In this document: in pieces, positions 1-60,719 of the stretch | Numbering within the stretch: the first letter of the stretch is position 1 | How the letters are laid out: the number at the start of each line of letters is the position of its first letter | Virus record (IMG/VR): IMGVR_UViG_3300045988_085035 | Direction: 5' to 3' (one strand) | Length of the DNA: 60,719 bases | Source of the DNA: a virus | Program-made: the position numbers and the translations under genes | The notes under the pieces: model-generated | The model's database searches: none | Seen by the model: the letters and a program-made list of their open reading frames with translations, nothing else | Told to the model about the DNA's origin: nothing

Positions 1-40
1 AAAAAAAATACCAGGCGGGTTATACCTACCTGGTATTTTT
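1..40. terminator. Bidirectional intrinsic terminator between the last + strand gene and the 3' end of the integrase gene
   Basis: Read directly: A8-TACCAGG-13 nt loop-CCTGGTA-T5. The same sequence recurs at 60621-60660 because of the assembly overlap. Confidence 0.7.
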
Positions 41-41
41 G

Positions 42-1610
42 TTACTCTTTTAAGCTAACGGTTAAAATGAATGAGTTCTTGACCCATTTGAGTTCGACCG
101 TTCGCGCCAAAGTGGAACTTGATGCGCAGCAGGCGAACTCTGCGCCTGCTTTTGCATGTTGTATATCTGCGAGTGTAAGGATATCCAGATCATCTTTAAA
201 ATTGAATGCGATATCAATTTTATCATCATAGACAAAAATGGAATTGATAAATATATTTACAAGTCGTTTTTGAAAATTTCGGTCTTCAATGTCTTCGGAT
301 CTGAGACTTTTTAAGAAGAATTGAATTTCATTTTTGGTCAGATCAAAACCTCTTTCAAGCTCTGCACTTGCCAGAGCTTTTTCTAATGCTGTTTTCTGTG
401 CTTCCAGCTCCTGTACCCTATTAAGTATTGTGTCTGATACAATGCCCCGTTCTATCGTCTTTATAAGATTTTTAATGCCAGATTCTACTTCGGCAATTTT
501 ATTTTTCAATCCATTTACTTTTTCACCAGTGAAATTTGATTTTGCGTAAAACTCCAATGTTTTGTCCGCGATAAACTCCAGAATTGCATCATCTGCCAAC
601 AGGTCTTGCGCTTCTTTCAGCACCAGCGGCTCCAGCAGATCAGCTCGTATAGGTTTCTTTTTGCATCCTGTTTTCTTTCGCTGACTTAGGCAGTTGTAGT
701 AATTGTATTTCGTACCAAGTTTTCCATATCCAGAAGTACCGATCATTTCGGATCCGCAAAGTCCACAGTACAGCTTTCCGGTTAATAGAAAATCTGAATA
801 GTTCCAGCTAGAGTGAGGTTTGCGTTTGTTCACTTTTAACATCTCTTGAACTTTATAGAACGTGTCTTTATCTACGATTGCCGGGATAGCATCTTCGTCG
901 CGTATCAGGTCCTTGTACGTATATATTCCAATGTAACTTTCATTCTTTAAAATCGTTCGTAAGCTGCTTTTCGTGAAAGGTCTTCCATATCTGGTGCGAT
1001 GGCCTTCGGAATTTAGTTGCCGAATAATTTGAGCAGTGCTACATCCGGATGCGTATAGCGCATAGATTTCTTTGATAACAGGGGCTGTGGATTCGTCAAT
1101 CACATATTTTTTATCGACCGCCTTATACCCCAACGGGATGTTACCGCTCAGAACATTATGCTTCTTCGCTCCTTCGTACTGTCCCCTTCGGATATTTTGT
1201 GACAGCTGTAAACTGTAGTATTCTGCCATGCCCTCTAACACGCTTTCCAGAATCACGCCTTCAGGAGAGTCAGGAACATTTTCTGCGACGTATTCCACAC
1301 GCACATCATTCTTTTTACACCGATACTTATTGAACGTGATCTCTTCACGATTTCGTCCGAACCGGTCAACCTTCCAGAGGATAATAACCTGGAATTGTTT
1401 CTTTGCAGTGTCTGAAAGCATCTTTTGAAATTCTTCTCTGTTGTCTGTTCTGCCAGATACCGCGCGGTCAATATATTCATGTATGATCGTATACCCCTTT
1501 GCATCCGCATAGGTGTGCGCTGCGGATAGCTGTCCTTCAATTGACTGCTCACCCTGTGAATGCGAAGAGTATCTTGCATACACAACAGCTCTTATATTAG
1601 TATTGTCCAT
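42..1610 (-). CDS. Large serine recombinase (phage integrase)
   Basis: N-terminal resolvase motifs VVYARYSSHSQ and VDRFGRN, then a recombinase domain, a Cys-rich zinc ribbon (CGLCG...YYNC) and a coiled coil. Start moved from the ORF-track GTG at 1643 to the ATG at 1610 (MDNTNIR), which follows AAGGAGG. Confidence 0.9.
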   Translation of the reverse strand: MDNTNIRAVVYARYSSHSQGEQSIEGQLSAAHTYADAKGYTIIHEYIDRAVSGRTDNREEFQKMLSDTAKKQFQVIILWKVDRFGRNREEITFNKYRCKKNDVRVEYVAENVPDSPEGVILESVLEGMAEYYSLQLSQNIRRGQYEGAKKHNVLSGNIPLGYKAVDKKYVIDESTAPVIKEIYALYASGCSTAQIIRQLNSEGHRTRYGRPFTKSSLRTILKNESYIGIYTYKDLIRDEDAIPAIVDKDTFYKVQEMLKVNKRKPHSSWNYSDFLLTGKLYCGLCGSEMIGTSGYGKLGTKYNYYNCLSQRKKTGCKKKPIRADLLEPLVLKEAQDLLADDAILEFIADKTLEFYAKSNFTGEKVNGLKNKIAEVESGIKNLIKTIERGIVSDTILNRVQELEAQKTALEKALASAELERGFDLTKNEIQFFLKSLRSEDIEDRNFQKRLVNIFINSIFVYDDKIDIAFNFKDDLDILTLADIQHAKAGAEFACCASSSTLARTVELKWVKNSFILTVSLKE

Positions 1611-1679
1611 CTTACTCGTGTCCTCCTTCGTTCTGTGTAGCACTAAAATCCACGAATAACACCTTTCTCAGCCTCTTTA

Positions 1680-2009
1680 TTATGCGAGATACTGGCTCTG
1701 CTTCTTGTATTTATCGCTTGCAAGCAAGCCCTGAAGGAATCCGTCAATCTTTGCGCGATCAGACGCATCCAGCTTTGCATAGTCAGAGTCAAATCCTGCG
1801 AAATCTGATGGATCGTCAGTGCGTCCGAGCAGATAATCAGCAGATATGTGGAATGCATCTGCAATGGCTGCAACAGCCGTTGCGCGTGGTATAGTGCCTT
1901 TTACCTTCCAGCTTGATATAGTTCCTTTCTTCACTCCGATAAGTTCAGCAGTCTTGTCTGAACAGGGGTCAATCCCACGTTTTCTTGCATAAATGTTCGT
2001 AGCGTTCAT
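1680..2009 (-). CDS. XRE-family helix-turn-helix repressor (CI-like)
   Basis: HTH region SDKTAELIGVKKGTISSWKVKGTIP and ISADYLLGRTD are typical of HTH_XRE. Divergent from the early operon and adjacent to the integrase. The start is uncertain: the best SD sits 16 nt upstream. Confidence 0.8.
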   Translation of the reverse strand: MNATNIYARKRGIDPCSDKTAELIGVKKGTISSWKVKGTIPRATAVAAIADAFHISADYLLGRTDDPSDFAGFDSDYAKLDASDRAKIDGFLQGLLASDKYKKQSQYLA

Positions 2010-2037
2010 AAAAATCCATATAAATCCTCCTTATTAA

Positions 2038-2117
2038 GTTAAAAGAAATTGACTATACCCCCTTGACAAGTCAAAAAAAGTTGACTATAATGCAGTTATC
2101 AGTTAAATAAATTTGAC
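2038..2117 (+). promoter_or_regulatory. Early rightward promoter A (TTGACA 2063-2068, 17-nt spacer, TATAAT 2086-2091) flanked by two 16-bp operators
   Basis: Perfect sigma-70 type hexamers read directly. Operators are GTTAAAAGAAATTGAC (2038-2053) and GTTAAATAAATTTGAC (2102-2117). The same architecture occurs at 15056-15134 and 53929-54007. Confidence 0.75.
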
Positions 2118-2209
2118 AACAAAAAACCAAGCCTCTGAAATTTATAGGGTTTTCAGAAGTTTTAGTTTGGGGGTATTAAGATTGTTGGCACTTTCAATAT
2201 ACCATGTTA

Positions 2210-2225
2210 GTTAAATAAATTCAAC
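2210..2225 (+). promoter_or_regulatory. Third operator-like site in the early leader (GTTAAATAAATTCAAC)
   Basis: Matches 14 of 16 positions of the operator at 2102-2117. Lies about 40 nt upstream of the first early gene. Confidence 0.45.
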
Positions 2226-2263
2226 TGAAATATAAAATTTTTTAACTACTAGGAGGTGAAAGT

Positions 2264-2677
2264 ATGGAACCGATTGGGTTCAACGAGGACTGGACTGCAG
2301 ATGTCGTAAGACAGATGCACAAGTACCGAATCTCAAACCCACAGTTAGCCGCCGCGTGTGGCTACTCACCGGCTTATGTATCAACGGTTTTAAACCGGGC
2401 TGATGGCAGCACTGGTGAAGAAACTAAAAAATGCGTCATTGATTCTCTAAATTGGAGAATTGAAGTCGCAAAAGAGTTGAATAAACAGCAGCTCACAGAA
2501 TGTGAGCTTGTGAAAAAACTGGCAGATAAATACGATCGAGATCCCGAAGTATTTACTGCAGTTCTGGGCGGCTCACATCCGAGAAAGAGCTTAGACGGAA
2601 ACGAAGAAAGAGCACAGATCATGGATTTAATTCTGAAAGCTCTTAGTGAGGGACTGGAAAATGAAGACGAGAATTAA
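2264..2677 (+). CDS. Early protein with a putative HTH (Cro or antirepressor-like position)
   Basis: First gene after promoter A, with SD AGGAGG. The segment ISNPQLAAACGYSPAYVSTVLN looks like a helix-turn-helix. No family recognised. Confidence 0.4.
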   Translation: MEPIGFNEDWTADVVRQMHKYRISNPQLAAACGYSPAYVSTVLNRADGSTGEETKKCVIDSLNWRIEVAKELNKQQLTECELVKKLADKYDRDPEVFTAVLGGSHPRKSLDGNEERAQIMDLILKALSEGLENEDEN

Positions 2678-2816
2678 ACCGGAAGATATTCCGGAAGAAG
2701 CGGTAAAAGAGCTGTGCATGGCAATTCTTGACGCAGTAAAAAAGTTTTACAAAGATCCAAAGAATCGAAAAGCCTACGAAGAGTGGGAAGCGCAGAGAGC
2801 AAAAGCAAGTAATTAG
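2661..2816 (+). CDS. Small hypothetical protein (51 aa, below the ORF-track cutoff)
   Basis: Hand-translated as MKTRIKPEDIPEEAVKELCMAILDAVKKFYKDPKNRKAYEEWEAQRAKASN. Fills the gap between the neighbouring genes and overlaps the upstream stop by 17 nt. Confidence 0.3.
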   Translation: MKTRIKPEDIPEEAVKELCMAILDAVKKFYKDPKNRKAYEEWEAQRAKASN

Positions 2817-2828
2817 GAGGACAAATAA

Positions 2829-3266
2829 ATGTTTGAAATGAAAATTAATGTTGAAGTAACAGCTACAGAAATTGTAACTGCAATTAATAATTTAGCGAAA
2901 GCAATTGAAAAATTTGGTTCACCGGTAGTAACACCAGTTGTGACTAAAGCAGAGCCAGTACAGGCCGCACCTCAGCCAGTACCTGTTGCACCGGTACCAG
3001 CACCTCAGCCAGTACCTACAGCGGCACCGATGCCGGCACCAACTCCAGCACCTCAGCCAGTACAGCAGGCCGCACCGGAGCCACAGCAGAAAGCAATCAC
3101 AATTGATATGCTTGCCGCCGCAGGCGCTCCACTGGTAGATCAGGGAAAGATGCAGCAGTTAATGGCATTGCTTAATAAGTACGGTGTACAGGCAATCACA
3201 CAGCTCACACCAGATAAATACGATGCATTTGCCGCGGACCTGAGAGCAATCGGAGCACAGATTTAA
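2829..3266 (+). CDS. Hypothetical protein with a Pro/Ala/Gln-rich linker
   Basis: SD AGGAGG. Low-complexity PQPVPVAPVPAPQPVP core between two short folded ends. Confidence 0.5.
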   Translation: MFEMKINVEVTATEIVTAINNLAKAIEKFGSPVVTPVVTKAEPVQAAPQPVPVAPVPAPQPVPTAAPMPAPTPAPQPVQQAAPEPQQKAITIDMLAAAGAPLVDQGKMQQLMALLNKYGVQAITQLTPDKYDAFAADLRAIGAQI

Positions 3267-3285
3267 TCGGGAGGTGTACGGATAA

Positions 3286-4545
3286 ATGGGAACACCTACA
3301 CAACACGCAATGCTGTCTGCTTCCAGTTCGAGCCGATGGTTGATTTGTACAGCAGCACCAAGATTTGAAGCCAATTTTCCTGATGAAGAAAGTGAATACA
3401 CAAAAGAGGGAACATTGGCACATGAATTTTGTGAGATCACAGCTCAGTACAATTTCAATCAGGTTACGAAACGGAAAAGAACCAGTGTTGTTAAGAAACT
3501 GGAAAAAGACCCTCTGTATAAAGAGGAAATGATAAAGACTTCAGACTTCTATGCTCAGTACTTATTTGAGAAATCTTTAACTTTTCCTCAGAAGCCTTAT
3601 GTGGCATTAGAGGTTAGAGTAGATTTCTCGGAATACGTTCCAGACGGATTCGGAACTTGTGACTGCGTTATGATCGGCGGCGACACCTTACATATTACAG
3701 ACTACAAACACGGAAAAGGCGTACAGGTATCTGCTGAAAACAATTCTCAGATGCGATTGTATGCACTTGGAGCCTTAAAGCAGTACGCACCAATATTTGG
3801 GGATGCAATTAAAAACGTATCTATGGCGATTGTGCAGCCAAGAATCACAGAGGACATAAGCCACGAAACATTAACCGTTGAACAGTTAAAAGAGTGGGGA
3901 GAATGGTTAAAACCTATCGCTCAGAAAGCCTACAGCGGATTCGGAGAGTTTAAAGCTGGTACATGGTGCAGATTCTGTAAAGGTCGTGCAGTGTGCAAGG
4001 CAAGGGCGGAGAATTATACCGCACTGGAAGATTTCAAAGATGCTCTGATTGAGGGCAGAATGTCCGGTGATGATCTTGCAGAGTATCAGAGAGCCGAAGA
4101 TTTAGGCGCGGAAATCCCCGGAATGCTCAGTGATGAAGAAGTGGCGGACTTGCTGATCCGCGCGGCGAGTTTGGAGCAGTGGTACAAAGATCTGAAAGGT
4201 TACGCGCTTAGTGCGATTCTTTCAGGAAAAGTAATACCAGGATGGAAAGCAGTTGAGGGGAGAACGGATCGTGCTTTTTCCGATACGGACAAAGCCATTG
4301 AAGCCCTGAAAGCCGCGGGTTACGACGAAGCGGTGCTCTATAAGCCTAAAGAACCTCTTACACTGTCAGCATTGGAGAAACTGACTGGTAAAAAGAAATT
4401 CTCTGAGCTGGTAGGAGATTTGGTTGTAAAGCCTCAGGGCAAACCTACACTCGTGGAAAAGGACGATAAGAGGCCACCGTACAATGCGGCGATTGCAGAT
4501 TTCTCGGAGGTAGGTAGAAGTGGAGTCGACAAAAGTGCAACTTGA
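3286..4545 (+). CDS. DUF2800-type PD-(D/E)XK nuclease (Cas4/RecB-like, with a Cys cluster)
   Basis: ITDYKHGKG core motif and C-terminal CRFCKGRAVCKAR cluster. Sits in the classic DUF2800-DUF2815-PolA arrangement. Confidence 0.75.
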   Translation: MGTPTQHAMLSASSSSRWLICTAAPRFEANFPDEESEYTKEGTLAHEFCEITAQYNFNQVTKRKRTSVVKKLEKDPLYKEEMIKTSDFYAQYLFEKSLTFPQKPYVALEVRVDFSEYVPDGFGTCDCVMIGGDTLHITDYKHGKGVQVSAENNSQMRLYALGALKQYAPIFGDAIKNVSMAIVQPRITEDISHETLTVEQLKEWGEWLKPIAQKAYSGFGEFKAGTWCRFCKGRAVCKARAENYTALEDFKDALIEGRMSGDDLAEYQRAEDLGAEIPGMLSDEEVADLLIRAASLEQWYKDLKGYALSAILSGKVIPGWKAVEGRTDRAFSDTDKAIEALKAAGYDEAVLYKPKEPLTLSALEKLTGKKKFSELVGDLVVKPQGKPTLVEKDDKRPPYNAAIADFSEVGRSGVDKSAT

Positions 4546-4909
4546 ATTTGATAGATGCCACATGATTCTGAATCTTCCGAACTATCTTGATGATATGGGT
4601 ATCAGACAGATAAAGAGAGTGTTTGTGCTGATACACCGGTACAAGTATCAGAATGAACAGGCGATGTCGGATTTAGAGGATCACATGAAACGGCATTTAG
4701 AGGACTTGAAAGCCGATTGGAGCGAGAAGAGCATAATCTATCAGCGTGAATATCAAGATCATCAGTTTGCTTTGTCACCCAAAATAGCAGCAGAAATGAA
4801 AAGAAATAATAAACGTCGTGAAAATGCTTGCTGGGCCTGCAAGAAGAAATATGAAAGATTCCAGAAGGTCATAGGACACTGGGATGAAATTAAAAACAAG
4901 TATAAATAA
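4520..4909 (+). CDS. Hypothetical protein
   Basis: GTG start 8 nt after GGAGG. Charged helical protein, no recognised motif. Confidence 0.45.
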   Translation: MESTKVQLEFDRCHMILNLPNYLDDMGIRQIKRVFVLIHRYKYQNEQAMSDLEDHMKRHLEDLKADWSEKSIIYQREYQDHQFALSPKIAAEMKRNNKRRENACWACKKKYERFQKVIGHWDEIKNKYK

Positions 4910-4923
4910 AGGAGATTTAAAGT

Positions 4924-5586
4924 ATGTATCAGAATATTCCAACAAAAGTATTAACCGGAGAAGTAAGACTTTCTTATGCTCATTTAAGTGAGCCATATGC
5001 AAACCCGAATCAGGTAGGAGCAGAGCCAAAGTATTCCGTAACACTGCTGATTCCGAAAGCAGATGTGGCTACAAAAGCAGATATTGATGCATCTATGAAA
5101 GCTGCTTATGAGGCAGCAGTAGTAAACGACTGGAAAGGTGCCAGACCTCAGCTTAGAAACGCGCTTATCTACGACGGTGATGGACTGAGAAACGATGGTT
5201 CTAAGTTCGGGCCAGAGTGTGCAGGGCACTGGGTTATCACTGCCAGTTCAAAGATGAAACCTCAGGTTGTTGATATATCAAACATCAATTGCGAACTGGC
5301 ACCGCAGGACATTTATTCAGGCATGTATGCCCGCGTAACCATTAACTTCTTTGCATTCAATCGAAATGGAAATAAAGGTGTTGGATGCGGACTTGGAAAT
5401 GTGTTAAAAATGCGCGATGGTGAGCCTCTTTCCGGCGGAGCTTCTGCGGCATCTGATTTCGAGGGGCTTGGACAGTCTGTACAGAGTAATGAGTTTTCCG
5501 GTGTCACTCAGGGAGCTGCTGTTGGTCCGATGGGTGCAGGAGCTACACAGGTGCAGATCAATCCGATTACCGGACTTCCAATGTAA
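4924..5586 (+). CDS. DUF2815-family ssDNA-binding-like protein
   Basis: The N-terminus VLTGEVRLSYAHLSEPYANP...PKYSVTLLIPK is typical of DUF2815. Located between the DUF2800 gene and the DNA polymerase. Confidence 0.7.
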   Translation: MYQNIPTKVLTGEVRLSYAHLSEPYANPNQVGAEPKYSVTLLIPKADVATKADIDASMKAAYEAAVVNDWKGARPQLRNALIYDGDGLRNDGSKFGPECAGHWVITASSKMKPQVVDISNINCELAPQDIYSGMYARVTINFFAFNRNGNKGVGCGLGNVLKMRDGEPLSGGASAASDFEGLGQSVQSNEFSGVTQGAAVGPMGAGATQVQINPITGLPM

Positions 5587-5650
5587 TTACAACAGGGCGG
5601 TTGCGAAAGCATTAAATACCATCTGGTAGCCGCATTTTAAGGAGGCTAAT

Positions 5651-7642
5651 ATGCACCACTTATCAATTGACTTAGAAACGTACAGTTCTGTACCAATTAA
5701 GAAAACAGGTGCACAGAGATACATTGCAAGCCCAGACTTTGAGATTTTGTTATTTGCCTATTCACTGGACGATCAACCGGTGCAGGTTATAGACATGGCA
5801 ATGGGGGAACAGATACCGGAGTGGCTGATACAGGCACTATACAGCCCAGACTGCATAAAACACGCGTACAATGCGGCATTCGAGTTTGGGTGTTTATCTA
5901 AGGTTTATGGTCCACTTATACCGGCTCAATGGCGGGACACCATGTTGCACAGTTTGTATTGCGGATATGCGGCAAGTCTGGATGCAGCAGGTAAGGCAAT
6001 TGGTCTATCTGAAGATAAGCAAAAACTCAATACCGGTAAAGCCTTGATCCGTTATTTTTGTGTACCGTGTAAGCCAACAAAAAGTAATGGCGGGCGCACA
6101 AGGAACCTTCCGCACCATGATCCGGAGCGTTGGAAACTGTTTAAAGAATACAACGCACAGGATGTCGTTACGGAAATGACGATTGAGAACTGGCTTTCCA
6201 GTCGTCCAGTACCAGACTTTGTACAGAAGCAGTGGGAAACAGATCTCTGTATTAATCTTCGCGGCGTGGCGGTAGATATGCCATTTGTAGAGGGTGCATT
6301 GGTTATAGGCGCGCAGGTTAAAGCGGATCTTATACAGGAAGCAAAAAACATATCGCATTTAGACAATCCAAACAGCGTACAACAGCTCACAGCCTGGCTG
6401 AATAAAGAAGCATCTAACGGCATAGAGCTTACAGACCTCAGAAAAGATACAGTAAGTGAAATGCTGGAGCGTGATGATAATAGCCCAGATGTACAGAGAA
6501 TGCTGGCTATCAGGCAGGAGTTGGGGAAGACCAGTACAAAAAAATATGACGCAATCAAGACTTGCGTGTGTCCGGATGATCGTGTTCGAGGACTCTTACA
6601 GTTTTATGGAGCGAACCGGACAGGGCGTTGGGCGGGGCGATTGGTACAGGTGCAGAATCTGCCAAGAACCTACACGAACCCTATCGAGATTGCGCGAGAA
6701 CTGGTGACAGACAGGAGAACAAATGCGGTAAGGCTCATATATGGAAATGTGTCTGATACGCTCTCACAGCTTATCAGAACCGCTTTTGTAGCAAGTCCGG
6801 GCAATGTACTGATTGATGCCGATTTCTCAGCTATTGAGGCGCGTGTAATCTCATGGCTGGCGGGGGAGAAATGGAGACTGGATGTATTCAAATCTCATGG
6901 AAAAATCTATGAAGCCTCTGCATCCCAGATGTTCGGAGTTCCGATTGAACGGATTAAGAAAGGGAATCCCGAATATGCGCTCAGGGCAAAAGGGAAAGTT
7001 GCAGAGCTGGCACTGGGATATCAGGGAAGCGCGGGTGCATTAATTGCAATGGGCGCGCTAAACATGGGGCTTTCAGAGAATGAGCTTCCAGATATTGTAA
7101 ACCGATGGAGAACAGCAAACAGTCATATTCGTGATCTCTGGTATGAAATGGATGAAGCAGCAGTATCTGTTATTCAGAATGGTGGGTGCCAGAGAGTCAA
7201 GAACCTATGGTTAGCCAGAGAGTATGACTCTCATACTGGAACACACAGCTTTACGATCATGCTTCCGTCAGGAAGAAAGCTCTATTATAACAATCCTCAG
7301 ATTGGTGCGAATAGATGGGGGAATCCATCAATCACTTACATGGGGATCACAGAAAACAATAAATGGGGACGCATTGAAACATATGGCGGAAAACTGGTGG
7401 AGAATTGCGTACAGGCGATTGCAAGGGATTGTCTGGCAGAAGCAATTGAACGTCTGGAAGCCGCAGGGTTTCCAATTGTGTTCCATGTACATGATGAAGT
7501 AGTTATCGACATGAAGCCATTTGCTGACAACGAAGCCATGTTGGATAGAGTTGTACAGATCATGCGACAGCCTCCGGCATGGGGACAGGACATCCCTTTA
7601 AATGCGGATGGATGGGTTGGTGATTTCTTCACGAAAGATTAA
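5651..7642 (+). CDS. Family A DNA polymerase with 3'-5' exonuclease domain
   Basis: Exo I motif SIDLETYS; motif A DADFSAIEARV; motif B KGKVAELALGYQGS; motif C HVHDEVV. Confidence 0.9.
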   Translation: MHHLSIDLETYSSVPIKKTGAQRYIASPDFEILLFAYSLDDQPVQVIDMAMGEQIPEWLIQALYSPDCIKHAYNAAFEFGCLSKVYGPLIPAQWRDTMLHSLYCGYAASLDAAGKAIGLSEDKQKLNTGKALIRYFCVPCKPTKSNGGRTRNLPHHDPERWKLFKEYNAQDVVTEMTIENWLSSRPVPDFVQKQWETDLCINLRGVAVDMPFVEGALVIGAQVKADLIQEAKNISHLDNPNSVQQLTAWLNKEASNGIELTDLRKDTVSEMLERDDNSPDVQRMLAIRQELGKTSTKKYDAIKTCVCPDDRVRGLLQFYGANRTGRWAGRLVQVQNLPRTYTNPIEIARELVTDRRTNAVRLIYGNVSDTLSQLIRTAFVASPGNVLIDADFSAIEARVISWLAGEKWRLDVFKSHGKIYEASASQMFGVPIERIKKGNPEYALRAKGKVAELALGYQGSAGALIAMGALNMGLSENELPDIVNRWRTANSHIRDLWYEMDEAAVSVIQNGGCQRVKNLWLAREYDSHTGTHSFTIMLPSGRKLYYNNPQIGANRWGNPSITYMGITENNKWGRIETYGGKLVENCVQAIARDCLAEAIERLEAAGFPIVFHVHDEVVIDMKPFADNEAMLDRVVQIMRQPPAWGQDIPLNADGWVGDFFTKD

Positions 7643-7653
7643 GGAGAACAGAT

Positions 7654-7827
7654 ATGAGAAAGGTTATAAACATTATTGCAAAAGCATTGGCACTGGTAGC
7701 ATTTTTAGTAGGCACATATATGGCGTGCTTGCTTGATTCAGGAAACTGGATGGTTCCATTCACAATAATGTGCGTGTCCTTTACCTATCTGTTTTTATAT
7801 GCTTATGCAAAAGGATACATGTACTAA
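7654..7827 (+). CDS. Small membrane protein (57 aa, below the ORF-track cutoff)
   Basis: SD AAGGAG 7 nt upstream. Hand translation MRKVINIIAKALALVAFLVGTYMACLL...FTIMCVSFTYLFLYAYAKGYMY has two hydrophobic helices. Confidence 0.45.
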   Translation: MRKVINIIAKALALVAFLVGTYMACLLDSGNWMVPFTIMCVSFTYLFLYAYAKGYMY

Positions 7828-7985
7828 TGTTCAATATTAACTATGATGCTAAATATATGCTTTTGATTTTTGGCGCAATGTTCTTATTTGGTGCATTGTT
7901 CGGACCAAAAGAAAGAGAAAATTTCAGGTTTACAGTAGCATTTGTACTCACTGTACTGATGCTGCTGGCGATTAAATTCATATAA
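7827..7985 (+). CDS. Small membrane protein (52 aa)
   Basis: ATG overlaps the upstream TAA (TAATG). MFNINYDAKYMLLIFGAMFLFGALF...VAFVLTVLMLLAIKFI has two hydrophobic helices. The ORF-track start at 7770 lies inside the previous ORF. Confidence 0.4.
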   Translation: MFNINYDAKYMLLIFGAMFLFGALFGPKERENFRFTVAFVLTVLMLLAIKFI

Positions 7986-7999
7986 AAGGAGATATTAAA

Positions 8000-8185
8000 A
8001 TGTCTAATGCAGTAAAACACAAACAGAGAAGTCACTATTCATACAGAAACAATAACACAGCAGTACTTAGCGGGTTCGAGAGTAGAGCTACACGAAAAAA
8101 TGTGCAGATGCCGATCATACCGGGGTTCTTCTCAAGAATTGGTGATGGCATTAAAAAGATAGTTCATAGAACACAGGATAAATAG
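8000..8185 (+). CDS. Small basic hypothetical protein
   Basis: SD AAAGGAG upstream; 61 aa; no motif recognised. Confidence 0.4.
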   Translation: MSNAVKHKQRSHYSYRNNNTAVLSGFESRATRKNVQMPIIPGFFSRIGDGIKKIVHRTQDK

Positions 8186-8196
8186 GAGGGCAGGCA

Positions 8197-8511
8197 ATGG
8201 ATAGAGCAGAGTGCTTAAACAGAGCAAAAGAGTGTGTCTTGGGACAGCGAGAGCAGGATTATGGAAGCCCTGAAAACAATTTCCGAACTATTGCAGAATT
8301 TTGGAGCGCATACAAGGGCGTTGAATTTACAGCGGGTGATGTGGCTATGATGATGGCATTGCTTAAAGTGGCTCGTATCAGTACAGGTACCGGAACCTCC
8401 GACAGTTTTGTTGATCTGGCAGGGTACGCAGCATGTGCAGCAGAAATCGCTTCTACGGAGGCTATACACGCTATAAATAATTCAGACATGCATGAAATAA
8501 GACCGAGATAG
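8197..8511 (+). CDS. DUF6378-like phage protein
   Basis: ECVLGQREQDYGSPENNF...DVAMMMALLKVARI resembles the conserved core of small phage proteins annotated as DUF6378. Recalled from memory and not verified. Confidence 0.45.
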   Translation: MDRAECLNRAKECVLGQREQDYGSPENNFRTIAEFWSAYKGVEFTAGDVAMMMALLKVARISTGTGTSDSFVDLAGYAACAAEIASTEAIHAINNSDMHEIRPR

Positions 8512-8525
8512 GAAAGAGGATAATT

Positions 8526-9077
8526 ATGGGAAACAATACTTGGAAAGTAGTATTAATCGTGATCGCCGGAGTAATTGCTGTTGGTCTGATGACTGTAATT
8601 GGCATTCAGGGAACTCAGAATAAAGCGATTGCTTTAGAGGAGCAGGTAAACACAGCAAGTTCCGACATTAAGGTGCAGGAGAAGCGCCGAGTAGATCTGG
8701 TATATAACCTTGCAGATTGTGTCAAACAGTACGATAAGCACGAAGCCGAAACCCTTACAGCTATTGTGGAAAAACGAGGATCTACAGGTGATATTGAAAA
8801 CGTCACTACAGCGATTACAGCGGTATCAGAGGCTTATCCAGAACTGAAATCAGATGCAAATTATAAAGAGCTTATGAATGAGCTATCAACCACGGAAAAT
8901 CTGATTGCACAATATCGCAGTAATTACAATAAGCAGATTAAAGCATATAACCGGTATGTGAAAGGATTCCCAGTGAGAGCATTTTTAAATCTGTTGGGGT
9001 ATGAGAGACAGACCTACACATATCTGGATTATGATGCACCCTCAGATGCACCGCAAAAATTATTTAGTGAGGAATAA
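8526..9077 (+). CDS. LemA-family membrane protein
   Basis: N-terminal TM helix followed by LemA-like segments QEKRRVDLVYNLADCVKQY, YPELKSDANYKELMNEL and YNRYVKGFP. Confidence 0.8.
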   Translation: MGNNTWKVVLIVIAGVIAVGLMTVIGIQGTQNKAIALEEQVNTASSDIKVQEKRRVDLVYNLADCVKQYDKHEAETLTAIVEKRGSTGDIENVTTAITAVSEAYPELKSDANYKELMNELSTTENLIAQYRSNYNKQIKAYNRYVKGFPVRAFLNLLGYERQTYTYLDYDAPSDAPQKLFSEE

Positions 9078-9078
9078 A

Positions 9079-9768
9079 ATGGAGATCACAAAACGAGAAG
9101 TGCTGGTGAGTATTTCTATCATAGCAATATTGCTTCTTACCGGATTTTTAATATCCAGTAAGATCTCTCAGTACGAAATGGATCAAAACGAAGTGTATAA
9201 CAAGGCGATCCAGATTGATACGCAGGAAATGTTTGAGTATGGAATGCGGACAGACGTTGGAAATGCTTTTGTATACGGGGAACTGAAAGCAGTTGATCCA
9301 GTATCATACCCGGATGTATCTGGCAGGTATATGTACTTGAAAAAGGTAAAAGAGAAATACACTAAGCATCGACGTACATATGAAGACCACACAAAGACTT
9401 ATTGGACGTGGGATTATGCAGGTGAGGAATCGCAGAAATGCACAGAACTAACATTTCTGAATAATACATTTAGCACCTCAAAAATCATCGTGCCAGATTC
9501 TAGTTACATAGACACCGTAAAAGAATCCAGATACATTCGATACGTGTATTATGGCACAAAAGAATCATATCAAGGAACCTTATTTACGTGCCTGAGTAAT
9601 AAAACAATATCTGACAATTCCCCATTCTACAAAGACCAGACAATTGAAGAAACCGTGGACTGTTTAGAGTCGGGAGCGGGACTTATTGTTTTTTGGATAT
9701 GCTGGATAGTGCTCATCGGTGTATGTGTATACGGGTTTTGTTATCTGGATAATTGGTGGCTGGAATAA
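9079..9768 (+). CDS. Two-TM membrane protein, partner of LemA
   Basis: Start moved to the ATG at 9079 (MEITKREVLVSISIIAILLL), immediately after the LemA stop. N- and C-terminal TM helices flank a roughly 170-aa soluble domain. Confidence 0.55.
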   Translation: MEITKREVLVSISIIAILLLTGFLISSKISQYEMDQNEVYNKAIQIDTQEMFEYGMRTDVGNAFVYGELKAVDPVSYPDVSGRYMYLKKVKEKYTKHRRTYEDHTKTYWTWDYAGEESQKCTELTFLNNTFSTSKIIVPDSSYIDTVKESRYIRYVYYGTKESYQGTLFTCLSNKTISDNSPFYKDQTIEETVDCLESGAGLIVFWICWIVLIGVCVYGFCYLDNWWLE

Positions 9769-9778
9769 AGGAGATAAA

Positions 9779-11104
9779 ATGGAAAACTTAATTATAGACT
9801 GCTTCGCCGGTGGCGGCGGGGCGAGTAAAGGAATTGAAATGGCCTTAAACAGACCGATAGATATTGCTGTAAACCATGATCCAGAAGCCATCCGGATGCA
9901 CAAAGTAAATCACCCAGATACGCTTCATCTTACAGAGGATATTTTTAAGGTCGACTTACAGAAACAGGTTGCAGGAAAACATGTGGCACTGATGTGGGCT
10001 TCTCCGGATTGTACGAGCCATTCAAAAGCAAAAGGTGGTCAGCCCCGAAAGAAAGGATTGAGGATTCTGCCATGGGCAGTGTATAAGCACGCAAAGCTGA
10101 TTCTTCCGGACGTAATCATTATGGAAAATGTAGAGGAGATACAACAGTGGGGGCCTCTGGATGAGTCAGGAAGACCAATTAAAAGCCGAGCGGGTGAAGA
10201 CTATAACAAATTCATAACAGCTATGAAATCTATTGGTTATGAATTTGACAGCCGGGAATTAGTAGCAGCAGATTATGGAGCACCAACGACACGAAAAAGG
10301 TGGTACGCAGTGTTTCGTAGGGATGGAAAACCGATTAATTGGCCGATGGCTACACACAGCAAAAATGGTGATTCAGGAACAGAGAAATGGTTGGAATGCG
10401 GAGACTACATTGATTGGTCGGATTTAGGCAATTCTATTTTTACCAGAAAGAAACCTCTGGCTGATGCCACCATGCGACGTATCGCAAATGGATACAGGAA
10501 GTACATAGTTGAAAATGACCGTCCATATATTGTAGACAATGAAGACGCGGTTGCCTTCCTTATACAGTATCATGGGGAAACAAAAGCTGGGGACTCCAGA
10601 GGGCAGCTTCTTACAGAGCCAATTAAAACGATAGATACAAGTAACCGGTACGGGCTTGTGACAGCATTTATCACAAAATATTATAAATCCGGAATTGGTC
10701 AAGGGTGTGATGAGCCGTTACATACAATAACCACATCACCGGGGCATTTTGGACTGATATCTGCATTCCTGATTAAGTATTATGGTACCGGATGTGGACA
10801 GACATTGGACGAACCGCTTGCTACGATCACTACGAAAGATCGTTTTGGTCTGGTAAATGTTATCACTGAAATCAATGGGGAGAAATATGTCCTGAAAGAT
10901 ATTTTTCTGAGAATGCTTAAAGCGGAACCGGAACTTAAAACAATGCAGGGGTTTCCGGAAGATTATATTATTACGAGAGATGCAGAAGGGAAGAGATACC
11001 CGATAAAAGAGCAGGTGGCCAGAATTGGAAACAGTGTTGTACCCATTATGGCTCAGATGCTGGTAGCTGCAAACTGTTCTTATCTTAGAAAGGAAAGAGC
11101 CTGA
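9779..11104 (+). CDS. DNA (cytosine-5) methyltransferase
   Basis: Motif I DCFAGGGG; motif IV SPDCTSHS; motif VI MENVEE; motif X RIGNSVVP. Start moved to the ATG at 9779 after AAGGAG. Confidence 0.9.
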   Translation: MENLIIDCFAGGGGASKGIEMALNRPIDIAVNHDPEAIRMHKVNHPDTLHLTEDIFKVDLQKQVAGKHVALMWASPDCTSHSKAKGGQPRKKGLRILPWAVYKHAKLILPDVIIMENVEEIQQWGPLDESGRPIKSRAGEDYNKFITAMKSIGYEFDSRELVAADYGAPTTRKRWYAVFRRDGKPINWPMATHSKNGDSGTEKWLECGDYIDWSDLGNSIFTRKKPLADATMRRIANGYRKYIVENDRPYIVDNEDAVAFLIQYHGETKAGDSRGQLLTEPIKTIDTSNRYGLVTAFITKYYKSGIGQGCDEPLHTITTSPGHFGLISAFLIKYYGTGCGQTLDEPLATITTKDRFGLVNVITEINGEKYVLKDIFLRMLKAEPELKTMQGFPEDYIITRDAEGKRYPIKEQVARIGNSVVPIMAQMLVAANCSYLRKERA

Positions 11105-11316
11105 TGGAAGAACTGAAAAACCCCGATATAGTAGATCATAACTATGTGAAAAAACGTATTGCAAAGATCAAGAGCACTTACCAGCCGTGCCAGTGCCGCG
11201 ATTGTGGAAGTACCATTTATGCTAGCGATGCAGAGGACGTGGAGTACATCCTTTCCCGCGGAGAAGAAATTTTTATCTGTAAAAGATGTGGAAGAAAAGA
11301 GGACAAGCAAGACTGA
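11104..11316 (+). CDS. Small zinc-ribbon protein
   Basis: CQCRDCG...CKRCG Cys pairs. The ATG overlaps the upstream TGA. Confidence 0.5.
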   Translation: MEELKNPDIVDHNYVKKRIAKIKSTYQPCQCRDCGSTIYASDAEDVEYILSRGEEIFICKRCGRKEDKQD

Positions 11317-11353
11317 AAAGTTTCCGCTATTGAGACTATAGGAGGTGAAAGTA

Positions 11354-11800
11354 ATGGGATTACAGACAAGTAAAAAAGAGATTGTATGCGTATTTTGTGG
11401 TAGAAAACGAACAATTTCATATGTAAGTGACGATGGTAGGGACTGGCTCGGACATCAGAGAGGGACACCGGGAAGCTGGACTGTCGATGATGGTTGTAAT
11501 TGTGACTTAGGAAAATTGGAAAAGCAGAAAACCACAATTAAGCCAATGTGCCATAATTGTGCATACCTGGAATCGGGGTATTGCGTTAACAAAAAGCAAC
11601 TTAACAGTATCAGTCAGTTGTTCGATGTAGGGAAGTCTGTTCATGTAAAAAGACCGGAGCTTCTTTGTGAAAACTGGGTACTAAACAGATGTATATTTGA
11701 CCGGTTGTTTAAAGGTTCTGACCACGTCGTAGGAAAGGATTTTGTTTCCGTAATATTAGAGAAAAGAGGGTTAAAAGATGAAAAAATCAGCAAGAGTTGA
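11354..11800 (+). CDS. Cys-rich hypothetical protein
   Basis: ATG 9 nt after GGAGG (the ORF-track GTG at 11345 lies inside the SD). CVFCG...CNCD...CHNC...C motifs. Confidence 0.5.
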   Translation: MGLQTSKKEIVCVFCGRKRTISYVSDDGRDWLGHQRGTPGSWTVDDGCNCDLGKLEKQKTTIKPMCHNCAYLESGYCVNKKQLNSISQLFDVGKSVHVKRPELLCENWVLNRCIFDRLFKGSDHVVGKDFVSVILEKRGLKDEKISKS

Positions 11801-11984
11801 AACAGTAAAGGGCCTTTTAGGATCAATCGAAGAAAGCCTGAAAGAGTGGGAGACAGCAGAAGAAGCCGGAAAGCGTCCTCTGCCCGGATATGATATCGGC
11901 TCAGAGCATAGCAAAAATTCAATCAAGAATCGTTGTGTTATTGCCAGAGCAGAGTTGATGCAGATTATCAGAGATTTGGGGTAA
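11778..11984 (+). CDS. Hypothetical protein
   Basis: 68-aa ORF with a purine-rich SD, overlapping its neighbours in operon fashion. Confidence 0.4.
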   Translation: MKKSARVETVKGLLGSIEESLKEWETAEEAGKRPLPGYDIGSEHSKNSIKNRCVIARAELMQIIRDLG

Positions 11985-12004
11985 ATAAGAGAGGTGCTAC
12001 ACGG

Positions 12005-12403
12005 ATGAGCAGCAAACTGAAAATGAAACCAAAAAAAATGAAGCCACCTCTCAATGTACTGGCGGCTCCTCCGAATACATATCAGCAGGATTTTAAAAAT
12101 GCCATGCTGAACGCCAGAGACGAACTGAAAGAAATGGAGTGTAAAGCCTATGAAGACGGTTTTAACGATGGCGAGGACTGGAGCGATACAGTAAATACCG
12201 TCACGTTTATGATGGCTCTGAGAAAGCTGTACGGCTTCTCTACTGCCAGACTGTTAAAGGTTATAAAGACCTCTAATGAGTTCGTTAAAATGGCAAATGA
12301 GGGGCAAATGACCATTATGCAGATGATGAAAGACATCGAAGATCATACAGAGGTGAGATTTGACCAGAAATACAAAGATATGGTGGAAAGGATAGGGCTA
12401 TAG
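12005..12403 (+). CDS. Hypothetical protein
   Basis: Start moved to the ATG at 12005 (MSSKLKMKPKK) after AGAGAGG. No motif recognised. Confidence 0.45.
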   Translation: MSSKLKMKPKKMKPPLNVLAAPPNTYQQDFKNAMLNARDELKEMECKAYEDGFNDGEDWSDTVNTVTFMMALRKLYGFSTARLLKVIKTSNEFVKMANEGQMTIMQMMKDIEDHTEVRFDQKYKDMVERIGL

Positions 12404-12637
12404 ATGGGAAATTTGATTGATGCTTTTACCAAGGAAGACAGAATACCAGTAAGATTCAGCGAATTATACACGATTATAAGACAGGCGGCTCAAGCAGAGC
12501 TTATGGAAAATGCTGTAGCTTACGGGGTGCCACACTATTATATCCAGCAGATGATTAACGGAAAAAATGATCTTCTGAAGAATATAAGAGCACTGGAGTT
12601 CTCCCAGAAGAGATTCCAGCTATGCAGCAGACCATAG
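12404..12637 (+). CDS. Hypothetical protein
   Basis: 77-aa ORF directly abutting the previous stop. Confidence 0.4.
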   Translation: MGNLIDAFTKEDRIPVRFSELYTIIRQAAQAELMENAVAYGVPHYYIQQMINGKNDLLKNIRALEFSQKRFQLCSRP

Positions 12638-12786
12638 TGGCATATCGAAATACGGGATACGCTCCTGAAAAAGTAAAAGAGCTGGATGCGCTATATCTAA
12701 AAAAGTGTGAAGAAGTAAACGCATTGGAAAAGGAACTCTGGGACTCAAGAACACCAGCAAACAAGGAGAAAAATGAGAATGAATAA
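12622..12786 (+). CDS. Small hypothetical protein (54 aa, below the ORF-track cutoff)
   Basis: Hand-translated MQQTIVAYRNTGYAPEKVKELDALYLKKCEEVNALEKELWDSRTPANKEKNENE. Bridges an otherwise non-coding 135-nt gap. Confidence 0.3.
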   Translation: MQQTIVAYRNTGYAPEKVKELDALYLKKCEEVNALEKELWDSRTPANKEKNENE

Positions 12787-13450
12787 CACGGTTGTAAATA
12801 TCTTAGGCACAGAATACCGGATTGAATTTAAAAATATTGAAGATGATCCAATTTTGAAGAACGCAAACGGATATACAGATCCGACAGTGAAGAAGATCGT
12901 GATTTGCAATAAAGAACCAGATTGTGATGTTGAGGACTTTGACATTCTTCAGAGACAAGTTATTCGTCATGAAATCATACATGCTTACTTTGAGGAGTCT
13001 GGTGTCTCTACCAATGTTGAAAATCTAAATCAGGGTGTACCAGAACTGTACGTTGATTGGTTTGCTATTCAGGCGCCAAAGATCTACAAGACCTATGTGA
13101 AACTCGGCATTCTGGATGTAAATACTACAAAAGAAGTTTTCGATGACTACATAGACAGGGCAGGAACTACCGCATTAGCGCGTGGGATGAATGGAAGTAT
13201 CACACCAATAGAACTGATAGACGCAATGAGAGGCGAGGTATCAGAACTTTTCGAGGAGTTTGGATCAGAACATAAAGTAACAGAAACTTACTATGGAGAA
13301 GACGGAAAACCTGAGGGCGTACCGTCAGAGCTTGCAGATGTTGTAATTTATTGTTTCATTATGGCAGATCTGTATCAGATTGATCTGGCAAAAGCTCTGG
13401 ACGAAAAAATGGCATACAACGTGATAAGGGCTAAACGGGAGGTCAAATGA
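12773..13450 (+). CDS. Two-domain protein: N-terminal HExxH metallopeptidase-like motif plus C-terminal MazG-like NTP pyrophosphohydrolase
   Basis: The RHEIIHAYFEE motif is in the first half. EVSELFEEFG...PSELADVVIYCFIMADLYQIDL matches the MazG EExxE/ExxD helices in the second half. Confidence 0.6.
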   Translation: MRMNNTVVNILGTEYRIEFKNIEDDPILKNANGYTDPTVKKIVICNKEPDCDVEDFDILQRQVIRHEIIHAYFEESGVSTNVENLNQGVPELYVDWFAIQAPKIYKTYVKLGILDVNTTKEVFDDYIDRAGTTALARGMNGSITPIELIDAMRGEVSELFEEFGSEHKVTETYYGEDGKPEGVPSELADVVIYCFIMADLYQIDLAKALDEKMAYNVIRAKREVK

Positions 13451-14058
13451 GTAAAGATAATGATATCCGATATAACGGATCAGGATACTATGATGAAACT
13501 GCATACAAGGCCATGAAAAACATGGACAGGGGGGGGACTCATAAAATGAGCGATATCAATAATTACACTACCGGAGAAATCTGGGAAATGGAAGCAACAA
13601 ATGGAATCACAAAAGAGGTTGTACTGATACAGTGTTTTGGGAGCTATGCTGCGGCACTTACTTTAATGGACAATGAGCCGAAGCAGAATGCGCTGGCAGT
13701 CAAGAGCCTGAGTCTCAAATATGTTGATTGTGGAAGACTGGGATATTGTTTTTACGATAAGCTTACAAATTATATTCGTACATTGTCAGATGGCGATATT
13801 GCGGAGCTTAAAAGGAGTATTGCTGATGCATTGGAGCTTCCGATGCCGGAAATGCTGGAATCACCGCAGCTTGAAAAACAGGTGGAAACTGACTTAGCTG
13901 TGAAAGCTGCTATTTTGGACAGTGAAGCTACACAGAAGAAATGTGAGGAGTTGCGTGAGAAGCTGACCAATGCAGAATATAAAGCATCGAGTATGGCTAG
14001 AGAAAGAGATATCTATAAAAAGCTGTACGAACAGATTCTGGATAAAGTTATACCGTAA
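13447..14058 (+). CDS. Hypothetical protein with a possible PemK/MazF-like SH3 fold core; paralogous to the C-terminus of 56274-57059
   Basis: GEIWEMEATNGITKEVVLIQCFG...ALTLMDNEP...YVDCGRLGY...KLTNYIRTLSDGDIAELKRSIADAL aligns by eye with RGYVYKFEPKSE...ALAISSD...IILLSKEP...YCNCGKV...RLTEEVTKVSDKKMAKISLLISRGL. Confidence 0.4.
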   Translation: MSKDNDIRYNGSGYYDETAYKAMKNMDRGGTHKMSDINNYTTGEIWEMEATNGITKEVVLIQCFGSYAAALTLMDNEPKQNALAVKSLSLKYVDCGRLGYCFYDKLTNYIRTLSDGDIAELKRSIADALELPMPEMLESPQLEKQVETDLAVKAAILDSEATQKKCEELREKLTNAEYKASSMARERDIYKKLYEQILDKVIP

Positions 14059-14068
14059 GGAGGCATAA

Positions 14069-14671
14069 ATGCGGGTAAAAGAAAATGTTAAAATCTATAC
14101 AGACGGATCATGTCACGGTAATCCCGGTCCGGGTGGATATGCAGCAGTTCTTCAGCGCGCCGACGGATCAACCGTAACCGTACATGGAGCCGAATGGTAT
14201 ACAACTAATAACCGCATGGAGCTTACTGCAGTAATAGAGGGGCTGAAACTTGTAACAAGCCCCTCTGCTGTTACTATATTCACAGACAGTAAGTATGTGG
14301 CTGATCTGATAAACCGGAGTGATCTGAAGAGTTTCATTAAAAATCCACAGAAGAAAAATACGGATCTGATTAGAAAGATTGTAAGCTTATCTGATGGACA
14401 TAGTGTACGCGCTAACTGGATTAAGGGACACGCAGGAAATGCACTGAATGAGAGATGCGATAAACTGGCAAATAGTGAGGTTGACCGATTGGAGAAAGAA
14501 CGAAGTATCCGCAGATTCGTAATAGCCTCAATACTTAAAGACGCTCTGGTCACACCGGAAGATATCGCGGACAGGTATCCTGGAATTGTATCTCTTGATA
14601 CTGTAAAAAAGTATTACGACCATTATTTTAAAATGCAGGAGGATTGTTATATTACAGGGCGACAAGAATAA
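14069..14671 (+). CDS. rnhA: Ribonuclease HI with a roughly 55-aa C-terminal extension
   Basis: IYTDGSC, NNRMELTAV, FTDSKYV, WIKGHAG and NERCDKLA correspond to the RNase HI catalytic DEDD/H residues. Confidence 0.9.
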   Translation: MRVKENVKIYTDGSCHGNPGPGGYAAVLQRADGSTVTVHGAEWYTTNNRMELTAVIEGLKLVTSPSAVTIFTDSKYVADLINRSDLKSFIKNPQKKNTDLIRKIVSLSDGHSVRANWIKGHAGNALNERCDKLANSEVDRLEKERSIRRFVIASILKDALVTPEDIADRYPGIVSLDTVKKYYDHYFKMQEDCYITGRQE

Positions 14672-14863
14672 ACCATATTACAATGCCAGCGGATACCCAG
14701 ATCCTACGGCATCCAAGGCAATTAAGAGCGTGAAAAACGAAGATGCGTTAGAAAATAAAGTAGGCTTCCTGATTAAAATTCTGAAATACATTATCAGAGA
14801 ATCTGGTTTTGAACTGGTGAACAGAATCGAGCTGAGGGACAAACAGTCAGGGAGGTGCTTTAA

Positions 14864-15064
14864 GTGAACATGATATTTGATGTAGTGCTTGCGGCAGCTT
14901 TAATTGTAGTAATCAGCCTTGGAGTTATTTTTATTGGAATTGCTACCGCTATGGAGCCTGAAAATGATTGTGTATTTTGCCCGATGTGGGGTAAAACCTG
15001 CACGGACAATGAGGGGGTTGAAAGGTCCTTCTGTGATAACTGCAGTAATAGAATGGTTAAATAA
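14864..15064 (+). CDS. Small membrane-anchored Cys-rich protein
   Basis: GTG (or the ATG at 14870) after GGGAGG. One TM helix, then CVFCPMWGKTC...CDNC. Confidence 0.45.
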   Translation: MNMIFDVVLAAALIVVISLGVIFIGIATAMEPENDCVFCPMWGKTCTDNEGVERSFCDNCSNRMVK

Positions 15065-15134
15065 AATTGACTTAAAGGCATTGACAGTCAATTTATTTAT
15101 ACTTATAATACAATTACAGTTAAATATATTTGAC
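15056..15134 (+). promoter_or_regulatory. Promoter B (TTGACA 15081-15086, 17-nt spacer, TATAAT 15104-15109) flanked by two operators
   Basis: Operators GTTAAATAAAATTGAC (15056-15071) and GTTAAATATATTTGAC (15119-15134). Same geometry as promoters A and C. Confidence 0.75.
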
Positions 15135-15158
15135 TATTGATGTGAAAAGGAGTACCTT

Positions 15159-17585
15159 ATGATTTTAAAAAATGACAGGCAATTAACAATATCCGTCGGT
15201 GCCAGTCGTAAGGATACCAGTTGGAAACCGCAGTTAATCACTATCGGAGAACTCTGGGACCGATTAAAAACACCGGTGCGAGGCGTAGAAACAATCACGC
15301 AATATCTGGCTCTGAAGAAATCTCAGCAGGATGATCTGAAAGATGTCGGCGGGTTTGTGGCTGGCGCTTTGAACGGAGGGCGAAGAAAAGCCGATGCGGT
15401 AACCGGCAGGGACATTGTAACTCTTGACTTTGACACTATCCCCGCTTATGGGACAGATGGAATTATTCAGTCCGTTGAGAACATGGGGTGTGGGTATTGT
15501 ATTTACAGTACCCGTAAGCACATGCAGACAGCGCCGAGGTTGCGTATTTTAATCCCACTGGATAGAACGGTTACCGCTGATGAATATGAGCCAATAGCAA
15601 GGCATATAGCCGCTCAGATTGGCATTCAGATGGCAGACCCTACTACATTTCAAGCATCCAGATTAATGTACTGGCCGTCATGCAGTGCAGACGGTGAATA
15701 CATATTCAGGTACAAAGATGCACCGTTGATAATGGCAGATCTGGTGTTAGATGCTTACGATGATTGGCACGACTTTAGTTCATGGCCGCAGGTACCGGGA
15801 GCAGTATCATATCAGAAACTTGCAATGAAGCAGGGCGACCCGGACACAAAGCCCGGTATCGTTGGAACATTTAACAGGGCTTATGGTGACGTGTTCAATG
15901 CCATGGACAAGCTGCTTCCTGGAATCTATGAACCAGTTGACACTGATCCAAATCGGTTCACCTATCTGGGAGGCTCTACAACAGGCGGCGCGGTGATTTA
16001 CGATCACGGCAAATTCCTTTTTTCACACCATGCGACAGACCCTTGTAGTGGAAAGCTTGTAAACGCATTCGACTTGGTTCGGCTGCATAAGTTCGGAGAC
16101 AGGGACGATACGGCGGCACCGAACACGCCAAACAACCGGTTACCATCTTACACAGCAATGTGCGAATTTGCTGTTGCTGACCCGGTTGTATCCGCGTTCA
16201 TGGCAAAAGAGAGGCATGAACAGGCGATGCAGGACTTTAGTAGAATCACACAGAGCAGTAATAATACGACCGCTGACAGTGATTCCTACGATTGGATGCA
16301 GAAGTTACAGCTTAACCCAAAAGCGGGTACCGTAAAGTCCACCATAGATAACATCATCATCATTCTGGACAATGACCCTCTGTTAAAAGGTAAGTTCGCA
16401 CTTAACCAGTTCGCTGGCAGAGGCGAAGTTCTGGGAAAACTTCCATGGAGTATGGACGGCGAAAGACGGTTGTGGAGTGATACAGACAGCAACGGGCTTT
16501 ACTGGTACCTTGAAAAAGCCTATGACATAACAGGACGCGGGAGCATTGATGCGGCTTTAGACATCCATGCAGCTACACACGCGTTTAACGAGGTCCAGGA
16601 TTATATCAAAAAACTGGTATGGGACGGAATCCCGCGACTGGATACGTTATTCATTGATTATCTGGGAGCTGAAGATGATCCGGTAGGGTACACCAGAGCC
16701 GTGTGCAGAAAAGCTTTTACAGCAGCAGTCGCGAGAGCCATGGATCCCGGATGTAAATACGATTGTATGTTGATTCTCTGTGGAGCACAGGGGCTTGGCA
16801 AGTCCACAATTTTAGATAAGATGAGCCGCGGTTGGTTCAATGACAGCATCCGAACATTCGAGGGCAAAGAAGCCTCAGAGCTGTTACAGGGCGTGTGGCT
16901 GGTGGAAGTTGCCGAATTGGACGCTTTCAGACGAACAGACGTTGCGCGAATCAAGCAGTTTCTTTCCCTGAGGGCCGACCGGTACCGCGCCGCTTATGGT
17001 AGGAATGTAAAAGAGCTTCCGAGGTGCTGTGTGTTCTTCGGAACATGCAACCAGATGGATTTTTTGCAGGATACCACCGGAAACAGACGTTTCTGGCCTG
17101 TAGATGTAGGAGAACAGCCCCACACAAAAAATGTATGGCAGAATCTCACACCTGACACGGTAGATCAGATATGGGCTGAAGCTAAAATGCGTTGGATGAT
17201 GGGAGAGCAACTCTATCTTACAGGAGAGGTGGAAAAGGAAGCGCAGAACAGGCAGGAGTCTCACAGAGAAGCATCCCCACGCGAGGGTCTTATACACGAA
17301 TTTGTGGAGAGACAGGTTCCGGATGACTGGTCAAAATGGCCGCTTGACCGCCGCCGTGACTTCTGGGCGAACAATGCGACAGGCGATTACAATCTTGTAA
17401 GTCGTGACCGCATTTGCGCTTTAGAAGTTTGGTGCGAGTTGTTTTTTGGGAACCAAAAAGATATGAAGCCGCAGGATGTGAGAGAAATTAATGCAATTCT
17501 GGCAAACATCCCGCACTGGAAACGGTCAAAAAGCTCTATGCGCTGTGGCCCGTACAGCGTGCAAAGAGGGTTTATACCAGGTTGA
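15159..17585 (+). CDS. Bifunctional DNA primase-helicase (primase-polymerase-like N-terminus plus VirE/D5-like P-loop NTPase)
   Basis: 808 aa. Walker A CGAQGLGKST, Walker B-like VWLVEVAELD, and the downstream NRRFWPV motif typical of phage/plasmid primase-helicases. Confidence 0.8.
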   Translation: MILKNDRQLTISVGASRKDTSWKPQLITIGELWDRLKTPVRGVETITQYLALKKSQQDDLKDVGGFVAGALNGGRRKADAVTGRDIVTLDFDTIPAYGTDGIIQSVENMGCGYCIYSTRKHMQTAPRLRILIPLDRTVTADEYEPIARHIAAQIGIQMADPTTFQASRLMYWPSCSADGEYIFRYKDAPLIMADLVLDAYDDWHDFSSWPQVPGAVSYQKLAMKQGDPDTKPGIVGTFNRAYGDVFNAMDKLLPGIYEPVDTDPNRFTYLGGSTTGGAVIYDHGKFLFSHHATDPCSGKLVNAFDLVRLHKFGDRDDTAAPNTPNNRLPSYTAMCEFAVADPVVSAFMAKERHEQAMQDFSRITQSSNNTTADSDSYDWMQKLQLNPKAGTVKSTIDNIIIILDNDPLLKGKFALNQFAGRGEVLGKLPWSMDGERRLWSDTDSNGLYWYLEKAYDITGRGSIDAALDIHAATHAFNEVQDYIKKLVWDGIPRLDTLFIDYLGAEDDPVGYTRAVCRKAFTAAVARAMDPGCKYDCMLILCGAQGLGKSTILDKMSRGWFNDSIRTFEGKEASELLQGVWLVEVAELDAFRRTDVARIKQFLSLRADRYRAAYGRNVKELPRCCVFFGTCNQMDFLQDTTGNRRFWPVDVGEQPHTKNVWQNLTPDTVDQIWAEAKMRWMMGEQLYLTGEVEKEAQNRQESHREASPREGLIHEFVERQVPDDWSKWPLDRRRDFWANNATGDYNLVSRDRICALEVWCELFFGNQKDMKPQDVREINAILANIPHWKRSKSSMRCGPYSVQRGFIPG

Positions 17586-17853
17586 CATAAAATGTAACAA
17601 AAAGCGTAACAATCGCGTAACATTAGCATTTTTAAACGTTACAATGTTACACTCGTTTGTAACATTGTAACGTTAGTGTAACAAAAAATGTTACACCTGA
17701 AACCCTTGTAAATACTGGTTTTATAAGCATTTGTAACATTGTAACATATATTTCTAATAGACTTATGAAATAGAGGGATTAGGGGAATATAGTACTCCCT
17801 ATTCTCCCTAATTCGTACAGGTCTATACGCGCGCGAGAAGTTTGATACATTTT
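17581..17853 (+). repeat. GTAAC-array repeat, copy 1 (273 bp)
   Basis: Collinear with 53651-53923. Eleven GTAAC/GTTAC pentamers, then the conserved hairpin AGGGATTAGGGGA-N9-CTCCCTATTCTCCCT and GTCTATACGCGCGCGAG. Confidence 0.9.
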
Positions 17854-26276: not shown

Positions 26277-26356
26277 ATTCATGTTAATGATTCTAAAGGT
26301 AGACCTAAAAAATATTCAATATAATAACAAGCCTGTAATTTAATTATGGGATATTT

Positions 26357-26391
26357 AAAAGAGAACTAATGTTTGCAATAGTTCTCTTTTT
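26357..26391 (+). terminator. Intrinsic terminator after the moron
   Basis: AAAGAGAAC-14 nt loop-GTTCTCTTT followed by TT. Confidence 0.7.
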
Positions 26392-26392
26392 A

Positions 26393-26515
26393 GTTTACAT
26401 AAAACGTAACAAAAAGCGTAACATTATTTTCTAATAGACTTATACAACAGAGGGATTAGGGGATTATAGTACTCCCTATTCTCCCTAATGCGAACACGTC
26501 TATACACGCGCGAGG
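26393..26515 (+). repeat. GTAAC-array repeat, copy 2 (short form, about 123 bp)
   Basis: Shares the first roughly 35 nt (GTTTACATAAAACGTAACAAAAAGCGTAACA) and the last roughly 95 nt (TTTCTAATAGACTTATACAACAGAGGGATTAGGGGATTATAGTACTCCCTATTCTCCCTAAT...GTCTATACACGCGCGAG) with copies 1 and 3. The central array is missing. Confidence 0.85.
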
Positions 26516-28050
26516 AAAACGTAACAGGAGGTGAGAATACGAGCCTGTTTAAGAATTTTATAACACAGATTGGAAGGGTGGTCAGGAAATTGATACCATA
26601 TAAAAGTATTGAGCAGGTCGAAGATATTCAGACCTCTCTATCCACAGATATGACGAATGCATTGGATCGTTGGTATCGGCTGTATCGTAACGAAGCCCCA
26701 TGGCTGGAGCCGGGGAAAGTAAAATCCTTAAATCTTCCGGCATTGGTCAGCTCAGAGATTGCAAGACAGGTAACACTTGAGATGAAGTGGAGCATCACCG
26801 GCAAAAACAAAAACGGCGAGATCAGGGGCGAAGACGGAAAAGACATCATGAACCCCAGAGCAGAGTATCTGAAAGCAGAATTTGAAAAGTGTGTTGACAT
26901 CTTGCGGCAGAAACTGGAACAGGGATGCGCAGCAGGTGGCATGATAATCAAGCCTTATCCAAATGTACAGGACGGGCATTTATACTTTGACTGGACAATG
27001 GATTGGTCAGTTTATCCTATCGCTTTCGACGACGATGGGAACTTGTGTGATGTAGTTATCCCAGATGTATTTACTGAGGGGAAAACCACTTATACACGCT
27101 TGGAACGTCATACGGTTGATGGTTCCAATGTGAAGATCACGCACAGAGCTTTTATGTCAACTGTACCGGAAAGCATTGGCAGGGAAATCCCGCTGACGAT
27201 GGTTGAGCGTTGGGCTTCACTTGCACCGGAAGCGACCGTCACAGATACAGACGGTGTGCTGTTTGGTTGGTATAAAGTAGCAGCGGCAAACAATGTGGAT
27301 GTAGACAGTCCTATGGGGGCTTCGGTGTTCTGTAAAGCTGAAGATGTTATCGAAGAAGCGGATCAGCAGTGGTCACGTCTGCTTTGGGAGTTTGAAGGTT
27401 CAGAACTGGCAGTAGATGTTGACCCGACAGCATTACGTCCGCGAAGAAACGCAGACGGGCTGATGGAAACACCGAAATTGAATGAACGTCTGTTCCGACA
27501 GCTTGACATTGATAAAGGTGACCGAGACCTGTATGAAGTCTTTTCACCGAATATCCGTGATGCAAACCTTGTTAATGGGCTGAACCAGATTCTTTACCGA
27601 GTTGAGGACTTATGTGGACTGTCCAGAGGCACTATTGCAGATGTCAATGACACAGAGCGGACGGCTACAGAGCTGAAGATCAACAAGCAACGGTCTTATG
27701 CCACTATAGCAGACAATCAGAAGGCTCTGGAAGCCTGTTTAAGGAACGTTATCAGGGCAATGGATAAATATGCCACTGTCTATGGTTTAGCCCCTGAGGG
27801 GGACTATGACGTGTCCTTTGACTGGGATGATTCGATACTGACGGACAGAGATCAGCAGAATCAGGAGATGCTGATGCTATTAAATGCTGGTATCATCAGC
27901 AAAGTAGAATATCGAATGTGGTACTATGGCGAAACAAAAGCGCAGGCACAGGCAGCCATTGAAGAAGTACGACAGGAGCAGGCAGAGAGTATGATGTCCA
28001 TGCTTCCGGATATCGGACAGGCTAATTCACCGCCACCAGCGCCCGAATAA
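26488..28050 (+). CDS. Portal protein (SPP1 gp6-like by position and size)
   Basis: 520 aa, the first structural gene after the terminase. The start is uncertain: the ATG at 26488 lies inside repeat copy 2 with no SD, AGGAGG at 26524-26529 is followed by no canonical start codon, and the conserved part begins around SLFKNF. Confidence 0.7.
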   Translation: MRTRLYTREENVTGGENTSLFKNFITQIGRVVRKLIPYKSIEQVEDIQTSLSTDMTNALDRWYRLYRNEAPWLEPGKVKSLNLPALVSSEIARQVTLEMKWSITGKNKNGEIRGEDGKDIMNPRAEYLKAEFEKCVDILRQKLEQGCAAGGMIIKPYPNVQDGHLYFDWTMDWSVYPIAFDDDGNLCDVVIPDVFTEGKTTYTRLERHTVDGSNVKITHRAFMSTVPESIGREIPLTMVERWASLAPEATVTDTDGVLFGWYKVAAANNVDVDSPMGASVFCKAEDVIEEADQQWSRLLWEFEGSELAVDVDPTALRPRRNADGLMETPKLNERLFRQLDIDKGDRDLYEVFSPNIRDANLVNGLNQILYRVEDLCGLSRGTIADVNDTERTATELKINKQRSYATIADNQKALEACLRNVIRAMDKYATVYGLAPEGDYDVSFDWDDSILTDRDQQNQEMLMLLNAGIISKVEYRMWYYGETKAQAQAAIEEVRQEQAESMMSMLPDIGQANSPPPAPE

Positions 28051-28063
28051 GGAGGCGTGATGT

Positions 28064-29218
28064 ATGCTGAATCAATCCAAATTGAATAAGGCTCTAAATA
28101 TATTGTTGAAGCGGTTCGAGGATGTGAACCGTTTTTTTGTGCTAAAAATTGCAGATCAGATAAAGAAAATCGGCGGTTTGAGCCAGACCAACATAAACCG
28201 GCTCATGATTATGGCAAGCATGAATGCAGATATGATCGCCATCAACAAACAGCTGGCAGATGCGGTCAACATGGGGACCGCCGATATTTTTAAAATCTAC
28301 AATAATGCAATGAACGATGTTTACACAGATCCGGCATTCTCTCAGGTGCTTAATCAAACCCCCCTTACTGCTGCACAACAGGGCCGATTAAATCAGTATG
28401 TTCAGTCGGTCAGTATGCAGACTGCAGGTACTATCCAGAATCTGTCCAATACGACAGCGTTATCTAAGACATATATGGAGGCAGTCGATAAGGCAGTACT
28501 GGCAGTGTCCTCAGGACTGGGGGACTATAAGAGTGCTACACGGGAGATTGTGCGAAGCCTGGGATACAACGGGATGCAGGTACACTATGAAAGCGGGTAT
28601 CACCGCCGACTGGATACTGCAGTTCGCCAGAACATCATAGACGGTGCGAATCAGATAGCTCAGAACGGTTCAATTCTTATGGGGGAGATGCTTGGATTCG
28701 ATGCTTATGAGATATCTGCTCATGCAAGGAGCGCACCAGATCATGAGCCAGTACAGGGCAGAGTATTCCTGAAAGCTGATTTTGAGAATATGCAGAAGGG
28801 TTTACCGTTCCGGGATGTGGACGGGCATATGTATCAGCCATTTAAGCGACCTATTGGTGAGTGGAACTGTATGCATATTGCAATGAGCTTTTCAACCAAA
28901 CATTCTGTTCGCCGGTATACGGATGCGCAGCTGGCACAGTGGGCGGCAGATAATCAGAAGGGCTGTGAGATTGATGGAAAGCACTATACAATCTATCAGG
29001 CTTCGCAGCTTATGAGAAAGATTGAAACAGAGGTACGGCGGCAGAAAGATACCGCAAACATGGCAAGGCAAGCAGGGGACGATGCTCTCAGGCAGCAGTG
29101 CCAGGTAAAAATAAATGCTCTTGGTGCGAAGTATGCACAGGTTGTGAAAGAATCTGGTATTGCATCAAAGGAAGACCGTATGATAGTTGAAGGCTTCAGA
29201 GCCGTAAAAGTGAAATAG
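28064..29218 (+). CDS. Minor head protein (SPP1 gp7 / Mu F-like head morphogenesis family)
   Basis: Position directly after the portal gene. [18 protein letters not shown]...EWNCMH resembles the MuF core. Confidence 0.65.
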
Positions 29219-29235
29219 ACAGGAGGAAAAAGATA

Positions 29236-29637
29236 ATGAAAAAATTATCGACTATTCAGAAGAGAGAAAAATTAAATGATGTTTTTGCAGTAGATGAAGA
29301 AGGCCCCGGCGGCGCGAATCATCTGTACGTGATTTACAAGAACGGGTCAGCAGTACTGGAAGATGGGGACACATCTTTACGTGGCAAACCAGAGGATCTG
29401 CTTCTTACCGTACAGATGCAGTGCGGACCGCGAAAAGAAGCTGATTCTCTGCACGGTGTAATTGATACTGATTTACTGGAAATTGTGCGTGACCGTCTGA
29501 AAGCATTTCAGGCAGGACCATTTTCTTCCAGAGAAAACGCATGTGCTCTCACTCACATTGAAGAAGCTCTTATGTGGCTTAATCGCAGAGTTGAGGATCG
29601 TATCGAGAGAGATGTGCTTGGCAAGAATCAGAAATAG
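29236..29637 (+). CDS. Hypothetical protein (non-structural insertion in the head module)
   Basis: [18 protein letters not shown]...[39 protein letters not shown] looks like a conserved phage family I cannot name. Confidence 0.45.
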
Positions 29638-29649
29638 GAGGGTGACTGG

Positions 29650-29970
29650 ATGAAAGCTATGTTATCACAGCCGATGGCCGGAAAAACTGATGAGGAAATT
29701 GTTGCAACGAGAGAAAAGGCAATTAAAGTCTTAAAAGAAAAAGGGTATGAGATTGTTAATACTCTTTTTACGGATGACTGGTACAGTGATAAGAGCATGA
29801 AGGCAAGAGGAGTTGTACAGATTCCGTTATGTTTTCTTGCGAAATCTTTAGAGAACATGAGTCTTTGCCACGCTGCTTATTTTTGTAAGGGTTGGGAAAA
29901 AGCACGCGGATGCCGTATTGAACATGATGCGGCGGTTGCGTATGGATTAACAATTATTTATGAGGAATAA
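29650..29970 (+). CDS. DUF4406 / nucleoside 2-deoxyribosyltransferase-like protein
   Basis: The MLSQPMAGKTDEEIVATREKAIKVLKEKGYEIVNT N-terminus is typical of this fold family. Recalled, not verified. Confidence 0.45.
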   Translation: MKAMLSQPMAGKTDEEIVATREKAIKVLKEKGYEIVNTLFTDDWYSDKSMKARGVVQIPLCFLAKSLENMSLCHAAYFCKGWEKARGCRIEHDAAVAYGLTIIYEE

Positions 29971-30029
29971 TACAGCTCTCTAAGTGGGGGCTTTTCTTAT
30001 GTCAAATTCTAAGGAGGAGCACATGGTAA

Positions 30030-30203
30030 ATGCGAAAAGTGGTTTTAGTTAGCCGCTTGGCGGCTGGGTATGATGCGGACAGATTTGTTTTTATCTACGA
30101 TGATTTGAAAGCTGTACGGTTCTATGGGAACAGACTCTCAGACGATCAGGCAAAATCACTATTCCGGCAGGAATTGATATCTAATGGTATTTACAGCGAA
30201 TAA
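30030..30203 (+). CDS. Small hypothetical protein (57 aa, below the ORF-track cutoff)
   Basis: Hand-translated MRKVVLVSRLAAGYDADRFVFIYDDLKAVRFYGNRLSDDQAKSLFRQELISNGIYSE. The SD AAGGAGG is 12 nt upstream, which is long. Confidence 0.3.
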   Translation: MRKVVLVSRLAAGYDADRFVFIYDDLKAVRFYGNRLSDDQAKSLFRQELISNGIYSE

Positions 30204-30311
30204 GCTGAGTACAAATTACCCAGCGTTGCAGGGTTCTAAATGCGACGGTGTGTCAACCGCAGAGTGGCTGCGGATATATAAATTAAATCGAACATACAGG
30301 AGGAGAAGCAG

Positions 30312-30980
30312 ATGGATTTTTTGAAAGAATTTTTTGGTGATGGGGCATTAACCTACGAGCAGCTTCTGGAAAAAGTACAGGAGAATAAATTGAAGGTCGT
30401 GAACATTGCAGACGGTTCCTATGTAAGTCGTGACAAATTCAATGATAAGGTTGATTCCTTGAAACAGCAGGTAGCAGACCTTCAGGGTCAGGTTACTCAG
30501 CGTGACACTGATCTGGCAGGACTCAATGAAAAACTCACAGCTGCACAGGCAGACGCAAGTAAGCTCTCAGATGCACAGGCAGAACTTACCCGCTTACAGT
30601 CCAAGTATGAGACAGACAAGCAGGAATGGGAAGCAAAGAGCGCAAGACAGGCATATGAGTTTATGGTTCGTGAGCGTGCTAACGCCCTGAAATTCACATC
30701 ACCAGCAGCAAAGAGAGACTTTATTGGACAGGCCAATGAAAAAGGCTTCAAAGTGGATGGCGAATCTCTGTTAGGTTATAATGATTTCGTAGCTAAGTAC
30801 ACAGCAGACAATCCGGGGGCACTGGTAGAGGAAAAACCGGCAGGCGATCCGACACCTACACCACCGACAATCGTTATCCCGAATAATGGTCCAAAAGTAT
30901 CTCAGAAAAAAGGACTCATGGAAATGATGAAAGCCAAAAATGAAAACCCAAATATGGTAGTTGATTTTGGCGACAAATAA
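30312..30980 (+). CDS. Scaffolding protein
   Basis: Coiled-coil-rich 222-aa protein directly upstream of the major capsid gene. Confidence 0.7.
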   Translation: MDFLKEFFGDGALTYEQLLEKVQENKLKVVNIADGSYVSRDKFNDKVDSLKQQVADLQGQVTQRDTDLAGLNEKLTAAQADASKLSDAQAELTRLQSKYETDKQEWEAKSARQAYEFMVRERANALKFTSPAAKRDFIGQANEKGFKVDGESLLGYNDFVAKYTADNPGALVEEKPAGDPTPTPPTIVIPNNGPKVSQKKGLMEMMKAKNENPNMVVDFGDK

Positions 30981-30997
30981 GAAAGGAAAAATAAATA

Positions 30998-32080
30998 ATG
31001 GCATTTTTCGATTCTAAAATCTTCAATGGTGAGGTATTCCAGAAATATGTGGAAGGACTTCCAAACCCAAATAAAACAGAACTTATTAAATCCCGTGCGA
31101 TTCGTCCACGTCAGGATCTGGCAAGCGCAATGTCCGATCAGGTAGGTGGCAACTATATCACCACACCTCTGACTGGTCTTATCAGCGGTACAGAGGCACA
31201 GAACTATGACGGCTCTACAAATATTGAATCCCACAACACAAAGACATTCAGTCACTCCCGTGTCGTAGTTGGCAGATCTAACGGATGGACTGAGCGTGAT
31301 TTCAGCTATGACATCACTGGTGGTAAAGACTTCCTTGAAGTTGTTGCAGAACAGATTGCAACATACTGGGATGAAATTGACCAGGCTACCATTGTCCACA
31401 TCTTAAACGGTATCTTCAAAATGGCCGACAAAGAGGGCAAGAAGTTCGTAGATGCCCACAGCTATGATGTAACCGGAAAGACCAACAGCGAAGGAACTCT
31501 TGGCTGCATGGATGGCACTACTCTCAATACAGGTATGCAGAGAGCCTGTGGTGACAACAAGGGCAAATTCTCTCTTGCTATCATGCATTCTGCAGTAGCA
31601 ACAAACCTCGAAAACCTTCGCCTTCTGGCATATCTGAAATACACCGACGAAAACGGTATGCAGCGTGATCTTGCCATTGGTACTCTGAATGGACGCACAG
31701 TCCTCATTGACGATACTATGCCAACTGAGGAGGTAGCCGAGTCTTCTTCTGGTAAGGGCGATGGCTACACAAAGTACACCACTTATGTACTGGGAGATGG
31801 AGCTATCGAGTACACAGACTGCGGTGCTAAGGTTCCGTATGAAATGGATCGTGATCCGGCGAAAAATGGTGGTGAAGATACTCTGTATTCCAGACAGCGT
31901 AAGTGTTTCGCGCCTTACGGTATCAGCTTTACCAAAAAGTCTATGTCTTCTCTGTCTCCAACAAATGCAGAGCTTGAGACTGGAACAAACTGGGTGCTTG
32001 TAAACTCTGGTGACGGGTCTAACACTGAGTATATTGCTCACAAGATGATTCCGATCGCACGTATCATCTCCAGAGGCTGA
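30998..32080 (+). CDS. Major capsid protein
   Basis: 360 aa, following the scaffold gene with a strong SD. Call based on position and size. Confidence 0.75.
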   Translation: MAFFDSKIFNGEVFQKYVEGLPNPNKTELIKSRAIRPRQDLASAMSDQVGGNYITTPLTGLISGTEAQNYDGSTNIESHNTKTFSHSRVVVGRSNGWTERDFSYDITGGKDFLEVVAEQIATYWDEIDQATIVHILNGIFKMADKEGKKFVDAHSYDVTGKTNSEGTLGCMDGTTLNTGMQRACGDNKGKFSLAIMHSAVATNLENLRLLAYLKYTDENGMQRDLAIGTLNGRTVLIDDTMPTEEVAESSSGKGDGYTKYTTYVLGDGAIEYTDCGAKVPYEMDRDPAKNGGEDTLYSRQRKCFAPYGISFTKKSMSSLSPTNAELETGTNWVLVNSGDGSNTEYIAHKMIPIARIISRG

Positions 32081-32099
32081 TCCTGAAAGGAGGGCATGT

Positions 32100-32480
32100 A
32101 TGTATCTCACTTACGAAGAGTATAAAGCCTATGGCGGCACGCTCTCTGAAACGGATTTTACCGTGATGGAGTTCAAGTGCCGCAAAAGAATTGACAAGTT
32201 AACCGACTGTCGGGTACAGAAGATGTCTTCCGTACCCGAAGCCGTTAAGTTGTGCGTAATGTCGTTGATTAAGCTGGAAAGTGCTGTAGGGACAGAAGCA
32301 CAGGCAGAGAACCCGGTTGTTACCTCTTTCAGTACAGATGGGTACTCCGAATCCTACGGGAAAGCTATGGGCGTTTCTGATGCATCTACGGCAATGAACA
32401 GTACTGTTTATTCCATGCTCTACGGCGAGCTGGATGACAACGGTGTACCTCTGTTATATCGGGGGGTGACTGGCTATTGA
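32100..32480 (+). CDS. Head-tail connector (adaptor) protein candidate
   Basis: Position after the capsid gene; 126 aa. Confidence 0.5.
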   Translation: MYLTYEEYKAYGGTLSETDFTVMEFKCRKRIDKLTDCRVQKMSSVPEAVKLCVMSLIKLESAVGTEAQAENPVVTSFSTDGYSESYGKAMGVSDASTAMNSTVYSMLYGELDDNGVPLLYRGVTGY

Positions 32481-32884
32481 GGCTGTGCAATGAAACTATA
32501 ACAGTATTCAATTCCAGACTGGATGAAGAATCAGGGATGGATACCTACCACCACACTGTTATATCTGGCGTGTCCTGGTACAGCGACATTGCCGCGAATG
32601 TAGAGGGCGATGGTGGGTTAAAAGCTGCCAATAAATTTACAATCCGCATACCGGTTGATGCGGATTTTTCTGGTAAGGCATACGCAGATCCGATTGCATA
32701 TGCAGGAGGTGATCCTAACTATCTATTCACCCTTAAAAACGGTGACATCATTGTACGTGGAGCTGTAAATGAGGATTTACGTCCCGCTGAATTGAAAAAG
32801 ATCTGTCCGGAAGTCGTTACAATTCTTGGCGTGACTGACGACAGAAGAGCCAGAGCGAAGCACTGGAAGGTGGTGGGGGCCTGA
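32477..32884 (+). CDS. Head closure / head-tail joining protein candidate
   Basis: TTG start overlapping the upstream stop. Call based on position. Confidence 0.45.
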   Translation: MRLCNETITVFNSRLDEESGMDTYHHTVISGVSWYSDIAANVEGDGGLKAANKFTIRIPVDADFSGKAYADPIAYAGGDPNYLFTLKNGDIIVRGAVNEDLRPAELKKICPEVVTILGVTDDRRARAKHWKVVGA

Positions 32885-33357
32885 TGCTGAAGCTGAAAGT
32901 TAAAATGGACCTTGACCGGAAACTGACGGATGATGAAGCACTAAAGAAAGCTCATCTGGAAAAAGGTGGTTTGGTGCAGCAGTCTATTGATAAATCAGTT
33001 ATCGACTGGGATCTGCAATACGCACCATGGGATACCGGCACTTTAGCGAAAAGTCCGTATAGTGTGACTGAAATTGGCAGTGGTGAGGTTATCTATCCCG
33101 GACCATATGCCCGTTACCTCTATTATGGTGAGGTCATGGGTCCGAATATTCCAGTATTCGATGATAATTCGGGTATACCTACACGATTCTGGTCACCACC
33201 GGGAAAACCCAAAAAGCTGACAGGCAGACAGCTTCAGTACAATACGGACATAAATCCGTTGGCAGGCTCTTTCTGGTTTGCGCGAATGAAGGCAGACCAC
33301 AAAGACGATATTGTAAAGGAGGCTCAGAGAGTTGCCGGACTTAAAAAAGTTAAATAA
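32884..33357 (+). CDS. Neck / tail-completion protein candidate (HK97 gp10-like position)
   Basis: Its ATG overlaps the upstream TGA. Call based on position. Confidence 0.45.
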   Translation: MLKLKVKMDLDRKLTDDEALKKAHLEKGGLVQQSIDKSVIDWDLQYAPWDTGTLAKSPYSVTEIGSGEVIYPGPYARYLYYGEVMGPNIPVFDDNSGIPTRFWSPPGKPKKLTGRQLQYNTDINPLAGSFWFARMKADHKDDIVKEAQRVAGLKKVK

Positions 33358-33358
33358 C

Positions 33359-33781
33359 ATGGAACAGCTCCGAACTTGGTTTCGGAGCTGTCCTTTTTTG
33401 CAGAAAAATTCAAGATTTCGCGTGGATCATCTGGCAGAGAATCCGACAGAGTATGCGCTTTATGCGGTGCCGTCTGCGATTAACTGCAAAGAGAACATTT
33501 TAGGGGAGAAAATACCGCTTAAAATTCAGACTCTTGACTACATTTTTGCATCCAGAGAATCCTACGGTGCTGATGTGCAACAGAACTTGGCAAACCTGGG
33601 CTTTTACGATGCAGTTGTATCTTGGATTTTTGAACAAAATGCACTGCGAAATTTCCCTGAGATCAATGAGGGCACCGTGGAATCTATCGTTCCTACATTA
33701 ACCTCATATCCGGCAGAGGCCGGAAGCAGTGCAGCAAAGTATCAGATACAGTTGAAGCTTACTTACAAAATGAATTTATGA
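33359..33781 (+). CDS. Tail terminator candidate
   Basis: ATG at 33359 (MEQLRTWF) immediately after the upstream stop. Call based on position. Confidence 0.45.
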   Translation: MEQLRTWFRSCPFLQKNSRFRVDHLAENPTEYALYAVPSAINCKENILGEKIPLKIQTLDYIFASRESYGADVQQNLANLGFYDAVVSWIFEQNALRNFPEINEGTVESIVPTLTSYPAEAGSSAAKYQIQLKLTYKMNL

Positions 33782-33794
33782 CAGGAGTGAAAGC

Positions 33795-34322
33795 ATGAAT
33801 AAATTAGATATGAATTTACAGAAATTTGCGGGTGAGGTAAAGGGTCAGATCGACAGAAAGTATATGGCTCATTTCCTTGATTCCAGTTTTGGTAGCGAAA
33901 CACCAAATTGGGTAAGACTGGGTAAGGATTTAGAAGAGTACAATGTAGAACTTAACCCGGATACAGAATCTAAGAAGAACATTCTTGGAAACACGACTAT
34001 GAAGCATAACGGATATAATCCGACCTCTGAGGCAGATCCGTTCTATGCAAACGTCGGTGATCCGCTCTTTGAGCACTTACAGGATATCATCGACACTCTG
34101 ACAAAGGATGATGGCTGCAAAACAAAAGCTTTAGAGGTTCATATGTGGGATGGTGACGAGACTTCCGGTTATAAGGCCGTTATGCAGGAGTGCATGGTGA
34201 TTCCGAAATCCTACGGCGGTAATACTTCCGGATACCAGATTCCGTTCGAGGTCACATATATCGGTGATAAGACCAAAGGTACCTATTCACCAAAAACAAA
34301 GACATTCACAGCAACCGTGTGA
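33795..34322 (+). CDS. Major tail protein
   Basis: 175 aa, upstream of the chaperone pair and the tape measure gene. Confidence 0.65.
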   Translation: MNKLDMNLQKFAGEVKGQIDRKYMAHFLDSSFGSETPNWVRLGKDLEEYNVELNPDTESKKNILGNTTMKHNGYNPTSEADPFYANVGDPLFEHLQDIIDTLTKDDGCKTKALEVHMWDGDETSGYKAVMQECMVIPKSYGGNTSGYQIPFEVTYIGDKTKGTYSPKTKTFTATV

Positions 34323-34347
34323 GCATAATTAAGAAGGAGGTCATAAA

Positions 34348-34749
34348 ATGAGCAAAACATTGGCATTAAATGTTGATACAGGTAGCATTCTTGTAGAGGT
34401 AAAGGATAAAGGTGAAAAAATCGGGGAGTTTCGGTTTAATCCCTGTGATTTAGATATCGCAAAGAGATACGAGAAAGTTGCAGACGTATTAAGCAATCTT
34501 AAAGTGAGTGATGATCCTGATATGGATGAGGTCTTTGCATTCAGCGACAAGATCAAAGAGCAGTTTGATTATCTGCTTAATTATAAAGTTTCTGATGCAA
34601 TCTTTGCGAAGTGTAATCCTCTGACGCCTCTGGCTGATGGAGAGCTTTACTATGTTAAGGTTCTTGATGGCATTGTTGGGCTGTTTGAGCAGACAACAAA
34701 CCAGCGTATGAGTAAGATCAACGAAGCTACCGCAAAATACCGTAAATGA
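34348..34749 (+). CDS. Tail assembly chaperone
   Basis: Position between the major tail and tape measure genes; acidic 133-aa protein. Confidence 0.6.
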   Translation: MSKTLALNVDTGSILVEVKDKGEKIGEFRFNPCDLDIAKRYEKVADVLSNLKVSDDPDMDEVFAFSDKIKEQFDYLLNYKVSDAIFAKCNPLTPLADGELYYVKVLDGIVGLFEQTTNQRMSKINEATAKYRK

Positions 34750-35381
34750 ACATCTGGGAACTCCCCACTTCATTAAATGTCGCAGGCACGGACTATAAGA
34801 TTCGCTCAGATTTCAGAGCGATTCTTGACATTCTGAAATATTTCAGTGATCCGAATTACGACGATTATGAAAAATGGGAGATTTGCTTCACTATCCTCTA
34901 TGAAGATTATGAAAATATGCCGCCTTGTCAGAAAGAAAAAGCTGCCGAGGCGGCACTTTCATTTATAGATGCAGGAATGCCAGAAGAGGAAAAGAAAAAG
35001 CCCTCTACAATGGATTGGGAGCAGGACGGCCCTGTTATCATTCCCGCGGTAAATAAAATAATGGGGAAAGAGATTCGTTCGGTTCCATACCTACACTGGT
35101 GGACGTTTACGGGGGCTTACATGGAGATAGGGGATAGCCTTTTTAAACAGGTTTTAAGTATTCGGCAAAAGAAAAAATCTGGAGAACATCTGGAAAAATG
35201 GGAAAACAAATTTTATCAGGATAACAAAGCTCTGTGCGATTTGAAAGAGAAATACACAGATGCGGAGTTAAAAGAACAGGAACGGTTACTCAGGATATTA
35301 GACGGGGGAGGTGTAACATGGCAGAGCAGGCAGACGGATGTATCCGAATTGAAACTGCATTGGATACAAGTGGATTTATAG
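34746..35381 (+). CDS. Phage Gp15-family protein (second tail chaperone position)
   Basis: WELPTSLNVAGTDYKIRSDFRAILDILKYFSDPN resembles the Phage_Gp15 N-terminus. Its end overlaps the tape measure start. Confidence 0.6.
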   Translation: MNIWELPTSLNVAGTDYKIRSDFRAILDILKYFSDPNYDDYEKWEICFTILYEDYENMPPCQKEKAAEAALSFIDAGMPEEEKKKPSTMDWEQDGPVIIPAVNKIMGKEIRSVPYLHWWTFTGAYMEIGDSLFKQVLSIRQKKKSGEHLEKWENKFYQDNKALCDLKEKYTDAELKEQERLLRILDGGGVTWQSRQTDVSELKLHWIQVDL

Positions 35382-38300
35382 CTGGTAAGAGAGAACTGGA
35401 AGCATCCGCTCAGAACATGGCTCAGAATGTGTCTCAGATAGGTTCTATAGCCGAAAATACTGGGAAAATAATATCTCAGTCATTTGCCGCCTCCGGTCAG
35501 CAGATAGATCAGCAGACAGAAAAAGTAGAAAATCTCAATGGTGAACTTGATAAACTGGGAAACCAAAAGCAAGAAATCAAGATCACCCGCTGGAATGATG
35601 ACTCTAAAAACTCTGATTACGGCGGCCCCATTGAGAAAGATACCCTTGTAGACGCTAGAAGTCTTGGATACTCTAAAGAAATTGCAGACGCAGTTGACGG
35701 AAATCTTGCAAGCACGCAGGATCATGTCAATGAATTAAGGCAAGCTATTGAAGAAACAAAGGCTTCTATGAAATCCATGGAAAAGGATGGCAAATGGTGG
35801 GGGGATGAAGATTACGACAAGGCTGCGGTAAAACTGGATCAGCTTCAGAAGGCTGCAAAAGACTATAAGTCGGAATTGTATTCGCCAACGCCAAACGCGA
35901 ATCCTTTTGGGATGGATACACTGGCAGGTAAGATCAGAGAGGCAGAGTTAGAGCTTAATCGGCTTTCTGAAGCGGGTAAGGGACTGGGAGACGAACAGTA
36001 TGACAAAGCCTATCAGAAACTTGCCAGGCTTACATCGGAAGCAAGAGAATACAAAAGAGCACTTGTTACAGATGGTTCCAACACAGGTGCAAAAAGTCTT
36101 TCTGAAACGATGTCTGGAGTTGGACAGAGACTTCAGAAGTCAGCTAAATCCATAGGAAGTGTTACAAAAGGCTTAAAAAAAATAAAGTCTTACGCTGATT
36201 CTGCTGCCAAGTCTGTTAAAAATCTCGGGTCCGCTATTCTGAAAATGGCAGGATTCGGGGGCAAGATGGACAAAGCTTCAGACAGCATGGCGAAAGCCCT
36301 TAAAATGCTGATGCGCTACGGACTGGGAATCAGAAGTACCTATGTGCTGATAAATAAGTTCCGAAGCGCGATTGTAGCCGGGTTCTCTAACCTGGCACAG
36401 TATAGTGAGTCTACCAATGCAAGCATATCGTCGGTGATGTCGTCACTCACACGGTTAAAGAACGCACTTGCTACGGCATTTGCTCCTATTCTTACCGTGG
36501 TATCTCCGATTTTGACACAGTTTATAGACATGTGCTCGAATGCGGCTACACAGGTGGGGATGTTCTTTGCAGCATTGGCAGGACAGACGAGCTTTACAAA
36601 AGCGAAAGCAGTGCAGCAGGACTATGCAGAATCGTTGAATAAAACATCCAGCTCAACCAATAGCGCAGCTAAGGCAGCTGAGAAGCAGGCGAAAGCCCTC
36701 AAAAAGGCACAGAAAGCCGCGCAGGGGAGTATTGCATCATTTGATGAGTTAAATGTGATTCAGCACGATACAGCGGACACAACAGACTCTACAGGTGACA
36801 CAGCAGCAAAGGGACTTACACCGAAAGATATGTTTGAGGAAGTCCCGATTAAAAGTAAGATCAAGAGCTTTGCTGACAGGATTAAGAATCTTATCAAAAA
36901 ACAGGACTGGAAGGGCATTGGTAAGCTACTTGGTAGCGAAATCAATAAGGGCTTAAAGAAAGTCAACAATGCAATCAAATGGGATAATGTAGGAGATAAG
37001 ATTGAAAAAGGTGTTACAGCAATTACCGATATATTTAACAGTATGGTTGACGAAATCGACTGGACATATCTGGGTAACACCATAGGAGAAGGGCTGAACA
37101 CCATTGTCCGTACCATGAATTTACTCATGGAGAAAACAGATTTTAAAAATCTTGGAAAAAGCATTGCTGAGGCAATCAATGGTCTTATGGATACGACCTC
37201 ATGGGAAGAGGTCGGACGGTTCTTCGGCAATCGTGTAATGGTACTCTGGGACACGCTAAACGGGGCTGTACATGAATTAAACTGGGCGAGTATAGGAATA
37301 TCTATAGCAGAGGTTTTAAACGGCGCATTTCGCCGTATAGACCTTACAGAGATAGGTGATACACTGGCGACATCGGTAAATGGCATTTTTACATCCTTGA
37401 AAAACTTTACAGCTACTTTTGACTGGACTGGTTTCGCAGATAATGTAAGAAACGGCATATCTACGTTCCTAAAGGAAACAGATTGGAAGGCAAATGGTGA
37501 AGCTCTGGGAGAGTTTATCACAAAATTATGTGATATGCTTACAGACATGCTGACCGTAGATAACTTCAAAGAATTTGGAGAAGGTATTGGCACATTCTTA
37601 TCAGAACTTCCATGGGGTACAATCCTGAAGACAGCAGCCATCACAATAGTTAACGCTATAGGTGGTTTAATGGCGGGATTGGCAAAAACACCGGCAGGCT
37701 TATTTGTAGATGGGTTAGTAGCTGTATTCGGATCGGCAAAAATAGTTGGAATCCTGACAGCGGCATTTAAAACGCTGTTTGGAACAGCGGCGTCCAATGG
37801 CGCAGCAGGTGCGTTAGCTGCCCTAAAAGCGGCAGGCGTGTTCGCTTCATTTGCTTCAGCGATTGGGATCGGAGTGACAGCAGGAGCAGCTGCGGCAGGA
37901 GATTCAACAGCTTCAGATGATGAACTGAAAAGCACGCAGGATCTTCTGGCAAATTTCGCCTTAGTTCTCGATGATCTGAAAGAAAAGGGAATTGTCTCAG
38001 GTGCGGCAATGGATACTTTGCAAAAAAGTATCAGCACAATTTCCTCCGATACAACACCCGCGGGTACGATCAGTGCATTGAGAGACGCTTTAGTGGATGC
38101 AGGAGTATCTTCTGATGATCTGGCGATGTCCATTTCAAACACAAACACAGACTTATCAGAATTGTACAATGTGATGGCAAATTCTACGGGCGCTATAGAC
38201 GATGCAACGGGAAAAACGAAATCTTTTGCAACAGCAATTACCGGAGTAGATACCAGCCCACTTATTGATAAACTGGAATCTCTTAGGGGTACAATTTCAA

Positions 38301-39604
38301 AAGTCGAGTTTGCAGACATGGTTGTAAAATCTGCAAATGCTATCGACGAGATGGGCGGCATCTGGGAGAACGGGAAACAGATCCTGGGAGAGAAGGCCCT
38401 TGCAATCTACGCAGAAATCTGTGATGGTCTTGAACCGGATGAGAATGGATTCTATACACTTGCCAGTGGTCAGATGGTTCAGTATGGTCAGGCAATCGAG
38501 GACTCCACCGGAACACTGAAGGAGAAGACGAAAGCTACACTGGACGAGGGGCTGAAAGCGGGAATCAATGAGTGTCTGCCGGAGCAGAACCAGATTGGCG
38601 GCGAAATGGGAAACTATTTCGTTGAGGGGTATACCAGCGCGCTGATCGGAAACAGGCAACTGAAATCCGCTTATGAAGAAGCATTGAAAGGCGTTGATAC
38701 GACAGTAGCTCAGGAGCAGGCAAAGACCACAGGTGAAGAACTGGGAAAGAATACCGGTGCAGGATTCCAGAAAGGCATTGATGAGGTTTCAGACAGCGTG
38801 AGCGATTCTGTCACTGGCATGATGGAGAAATCCGTCAAGGAACCGGCGCAGAAAGCCGTAGACTCTCATTCACCGTCAAGATGGTTTGCACAGCTTGCTG
38901 TATATTGCGGACAAGGCTTCGGAAACAATCTCAACAATGCGTTTGCTTCAACGTTCTCATGGTTTGGAAACTTCAGGGCAAGAATCGTGAACAGCATTGG
39001 AAGCCTTTATACAGTTGGGTACAACTTCCTGATCGGCATGAACAATGGTATAGTGGCAGGCGCGCAAGTTATGTATAACAATGCCAAAATCATTGCTAAT
39101 AACCTCTCTAACATTTTTAGATCTGCATGGAAAATCCATTCTCCGTCACAGGTAGCAGGTGAAATCGGTGGCTATTATATGGCGGGTATGTTCAACGAAA
39201 TGCAGGCTGGAGCTGATAAGATTTTAAGCATGTTCAATAACTTTGCAAGTCGTATTGGATCTACAAAGTTTGATGCGCCAAAACTGGACATTCCTGTATC
39301 ATACAGTCCGGTAACATCAGCAGCATACCTTAATCAGGTGCCACTTATGGCTCAGGGAAAAGTTATCCCACCAAATACAGTCAGAGATTACAGCGCGGAT
39401 AAGAACAGCAGGGCATCTGATATTGAAAATGCAGTTGAGAAGGTGTTGTTGAGAATGAAAAATGATGATAACGGCTTCGGGAATGATGATTCTAAATACA
39501 TCATCCTAAACATCGACGGTCGTGAATTTATCAGATGGATGCAGGCACAGAATGAACAGGATCTAAATCGTGGCGGTTCGGGATTATTCCCATCGTCAGT
39601 ATAG
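35318..39604 (+). CDS. Tape measure protein (1428 aa)
   Basis: Very long, helical, Ala/Gly-rich with hydrophobic central segments. ATG at 35318 after GGGGGAGG. Confidence 0.9.
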   Translation: MAEQADGCIRIETALDTSGFIAGKRELEASAQNMAQNVSQIGSIAENTGKIISQSFAASGQQIDQQTEKVENLNGELDKLGNQKQEIKITRWNDDSKNSDYGGPIEKDTLVDARSLGYSKEIADAVDGNLASTQDHVNELRQAIEETKASMKSMEKDGKWWGDEDYDKAAVKLDQLQKAAKDYKSELYSPTPNANPFGMDTLAGKIREAELELNRLSEAGKGLGDEQYDKAYQKLARLTSEAREYKRALVTDGSNTGAKSLSETMSGVGQRLQKSAKSIGSVTKGLKKIKSYADSAAKSVKNLGSAILKMAGFGGKMDKASDSMAKALKMLMRYGLGIRSTYVLINKFRSAIVAGFSNLAQYSESTNASISSVMSSLTRLKNALATAFAPILTVVSPILTQFIDMCSNAATQVGMFFAALAGQTSFTKAKAVQQDYAESLNKTSSSTNSAAKAAEKQAKALKKAQKAAQGSIASFDELNVIQHDTADTTDSTGDTAAKGLTPKDMFEEVPIKSKIKSFADRIKNLIKKQDWKGIGKLLGSEINKGLKKVNNAIKWDNVGDKIEKGVTAITDIFNSMVDEIDWTYLGNTIGEGLNTIVRTMNLLMEKTDFKNLGKSIAEAINGLMDTTSWEEVGRFFGNRVMVLWDTLNGAVHELNWASIGISIAEVLNGAFRRIDLTEIGDTLATSVNGIFTSLKNFTATFDWTGFADNVRNGISTFLKETDWKANGEALGEFITKLCDMLTDMLTVDNFKEFGEGIGTFLSELPWGTILKTAAITIVNAIGGLMAGLAKTPAGLFVDGLVAVFGSAKIVGILTAAFKTLFGTAASNGAAGALAALKAAGVFASFASAIGIGVTAGAAAAGDSTASDDELKSTQDLLANFALVLDDLKEKGIVSGAAMDTLQKSISTISSDTTPAGTISALRDALVDAGVSSDDLAMSISNTNTDLSELYNVMANSTGAIDDATGKTKSFATAITGVDTSPLIDKLESLRGTISKVEFADMVVKSANAIDEMGGIWENGKQILGEKALAIYAEICDGLEPDENGFYTLASGQMVQYGQAIEDSTGTLKEKTKATLDEGLKAGINECLPEQNQIGGEMGNYFVEGYTSALIGNRQLKSAYEEALKGVDTTVAQEQAKTTGEELGKNTGAGFQKGIDEVSDSVSDSVTGMMEKSVKEPAQKAVDSHSPSRWFAQLAVYCGQGFGNNLNNAFASTFSWFGNFRARIVNSIGSLYTVGYNFLIGMNNGIVAGAQVMYNNAKIIANNLSNIFRSAWKIHSPSQVAGEIGGYYMAGMFNEMQAGADKILSMFNNFASRIGSTKFDAPKLDIPVSYSPVTSAAYLNQVPLMAQGKVIPPNTVRDYSADKNSRASDIENAVEKVLLRMKNDDNGFGNDDSKYIILNIDGREFIRWMQAQNEQDLNRGGSGLFPSSV

Positions 39605-39698
39605 GAGGTGAGGGCATATATCCGGATTACAGAAAGCGGCAGTTAGTTCGGGGGCATTTCAGGGGTGGTTTTTAAAATTCGGTTCGCAGAAACTGCCA

Positions 39699-40064
39699 AT
39701 GGAGTATATCATTAAAGGTGGGTATAGCAGCACCCCTAATCAGAGACAGGAATCAAATGCCTGGCAGGACACGAATGGGAACCTACACAGGGATACAGCA
39801 TCGCATTACCGAACAAAGATTGAATTTAAGACAGTGGAAGGTATCACGTTAAGTGAGAAGCAGGAAATTCAGGGCATTATAAATTCTGCCATTACAGATA
39901 AGAAGCAGAGAAAAGGAACAGTTACATACTGGAACGAAGAAGAAAATGCCTATAAACAGGCCACTGTGTATATTCCTGACATTACCTTTGAAGTAGATGA
40001 AGTGGATGAAAAGCGGAAGACAATATACTACAAGTCGATTAGAATCGCACTGATAGAGTATTAA
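39699..40064 (+). CDS. Tail-module hypothetical protein (short distal-tail-protein candidate)
   Basis: First ORF after the tape measure gene, 121 aa. Preceded by about 95 nt with no ORF. Confidence 0.4.
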   Translation: MEYIIKGGYSSTPNQRQESNAWQDTNGNLHRDTASHYRTKIEFKTVEGITLSEKQEIQGIINSAITDKKQRKGTVTYWNEEENAYKQATVYIPDITFEVDEVDEKRKTIYYKSIRIALIEY

Positions 40065-40068
40065 ACCA

Positions 40069-40107
40069 GGGCGCATGGGTGTCATAGCTCATGCGCTCTT
40101 TTGTTTT
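40069..40107 (+). terminator. Intrinsic terminator inside the tail module
   Basis: GGGCGCATG-12 nt loop-CATGCGCTC (9 bp, one G-U pair) followed by TTTTGTTTT. Confidence 0.6.
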
Positions 40108-40126
40108 AAAACTGAAGGAGGCAGAT

Positions 40127-43100
40127 ATGGCAGATACATACAAACTTAGCAGTCTGATGGGTACCACATCCGGAATGACTTTAGTCACCAGTACTATAAT
40201 GAAGAGCGGAAAGACGCAGGTCCTTGACAGCTATTATATGTATTCTAAGGTACCATATGGAAGATGGTATTATTCACAGGCACAACAATCTTTTGATAAT
40301 GAAATTACAAAAGTATCTGTTAAATATGATGGGAATATACTTTTTACATTTAGAAAAGGTTCGCTGGGCGAATGCGATGCATTTTATGTAATCGGGTTAA
40401 CAGCAACAGAAAAAATATACAAGCAGAGCGGTACTCTGGATACAGGCGAAAAGTTTGATAAAATTTGTGTATACGGTACCACTATCAACCTCAATCTTGC
40501 GAGTTTCCAGGTTAATGCGATATACGAAATGTTCCTTATCAGCGGAGGCAAAAAACCGCAGATCATATTTAATTTTATAAAAGCACCAAAGGCATATTTG
40601 AGCAGATACGAATACCCTTTTACAAGATCAAGCAGTGATAAGAATATGACAACAAAACTTCCAGTAAAAGCGGCTCCATCAAAGATCTATCTGACCTATG
40701 CAGGCGCAGCCGATAAATGGAAAGTAACAACAGATTTATTTAGTACTGTTACCTTAGATAATCTGCTGGGGACAAACTGGTTTCTGTGTGGATCGTACGA
40801 TTACTCTGTAACAGTAAAAGACAGCAGCCTCTTTGATTTCTTCAAGATAAATAATCGAGCCTTATCCCAAATAACAGGATACGGAAAAGGCAGGGTTGTA
40901 TTACAGAGTTCAGGTAATATAATCTGCGTATGGGGAACTACGAATAACGGTGCATATTCTTCTTATTACGCAGAATACATGAGAAATGTACCGGAGCTGA
41001 CACTGGCAGATGGTTCAAAGTTCTTCAAAATGCGTGGAAGAATGAGAGTAAATTCAGGTAGTAAAACCGCATTAATTTATGAAATGTATCTCCTGAACAA
41101 TCAGAAGATTCTCATTTATATCGCTGGGATTCCTGATGATGACACAAAAGCAACTGGAGAAAACTATGTCAATCTGTTTGGTGTAAATACTTCTTTGGGA
41201 GAGGTGACGGCAGGAGAAAAAATCTGGCTGTATCTGGATGATGCTGGTACTTCTTATGCAATGAAGACAGGAAATGATTCTGAAGTTTCAAAGATAGAGA
41301 TTCTTACCCTGCCGACAGAGAATACATTTTACCTCGGAAGCAAACTGAATCTGGATGGATTGACAGTGCGCGCAACATTTGCTGATGGAACTACTTTTGA
41401 TATTCTCAAATGGAATGAAATAAATGTTGCTTACACGAACGAACTGGGAAATCAGGCAGTAACTGTAATGTTTAGAGGGAAAACGGCTACATTTCAGACA
41501 GAATGCCTGGAGGACAAAGTTGCATCAATAGACTTCACAATCAGCCAGGATCACTATATGATCGGAGAATCCCTGGGATACATCCGAGTAACAGCAACAA
41601 GACTTTCAGGAAAGACAGAATCCGTCAGCACAGGTGATTACACAATTTCCGGATATGACCTGAATACGCAGGGAACACAGACTATCACAGTTGCTTATGA
41701 GGGATTGACAGCGACCAAAGAGATTCTGGTTGATTCACCTGAAACAGCAGTGCTGACAGTTGTGAATAATTCAAGTGAACCTTTTTTAATCAATTTTGAT
41801 ACGTTCGAGTCAATGAATGTAGTGGCAACTCTTACATATAGCGATGGACAGACAACCAACATTTTACCGTCTTATTCTGGATATGATAATGAAGCAGCCG
41901 GAGAGAAGATTATTTCTGTTTCATACCGTGGTTTATCTGCAACCTACACGGTACAGGTGGTAGAAGAAATTACACATCAGGTAAGTGACAACATTACTAT
42001 GACCCTAAATGGGTTAACCGGAAAAGCAGTAATAAGTGGTTCTGGAGAAATACCGTCAGGTTCTAATATATTTTCAAACCCACATGAAAGTGATTGGCGT
42101 GGATCCGGATATAAAACGGCAATCAAAACAGCAGAAATAGCAGATGGCATTACATCTGTTTACGGTTTTGATAGTTGCGTCAATCTTACAACCGTTCAGT
42201 TACCGGATAACTTGAATAAAGTGGAATATGATGCTTTTTCTGGATGCTCAAATCTGCAAGAAGTGACACTTTCAGAAAATGTTACAACAGTAAATAGTTC
42301 CGCCTTTAGCTCTTGTACAAATACAATTCTTACAATAAAGAATGCGGAGTGCCAGATATATGATGAGAGTTATACACTGCAGGTAGCAAAGATAAGAGGA
42401 CACATAGATTCTACGGCACAGAGCTATGCAGAAAAGTACGATATAGAATTTGAACCGCTTGAGACTGTTACGAAGATTCAGATCACAAAGAAATCAGAAA
42501 AAGTATATCATGTCGGAGATGTACTTAGTAAAGATGATTTTGAGGTAACTGTAACTCTTGACACGGGTGAAAATAGATCTATAAAGTCCTATGAATTTGA
42601 ATATGATTTTTCTTCCGTTGGGGAAAAGACCGTAAAAGTCATCTACGGAGAACTTTATGCTTCTTTTACAGTAAATATCATAGGATATACTTTTTCAGAG
42701 CTGGTCAATACCACAACCGGAATGCAGGTAATTCGAAACACTAAAAATGACGACGGAATAGATACCGTAGATGGCGTTGACTGGTTTAAATTCAACAACG
42801 TGACTGCAGATAAACTGTATATCAACGGAAATAACGGGATAGGTTTCGGGGTATCATCAGAACAGTTAAAGATCTGCCGACGTGATGGAGCTATATGGAA
42901 TATTTACAGGCTGGAAACTGTATTGGACGACGGTACAAAGCTTCTTAAAATCCGGGTAGAAGGGTATACACATTATGGTGCCTCTGGAACACACGAGAGC
43001 CAGATAAAATATGAATTATTTTTATTTGGCAATGGCGATATGTACCTGAATGTGATCCAGTCCCCCGCGTCTACAAGTACCTATGCCGGTACATCCAGCC

Positions 43101-45667
43101 TGATATGCGGTAAGACCACGAACTTGTCTCTGAATGGAGCTACACCTGAGAAACCGGTACAGGTGTCATTCTTGCATCAGGATGATTCAGGGATTGACTG
43201 GGAAATAGCATACGGGGCATACAAGTTTGTAAAGCTGACAGGAATCAGTGTCACTACACTTCCGAATAAGACCAGATACAAAGTTAAAGAATCATTTGAT
43301 TCCACAGGAATGATTGTTACGGCAAACTTTGATGATGGTTCGTCAGAAACAGTGACAAAATATACTCTGACCCAGCCTGACATGACCACATCTGGCACAA
43401 AGACTATCACCGTGACCTCTGAGAATAAAAATGCCTCTTTCGATATTCTGGTTGTTGATGTAACTGAAATTATTGTAACTACACTACCATCCAAAACAAG
43501 ATATTATGAAGATGATACTTTTTCATCGGACGGTATTGTAGTCTCACAAGTATACAGTGATGGGGCTAAAGAGAACATATCAGGCTTTACATTATCCAAA
43601 CCTGATATGTCCGCAGGCGGCGAGAAGACAGTAACCGTAACTTACAGTAAGTTTACGACTACATTTACAATCACGGTAATTGGTATATCCGGGATAGAAG
43701 TCTCCAAAATGCCGACAAAGACAGAATACTATTTAGGCGATAGCCTTGACGCGTCTGGCCTTGTAGTGGTATCCAGATATACAGATAACACCACAAAGAA
43801 ACTGGAAAATTACAGTATATCCAAGCTTGACAGCTCATCAGTTGGTGAGAAAACAATTACAGTAACCTATAAAACCCACACCACCACTTTCAAAGTAACC
43901 GTATACAAAGCAAGTGGTATCAGAATCTCACATTTTCCCGCTAAGGCGTTCTATAAGATCGGGGAGTCTCTGGATTTGACGGGATTGTCTGTAAATCTGA
44001 TTAGAAATGATGGCTCTGAAAAAGAGATCACGGATTATAGCGTATCCGGATTCGACAGCTCTAAAGTCGGAACCGAGACCATAACTGTATCTTACAACAT
44101 GATAGTTAATGGTACGAATACCTTTATAGGTTCCGACAGCTTTCAGATTAAAGTCACAAACGATGGCAAAAACCCATTTGACAGCAGCACAGGCGGAGGC
44201 GATACAGGAGAAACTGAGGAAAATACAGAGCCAGTGTACGTAACAGTCCATTGGATAGATGGGGAGTTCGAGGATCTGACCCATGAAAATGGCGGTATCA
44301 AGGCAAATACGTTTGTTCTTCAGGAGTCTATCTGTTCTGAGCAGTACTTTATCTTTGGTGGCTGCATCTCCAACCAAGTGTCATTTGAAACAGGACACAA
44401 ACAGTTCTGGGGGACAGATGAAGACTCATACCCGTCCGGCAGAATTGAGGTATATCTGGAATGCAATAAAGCACAGATCAAGGTATTCACAGGCAGGATT
44501 GCAAGTGCAGAAAGGACTTCTATCTATTCGACAAGGAAGATTGTAGCCTACGACTATCTGTATGATCTCAGAAACACAGATATTGCAAGATGGTACAAGA
44601 GCCAGATTGCCGATAAGAAGAAAAAACTTACACAGAAACAGTTCCGCGATATGTTGTTTAAATTCTTAGGCATTGAACAAATATCTACAAAGCTGCACTG
44701 GGATGATGCTTATGTGCCATATACAAACAATGCGAATGAAATAAATGCGGTTAATGTTATAAAAGACCTGTGCCTTCAGAACGACCGCTTTGGATGGATG
44801 AATAGGGACGGCAAGTTTGAATACCTAAAGCTTCGCCAAAACAGTCAGGAAACAGGCGAGACCACTTCCGGAAAGAAGATTTACAAATATTATGATAATG
44901 CAGAGGTCCATCTTGATACGTTCAAAAGCTTTTGGGCGAAAGAGGGAAGAATATGGTTTCCGCATACGATTTATACTGATCCAGATCCAAGCAGAGCATT
45001 TGGCTTCACGGCTGGCGAACCAACTGCACAGGAAGCATATGAAAACAATGTTTTCTATAACCGGAACAGCTTTTTTGTGGGTAATGAAGACTGGATGGAC
45101 TATGTATGGAGCGCGGACGAATATGGTGGAATCAGCAGAGAAAAGCCGATTATCAACATCTGTTATGGTACTTTTGTAAATCTGGATTTGCGAAAGTTTT
45201 ACAGGGCGCAAGCCTACACAGTGGAAGTTATTGGAAATCCGCTCAATACAATCGGACAGACAATAGAGCTGTGCAACACGAAGCAGATGGAAGATGGCAC
45301 AGAATTAGAGTGGTATGTACATTCTTACATCATGAGTAGGACTTTGAAGCTTGGAAACAGCCAATTGATTGATACTTACAGTGCAAATAATGCACCTTTT
45401 AACAGTAACAGCCGACAGCTTGGAAAAGATACACCAGAGATATCCGCAACTGTCAATCGCACCCGATCAGAAATGCCTGTAGTAAGCTATGGATTCTCAG
45501 ATGGTACGAGCGATTTTACCCCGGCTGCAGTTTCTACTTCTGGAAGCACTACAAAAAAGACAGCATTACGTTGCATGAAGCGTATCAAAAAAGATGATTA
45601 TGATAAGCTTCCCGCGGCAATTCGTACCAGAGACGACACTATTTTTATGACATACAAGGAGAGCTAA
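40127..45667 (+). CDS. Giant tail/baseplate-associated adhesin-like protein (1846 aa) with Ig-like repeats, an LRR segment and a C-terminal tail-protein region
   Basis: At least 8 roughly 70-aa Ig-like repeats of the pattern LP-K-YY-GD-LD-GL-V...Y-DG-...-GEKT-TVTY-TF-V. BspA-type LRR segment (ITSVYGFDSCVNLTTVQLPDNLNKVEYDAFSGCSNLQEVTLSENVTTVNSSAF). Start moved to the ATG at 40127 after GAAGGAGG. Confidence 0.8.
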   Translation: MADTYKLSSLMGTTSGMTLVTSTIMKSGKTQVLDSYYMYSKVPYGRWYYSQAQQSFDNEITKVSVKYDGNILFTFRKGSLGECDAFYVIGLTATEKIYKQSGTLDTGEKFDKICVYGTTINLNLASFQVNAIYEMFLISGGKKPQIIFNFIKAPKAYLSRYEYPFTRSSSDKNMTTKLPVKAAPSKIYLTYAGAADKWKVTTDLFSTVTLDNLLGTNWFLCGSYDYSVTVKDSSLFDFFKINNRALSQITGYGKGRVVLQSSGNIICVWGTTNNGAYSSYYAEYMRNVPELTLADGSKFFKMRGRMRVNSGSKTALIYEMYLLNNQKILIYIAGIPDDDTKATGENYVNLFGVNTSLGEVTAGEKIWLYLDDAGTSYAMKTGNDSEVSKIEILTLPTENTFYLGSKLNLDGLTVRATFADGTTFDILKWNEINVAYTNELGNQAVTVMFRGKTATFQTECLEDKVASIDFTISQDHYMIGESLGYIRVTATRLSGKTESVSTGDYTISGYDLNTQGTQTITVAYEGLTATKEILVDSPETAVLTVVNNSSEPFLINFDTFESMNVVATLTYSDGQTTNILPSYSGYDNEAAGEKIISVSYRGLSATYTVQVVEEITHQVSDNITMTLNGLTGKAVISGSGEIPSGSNIFSNPHESDWRGSGYKTAIKTAEIADGITSVYGFDSCVNLTTVQLPDNLNKVEYDAFSGCSNLQEVTLSENVTTVNSSAFSSCTNTILTIKNAECQIYDESYTLQVAKIRGHIDSTAQSYAEKYDIEFEPLETVTKIQITKKSEKVYHVGDVLSKDDFEVTVTLDTGENRSIKSYEFEYDFSSVGEKTVKVIYGELYASFTVNIIGYTFSELVNTTTGMQVIRNTKNDDGIDTVDGVDWFKFNNVTADKLYINGNNGIGFGVSSEQLKICRRDGAIWNIYRLETVLDDGTKLLKIRVEGYTHYGASGTHESQIKYELFLFGNGDMYLNVIQSPASTSTYAGTSSLICGKTTNLSLNGATPEKPVQVSFLHQDDSGIDWEIAYGAYKFVKLTGISVTTLPNKTRYKVKESFDSTGMIVTANFDDGSSETVTKYTLTQPDMTTSGTKTITVTSENKNASFDILVVDVTEIIVTTLPSKTRYYEDDTFSSDGIVVSQVYSDGAKENISGFTLSKPDMSAGGEKTVTVTYSKFTTTFTITVIGISGIEVSKMPTKTEYYLGDSLDASGLVVVSRYTDNTTKKLENYSISKLDSSSVGEKTITVTYKTHTTTFKVTVYKASGIRISHFPAKAFYKIGESLDLTGLSVNLIRNDGSEKEITDYSVSGFDSSKVGTETITVSYNMIVNGTNTFIGSDSFQIKVTNDGKNPFDSSTGGGDTGETEENTEPVYVTVHWIDGEFEDLTHENGGIKANTFVLQESICSEQYFIFGGCISNQVSFETGHKQFWGTDEDSYPSGRIEVYLECNKAQIKVFTGRIASAERTSIYSTRKIVAYDYLYDLRNTDIARWYKSQIADKKKKLTQKQFRDMLFKFLGIEQISTKLHWDDAYVPYTNNANEINAVNVIKDLCLQNDRFGWMNRDGKFEYLKLRQNSQETGETTSGKKIYKYYDNAEVHLDTFKSFWAKEGRIWFPHTIYTDPDPSRAFGFTAGEPTAQEAYENNVFYNRNSFFVGNEDWMDYVWSADEYGGISREKPIINICYGTFVNLDLRKFYRAQAYTVEVIGNPLNTIGQTIELCNTKQMEDGTELEWYVHSYIMSRTLKLGNSQLIDTYSANNAPFNSNSRQLGKDTPEISATVNRTRSEMPVVSYGFSDGTSDFTPAAVSTSGSTTKKTALRCMKRIKKDDYDKLPAAIRTRDDTIFMTYKES

Positions 45668-46390
45668 ATGGCAATAGAGCATAAAGCTTTTTCCGGCGGA
45701 AAAGAAATAGACGGTTTCTATTCTGGTGGAAAAGAAATACAGGAAATATGGGGCGGCGATACACTCTTGTGGAGAAAGAAAGAAGAGGTAGTTGCAGAAG
45801 ACCAGTGGTGGGGAGAATACGACCTGTACGCCAGATTTAAAAACCCTGCACCATACAAGAGAGCAGAAGTGGGATTTACAACGCAGGGAAGAGATGCCCC
45901 TCAATCTTACAATTTGGCGTTCGGATTTTGCACACGGGTAGTAAATGGAATATATATGGTCACAGCCGCCGCCGTAGACAATTATGTACTGACCGGGCAA
46001 TATCACAATGATATATCAATGGTTCCGGCGTGCTACTATAGCAATACAGCAGATATTGGCGGTCAGGTACTTGCGTATCCCGGCATTGATTATGTAGATG
46101 ACACTGCTTCAAAATGGGATGCACTCTTGAAAGAATATCGTCTTTACACCAAGTCAGAATCCGAACCGATTTATTCATGGGGCGGAGCATTTGAAGAGAA
46201 ACCGTTCTGGTTTAAAGACAGTGACAAACAGGCGGGGGTATTTGATGTAAGTACGCCTCAGGTAGTTAGTGATGAAGAAACAGGTAAATACTATTACTAT
46301 CCTGCCAGACTTTTCAGTAACGTAAGAGACATGAAAAATTGGCTGCTTGTCATGCGGAATAATCCGGATAAATGGTGGACAGATAAGTAG
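45668..46390 (+). CDS. Tail-associated hypothetical protein
   Basis: ATG immediately after the upstream stop codon; 240 aa; no motif recognised. Confidence 0.5.
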   Translation: MAIEHKAFSGGKEIDGFYSGGKEIQEIWGGDTLLWRKKEEVVAEDQWWGEYDLYARFKNPAPYKRAEVGFTTQGRDAPQSYNLAFGFCTRVVNGIYMVTAAAVDNYVLTGQYHNDISMVPACYYSNTADIGGQVLAYPGIDYVDDTASKWDALLKEYRLYTKSESEPIYSWGGAFEEKPFWFKDSDKQAGVFDVSTPQVVSDEETGKYYYYPARLFSNVRDMKNWLLVMRNNPDKWWTDK

Positions 46391-46428
46391 CGATACATCG
46401 GGAGGATAAAGATGATGGACATTCGAGC

Positions 46429-46449
46429 AGAGCCGTAACAGGCTCTTTT
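46429..46449 (+). terminator. Weak intrinsic terminator candidate
   Basis: AGAGCC-GTAACA-GGCTCT followed by TTTAT. The stem is only 6 bp. Confidence 0.35.
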
Positions 46450-46487
46450 ATTATACCCATTTTACACACAAAGAAAGGAGAATCTTT

Positions 46488-46715
46488 ATGTATGCAGTAA
46501 ATGTAAAGGTATTACAGGAAACAGAAAATAAAAGAATCGTACAGGCGTTTATCGTAGCCGATACGGTACCGGCAGAGCTACCGACCACTGGAAAGAATGT
46601 AACAGGCTTGCTTCCTAAGGATGTATTTGCCCCATTTTCGGTCATTTATGTGGTAGCCGATGTATCTGATAAAATGTTCATTGCAGATGAATCTGGCGTG
46701 TTTATCGCGCAGTAA
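46488..46715 (+). CDS. Small hypothetical protein upstream of the fiber genes
   Basis: SD AAAGGAG; 75 aa. Confidence 0.45.
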   Translation: MYAVNVKVLQETENKRIVQAFIVADTVPAELPTTGKNVTGLLPKDVFAPFSVIYVVADVSDKMFIADESGVFIAQ

Positions 46716-46725
46716 GGGGGCATAT

Positions 46726-47394
46726 ATGTTTGATTTTATACAGATCATTCTTTTATTCTATAATCTTGCAGTAAAAAAGGCGAAAGCCTATGCAGATAAA
46801 GTCTTCGGTAAAGTCCCTACCGGTGGACTGAAATGGATAGGGGCAGTGAATTACTATGCAGATCTGCCGAAGAATCCAGAGGAGGGCGAGTGCTACACAG
46901 TCAAATATCTTGGCAGCTCTGGCACTGAGGTCAGCGGAACCGAATATGCGTGGGGGAAACTAGATGGCACATACCAGTGGATTCCTCTGGGACCTGATAT
47001 TGATATCAGCTTGTATGTGAAAAAAGCGGATGCGGACAAAGCATACCAGCCGAAGGGTTCATACCTGACTGCTGTTCCACAGGCGACAGCGAATACCTTA
47101 GGGGGCATTAAGGCAAAAGCGAAGTCTACAGAATCTGTTGAAGCGGCAATCAGTACAGACGGAAAGATGTATGTCCCGGATATGAAAACGTCCGTGGACA
47201 ATACTCTCACGAAAAGCGGATCTGCTGCAGATGCAAAAAAGACCGGTGACGAACTGGCAAAGAAAGCAGGTAAAGTAAAACCGGCAAAAGCAGGAAACCT
47301 TGCATCCCTGGATGCATCCGGGAACCTCACAGATTCCGGTATGAATCCTATTTCAATCAGTGTAGAACAGACCACACTGAAGATTAAATACTAA
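46726..47394 (+). CDS. Tail fiber-like protein
   Basis: ATG at 46726 after AAGGGGG. ANTLGGIKAKAK...DGKMYVPD resembles the LGGVK...DG-L-V motif common in fiber proteins. Confidence 0.5.
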   Translation: MFDFIQIILLFYNLAVKKAKAYADKVFGKVPTGGLKWIGAVNYYADLPKNPEEGECYTVKYLGSSGTEVSGTEYAWGKLDGTYQWIPLGPDIDISLYVKKADADKAYQPKGSYLTAVPQATANTLGGIKAKAKSTESVEAAISTDGKMYVPDMKTSVDNTLTKSGSAADAKKTGDELAKKAGKVKPAKAGNLASLDASGNLTDSGMNPISISVEQTTLKIKY

Positions 47395-47405
47395 GGAGAC
47401 ATGAA

Positions 47406-48488
47406 ATGAATTTTTTGGATAACAAAGATTTGAATGGTACCGCGTATTATTTTCACAGTACCGATGGTGACCGTTATTATGAGGGCATGAACCTCGCTGT
47501 TAAGTTCGCAGAAGAAATTAAAAAGTATTCTGACATCTGGCAGTGGATCAAAGCCAGAATCAAGGCAGGGAACTTTGCGGGTATTCATGTAAATGATTTT
47601 ATTCGTTGGCAGACCACAGACAATAAATGGATCGAGTCACGTGTCGCCGGTATCAACACCTACAGGAGATACGGTGACCGTGAAGTGCCAAACCATATTG
47701 ACTTTATCAGTAAAGACCTGTGGCCGACACTGCATGTAATGAACCCGGTTAATTACAACAACGGTATCATCCCAACTGAGAACCTGTCCGGTGACGGCAC
47801 GAAAACAGCTTTTGTACTGACAAACGAAATGGCAGCTGTCGCAAGCGTGACAATCGGGGGCACTGCTACAACGGCATACACCTATGATGCAGACACACAT
47901 ACAATCACATTTACTGCTGCACCGGCAGCAGGTACAAACAATATTGTAGTAACCGGAACTGGTTCCGAATACCCGTGGTTGGCTTCAGATCTGTATTTGT
48001 ATGCGAACAGTTTAAAGGGTCATGTGGCAGGCGGTACAAGCAAAACATCACCGGTAAAACTGGTAGATTATACAAAAGACGGTATCTGGTCGAAACTTCC
48101 GGAAGCCTTAAAATCTGTAATTGTGACCAAACGTGCATTACTTCCTCAGCGATATTCAGCATCCGGGGTGTTATCAAATAATAATTCCTGGGGCTGGCAG
48201 GATATGGGTAAACTTTGGATTCCATCAGAAATTGAGGTGTACGGACACGGTGTATGGGCTGATAATCCATGGGATAAGGGTGGATTTGTCCAGTATCCAA
48301 TATTCAACTGCAATATGAGGCGTGTAAAAGGACTGGGTGACGGAGGTGGCCGCTACAGCTGGTGGCTGATCTCGGCTTCCGCTGGCTACACCTGCAACTT
48401 CTGTCTTGTCGCCGGCACCGGTGGTGCCAACCACGCCAGTGCTTCCTCCACCTGGGTGGGGCTGCCCGTCTGCTTCCGTATCTCATAA
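47406..48488 (+). CDS. DGR target protein 1 (Mtd-like receptor-binding protein, C-type-lectin/FGE-fold variable C-terminus)
   Basis: The C-terminal 44 aa, YSWWLISASAGYTCNFCLVAGTGGANHASASSTWVGLPVCFRIS, are encoded by VR1. Located in the fiber cluster, immediately upstream of avd-TR-RT. Confidence 0.9.
   Translation: MNFLDNKDLNGTAYYFHSTDGDRYYEGMNLAVKFAEEIKKYSDIWQWIKARIKAGNFAGIHVNDFIRWQTTDNKWIESRVAGINTYRRYGDREVPNHIDFISKDLWPTLHVMNPVNYNNGIIPTENLSGDGTKTAFVLTNEMAAVASVTIGGTATTAYTYDADTHTITFTAAPAAGTNNIVVTGTGSEYPWLASDLYLYANSLKGHVAGGTSKTSPVKLVDYTKDGIWSKLPEALKSVIVTKRALLPQRYSASGVLSNNNSWGWQDMGKLWIPSEIEVYGHGVWADNPWDKGGFVQYPIFNCNMRRVKGLGDGGGRYSWWLISASAGYTCNFCLVAGTGGANHASASSTWVGLPVCFRIS
48345..48477 (+). repeat. 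DGR variable repeat VR1
   Basis: Hand alignment to TR (offset 680 nt) gives about 23 differences, about 21 of them at TR adenines. The 3' 22 nt CCTGGGTGGGGCTGCCCGTCTG are identical. Confidence 0.9.
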
Positions 48489-48501
48489 ATCTTTTAGAAA
48501 T

Positions 48502-48522
48502 CCGGGGGCCTTGTGCCCCCGG
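48502..48522 (+). promoter_or_regulatory. GC-rich hairpin 14 nt downstream of the target-1 stop codon (about 25 nt past the end of VR1); DGR target-recognition hairpin candidate
   Basis: CCGGGGGC-CTTGT-GCCCCCGG (8-bp perfect stem) with no following T-run. A related sequence lies after VR2 at 60579-60600. Confidence 0.6.
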
Positions 48523-48539
48523 TAAGAGGTAAATGAAAT

Positions 48540-49001
48540 ATGAGTAACGTACTTGAAAGGTTCCGCGGTATCTCAGAAATGGAGTTCTATCAGAATGCCA
48601 TAAAGATACGACACGAGATGTCGCACTTTCTTATGAGTGAAAAGAACGTGCCAAAACGCTGGCGATCTGTTTATGCGTATCCGATTATCAACAAAGTGCA
48701 GGAATTGATCGACACGATCATAGATGCAAATAGAATTGTCGCGTACTCGCCTGAGCTGCTGAATGACCGAAAGCAAGGTTTTCAAGATGCTATCGAATTA
48801 ACTGATAAAATCTTTGAACGACTTCAGGGAGCTGTGCAGGACGTGTGGTGGGACATGCTACACAGTGAGCCGGGCAGTTCGGGATACCAGAACCGATTAC
48901 GTATTGAGAAACACGTAGCCGAAATAGGTATTCTTCTGGAATATGAAGAACGTCTGTTAAAAGGCTGCAAATATAAATCGAAACTTGTAAAAAGAAAATA
49001 A
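48540..49001 (+). CDS. avd: Accessory variability determinant (Avd-like four-helix-bundle protein)
   Basis: 153-aa basic helical protein located between VR1 and TR, the canonical Avd position. The call rests mainly on position; sequence similarity was not verified. Confidence 0.7.
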   Translation: MSNVLERFRGISEMEFYQNAIKIRHEMSHFLMSEKNVPKRWRSVYAYPIINKVQELIDTIIDANRIVAYSPELLNDRKQGFQDAIELTDKIFERLQGAVQDVWWDMLHSEPGSSGYQNRLRIEKHVAEIGILLEYEERLLKGCKYKSKLVKRK

Positions 49002-49024
49002 AATATAGTGGTTATATTCTGCAT

Positions 49025-49157
49025 AGTGGCCGCAACAACTGGTGGCTGATCTCTGCTAACGCTGGCAACACCAGCAACTTCTGTAATGTCAACAACAACG
49101 GTAATGCCAACAACAACATTGCTTCCAACACCTGGGTGGGGCTGCCCGTCTGATTCC
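49025..49157 (+). repeat. DGR template repeat (TR)
   Basis: Non-coding copy of VR1/VR2. In the VR reading frame it reads RNNWWLISANAGNTSNFCNVNNNGNANNNIASNTWVGLPV, with 14 AAC/AAT codons. Confidence 0.9.
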
Positions 49158-49475
49158 AAGAAAGAAATCTGATTCCATGTCACTATAGTAGGGTCCAGTA
49201 TAGAGTAGGCTCTTCGGAGCAGAAAACAAGTACCCTTTTTAAGAGTTTTTCTATGGAAGGAGAATATAACCGTCCTGCAGTAAAGCGGGTAAATATGTGC
49301 CTTGACGCGGTTGGCCGGACGCTTCTTGCATGGTCAGGGATGGCGATAATATACGCTGCTTGGAATCCAGCTAAGTACCTGATTACATGACCAGTACCGC
49401 AAAGGAGAACACAACGCGCCCCTACAATAACACTCCGCGAGGCATCTTTATAAAAACAAAAGAGGACTTACTAAT
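49158..49475 (+). ncRNA. TR-RT spacer, candidate structured part of the DGR RNA
   Basis: 318 nt with no credible ORF between TR and the RT start. Contains a GCTC-UUCG-GAGC tetraloop hairpin at 49209-49220. Confidence 0.4.
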
Positions 49476-50678
49476 TTGAATAGTACTGAACGTCATGAAG
49501 CCAAGTACCAACGAAGAAAAGCTGCAAGAGAGGCGAAAAGACGCAAGCACCTCGATCAGTATGACAACTTCAACAACGTAGCCTCGGTTCCAGCTCTTAT
49601 AAGAGCACATTTTGATTCACGAAAAGGCGTTATGTGGAAGGCTTCTGTAGCCAGATATAACGCGCATTTTATTAAATACGCTGTTATGCAGTCCAGAGAT
49701 TTATACACTGGCAAATTCAAATGTTCCGGTTTCTTTATATTCTGGATCATTGAACGGGGTAAAAGAAGACACGTACATAGCTTACACTATGCGGAGCGCG
49801 TGATTCGTCGTTCCTGTTGCATCAATGCTATTGTACCTATTCTTTCCAGTGGGTTGATATACGATAATGGGGCAAGTCTGAAAGGCAAAGGTGTATCGTT
49901 CTCAGTGATGAGATGCGCGGTACATTTACACCAGTATTTCAGGGAAACCGGCAGTAATGATGGATATATCTTGGTTATCGACTTCAAAGGGTATTTCAAT
50001 CATATTTTGCACAAGCCCTTGATGGAGAATGTGATTGATCGTTATATCTTAGATCCAGCGCTGAATGCTCTTGTAAAACAATTCATATCTGCTTCAGATA
50101 TGGAAACGGACAGTGAGAAAGGAAAAGGACTGTATATCGGACCAGAAGACAGTCAGATATATGCAATATCGTATCCAAGTTCTATAGATCATCATATAAA
50201 AGATAAATGGGGACTTAGATTTTATGCCAGATATAATGATGATTCTTATATCATGCTGAAAAGCAAAGAGAAGTTGCTGGAATATAAACAGCAACTTTTT
50301 AGCTTGTATGATGCGCTCGGTATTATTCCGAACCAGAAAAAGACGCAGATCATAAAAATCAGCAGAGGATTTACGTATTTAAAAACCAAATATTTCTTGA
50401 CCGAAACAGGGAAGGTGATTATGAAGCCAGACCACAATGCCATAGTCAGAGAACGTAGAAAGCTGAAGAAGCTAAAGAAGTTTTACGATTCTGAAATCCT
50501 GACATTGCAGCAGATCTGCCAGCAGTATATGTCATGGCGTGGGGCTATTCTGAAAAAGGATGCATTCCGGTCTGTTAAGAATATGGATAAGCTTTTTTAT
50601 TCACTGTACCATGTAAGGCCATGGAGATATAAAAAAGATAAGAAACGGAGGGGTGAATATGAACAGAGAACAGCTTAA
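49476..50678 (+). CDS. DGR reverse transcriptase
   Basis: TTG start after AAGAGGA. LYIGPEDSQIYA matches the DGR-specific (I/L)GxxxSQ motif, and the YxDD box reads RYNDDSY. Located immediately downstream of TR. Confidence 0.9.
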   Translation: MNSTERHEAKYQRRKAAREAKRRKHLDQYDNFNNVASVPALIRAHFDSRKGVMWKASVARYNAHFIKYAVMQSRDLYTGKFKCSGFFIFWIIERGKRRHVHSLHYAERVIRRSCCINAIVPILSSGLIYDNGASLKGKGVSFSVMRCAVHLHQYFRETGSNDGYILVIDFKGYFNHILHKPLMENVIDRYILDPALNALVKQFISASDMETDSEKGKGLYIGPEDSQIYAISYPSSIDHHIKDKWGLRFYARYNDDSYIMLKSKEKLLEYKQQLFSLYDALGIIPNQKKTQIIKISRGFTYLKTKYFLTETGKVIMKPDHNAIVRERRKLKKLKKFYDSEILTLQQICQQYMSWRGAILKKDAFRSVKNMDKLFYSLYHVRPWRYKKDKKRRGEYEQRTA

Positions 50679-50931
50679 TGGAGAGATTGTAGCACTCAAA
50701 TCTTTATTGCAGGATTCAGACTATCAGCTCATAAAGCTGATTGAGAATCTTGCAGGATGCACGAGCATTTTTGAGATTCTTGCAACATTCAAATCTTTTC
50801 TTGCAGAGTTTGGAGAACTGGTGAACAGTCGAAAAGCTTGGCGGGAAAAAATCAATTTGATTGAAGCAGAATTAGAAAAAATGGACGCTGCTGAAAAAGA
50901 GCAGATGGCTACACAGAACAATGAGAGGTAA
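50659..50931 (+). CDS. Coiled-coil hypothetical protein
   Basis: ATG at 50659 after GGAGGGG. Overlaps the RT stop. Confidence 0.45.
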   Translation: MNREQLNGEIVALKSLLQDSDYQLIKLIENLAGCTSIFEILATFKSFLAEFGELVNSRKAWREKINLIEAELEKMDAAEKEQMATQNNER

Positions 50932-50945
50932 GAGAGGATCACAAC

Positions 50946-51224
50946 ATGTACATTGACCAGAGTACGATCATAACTGCGGCAAGTGTTATTACCGCAATCA
51001 CTGTAATTTTTTCTGTGGTCTTTGCAATCTATCGGTGGTACTTAAAACAGAATCATCAGGATGTAGAGATTAAGGCACTTAAAAAAGAACAGTGTCTGCT
51101 GACCTATGGCGTTCTTGCTTGCTTAAAAGGCTTAAAAGAGCAGGGGTGCAACGGACCAGTAACGGAAGCAATTGACAAGATCGAGAAACATGTTAATCAG
51201 GCCGCACACGAACAGGAAGAGTAG
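50946..51224 (+). CDS. Membrane-anchored protein of the lysis cassette
   Basis: One N-terminal TM helix (IITAASVITAITVIFSVVFAIY) followed by a soluble tail. Confidence 0.45.
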   Translation: MYIDQSTIITAASVITAITVIFSVVFAIYRWYLKQNHQDVEIKALKKEQCLLTYGVLACLKGLKEQGCNGPVTEAIDKIEKHVNQAAHEQEE

Positions 51225-51235
51225 GAAGTGATTAA

Positions 51236-51571
51236 ATGATAAAACGGTTGAAAAGGGCCATTTCCAAAATCGGAACGCTGAATATTGTTCTGATTTTGGT
51301 TGGGTCCTTTTTTGTATGGTTTAACTGGCAGATGATATTACTCTACCAGGAATGCGGAAGTATGCCGGAAAGCTACGCTTGCGCAGTTGTAGCAGCCACA
51401 ATAGGGGAGTGCGGTATCTGCGGATGGATCAGAACCAACAAGGATAAAAAGCAGGACAGAAAGTGGCAAAAGGAAGATGAACGGAAGCAGCGGAAAAACG
51501 CTGCTTCTGATAACAACGAAGATTATGAAGGAAATCCAATAAACCCAAATGAAACAGGAGGAAAAGGCTAA
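51236..51571 (+). CDS. Two-TM membrane protein (holin or antiholin candidate)
   Basis: TM segments LNIVLILVGSFFVWF and ACAVVAATIGECGICGWI, with a charged C-terminus. Confidence 0.45.
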   Translation: MIKRLKRAISKIGTLNIVLILVGSFFVWFNWQMILLYQECGSMPESYACAVVAATIGECGICGWIRTNKDKKQDRKWQKEDERKQRKNAASDNNEDYEGNPINPNETGGKG

Positions 51572-51900
51572 TGATGATGAGTATTGAGACATTTTTAATG
51601 TTACTGTTAACAGTATCTATTTTAACCGGTCTGGTTACTGAAGGAGTCAAAAAGCTGGCAGATGAAGCAGGCGAAACCTACAAACCGAACCTTTTAGCGG
51701 GTGCGGTATCTGTAGTTTTATCTGCACTGGTATCCGTTGGCTATATCATTCTTACAGAAACACAATTCACTGATAAGATGGCTGTAATTCTAATCGCCTT
51801 AGTTCTGCTGTCTTGGTTATGCTCTATGCTCGGATATGACAAGGTAATCCAGTCTATTATGCAGATCAAGAATCACCAGAACCCAGAACAGAAAGAGTGA
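51571..51900 (+). CDS. Holin
   Basis: Three hydrophobic helices and a charged C-terminus, directly upstream of the endolysin gene. Confidence 0.65.
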   Translation: MMMSIETFLMLLLTVSILTGLVTEGVKKLADEAGETYKPNLLAGAVSVVLSALVSVGYIILTETQFTDKMAVILIALVLLSWLCSMLGYDKVIQSIMQIKNHQNPEQKE

Positions 51901-51904
51901 TGTT

Positions 51905-53602
51905 ATGAATAAACAAAATATCGCAGTGCTCAGAAACATAATCTATGCAGTAGAAAGCGGCGGTCAGATTTACGGTAAGGCGGATTATTCCTGTTTTATC
52001 GGTGCTGGTGCCAATAATTCAAATGAGAAAGCAATCACCATTGGTGCAGGTCAGTGGTATGCAGGTGAGGCGAAAGAGTTACTGTACCGGATTCAGAGAA
52101 TGAACCCGGCACTATTCAAAAAGATGGATACGCAGAAACTGGAAGCGGATCTGCTTATGAAAAACTGGGCGAGCTACACAGTTCGTCCGGGCAGTGATAA
52201 AGCAAAATGCATTGTCAGCATTATCACTACGGATCTCGGAAAGAAATGCCAGGATACCTATATGGAAGACCAGATTGTAGCATACTGCACTTCAATCACG
52301 AAAAAATATGGGGCAATGCAGGATGGTGCCATGATGGAGTGCATCAATATCTTACACCAGGGCGGCAGCGCTGCACTGGACAGAATCCTGTCTAAGACTT
52401 CCAAACCCTATACCGCGGATAAGATTTACAGCACCTTATGCTTAGACCCGGCAGACCATTCATGTGAGACTCAGGTGGGAGATTATGTTGATCGGCAAAA
52501 AGCAGTTATCAGCATGATCCGTAAATATGCGGTAAGTGAAAAGACCGCGGAAGCAAAAAAGGAGGAAACGACAGTGGCGAAAACAGATTTGCAGAAGTTT
52601 AAGGATCTCGGAAATTATTATGCAAATAACGGTGGCACAAAACCGTATCTGGAGAAAAGGACAGAAGCATATCTTGATGATTTTACCAAAAACGCGGGCG
52701 ATAACAACTTCACTAAGTTTGCCAGAGATGTAAACAACTGGGGTCAGCCCGGTTGTCAGGGACAGCCTTGGTGCGCGGAATATCAGTTCTGGAAACTTGT
52801 ACAGGTGAAAGGCATCAAGAAAGCCTTACAGATCATGGGTGGCGGGTTCTACAACTGCCAGTCCATTACTACCCACGCAAAACAGGCGGGTACATGGCAT
52901 CTCACACCGAAAGAGGGTGCATTGGTTATCTTCCGTAATGGCTCACACGTCGGATCCGTGGAGTCTTTCACATCTCAGCGCGTCAATACCAATGAAGGTA
53001 ATACTTCCAGTGCGCCAGGCGTAGTGGCAAATGGCGGGGCCGTGAGGAATAAATCTTACGCTATTAATGATCCGAACATCGACGGATACGTATGGATTGA
53101 CTGGGATGGTGCGGGAGCGTCTGCTACACAGAGCTGGAAGGCTACAGGAACCGCGACAGCGAACGTGGATGAACTCTACGTACGTGAGACGCCAAACGGT
53201 TACATCTTAGGACAGATCAACACAGGCGATCGCGTTGAGGTAGATGGAAAAACATCTGGAAAGTGGACGCATGTTAAGGTTGCTGGCATCGGAATCGGTT
53301 GGATATATACTACATACCTCACGAAAGATGGTACAGCTGCATCCAAGTCTAACACAATTAAGAACAAACAGAATATGGACGAAAAGCTATTCGATGCGAA
53401 AGCAACTGCAAAGACAGCAGTGCGCACCTGGGCGGGTAGCGAATACCCTACCATTAAGAAAATACCATATCTCGGTAAGGGCAAGAGCGTAGAAGTAATG
53501 AACTATACTCAGAAAGATGAAACCGGTCACAAGTGGTATTTTGTCAGAATCAATAAGAAGTATTTAGGATTTGTAGACACTAAGGATATTAAGAAACAAT
53601 AA
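51905..53602 (+). CDS. Endolysin (N-terminal unassigned domain, CHAP-like amidase/peptidase, two C-terminal SH3b-like domains)
   Basis: CHAP-like Cys (GCQGQPWCAEYQFW) and His (GSHVGSVESF). SH3b-like segments YVRETPNGYILGQINTGDRVEV...WTHVKV and VRTWAGSEYPTIKKIPYLGKGKSVEV...KWYFVRI. Confidence 0.8.
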   Translation: MNKQNIAVLRNIIYAVESGGQIYGKADYSCFIGAGANNSNEKAITIGAGQWYAGEAKELLYRIQRMNPALFKKMDTQKLEADLLMKNWASYTVRPGSDKAKCIVSIITTDLGKKCQDTYMEDQIVAYCTSITKKYGAMQDGAMMECINILHQGGSAALDRILSKTSKPYTADKIYSTLCLDPADHSCETQVGDYVDRQKAVISMIRKYAVSEKTAEAKKEETTVAKTDLQKFKDLGNYYANNGGTKPYLEKRTEAYLDDFTKNAGDNNFTKFARDVNNWGQPGCQGQPWCAEYQFWKLVQVKGIKKALQIMGGGFYNCQSITTHAKQAGTWHLTPKEGALVIFRNGSHVGSVESFTSQRVNTNEGNTSSAPGVVANGGAVRNKSYAINDPNIDGYVWIDWDGAGASATQSWKATGTATANVDELYVRETPNGYILGQINTGDRVEVDGKTSGKWTHVKVAGIGIGWIYTTYLTKDGTAASKSNTIKNKQNMDEKLFDAKATAKTAVRTWAGSEYPTIKKIPYLGKGKSVEVMNYTQKDETGHKWYFVRINKKYLGFVDTKDIKKQ

Positions 53603-53615
53603 TATAAGTAGAAAC

Positions 53616-53649
53616 AGGCTCCTGAGGATTACCCTCAGGAGCTTTTTTT
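53616..53649 (+). terminator. Strong intrinsic terminator after the lysis cassette
   Basis: AGGCTCCTGAGG-ATTAC-CCTCAGGAGCTT (12-bp stem) followed by T7. Confidence 0.85.
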
Positions 53650-53650
53650 A

Positions 53651-53923
53651 GTTTACATAAAATGTAACAAAAAGCGTAACAATCGCGTAACATTAGCATT
53701 TTTAAACGTTACAATGTTACAAGCGAGTGTAACATTGTAACACCGATGTTACATTTTCTGTTACGTCGGAAACACTTGATTTTACAGGCTTTGTAAGGGT
53801 TTGTAACATTGTAACATTTATTTCTAATAGACTTATACAACAGAGGGATTAGAGGATTATAGTACTCCCTATTCTCCCTAATTCGTACAGGTCTATACGT
53901 GCGCGAGAAGTTTGATACATTTT
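53651..53923 (+). repeat. GTAAC-array repeat, copy 3 (273 bp)
   Basis: Collinear with 17581-17853. Eleven GTAAC/GTTAC pentamers with the same terminal hairpin and GC-rich box. Confidence 0.9.
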
Positions 53924-53928
53924 GTGAA

Positions 53929-54007
53929 GTTAAATAAAATTGACTAAACCTATTGACAAGTAAAATATTATTGACTATAATTCACGTAACAGTTAAAAAT
54001 ATTTGAC
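53929..54007 (+). promoter_or_regulatory. Promoter C (TTGACA 53953-53958, 17-nt spacer, TATAAT 53976-53981) flanked by two operators
   Basis: Operators GTTAAATAAAATTGAC (53929-53944) and GTTAAAAATATTTGAC (53992-54007). Confidence 0.75.
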
Positions 54008-54029
54008 TTAAAGAAAAGAGGACAAACAT

Positions 54030-54347
54030 ATGACAAACAAGGAATTGAGGGAAAGTGGTTTCCTGAAAACAGAGTTCGGATCAGAGATGCAGGAGTGCAT
54101 CACTGCTTGGGATCACTGGATAACGGAACTCAGCAAATTTGCATTTAATGTATCAGGTCAAGAGTACCAGCGCGCAAGCAGAGCTGCGAACTGGTGTCAG
54201 GCACAATGGGAAGTCTATCAGCTCGCTATGCGTCAATTCTACGGAATTGAATACAGTTTTAGCAGGACAGGCAAGTGCTTTGGAATCTATACAGAGGACG
54301 GCGAAGAGTATCTGTTTGAGGTCAACAGAAAGGAGATCATAGCATGA
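54030..54347 (+). CDS. Hypothetical protein (accessory module)
   Basis: First gene after promoter C; SD AAGAGGA. Confidence 0.5.
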   Translation: MTNKELRESGFLKTEFGSEMQECITAWDHWITELSKFAFNVSGQEYQRASRAANWCQAQWEVYQLAMRQFYGIEYSFSRTGKCFGIYTEDGEEYLFEVNRKEIIA

Positions 54348-54664
54348 GTTGGATGGCAAAGATTTATTCTTACGAAATGAAAGAGGATGCATCAGGATCT
54401 CTGGATGTTATTGAGTACCTTACAGGTGATTCTCTGGAAGAGATTTACAGAAAAGTATTGTCGGCTTGTAAAAGTCGAAGCTGTACACTTGGAGCAATCT
54501 ATAAAAACTGTAGACCGGGAGAGGTGTACGCGGATGATGCTACTAAGATGGAAACTTTAAGTGAATATCAGATCCTTAAAGGTGAACTCGGTGGCATTAT
54601 AGTATGCCGAAAAAACAAGTCTAAAATTTGTTATGTTAGAGAGAATGTCAAAAAGGAGGCGTAA
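54344..54664 (+). CDS. Hypothetical protein
   Basis: ATGA overlap with the upstream gene. Confidence 0.5.
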   Translation: MSWMAKIYSYEMKEDASGSLDVIEYLTGDSLEEIYRKVLSACKSRSCTLGAIYKNCRPGEVYADDATKMETLSEYQILKGELGGIIVCRKNKSKICYVRENVKKEA

Positions 54665-54666
54665 TT

Positions 54667-54825
54667 ATGTGGGAAGTTTATCTTTACAGAGGTGCAGTGA
54701 CTCAGCATTTTGTTGAGTGCGAATCTGACAAAGCAGCGGAGGAACTCTGCGAGGCTTACGGATGTACATATCTTGATGAGCATGGTGTGGAATGGGGCAT
54801 GGATTATCGAGAGGTGTGTGCATGA
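54667..54825 (+). CDS. Small hypothetical protein (52 aa, below the ORF-track cutoff)
   Basis: Hand-translated MWEVYLYRGAVTQHFVECESDKAAEELCEAYGCTYLDEHGVEWGMDYREVCA. SD AAGGAGG upstream; ATGA overlap with the next ORF. Confidence 0.4.
   Translation: MWEVYLYRGAVTQHFVECESDKAAEELCEAYGCTYLDEHGVEWGMDYREVCA

Positions 54826-60719: not shown

What the first reader, a model, noticed from the sequence alone, without database searches (positions are those of the whole stretch)
17581..17853. Three-copy GTAAC-array repeat family with a conserved terminal hairpin, placed at module boundaries
Segments 17581-17853 and 53651-53923 are collinear 273-bp direct repeats. The first roughly 70 nt and the last roughly 115 nt are nearly identical. 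The centre has diverged but keeps the same motif. Each copy holds 11 GTAAC/GTTAC pentamers, mostly as (T)GTAACA. In copy 1 they start at 17594, 17606, 17617, 17638, 17646, 17659, 17667, 17678, 17690, 17733 and 17741, often 8-12 bp apart and in both orientations. A 123-bp short form (26393-26515) keeps only the ends. All three copies finish with TTTCTAATAGACTTAT, an imperfect hairpin AGGGAttAGGGGA-N9-cTCCCTattcTCCCT, and GTCTATAC(G/A)CGCGCGAG. The placement is non-random. Copy 1 starts at the stop codon of the primase-helicase gene. Copies 2 and 3 start on the T-run of strong terminators. Copy 2 runs straight into the SD of the portal gene, and copy 3 runs into promoter C. Candidate roles: (a) a late promoter or activator-binding array that restarts transcription after terminators; (b) an RNA leader hairpin acting in antitermination or processing; (c) iteron-type replication origin(s) next to the primase gene. 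I know of no described element with this composition.
Basis: partly seen in the sequence, partly recalled or inferred. Interest (0 to 1): 0.75.

Follow-up and report, generated by a model that had tools for sequence, protein, structure and literature searches.

The report
Triplicated iteron replication origin cassette
The repeat is most likely the phage's replication origin, an array of short binding sites placed right after the gene for its primase-helicase initiator as in staphylococcal pathogenicity islands; what is unusual is that this gut phage carries three copies at the borders of its gene modules.

Summary
Two collinear 273-bp copies and one 123-bp copy exist. Each long copy holds 11 GTAAC/GTTAC pentamers against 0.44 expected (P about 2e-12).

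The window is a complete ~60.6-kb temperate phage of gut Clostridia. Copy 1 starts on the stop codon of an 808-aa primase-helicase. Residues 373-796 of that protein match SaPI5 PriRep5 (PDB 7PDS, E 3e-79). PriRep5 is a self-loading initiator-helicase whose C-terminal winged helix binds 6-12 penta- or hexanucleotide iterons placed just after its gene.

Nearly all of the 75 related viral loci fetched carry the same cassette at that spot, with lineage-specific iterons (GTAACA, ATTACA, GTCAACA, CTGACAC and others) around conserved core blocks.

The "terminal hairpin" is weak. It shows no significant covariation and no strand bias, and one arm is missing in some copies.

New here: extra full copies before the portal region and after the lysis genes recur in several lineages, with position-specific signatures and invariant core blocks. 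The window's portal copy is an iteron-to-iteron deletion. Whether the extra copies fire as origins, act like P4 crr, or also drive transcription is unresolved.

Verdict: a new variant of a known kind, of moderate interest.

The parts
15159..17585 (+). Primase / initiator-helicase gene (PriRep-type, VapE/VirE family), 808 aa. Proposed binder of the iterons through its C-terminal domain.
   Evidence: Pfam VapE-like domain, E 1.4e-75. PDB 7PDS (SaPI5 PriRep5), E 3e-79 over residues 373-796. The N-terminal half matches PHROG primase/helicase families.
17581..17853 (+). Copy 1 of the cassette, proposed primary origin. It begins on the stop codon of the initiator gene.
   Evidence: The same position is occupied by a cassette in nearly all of the 75 related viral loci.
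17594..17695 (.). Iteron array: nine GTAAC(A)/(T)GTTAC units in both orientations. Three direct units, a 16-nt AT-rich spacer, then inverted units.
   Evidence: Positions.
17636..17673 (.). Perfect 16-bp palindrome made of two inverted iteron pairs. It is the strongest secondary structure in the element.
   Evidence: DNA fold -15.1 kcal/mol, z -6.65, 0 of 200 shuffles as good. Also inverted repeats I1 and I3.
17700..17721 (.). Small inverted repeat AAACC..(AT-rich)..GGTTT. A similar block occurs in most lineages and in the Sfi21 origin.
Evidence: The fold is weak (z -1.97).
17732..17746 (+). Tandem iteron pair TGTAACATTGTAACA abutting the AT-rich core. In every lineage this pair carries that lineage's own repeat; in a few it is a second repeat type that differs from the main array.
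17747..17775 (.). AT-rich block with the conserved box TTTCTAATAGAC (17751-17762). Candidate unwinding region.
   Evidence: Conserved in the core alignment. The unwinding role is an inference.
17769..17810 (.). Imperfect inverted repeat: (A/T)TAGGG units on the left, CCCTA(A/T) units on the right.
   Evidence: The TAGG/CCTA cores are nearly invariant, but covariation is not significant. There is no strand bias. One arm is missing in the L191 copy.
17821..17837 (+). GTCTATACGCGCGCGAG. This GC box is the most conserved block of the whole family (TATACGCGYG).
   Evidence: Columns are invariant or at least 90% conserved over 30 diverse copies. The function is unknown.
17949..17963 (+). Second TACGCGCG box about 30 nt upstream of the start of the VRR-NUC gene. 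It recurs in several related lineages.
17992..18333 (+). VRR-NUC-type endonuclease gene, the first gene downstream of copy 1. The start at 17992 was chosen by conservation with relatives.
   Evidence: PHROG 93 endonuclease, E 1.8e-24. Synteny in relatives.
26360..26392 (+). Terminator-like hairpin (AGAGAACTA / TAGTTCTCT, 9-nt loop) with a T-run, immediately before copy 2.
   Evidence: Read. Not flagged by the scan because the loop exceeds 8 nt.
26393..26526 (+). Copy 2, the short form: two iterons, the full core, and one downstream iteron (CGTAACA at 26520-26526), then the portal ribosome-binding site. It is a 150-bp iteron-to-iteron deletion of a full copy.
   Evidence: The portal copy is full length in the two closest genomes.
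53616..53644 (+). Intrinsic terminator after the endolysin gene. Its T-run is the start of copy 3.
   Evidence: 12 pairs, 7 of them G-C.
53651..53923 (+). Copy 3 of the cassette, full length, 11 iterons.
   Evidence: An orthologous copy sits after the lysis genes in two close genomes and in contig 3300037454_000132.
53912..54000 (+). Cluster of sigma-A-type promoters directly downstream of copy 3, pointing away from it. It includes TTGACA-17-TATAAT at 53953-53981.
   Evidence: 12 promoter-like sites against 2.3 expected.

Best explanation
The cassette is a replication origin of the SaPI 'Rep/PriRep' type.

Proposed mechanism for copy 1:
- The phage's 808-aa primase-initiator-helicase binds the GTAAC(A) iterons through its C-terminal winged-helix domain.
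- It self-loads as hexamers on the iteron array just downstream of its own gene.
- It melts the adjacent AT-rich core and primes synthesis for the phage's own family-A DNA polymerase.

The iteron sequence differs between phage lineages. The core blocks are shared: the AT-rich TTTCTAATAGAC box, the TAGG/CCTA inverted repeat and the TATACGCGCGYG box.

This phage and several related lineages hold two further paralogous copies, one before the portal region and one after the lysis cassette. I take these to be extra initiator-loading sites. They would be either additional origins or cis-acting partners of the primary origin, as crr is for P4 ori. The window's portal copy has lost nine iterons.

What is shown: the homology of the initiator, the position of the array, the iteron statistics, the family-wide conservation, and the long-term maintenance of the paralogues. 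What is inferred: binding by the C-terminal domain, the site of melting, and origin activity of copies 2 and 3.
For: - Initiator homology: residues 373-796 match PDB 7PDS, PriRep5 of SaPI5, at E 3e-79, and the alignment runs into the C-terminal domain.
- Published behaviour of PriRep5 (PMC9371898): Reps are self-loading initiator-helicases. A C-terminal winged-helix domain recognises penta- or hexanucleotide iterons. Six to twelve iterons lie immediately downstream of rep, around an AT-rich region, in opposite orientations. PriRep5 binds ori5 in EMSA and the mutant lacking the C-terminal domain does not.
- Fit of copy 1: it starts on the stop codon and has 11 pentamers in both orientations.
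- Family-wide conservation: nearly all of the 75 related IMG/VR loci have an array at that spot, with at least 11 lineage-specific iteron types but the same architecture. Cultured relatives do as well: S. aureus phage phi2958PVL and Clostridium phage phiCT453A.
- No competing initiator: no other gene annotated as a replication initiator was found among the replication-module genes scanned. The module holds DUF2800 nuclease, DUF2815 ssDNA-binding protein, PolA, RNase H, VRR-NUC and SNF2.
- Experimental analogue: the 302-bp non-coding region after the primase gene of phage Sfi21 is annotated as 'origin of replication, phage inhibitory sequence' and has the same layout (PMC6356513).
- Extra copies are maintained: they are position-specific orthologues in three genomes. 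A lineage with different iterons has the same three positions, with iterons and core blocks invariant while the rest has diverged to 74%. Seven of ten contigs for which I hold both the primase and portal regions have at least two copies.
- Orientation flips: where copies 1 and 3 diverge, an iteron persists at the same position with flipped orientation (17678 + against 53748 -). This argues for selection on binding sites rather than on the sequence.
Against: - No clear specificity determinant: neither the whole C-terminal domain of the initiator nor any ORF within 4 kb co-varies clearly with iteron type. Only the last ~40 residues show a weak association that is confounded by phylogeny.
- Asymmetric iterons: in copies 1 and 3 the iterons lie almost wholly on one side of the conserved core. 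SaPI origins have them on both sides of the AT-rich centre.
- No direct sign of origin firing: GC skew is uninformative because it follows gene orientation across the genome.
- Copies 2 and 3 have a transcriptional look. They sit after terminators, are co-oriented with the genes, and abut a ribosome-binding site or a promoter.
- Cultured relatives (phi2958PVL, Sfi21) have one array only, so extra copies are not needed for replication in this family.
- The Sfi21 primase gene product next to its origin and its DUF1492 regulator are not detectably homologous to the window's proteins. That parallel is architectural only.
Confidence: 0.7

Rival explanations
1. Regulated promoter cassette. The repeated motif is the binding site of a lineage-specific transcription factor, and the conserved core holds a non-canonical promoter. 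The cassette restarts middle or late transcription after terminators. This could be the only role of the cassette, or an added role of copies 2 and 3.
For: - Copies 2 and 3 begin on terminator T-runs.
- In the window and in L003, L193-195 and L200, the element runs within about 10-25 nt into the portal ribosome-binding site. In several of these a terminator lies just upstream, so portal mRNA must start in the element or read through.
- All copies are co-oriented with the genes.
- A conserved sigma-region-4-like regulator (PHROG 36/248, 19705-20103) is encoded nearby.
- One more iteron nearly always lies 5-10 nt after the GC box, next to the -35 of a downstream promoter where one exists.
Against: - The element contains no convincing sigma-A promoter: the best matches are 9 of 12, no more frequent than in shuffles.
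- In six contexts a separate consensus promoter (TTGnnn-17-TGnTAnAAT) follows the element, so the element is not needed as a promoter there.
- The recognition helix of the nearby regulator is the same across all iteron types, so it cannot read the iterons.
- The primase-adjacent copy has no terminator to overcome.
- The array after a PriRep gene is already explained by published origin biology (PMC9371898).
- Cultured relatives carry the cassette only after the primase gene.
Confidence: 0.17
2. RNA leader element. The terminal inverted repeat folds in the transcript and acts in antitermination or processing, as put or nut sites do.
For: - RNA folds of the three window cores have z-scores of -2.2 to -2.7, and L075 and L216 reach about -5.
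- In L011, both TCCCT arms changed to TCTCT. This keeps G-U pairs on the + strand.
Against: - RNAalifold finds no consensus structure in 30 diverse copies.
- For the named 26-pair structure, 62.2% of cells are paired against 60.8% in shuffles (40 of 500 reach it), and the well-kept pairs are nearly invariant.
- The + strand is no more stable than the - strand over 46 cores: means -17.2 against -18.2 kcal/mol, with the + strand better in only 16.
- One arm is absent in the L191 copy, and the fold differs in the L059 type.
- There is no Rfam hit even at E 10.
- Copies 2 and 3 lie after terminators, so most upstream transcripts would not reach them.
Confidence: 0.04
3. Only copy 1 is functional. 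Copies 2 and 3 are passive products of duplication or of recombination between phages at module borders, and serve at most as homology patches for module exchange.
For: - The copies sit exactly at module boundaries.
- The core blocks are shared by lineages with different iterons, which would give cross-lineage homology.
- The window's portal copy lost 150 bp by iteron-to-iteron deletion without loss of the phage.
- Many family members appear to have one copy.
Against: - The three positions recur in lineages with different iterons, and each paralogue carries its own lineage's repeats.
- Paralogues have diverged to 74-87% identity yet keep every iteron and core block. This is not expected of neutral relics.
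- Position-specific signatures are orthologous across genomes, so there is no sign of frequent conversion or exchange.
Confidence: 0.09

Closest known systems
SaPI replication origins with Rep/PriRep initiator-helicases (SaPI5 PriRep5, PDB 7PDS; PMC9371898)
   Same: The initiator is homologous (E 3e-79). It is a fused primase-helicase of about 800 aa. The origin lies immediately downstream of the rep ORF. It consists of 6-12 penta- or hexanucleotide iterons in both orientations, together with AT-rich DNA. Iteron sequence is element-specific.
   Different: Here the cassette belongs to a 60-kb temperate phage of gut Clostridia, not a satellite island. It occurs in three copies. Iterons lie mostly on one side of a conserved core. 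That core (TTTCTAATAGAC box, TAGG/CCTA inverted repeat, TATACGCGCGYG box) was not mentioned in the passages of the SaPI paper that I read.
Phage P4 ori plus crr, bound by the alpha primase-helicase (from my own knowledge: work of Ziegelin, Lanka and colleagues; not checked here)
   Same: A single primase/SF3-helicase/C-terminal DNA-binding protein recognises short iterons found in more than one cluster dispersed over the genome. The second cluster acts in cis.
   Different: No sequence relationship to P4 alpha was detected in the PDB search. P4 has two clusters 4.5 kb apart, whereas here there are three cassettes 9 and 27 kb apart, each with a complete core.
Streptococcus thermophilus phage Sfi21 origin ('phage inhibitory sequence', PER), NC_000872 34487-34784
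   Same: It is a non-coding region of about 300 bp right after the primase gene. It has GTAAC-type repeats in both orientations, a small AAACCC..GGGTTT inverted repeat, tandem repeats next to an AT-rich stretch, and further repeats before the next gene. When cloned, it blocks phage DNA accumulation in a copy-number-dependent way (PMC6356513).
   Different: The neighbouring Sfi21 primase gene product and its DUF1492 regulator show no detectable similarity to the window's proteins. There is no GC box, and Sfi21 has a single copy.
Bacillus phage SPP1 oriL and oriR (mentioned in PMC13575424; the details are from my own knowledge)
   Same: A Firmicutes siphophage with more than one initiator-binding origin region, one of them outside the replication module.
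   Different: The initiator is of a different kind (G38P plus a loaded DnaB-type helicase), and the repeats and layout differ.

Membership tests
SaPI-type Rep/PriRep iteron origin | An adjacent gene encodes a Rep or PriRep self-loading initiator-helicase (SF3-type ATPase plus a C-terminal DNA-binding domain). | tested here: met
   Residues 373-796 match PriRep5 (7PDS) at E 3e-79, with the alignment reaching the C-terminal domain. Pfam VapE-like domain at E 1.4e-75.
SaPI-type Rep/PriRep iteron origin | The origin lies immediately downstream of the rep ORF. | tested here: met
   Copy 1 begins on the stop codon. The same holds in nearly all of the 75 related viral loci.
SaPI-type Rep/PriRep iteron origin | Six to twelve penta- or hexanucleotide iterons. 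| tested here: met
   There are 11 GTAAC/GTTAC units per full copy, against 0.44 expected (P 2e-12).
SaPI-type Rep/PriRep iteron origin | An AT-rich region near the centre, with at least two iterons on each side pointing in opposite directions. | tested here: inconclusive
   Three + iterons (17594-17621), a 16-nt AT-rich spacer, then two - iterons (17638-17650) fit the rule in form. However, the long conserved AT-rich core (17747-17775) has eleven iterons upstream and none within 60 nt downstream in copies 1 and 3. Copy 2 and most other lineages have one downstream iteron.
SaPI-type Rep/PriRep iteron origin | Iteron specificity is set by the C-terminal domain of the initiator. | tested here: inconclusive
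   There is no domain-wide co-variation. The last ~40 residues give the highest association coefficient, 0.216, and one clade-level signature (FYxGxxY with ATTACA/ATCACA iterons). This rests on few independent events.
SaPI-type Rep/PriRep iteron origin | The initiator binds the origin, and the origin replicates when the initiator is supplied. | not testable with these tools
   This needs EMSA and plasmid amplification assays.
P4 ori/crr system | The initiator is homologous to P4 alpha. | tested here: not met
   PDB sequence searches with the whole protein and with the N-terminal half return only 7PDS, or nothing. No fold comparison was run.
P4 ori/crr system | Iteron clusters at more than one locus are required in cis. 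| not testable with these tools
   Three clusters exist. Whether they are required is unknown.
Sfi21-type PER origin of dairy streptococcal phages | A non-coding repeat-rich region directly after the primase gene. | tested here: met
   Searches compared.
Sfi21-type PER origin of dairy streptococcal phages | Homologous replication proteins. | tested here: not met
   BLASTP of the primase gene products gives E 1.7. The regulators give no alignment.
Known structured RNA families (Rfam 15) | A match to a covariance model. | tested here: not met
   No hit on the element at gathering score. At E up to 10 there are only chance-level matches to eukaryotic microRNA and snoRNA models.
Sigma-A (sigma-70 type) promoter | -35 and -10 hexamers at 16-18 nt spacing inside the element. 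| tested here: not met
   The best matches are 9 of 12, no more frequent than in shuffles. Consensus promoters lie outside the element.

The most novel reading that the evidence does not exclude
The cassette has a dual role as origin and gene-expression switch. The initiator-helicase would load not only at the primary origin but also at paralogous cassettes placed in front of the structural operon and the post-lysis accessory operon. This would give a multi-origin phage replicon in which local unwinding or priming is coupled to transcription of the adjacent module. It would explain three observations: the cassettes sit after terminators, they are always co-oriented with the genes, and a promoter or ribosome-binding site follows within 10-110 nt. 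The invariant TATACGCGCGYG box would be the shared recognition or start site for the conserved part of the machinery.
Probability: 0.25. Interest if true: 0.65.

Novelty: new variant of a known kind. Interest (0 to 1): 0.45.

Why it matters
Origins of phages from gut Clostridia are essentially unmapped. This work gives a simple and transferable rule: look just after the VapE/PriRep gene for a lineage-specific pentamer-to-heptamer array followed by a TATACGCGCG box. The rule locates the putative origin in nearly every one of the related loci fetched here, and in S. aureus Triavirus and Clostridium phages.

The at least 11 iteron types on otherwise similar initiators are a natural specificity series. 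They could be used to study how the PriRep C-terminal domain reads DNA, and to predict which satellites or plasmids could exploit which phage.

The recurring three-copy layout has two possible meanings. If the extra copies are active, it would be a rare case of a multi-origin temperate siphophage. Otherwise it may link replication initiation to late gene expression.

On the practical side, cloned cassettes might act as PER-type decoys against these phages.

Tried and rejected
- DNA similarity to GenBank phages found nothing.
- Rfam gave nothing at gathering score or at E up to 10.
- The 16-mer TTTCTAATAGACTTAT returned mostly chance hits in IMG/VR. Only three contigs were true relatives.
- I looked for the protein that sets iteron type:
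  - sliding-window identity along the initiator;
  - clustering of all ORFs within 4 kb;
  - the recognition helix of the region-4-like regulator;
  - a regression that controls for overall identity.
  None was decisive. That regression sample was dominated by 27 near-identical CTGACAC sequences.
- The CI-like repressor is unlikely to read the motif. The listed GTAACA/TGTTAC positions include none in the 2009-2264 repressor-to-early-gene intergenic region.
- Hairpin tests were negative or weak: RNAalifold, named-structure counts, strand comparison and DNA and RNA z-scores.
- GC and AT skew follow gene orientation across the genome and say nothing about origins.
- CGCG is not depleted or enriched genome-wide, so the GC box is not explained by restriction-site avoidance.
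- Sfi21 proteins are not homologous to the window's, so Sfi21 cannot be used as a family member.
- No supplementary files were held for the SaPI paper, so I could not compare the ori5 sequence.
- I considered a packaging (pac) site and a partition centromere. I set both aside because of the three copies, the integrase-based lifestyle, and the lack of partition genes among the proteins scanned.


Full report
**1. What the window is**

The first and last 99 bases are identical (family D5), so the window is a circularly assembled genome of about 60.6 kb. Its genes mark it as a temperate siphophage of Firmicutes type:
- a serine integrase (42-1643, minus strand) and a CI-like repressor (1680-2009, minus strand);
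- a replication module with DUF2800 nuclease, DUF2815/Enc34 ssDNA-binding protein, family-A polymerase, C5 methylase, RNase H and a VapE-type primase-helicase (15159-17585);
- VRR-NUC and SNF2 genes, then a sigma-region-4-like regulator (19705-20103);
- terminase genes, an Mrr-like gene, the portal gene (to 28050), tail genes, a diversity-generating retroelement and a CHAP/SH3 endolysin (51905-53602);
- about 6 kb of small accessory genes.

Relatives of the primase-helicase lie in metagenome-assembled genomes labelled Lachnospiraceae, Oscillospiraceae, Coprococcus and Eubacterium, from animal and human guts.

**2.

The two 273-nt copies are 87% identical without gaps. The 123-nt copy shares both ends with them.

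Each long copy has 11 GTAAC/GTTAC units, against 0.44 expected from the rest of the genome (Poisson 2e-12). The next-richest 273-nt window in the genome has 4. The largest value in 100 Markov-1 simulations was 5.

The placement claims are also right:
- Copy 1 overlaps the stop codon of the primase-helicase gene.
- Copy 3 starts on the T-run of a strong terminator and is followed by consensus promoters.
- Copy 2 follows a terminator-like hairpin. The scan did not flag it, because its loop is 9 nt. Copy 2 then runs into the portal ribosome-binding site.

One small error: copy 3 ends in ...ACGTGCGCGAG rather than the stated pattern.

**3. The element is one member of a large family with swappable repeats**

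A protein-guided scan of IMG/VR returned 75 loci that encode relatives of the primase-helicase, at 41-99% identity. Nearly all carry a repeat array within a few bases of the stop codon.

The order of parts is constant:
1. an array of a short motif in both orientations;
2. a small AAACCCTT..AAGGGTTT inverted repeat;
3. two tandem motifs;
4. an AT-rich box (TTTCTAATAGAC or a near variant);
5. an inverted repeat of TAGG/CCTA units;
6. a nearly invariant TATACGCGCGYG box;
7. usually one more motif copy 5-10 nt further on.

The motif itself changes with lineage. I saw GTAACA, ATTACA, ATCACA, GTCAACA, GTGACA, GTCTACA, CTGACAC, GGAACA, GTAAACA, CTTACA and GTGAACA.

Cultured phages with the same gene order (VirE, gap, VRR-NUC, SNF2, regulator, terminase) have the equivalent cassette in the 340-360-bp gap:
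- S. aureus Triavirus phi2958PVL has TGATGCAAC repeats.
- Clostridium phage phiCT453A has GGGTACA/GGGAACA repeats.

**4. Identification**

Residues 373-796 of the window protein match PDB 7PDS at E 3e-79. This entry is PriRep5 of the S. aureus pathogenicity island SaPI5.

The paper that describes it (PMC9371898) states the following:
- SaPI Reps are self-loading initiator-helicases.
- A winged-helix domain in their C-terminal domain recognises penta- or hexanucleotide iterons.
- Six to twelve iterons lie immediately downstream of the rep ORF and form the origin.
- An AT-rich region lies near the centre, with iterons in opposite orientations.
- PriRep5 binds its origin in EMSA, and the mutant lacking the C-terminal domain does not.

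The window's copy 1 fits this description point by point. It has a fused primase-helicase of similar length, an array that starts on the stop codon, and eleven pentamers in both orientations. I found no other gene annotated as a replication initiator among the replication-module genes scanned.

A second parallel is architectural. In S. thermophilus phage Sfi21, the 302-bp non-coding region after the primase gene is annotated 'origin of replication, phage inhibitory sequence'. It shows GTAAC-type repeats, the same small inverted repeat, and tandem repeats next to an AT-rich run. When cloned, it blocks accumulation of infecting phage DNA in a copy-number-dependent way (PMC6356513). The Sfi21 proteins are not detectably homologous to the window's, so I use this only as an analogue.

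**5. What I could not show about the mechanism**

If the C-terminal domain reads the iterons, it should co-vary with iteron type. The evidence for this is weak:
- A sliding-window comparison found no region of the protein that stands out.
- After controlling for overall identity, the last ~40 residues gave the highest association. That sample is unbalanced.
- The clearest signature is one clade-level event. Lineages with ATTACA or ATCACA iterons have FYxGxxY where the others have (R/K)xG-PY.

The nearby region-4-like regulator has the same recognition helix in all lineages, so it cannot read the iterons. No ORF within 4 kb of the primase-helicase gene co-varies with iteron type either.

**6. 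The 'hairpin'**

The inverted repeat is real as sequence, but evidence that it works as a folded strand is weak:
- RNAalifold predicts no consensus structure over 30 diverse copies.
- For the 26-pair structure taken from the window sequence, 62.2% of cells pair against 60.8% in shuffles (40 of 500 shuffles reach this). The well-kept pairs are the nearly invariant TAG/CTA cores. Only one pair shows a clear GC-to-CG swap.
- Over 46 distinct cores, the + strand is no more stable than the - strand. This argues against selection for G-U pairs in a transcript.
- As DNA, the window cores fold no better than shuffles. As RNA, z is -2.2 to -2.7.
- One paralogue in another lineage lacks a whole arm.

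The strongest structure in the element is the 16-bp palindrome of inverted iterons at 17636-17673 (z -6.65).

I therefore read the TAGG/CCTA units, the TTTCTAATAGAC box and the GC box as conserved DNA blocks whose reader is unknown.

**7. The extra copies**

A profile of the core found further full cassettes upstream of the portal region in other lineages. Each carries the repeats of its own lineage. Seven of the ten contigs for which I hold both the primase and portal regions have at least two copies.

Contig 3300037454_000132 has GTCTACA and ATAAACA repeats and the same three positions as the window: after the primase gene, before the portal region, and after the lysis genes behind a terminator. 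Its three paralogues share only 74% of alignment columns, yet they keep every repeat, the small inverted repeat, the AT box and the GC box.

In the window's own lineage, each paralogue has a position-specific signature shared by three genomes. The triplication is therefore older than their divergence. The window's short copy is a 150-bp deletion between two iterons of a full portal copy.

By contrast, phi2958PVL and Sfi21 have a single array. The abundant CTGACAC lineage shows one exact tandem pair per contig.

The extra copies are thus maintained by selection in some lineages but are dispensable in the wider family.

**8. What the extra copies do is open**

Possibilities consistent with the data are additional origins, cis-acting partners of the origin (as in P4 ori/crr), or cassettes that also serve transcription.

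In favour of a transcriptional link:
- The copies are co-oriented with the genes.
- They sit behind terminators.
- In several genomes they run straight into the portal ribosome-binding site.

Against the cassette being a promoter itself:
- It holds no convincing sigma-A promoter.
- In six independent contexts a separate consensus promoter follows 15-110 nt downstream and points away from it.

A promoter firing away from an origin would favour melting behind the polymerase. This is known as transcriptional activation of origins such as lambda ori and oriC (from my own knowledge). That arrangement is therefore compatible with the origin reading. This last point is inference only.

**9. Verdict**

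Copy 1 is a new member of a known kind, a SaPI/PriRep-type iteron origin. The recurrent three-copy layout and the conserved core define a new variant of that kind.

Option (b) is unlikely. Option (a) remains a minority possibility for copies 2 and 3.

Noticed in passing
window 47406-50678 and 59782-60576: A diversity-generating retroelement with two targets. The template repeat is at 49026-49157. An RT-2 RNA (Rfam RF03077, 104 bits) lies at 49216-49465, followed by a 400-aa ORF at 49476-50678 that I presume is the reverse transcriptase (not scanned). Variable repeat 1 (48346-48477) lies at the 3' end of ORF 47406-48488. Variable repeat 2 (60425-60556) lies 11 kb away, at the 3' end of a DUF6273 protein gene. 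21 of the 23 template-to-VR1 mismatches are at template adenines.
   Followed up: partly
window 30215-30306: A GP20-a RNA motif (Rfam RF02991, 68 bits, above the gathering score) lies just upstream of ORF 30312-30980 in the head-gene region.
   Followed up: no
window 1-99 and 60621-60719: An identical 99-bp terminal direct repeat. This is most simply the overlap of a circular assembly, so the window is a whole genome. It contains a terminator-like hairpin (ATACCAGGCGGG..CCTACCTGGTAT).
   Followed up: no
window 2094-2125 and 53984-54015: A shared motif (A/C)GT(T/A)A(T/C)CAGTTAAA(T/A)A(A/T)ATTTGAC occurs both in the repressor-to-early-gene intergenic region and just after the consensus promoter that follows copy 3. 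It may be a common operator linking the immunity region with the post-lysis accessory operon.
   Followed up: no
window 26526-26547: The portal ORF as listed starts at ATG 26488, inside the cassette. Alignment with relatives places the real start about 13 nt after AGGAGG, at a CTG codon (26545), where relatives have ATG or TTG. This would be an unusual start codon, or there is a sequencing difference.
   Followed up: partly
window 25371-26276: An Mrr-like restriction endonuclease-domain protein with an N-terminal membrane or SieB-like region is inserted between the large terminase gene and the portal cassette. The two closest genomes have a different sequence there, so this is a moron-type insertion next to the cassette.
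   Followed up: no
L073 6425-6730, L191 6165-6500 and L022 3115-3405; also L070 and L185: Some lineages use two different repeat types in one cassette. One example has a GTCTACA array but an ATAAACAGATAAACAG tandem pair next to the AT box. Another mixes GTCAACA with GTAACA. This hints at two DNA-reading surfaces or two binding proteins.
   Followed up: no
window 2988-3082: A 12-nt periodic repeat (GCACCnnnnCCn) inside ORF 2829-3266 encodes a proline/alanine-rich tract in an early protein of unknown function (PHROG 18562).
   Followed up: no

What the first reader, a model, noticed from the sequence alone, without database searches (positions are those of the whole stretch)
47406..50678. Complete diversity-generating retroelement in the tail-fiber cluster (target-avd-TR-RT)
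TR (49025-49157) and VR1 (48345-48477) are collinear 133-nt repeats. By hand alignment they differ at about 23 positions, and about 21 of these are adenines in TR (for example TR AACAACAAC versus VR1 GCCGGCACC, and TR GTAATG versus VR1 GTGGTG). Read in the VR frame, TR carries 14 AAC/AAT codons, the classic DGR design that explores many residues without creating stops. The last 22 nt, CCTGGGTGGGGCTGCCCGTCTG, are invariant, and the copies diverge just after them (VR TGCTTCCG versus TR TGATTCCA), like an IMH/IMH* pair. The RT carries the DGR-type IGPEDSQ motif and an NDD catalytic box. A small helical protein occupies the Avd position. The gene order matches the Bordetella phage BPP-1 mtd-avd-TR-brt paradigm. 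The diversified protein sits with the fiber genes, so this phage most likely reprograms its receptor-binding tip.
Basis: partly seen in the sequence, partly recalled or inferred. Interest (0 to 1): 0.8.

Follow-up and report, generated by a model that had tools for sequence, protein, structure and literature searches.

The report
Active two-target phage diversity-generating retroelement
A temperate phage of gut or rumen Clostridia carries a working diversity-generating retroelement that rewrites the tips of two lectin-like proteins. It is an ordinary example of a known system, but it shows that the orphan Rfam RNA family RT-2 is the element's template-flanking RNA scaffold.

Summary
TR 49026-49157 and VR1 48346-48477 align without gaps and differ at 23 of 132 positions. 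Of these, 21 are TR adenines (Fisher p = 1.5e-13). TR has 14 AAY codons in the VR frame.

The interpretation as a complete DGR is supported and extended:
- A second variable repeat, VR2 (60436-60556), ends a 264-aa DUF6273 protein 11 kb downstream.
- In near-identical IMG/VR genomes TR is 100% conserved. VR1 varies at 31 positions (27 at TR adenines) and VR2 at 12 (all at TR adenines), so the element has been active.
- The RT profile matches Bordetella phage bRT (hhalign 99%, E 2e-18).
- The 153-aa accessory protein has no sequence match to Avd. It models as a four-helix bundle whose best annotated structural matches are Avd-family proteins.
- The TR-RT spacer is Rfam RT-2 RNA (104 bits). RT-2 lay directly upstream of the RT in every related locus scanned.
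- A covarying 12-bp duplex (49009-49020 with 49261-49272) brackets TR. It lies 2 nt from a candidate primer strand, the same geometry as the BPP-1 "cPRT Stop".

Verdict: a new member of a known kind. The C-type lectin fold of the target could not be verified here.

The parts
47406..48488 (+). Target gene 1 (360 aa). N-terminal region, Ig-like middle domain and C-terminal DUF6273 domain that carries VR1. It lies after the tail and fibre genes and before the lysis cassette.
   Evidence: ORF. DUF6273 E 0.0037, 17.6 bits, below the Pfam cut-off of 23.5; many close homologues carry a precomputed PF19789 hit. Shares its C-terminal 140 aa with target 2 (39% id, E 2e-21). Context.
48346..48477 (+). 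VR1, the variable repeat at the 3' end of target 1
   Evidence: 23 mismatches to TR, 21 at TR adenines. Varies among three near-identical genomes at 31 positions, 27 at TR adenines. All 14 AAY-templated residues vary among six homologues that are >=93% identical to the window protein.
48451..48480 (+). IMH-like 3' end of VR1: a GC-rich invariant 22-mer followed by CTTCCG. C48473 replaces TR A49153 in every VR examined.
   Evidence: TR ...CTG-A-TTCC against VR ...CTG-C-TTCCG in most related loci.
48502..48522 (+). GC hairpin after VR1 (8-bp stem CCGGGGGC/GCCCCCGG, loop CTTGT) with no T-run. Candidate target-recognition hairpin or cruciform.
   Evidence: DNA fold -11.5 kcal/mol, z = -4.2. The stem sequence changes in a compensatory way across loci. 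BPP-1 has an 8-bp GC hairpin after its VR.
48540..49001 (+). Accessory gene (153 aa): divergent Avd-like four-helix-bundle protein
   Evidence: AF2 pLDDT 88, four long helices. Best PDB fold hit is 2gsc (PF05635 representative), prob 0.97, TM 0.51/0.65. BFVD rank 2 is 'Avd-like protein', prob 0.94. Among 47 family members, 3 hit PF22296 bAvd and 1 hits PF05635. Same position in L009, L010 and L011.
49009..49020 (+). Upstream strand of the TR-bracketing duplex (TGGTTATATTCT), 5 nt before TR
   Evidence: Pairs with 49261-49272. Across 16 loci 95.8% of cells are paired, 6 of 12 pairs show compensatory changes, covariation 0.443 against <=0.11 for slid controls, and 0/500 shuffles reach it. Also present in the unconstrained MFE fold.
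49026..49157 (+). TR, the template repeat: non-coding, 14 AAY codons in the VR frame, 33 adenines up to G49152
   Evidence: 100% identical in L001 and L002.
49154..49158 (+). Template strand of the candidate template:primer duplex (UUCCA, just 3' of G49152-A49153)
   Evidence: Pairs with U49254-A49258. The two adjacent pairs covary (AU 8/GC 5/GU 1/UA 1; UA 7/AU 5). 0/500 shuffles reach the covariation score, but the slide -1 control scores the same.
49168..49177 (+). Second direct copy of the TR 3' end (TCTGATTCCA = 49149-49158). Unexplained.
   Evidence: two copies in about half of the related loci. In a fold with the TR body held unpaired it pairs with the primer strand.
49188..49465 (+). 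RT-2 RNA (Rfam RF03077), the structured spacer between TR and the RT. It includes the P1 stem-loop 49190-49236 with a UUCG tetraloop (49213-49216), the invariant GGAAGGAG (49255-49262), the P2 hairpin 49274-49289 followed by UAAAUAU, and a large multi-helix domain.
   Evidence: cmscan 104.1 bits against gathering 40, full-length model 1-222. The reported start, 49216, has low posterior probability; the P1 consensus fits from about 49188 by inspection. Found directly upstream of the RT in L001, L002, L009-L011 and all 20 GTDB loci scanned.
49254..49258 (+). Candidate primer strand (UGGAA). A49258 is the inferred priming nucleotide by analogy with BPP-1 Sp A56.
   Evidence: It is separated from the stop-duplex strand by exactly 2 nt (G49259, G49260), as Sp57-58 are in BPP-1.
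49261..49272 (+). Downstream strand of the TR-bracketing duplex (AGAATATAACCG)
49476..50678 (+). DGR reverse transcriptase (400 aa, TTG start) with IGPEDSQ (221-227), YNDD (253-256) and a basic N-terminal extension
   Evidence: RVT_1. Best PDB hit is bRT 8ub7_A, E 4e-11, against a group II maturase at 5.7e-5. hhalign to BPP-1 Brt: 99.05%, E 1.9e-18, 278 columns. The motifs are invariant in 26 homologues and the N-terminus is conserved from the TTG start.
59782..60576 (+). Target gene 2 (264 aa): a small DUF6273 protein at the end of the accessory-gene region. On the circular map it is adjacent to the serine-recombinase integrase gene, and a terminator-like hairpin follows it.
   Evidence: ORF. 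DUF6273 E 6.5e-11. Integrase. Terminal repeat and hairpin sequence.
60436..60556 (+). VR2, the second variable repeat templated by the same TR (TR 49037-49157)
   Evidence: 16 mismatches, 15 at TR adenines. The window and L004 differ at 12 positions, all at TR adenines. The IMH is identical to that of VR1; the downstream hairpin is degenerate.

Best explanation
This is a complete, recently active diversity-generating retroelement (DGR) in a circularly assembled, roughly 60.6-kb temperate tailed phage. Its relatives sit in gut and rumen Clostridia MAGs.

**Proposed mechanism.**
1. A transcript running from just after the accessory gene to the RT start (about 49003-49475) folds so that a 12-bp duplex (49009-49020 with 49261-49272) closes off TR.
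2. Two nucleotides upstream on the same spacer strand, UGGAA (49254-49258) pairs with UUCCA (49154-49158) at the 3' end of TR.
3. The RT, held on this RNA together with the Avd-like helical-bundle protein, starts cDNA synthesis there by cis-priming.
4. It copies TR towards its 5' end, misincorporating opposite the 33 adenines, and stops at the bracketing duplex just before 49026.
5. The mutagenised cDNA of about 130 nt replaces VR1 (48346-48477) in a fibre-associated 360-aa protein, and VR2 (60436-60556) in a small 264-aa protein. It is guided by the shared GC-rich IMH and, at least for VR1, by a downstream GC hairpin.
6. TR itself is protected because it carries A49153 (a TGA codon) where both VRs carry C.
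7. The result is variation at up to 14 AAY-templated residues, plus a few others, on the C-terminal DUF6273 (lectin-like) domain. This most likely changes ligand or receptor specificity.

**Shown here:** the repeat anatomy, the adenine bias, the RT affinity, VR variation between genomes with an invariant TR, the RT-2 RNA, and the bracketing duplex.

**Inferred:** the priming site, the role of the Avd-like protein, the integration step, and the function of the target proteins.
For: - Adenine-specific mismatches: 21 of 23 for VR1 (p = 1.5e-13) and 15 of 16 for VR2.
- 14 AAY codons in TR, and a TGA in TR where the VRs have TGC.
- TR is identical in L001 and L002, while VR1 varies at 31 positions, 27 of them TR adenines.
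- VR2 differs between the window and L004 at 12 positions, all TR adenines; these are 12 of the 18 mismatches in 938 nt.
- All 14 AAY-templated residues vary among six homologues that are >=93% identical to the window protein.
- RT: best PDB hit is bRT; hhalign gives 99% probability, E 1.9e-18, over 278 columns; IGPEDSQ and Y-DD are invariant in the family.
- The gene order matches BPP-1 and is conserved in L009, L010 and L011.
- An A-biased TR/VR pair lies immediately upstream of RT-2 RNA in 20 of 23 loci.
- RT-2 RNA scores 104 bits and is present in all 25 related loci scanned.
- BPP-1 has Rfam Phage_DGR at the equivalent place.
- The bracketing duplex is 95.8% paired with 6 compensatory pairs, and the controls are clean.
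- The 2-nt spacing and the order of elements match the BPP-1 RNP described in bioRxiv 10.1101/2023.10.23.563531.
- Avd-like fold and weak family-level Pfam links.
- Hairpin after VR1, z = -4.2.
Against: - No read-level or experimental evidence of ongoing mutagenesis. Differences between genomes show past activity only.
- The accessory protein has no direct sequence similarity to Avd, and the Foldseek E-values are not significant (0.48 and 0.64).
- The target's C-type lectin fold was not verified. AF2 pLDDT is below 50 over much of residues 280-347. Fold and profile searches found no Mtd, TvpA or TaqVP match.
- Target 1's own DUF6273 score is below the Pfam cut-off.
- Two substitutions are not at adenines. 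T49119->G recurs in VR1 and VR2.
- The template:primer helix has only moderate support, because the slide -1 control gives the same covariation score.
- The predicted first template base would be A49153, yet all VRs carry C there. That base must therefore lie outside the transferred tract.
- The hairpin after VR2 is degenerate.
- The hairpin after VR1 lies about 24 nt past the repeat, against 4 nt in BPP-1.
Confidence: 0.93

Rival explanations
1. The element is a fossil DGR. The repeats and genes remain, but the element no longer diversifies its targets in this genome.
For: There are no within-sample data. VR2's downstream hairpin is degenerate and identical in the window and L004. Two non-adenine differences have accumulated.
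Against: All ORFs are intact, with catalytic YNDD and IGPEDSQ. TR is 100% conserved, while the VRs differ at A positions between genomes whose flanking DNA is 95-98% identical. The RNA duplexes are intact in the window.
Confidence: 0.05
2. The DGR is real, but the diversified proteins are not receptor-binding tips for host adsorption. They could be adhesins or decoration proteins that bind other ligands such as mucus, other cells or immune components. Target 2 could be a prophage-end accessory protein with a non-virion role.
For: Target 2 lies 9 kb from the tail genes, after a block of small accessory genes. On the circular map it is next to the integrase and has its own terminator-like hairpin. 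Target 1's middle domain resembles the Ig-like domains of phage decoration, neck and tailspike N-terminal proteins. The literature is itself undecided about small DUF6273 targets and tentaclins (PMC10743442).
Against: Target 1 directly follows a 1858-aa Big_3/LRR tail protein and two fibre-region ORFs. Many homologues carry N-terminal extensions of 70-270 residues, and the one examined (P0164) is Ala/Thr-rich and fibre-like. The precedent is Mtd in BPP-1.
Confidence: 0.25
3. The RT and RNA form a different kind of retroelement (a retron, group II intron or defence-associated RT), and the A-biased repeats are coincidental paralogous sequence.
For: NCBIfam and PADLOC give only generic RT-domain hits: group II intron RT/maturase 61 bits (far below its cut-off of 300), Drt3a 41 bits, RT_UG4 60 bits. 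Weinberg et al. 2017 left open a retron role for RT motifs.
Against: All of those hits are partial and low-scoring (the NCBIfam hits are far below their curated cut-offs; PADLOC has none), while bRT is the best solved-structure match and aligns over nearly its full length. The mismatch pattern has p = 1.5e-13. Twenty of 23 loci with this RNA have an A-biased TR/VR pair. No intron-like RNA flanks both sides of the RT.
Confidence: 0.01

Closest known systems
Bordetella phage BPP-1 DGR (mtd-avd-TR-brt) and its bRT-Avd-RNA ribonucleoprotein
   Same: - Gene order.
[quoted passage not shown]
- A GC-rich IMH, with CGTCTG at the inferred initiation site.
- A GC hairpin after VR.
- An RT homologous over 278 columns.
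- The same order of RNA elements: a stem-loop with a UNCG tetraloop after TR, a primer strand, 2 nt, a stop duplex of about 12 bp to a sequence upstream of TR, then a short stem-loop followed by A-rich single strand, then a large stem domain.
   Different: - The RNA belongs to another Rfam family: RT-2 (RF03077) rather than Phage_DGR (RF03022).
- The spacer is about 320 nt rather than 140 nt.
- The accessory protein has no detectable sequence similarity to Avd.
- The target domain is DUF6273, with no detectable similarity to Mtd.
- There are two targets, one of them 11 kb away.
- The hairpin lies about 24 nt past VR rather than 4 nt.
- A second copy of the TR 3' end is present.
DGRs of Faecalibacterium prophages (Lelie, CP11, Roos, Pioen) with large and small DUF6273 targets (PMC11792537)
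   Same: Gut Bacillota temperate phages. The targets carry DUF6273 with the VR at its C-terminus. Some have both a large and a small target.
   Different: I made no direct sequence comparison with those phages. A megablast of 40000-55000 against the INPHARED phage collection found nothing, so this phage is not a close relative of any deposited phage.
Two-target gut-phage DGRs nd4/nd12 and tentaclins (PMC10743442)
   Different: [quoted passage not shown] Here both VRs are C-terminal, so neither target is a tentaclin.
Rfam RF03077 RT-2 RNA (Weinberg et al. 2017, PMC5737381)
   Same: A full-length match far above the gathering score, immediately upstream of an RT gene.
   Different: The family is described only as 'found near RT genes'. 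Only RT-10 was assigned to a DGR, and a role for other RT motifs was speculation. Here RT-2 lies between TR and a DGR RT in every locus scanned. Its function-relevant pairings extend outside the Rfam model, to the 3' end of TR and to a sequence upstream of TR. I found no paper in the searchable library that links RT-2 to DGRs.

Membership tests
Diversity-generating retroelement (DGR) | TR/VR near-repeat whose differences fall almost only at TR adenines | tested here: met
   VR1: 21 of 23 at A, Fisher p = 1.5e-13. VR2: 15 of 16 at A.
Diversity-generating retroelement (DGR) | RT of the DGR clade: motif 4 [ILV]GxxxSQ, YxDD, closest to bRT | tested here: met
   IGPEDSQ and YNDD, invariant in 26 homologues. 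Best PDB hit is bRT 8ub7_A at 4e-11, against a group II maturase at 5.7e-5. hhalign 99.05%, E 1.9e-18. No full phylogeny was built.
Diversity-generating retroelement (DGR) | VR at the 3' end of a protein-coding target; TR non-coding and next to the RT | tested here: met
   VR1 ends 11 nt before the stop codon of ORF 47406-48488, and VR2 ends 20 nt before the stop codon of ORF 59782-60576. TR is intergenic and has an in-frame TGA.
Diversity-generating retroelement (DGR) | IMH in VR against IMH* in TR: a GC-rich conserved 3' end with fixed differences that set the direction of transfer | tested here: met
   The 22-nt GC-rich block is identical in TR, VR1 and VR2. It is followed by A in TR and C in both VRs, a difference conserved across most related loci. 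Its function was not tested.
Diversity-generating retroelement (DGR) | Accessory protein Avd (PF05635 / PF22296 pentameric four-helix bundle) between the target and TR | tested here: inconclusive
   Position and size fit. AF2 gives a four-helix bundle, pLDDT 88. The top PDB fold hit is 2gsc, a PF05635 representative (PMC10053308), prob 0.97 but E 0.48. BFVD 'Avd-like protein' has prob 0.94. Three of 47 family members hit bAvd and one hits PF05635. The window protein itself has no Pfam, PDB or hhalign match. The oligomeric state was not tested.
Diversity-generating retroelement (DGR) | Hairpin or cruciform downstream of VR | tested here: met
   VR1 has an 8-bp GC stem, z = -4.2, with compensatory stem changes across loci. 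At VR2 the hairpin is degenerate. The spacing differs from BPP-1.
Diversity-generating retroelement (DGR) | Variable protein with a C-type lectin / FGE-like fold that displays the VR | tested here: inconclusive
Diversity-generating retroelement (DGR) | Evidence of mutagenic retrohoming: VR varies while TR stays constant | tested here: met
   Comparison of genomes. Variation within a single population was not testable with these tools.
BPP-1-type DGR RNA architecture (cis-priming RNP) | Duplex between a sequence upstream of TR and the spacer (cPRT Stop), adjacent to the template:primer duplex | tested here: met
   12 bp, 95.8% paired, 6 compensatory pairs, 0/500 shuffles, slid controls <=51% paired. 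It lies 2 nt from the primer strand, as in BPP-1. The template:primer duplex itself is only moderately supported.
Rfam RF03077 RT-2 RNA | Covariance-model score at or above the curated gathering threshold | tested here: met
   104.1 bits against 40, model positions 1-222 of 222.
Tentaclins (PMC10743442) | N-terminal C-lec domain carrying the VR, followed by Ig-like domains with a C-terminal anchor Ig domain | tested here: not met
   Both VRs are C-terminal. In target 1 the Ig-like domain precedes the DUF6273 domain.

The most novel reading that the evidence does not exclude
The tandem second copy of the TR 3' end (TCTGATTCCA, 49168-49177; present in about half of the clade) may be a functional decoy. 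It would compete with the real TR end for the primer strand UGGAA (49254-49258) and so form an RNA switch that gates cis-primed cDNA synthesis. This would be a regulatory layer not described for DGRs. It would sit on an RT-2 RNA scaffold that reproduces the BPP-1 stop-duplex and primer geometry with an unrelated sequence and a highly divergent Avd.
Probability: 0.15. Interest if true: 0.55.

Novelty: new member of a known kind. Interest (0 to 1): 0.35.

Why it matters
DGRs are common in temperate gut phages, so the element itself is not surprising. Three things make this locus useful.

1. **An orphan RNA family gets a function.** The locus and 25 relatives give Rfam RT-2 a concrete, testable role as the DGR RNA of a Clostridia-phage DGR clade.
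2. **The BPP-1 RNA geometry is conserved with covariation support.** A stop duplex bracketing TR, a 2-nt linker, a primer strand and a tetraloop stem-loop after TR all appear in a lineage whose RNA sequence and accessory protein have diverged beyond sequence recognition. This supports the claim that cis-priming is general. It also supplies compensatory-mutation pairs that nature has already tested.
3. **It defines a large accessory-protein family.** The Avd-like family has 587 representatives at 50% identity and is essentially missed by Pfam. That may explain why many DGRs are reported as lacking Avd.

Tried and rejected
- **Megablast** of 40000-55000 against deposited phages: no match.
- **Sequence tests for Avd:** Pfam, NCBIfam, PADLOC and PDB phmmer on the 153-aa protein, plus hhalign of 20- and 47-sequence profiles against BPP-1 Avd, were all negative. 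Only the fold and weak hits in distant family members link it to Avd.
- **Tests for the target's C-type lectin fold:** AF2 of the full-length protein gave pLDDT below 50 over much of the VR domain. Foldseek returned only Ig-like middle-domain hits, and TaqVP appeared at rank 46 without significance. A PDB profile search and hhalign against Mtd were negative.
- **Single-sequence thermodynamics** of the spacer was uninformative (z = +1.14), although covariation is strong.
- **The promoter and terminator consensus scan** gave nothing above expectation for a TR promoter.
- **N-terminal extensions of longer target homologues:** I tested whether they correspond to the upstream ORF 46660-47394. They do not.
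- **RNAduplex searches** for a stop duplex within the first 100 nt after TR gave inconsistent partners. The real partner lies just after GGAAGG.
- **Retron, group II intron and defence-RT readings** were rejected on RT affinity and context.

Full report
**1. The observation**

At offset 680, TR 49026-49157 and VR1 48346-48477 align without gaps over 132 nt. They differ at 23 positions.
- 21 of the 23 are adenines in TR. TR has 34 adenines and 98 other bases.
- The other two are T->G, at 49054 and 49119.
- Fisher one-sided p = 1.5e-13.

In the VR reading frame TR holds 14 AAC/AAT codons out of 45. It also has a TGA where VR has TGC.

- target, 47406-48488;
- a 153-aa ORF, 48540-49001;
- the RT, 49476-50678, with IGPEDSQ and YNDD.

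**2. A second variable repeat**

I scanned the whole window with TR while ignoring adenine positions. This found a third copy at the 3' end of ORF 59782-60576. The homologous part, 60436-60556, has 16 mismatches to TR, 15 of them at adenines.

Both VRs carry the same IMH-like end (...CGTCTG-C-TTCCG), while TR has ...CGTCTG-A-TTCC. The two target proteins share their C-terminal 140 residues (39% identity, E 2e-21). This region is Pfam DUF6273: target 2 scores E 6.5e-11, and target 1 scores 17.6 bits, below the cut-off.

**3. Evidence of activity**

Two IMG/VR contigs carry RTs 98-99% identical to the window's. Their DNA is 95-96% identical to the window across the region.
- TR is identical in all three genomes.
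- VR1 differs at 31 positions, 27 of which are TR adenines.
- For VR2, the window and L004 differ at 12 positions, all TR adenines. These are 12 of the 18 mismatches in 938 nt.
- Among six target-1 homologues that are >=93% identical to the window protein, all 14 AAY-templated residues vary. Overall, 17 of 36 VR residues vary, against 25 of 324 outside the VR.

This is the expected footprint of mutagenic retrohoming. It shows past activity, not ongoing activity.

**4. The reverse transcriptase**

- Pfam finds RVT_1.
- Among solved structures the best match is the Bordetella phage bRT (8ub7_A, E 4e-11). A group II maturase follows at 5.7e-5, and no retron RT appears.
- A 26-sequence profile aligns to BPP-1 Brt over 278 columns with 99.05% probability and E 1.9e-18.
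- I221-Q227 (IGPEDSQ), Y253, D255 and D256 are invariant in the family. The conserved N-terminus supports the TTG start.
- NCBIfam and PADLOC give only low-scoring generic RT-domain hits (the NCBIfam ones far below their curated cut-offs).

**5. The accessory protein**

The 153-aa protein has no Pfam, NCBIfam, PADLOC or PDB sequence match. Profile-profile comparison with BPP-1 Avd is negative.

The fold evidence points to Avd but is not statistically significant:
- The AF2 model is confident (pLDDT 88) and is a four-helix bundle.
- The best PDB fold match is 2gsc (prob 0.97, TM 0.51/0.65, E 0.48). PMC10053308 names 2gsc as a representative of PF05635, the Avd-like family.
- In BFVD, rank 2 is annotated 'Avd-like protein' (prob 0.94).

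A profile search found 587 representatives of this protein family. Of 47 members scanned, three hit PF22296 bAvd and one hit PF05635, all weakly. The gene sits in the same position in loci whose RTs are 61-64% identical to the window's.

I read it as a strongly diverged Avd. Membership remains formally inconclusive.

**6. The RNA**

The 318-nt TR-RT spacer matches Rfam RF03077, RT-2 RNA, over the full model at 104 bits against a gathering score of 40. BPP-1 has RF03022, Phage_DGR, at the same relative place.

RT-2 lies directly upstream of the RT in L001, L002, L009-L011 and in all 20 GTDB loci scanned. Those RTs are 39-77% identical to the window's, and the loci come mostly from Clostridia MAGs. 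In 20 of 23 loci an A-biased TR/VR pair lies immediately upstream of RT-2.

Weinberg et al. 2017 assigned only RT-10 to a DGR and speculated about the other RT motifs. I found no paper in the library that links RT-2 to DGRs.

**7. RNA architecture**

*The duplex that brackets TR.* Between the accessory gene's stop codon and TR there is a conserved GGTTAT-NNN-CT motif. In the window it is 49009-49020. It is complementary to 49261-49272, just after an invariant GGAAGG in the spacer. Across 16 loci:
- 95.8% of cells pair;
- 6 of 12 pairs show compensatory changes;
- the covariation score is 0.443, against <=0.11 when the partner is slid;
- no shuffle out of 500 reaches the observed score.

An unconstrained MFE fold of 49003-49475 also predicts this duplex.

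*The candidate template:primer duplex.* Two nucleotides upstream on the same strand, UGGAA (49254-49258) can pair with UUCCA (49154-49158) at the TR 3' end. The two adjacent pairs covary: AU/GC/GU/UA at 8/5/1/1, and UA/AU at 7/5. Support is only moderate, because a -1 slide gives the same covariation score.

*Other elements.*
- After TR comes a stem-loop capped by UUCG (49190-49236).
- After the stop-duplex strand comes a short hairpin (49274-49289) followed by UAAAUAU, then a large multi-helix domain.

*Comparison with BPP-1.* This order matches the BPP-1 ribonucleoprotein described by Handa et al.:
- Avd-binding stem-loop with a UNCG tetraloop;
- primer strand Sp47-56;
- two linker nucleotides, Sp57-58;
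- the 11-bp avd:Sp 'cPRT Stop' duplex;
- a short stem-loop plus A-minor adenosines;
- the bRT-binding stem.

In BPP-1, synthesis starts at the G of CGTCTG. My own count on the TR sequence places G117 there; this is an inference. The same hexamer ends at G49152 here.

The 5' edge of TR/VR homology (49026) lies 5 nt from the duplex. That fits termination at the duplex.

**8. Target-site features**

VR1 is followed, about 24 nt later, by an 8-bp GC hairpin with no T-run (z = -4.2). Its stem changes in a compensatory way among loci. BPP-1 has a similar hairpin 4 nt after its VR. The equivalent sequence after VR2 is degenerate in both the window and L004, yet VR2 has still diversified.

**9. Genome context**

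The first and last 99 nt of the window are identical, so this is a circular assembly of about 60.6 kb.

The genome encodes:
- a large serine recombinase (42-1643, minus strand);
- a family A DNA polymerase and a VapE-like primase/helicase;
- terminase, an SPP1-type portal and a capsid protein;
- a 1456-aa protein with no family hit, possibly the tape measure;
- an 1858-aa tail protein with seven Big_3 repeats and a BspA-type LRR;
- two small ORFs, then the DGR;
- a CHAP+SH3 endolysin, with small ORFs between the RT and the endolysin that may be holins (no family hit).

Target 2 lies at the far end of a block of small accessory genes. On the circle it is next to the integrase.

The receptor-binding role of target 1 is inferred from its position, and from the N-terminal extensions of longer homologues — Ala/Thr-rich and fibre-like in the one examined. 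The role of target 2 is open.

**10. Comparison with what is known, and verdict**

The element is therefore a new member of a known kind. The added value lies in the second target, the population evidence, the assignment of RT-2 RNA to DGRs, and the covariation-backed BPP-1-like RNA geometry.

Still unverified:
- the C-type lectin fold;
- the oligomeric, Avd-like nature of the accessory protein;
- the priming nucleotide;
- current activity.

Noticed in passing
window 49168-49177 (copy of 49149-49158): There is a second direct copy of the TR 3' end, TCTGATTCCA, 10 nt after TR. The same tandem duplication of about 18-20 nt is present in about half of the related loci, namely those with a longer TR-to-GGAAGG distance. 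In a fold with the TR body held unpaired, it pairs with the candidate primer strand. Its function is unknown.
   Followed up: partly
window 49119 (TR T) vs 48439 and 60518 (VR G): A non-adenine difference, T->G (ATT Ile -> AGT Ser), recurs in VR1 and VR2 of the window and in L001 VR1 and L004 VR2, but not in L002 VR1. It could reflect selection, a misincorporation hotspot or a recent TR mutation. The last is unlikely, because TR is identical in three genomes.
   Followed up: partly
L002, VR1 region (aligned to window 48353-48355): VR1 of the related genome L002 lacks one codon (3 nt) relative to TR and to the other VR1 copies. This is an in-frame length change inside a variable repeat.
   Followed up: no
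window 1-99 and 60621-60719: An identical 99-nt direct repeat sits at both ends of the window, indicating a circular or terminally redundant assembly. It contains a terminator-like hairpin (ACCAGG...CCTGGT followed by a T-run) just after target 2.
   Followed up: yes
window 30215-30306 (+): An Rfam GP20-a RNA match (RF02991, 68.2 bits against gathering 47.2) lies immediately upstream of ORF 30312-30980 in the head-gene region.
   Followed up: no
window 48481-48501 and equivalents in L009-L018: A conserved motif, TAAATCTTTTAG(A), lies between the target-1 stop codon and the GC hairpin in many loci. A looser version precedes the VR2 hairpins. It may be part of target-site recognition.
   Followed up: no
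L026 272-509 and 653-895: A Spirochaetaceae-MAG contig carries two tandem RT-2 RNA copies upstream of one RT. No TR/VR pair was found in the short flank available.
   Followed up: no
L009 8776-9034; L013 7067-7134: Related phage loci carry other structured RNAs near the DGR. L009 has a RAGATH-8 RNA (183 bits) after the endolysin gene. L013 has a type II hammerhead ribozyme (41 bits).
   Followed up: no
window 40091-45667 (+): An 1858-aa tail protein has seven Big_3 Ig-like repeats and a BspA-type leucine-rich repeat segment. This is a large adhesin-like tail component directly upstream of the fibre and DGR genes.
   Followed up: partly
window 48540-49001 protein family: The accessory protein defines a family of 587 representatives at 50% identity (E <= 0.001), most 130-155 aa long, with a conserved MSNVL N-terminus and a VPK motif. 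Pfam essentially does not capture it. This may be why DGR surveys report many elements without Avd.
   Followed up: partly
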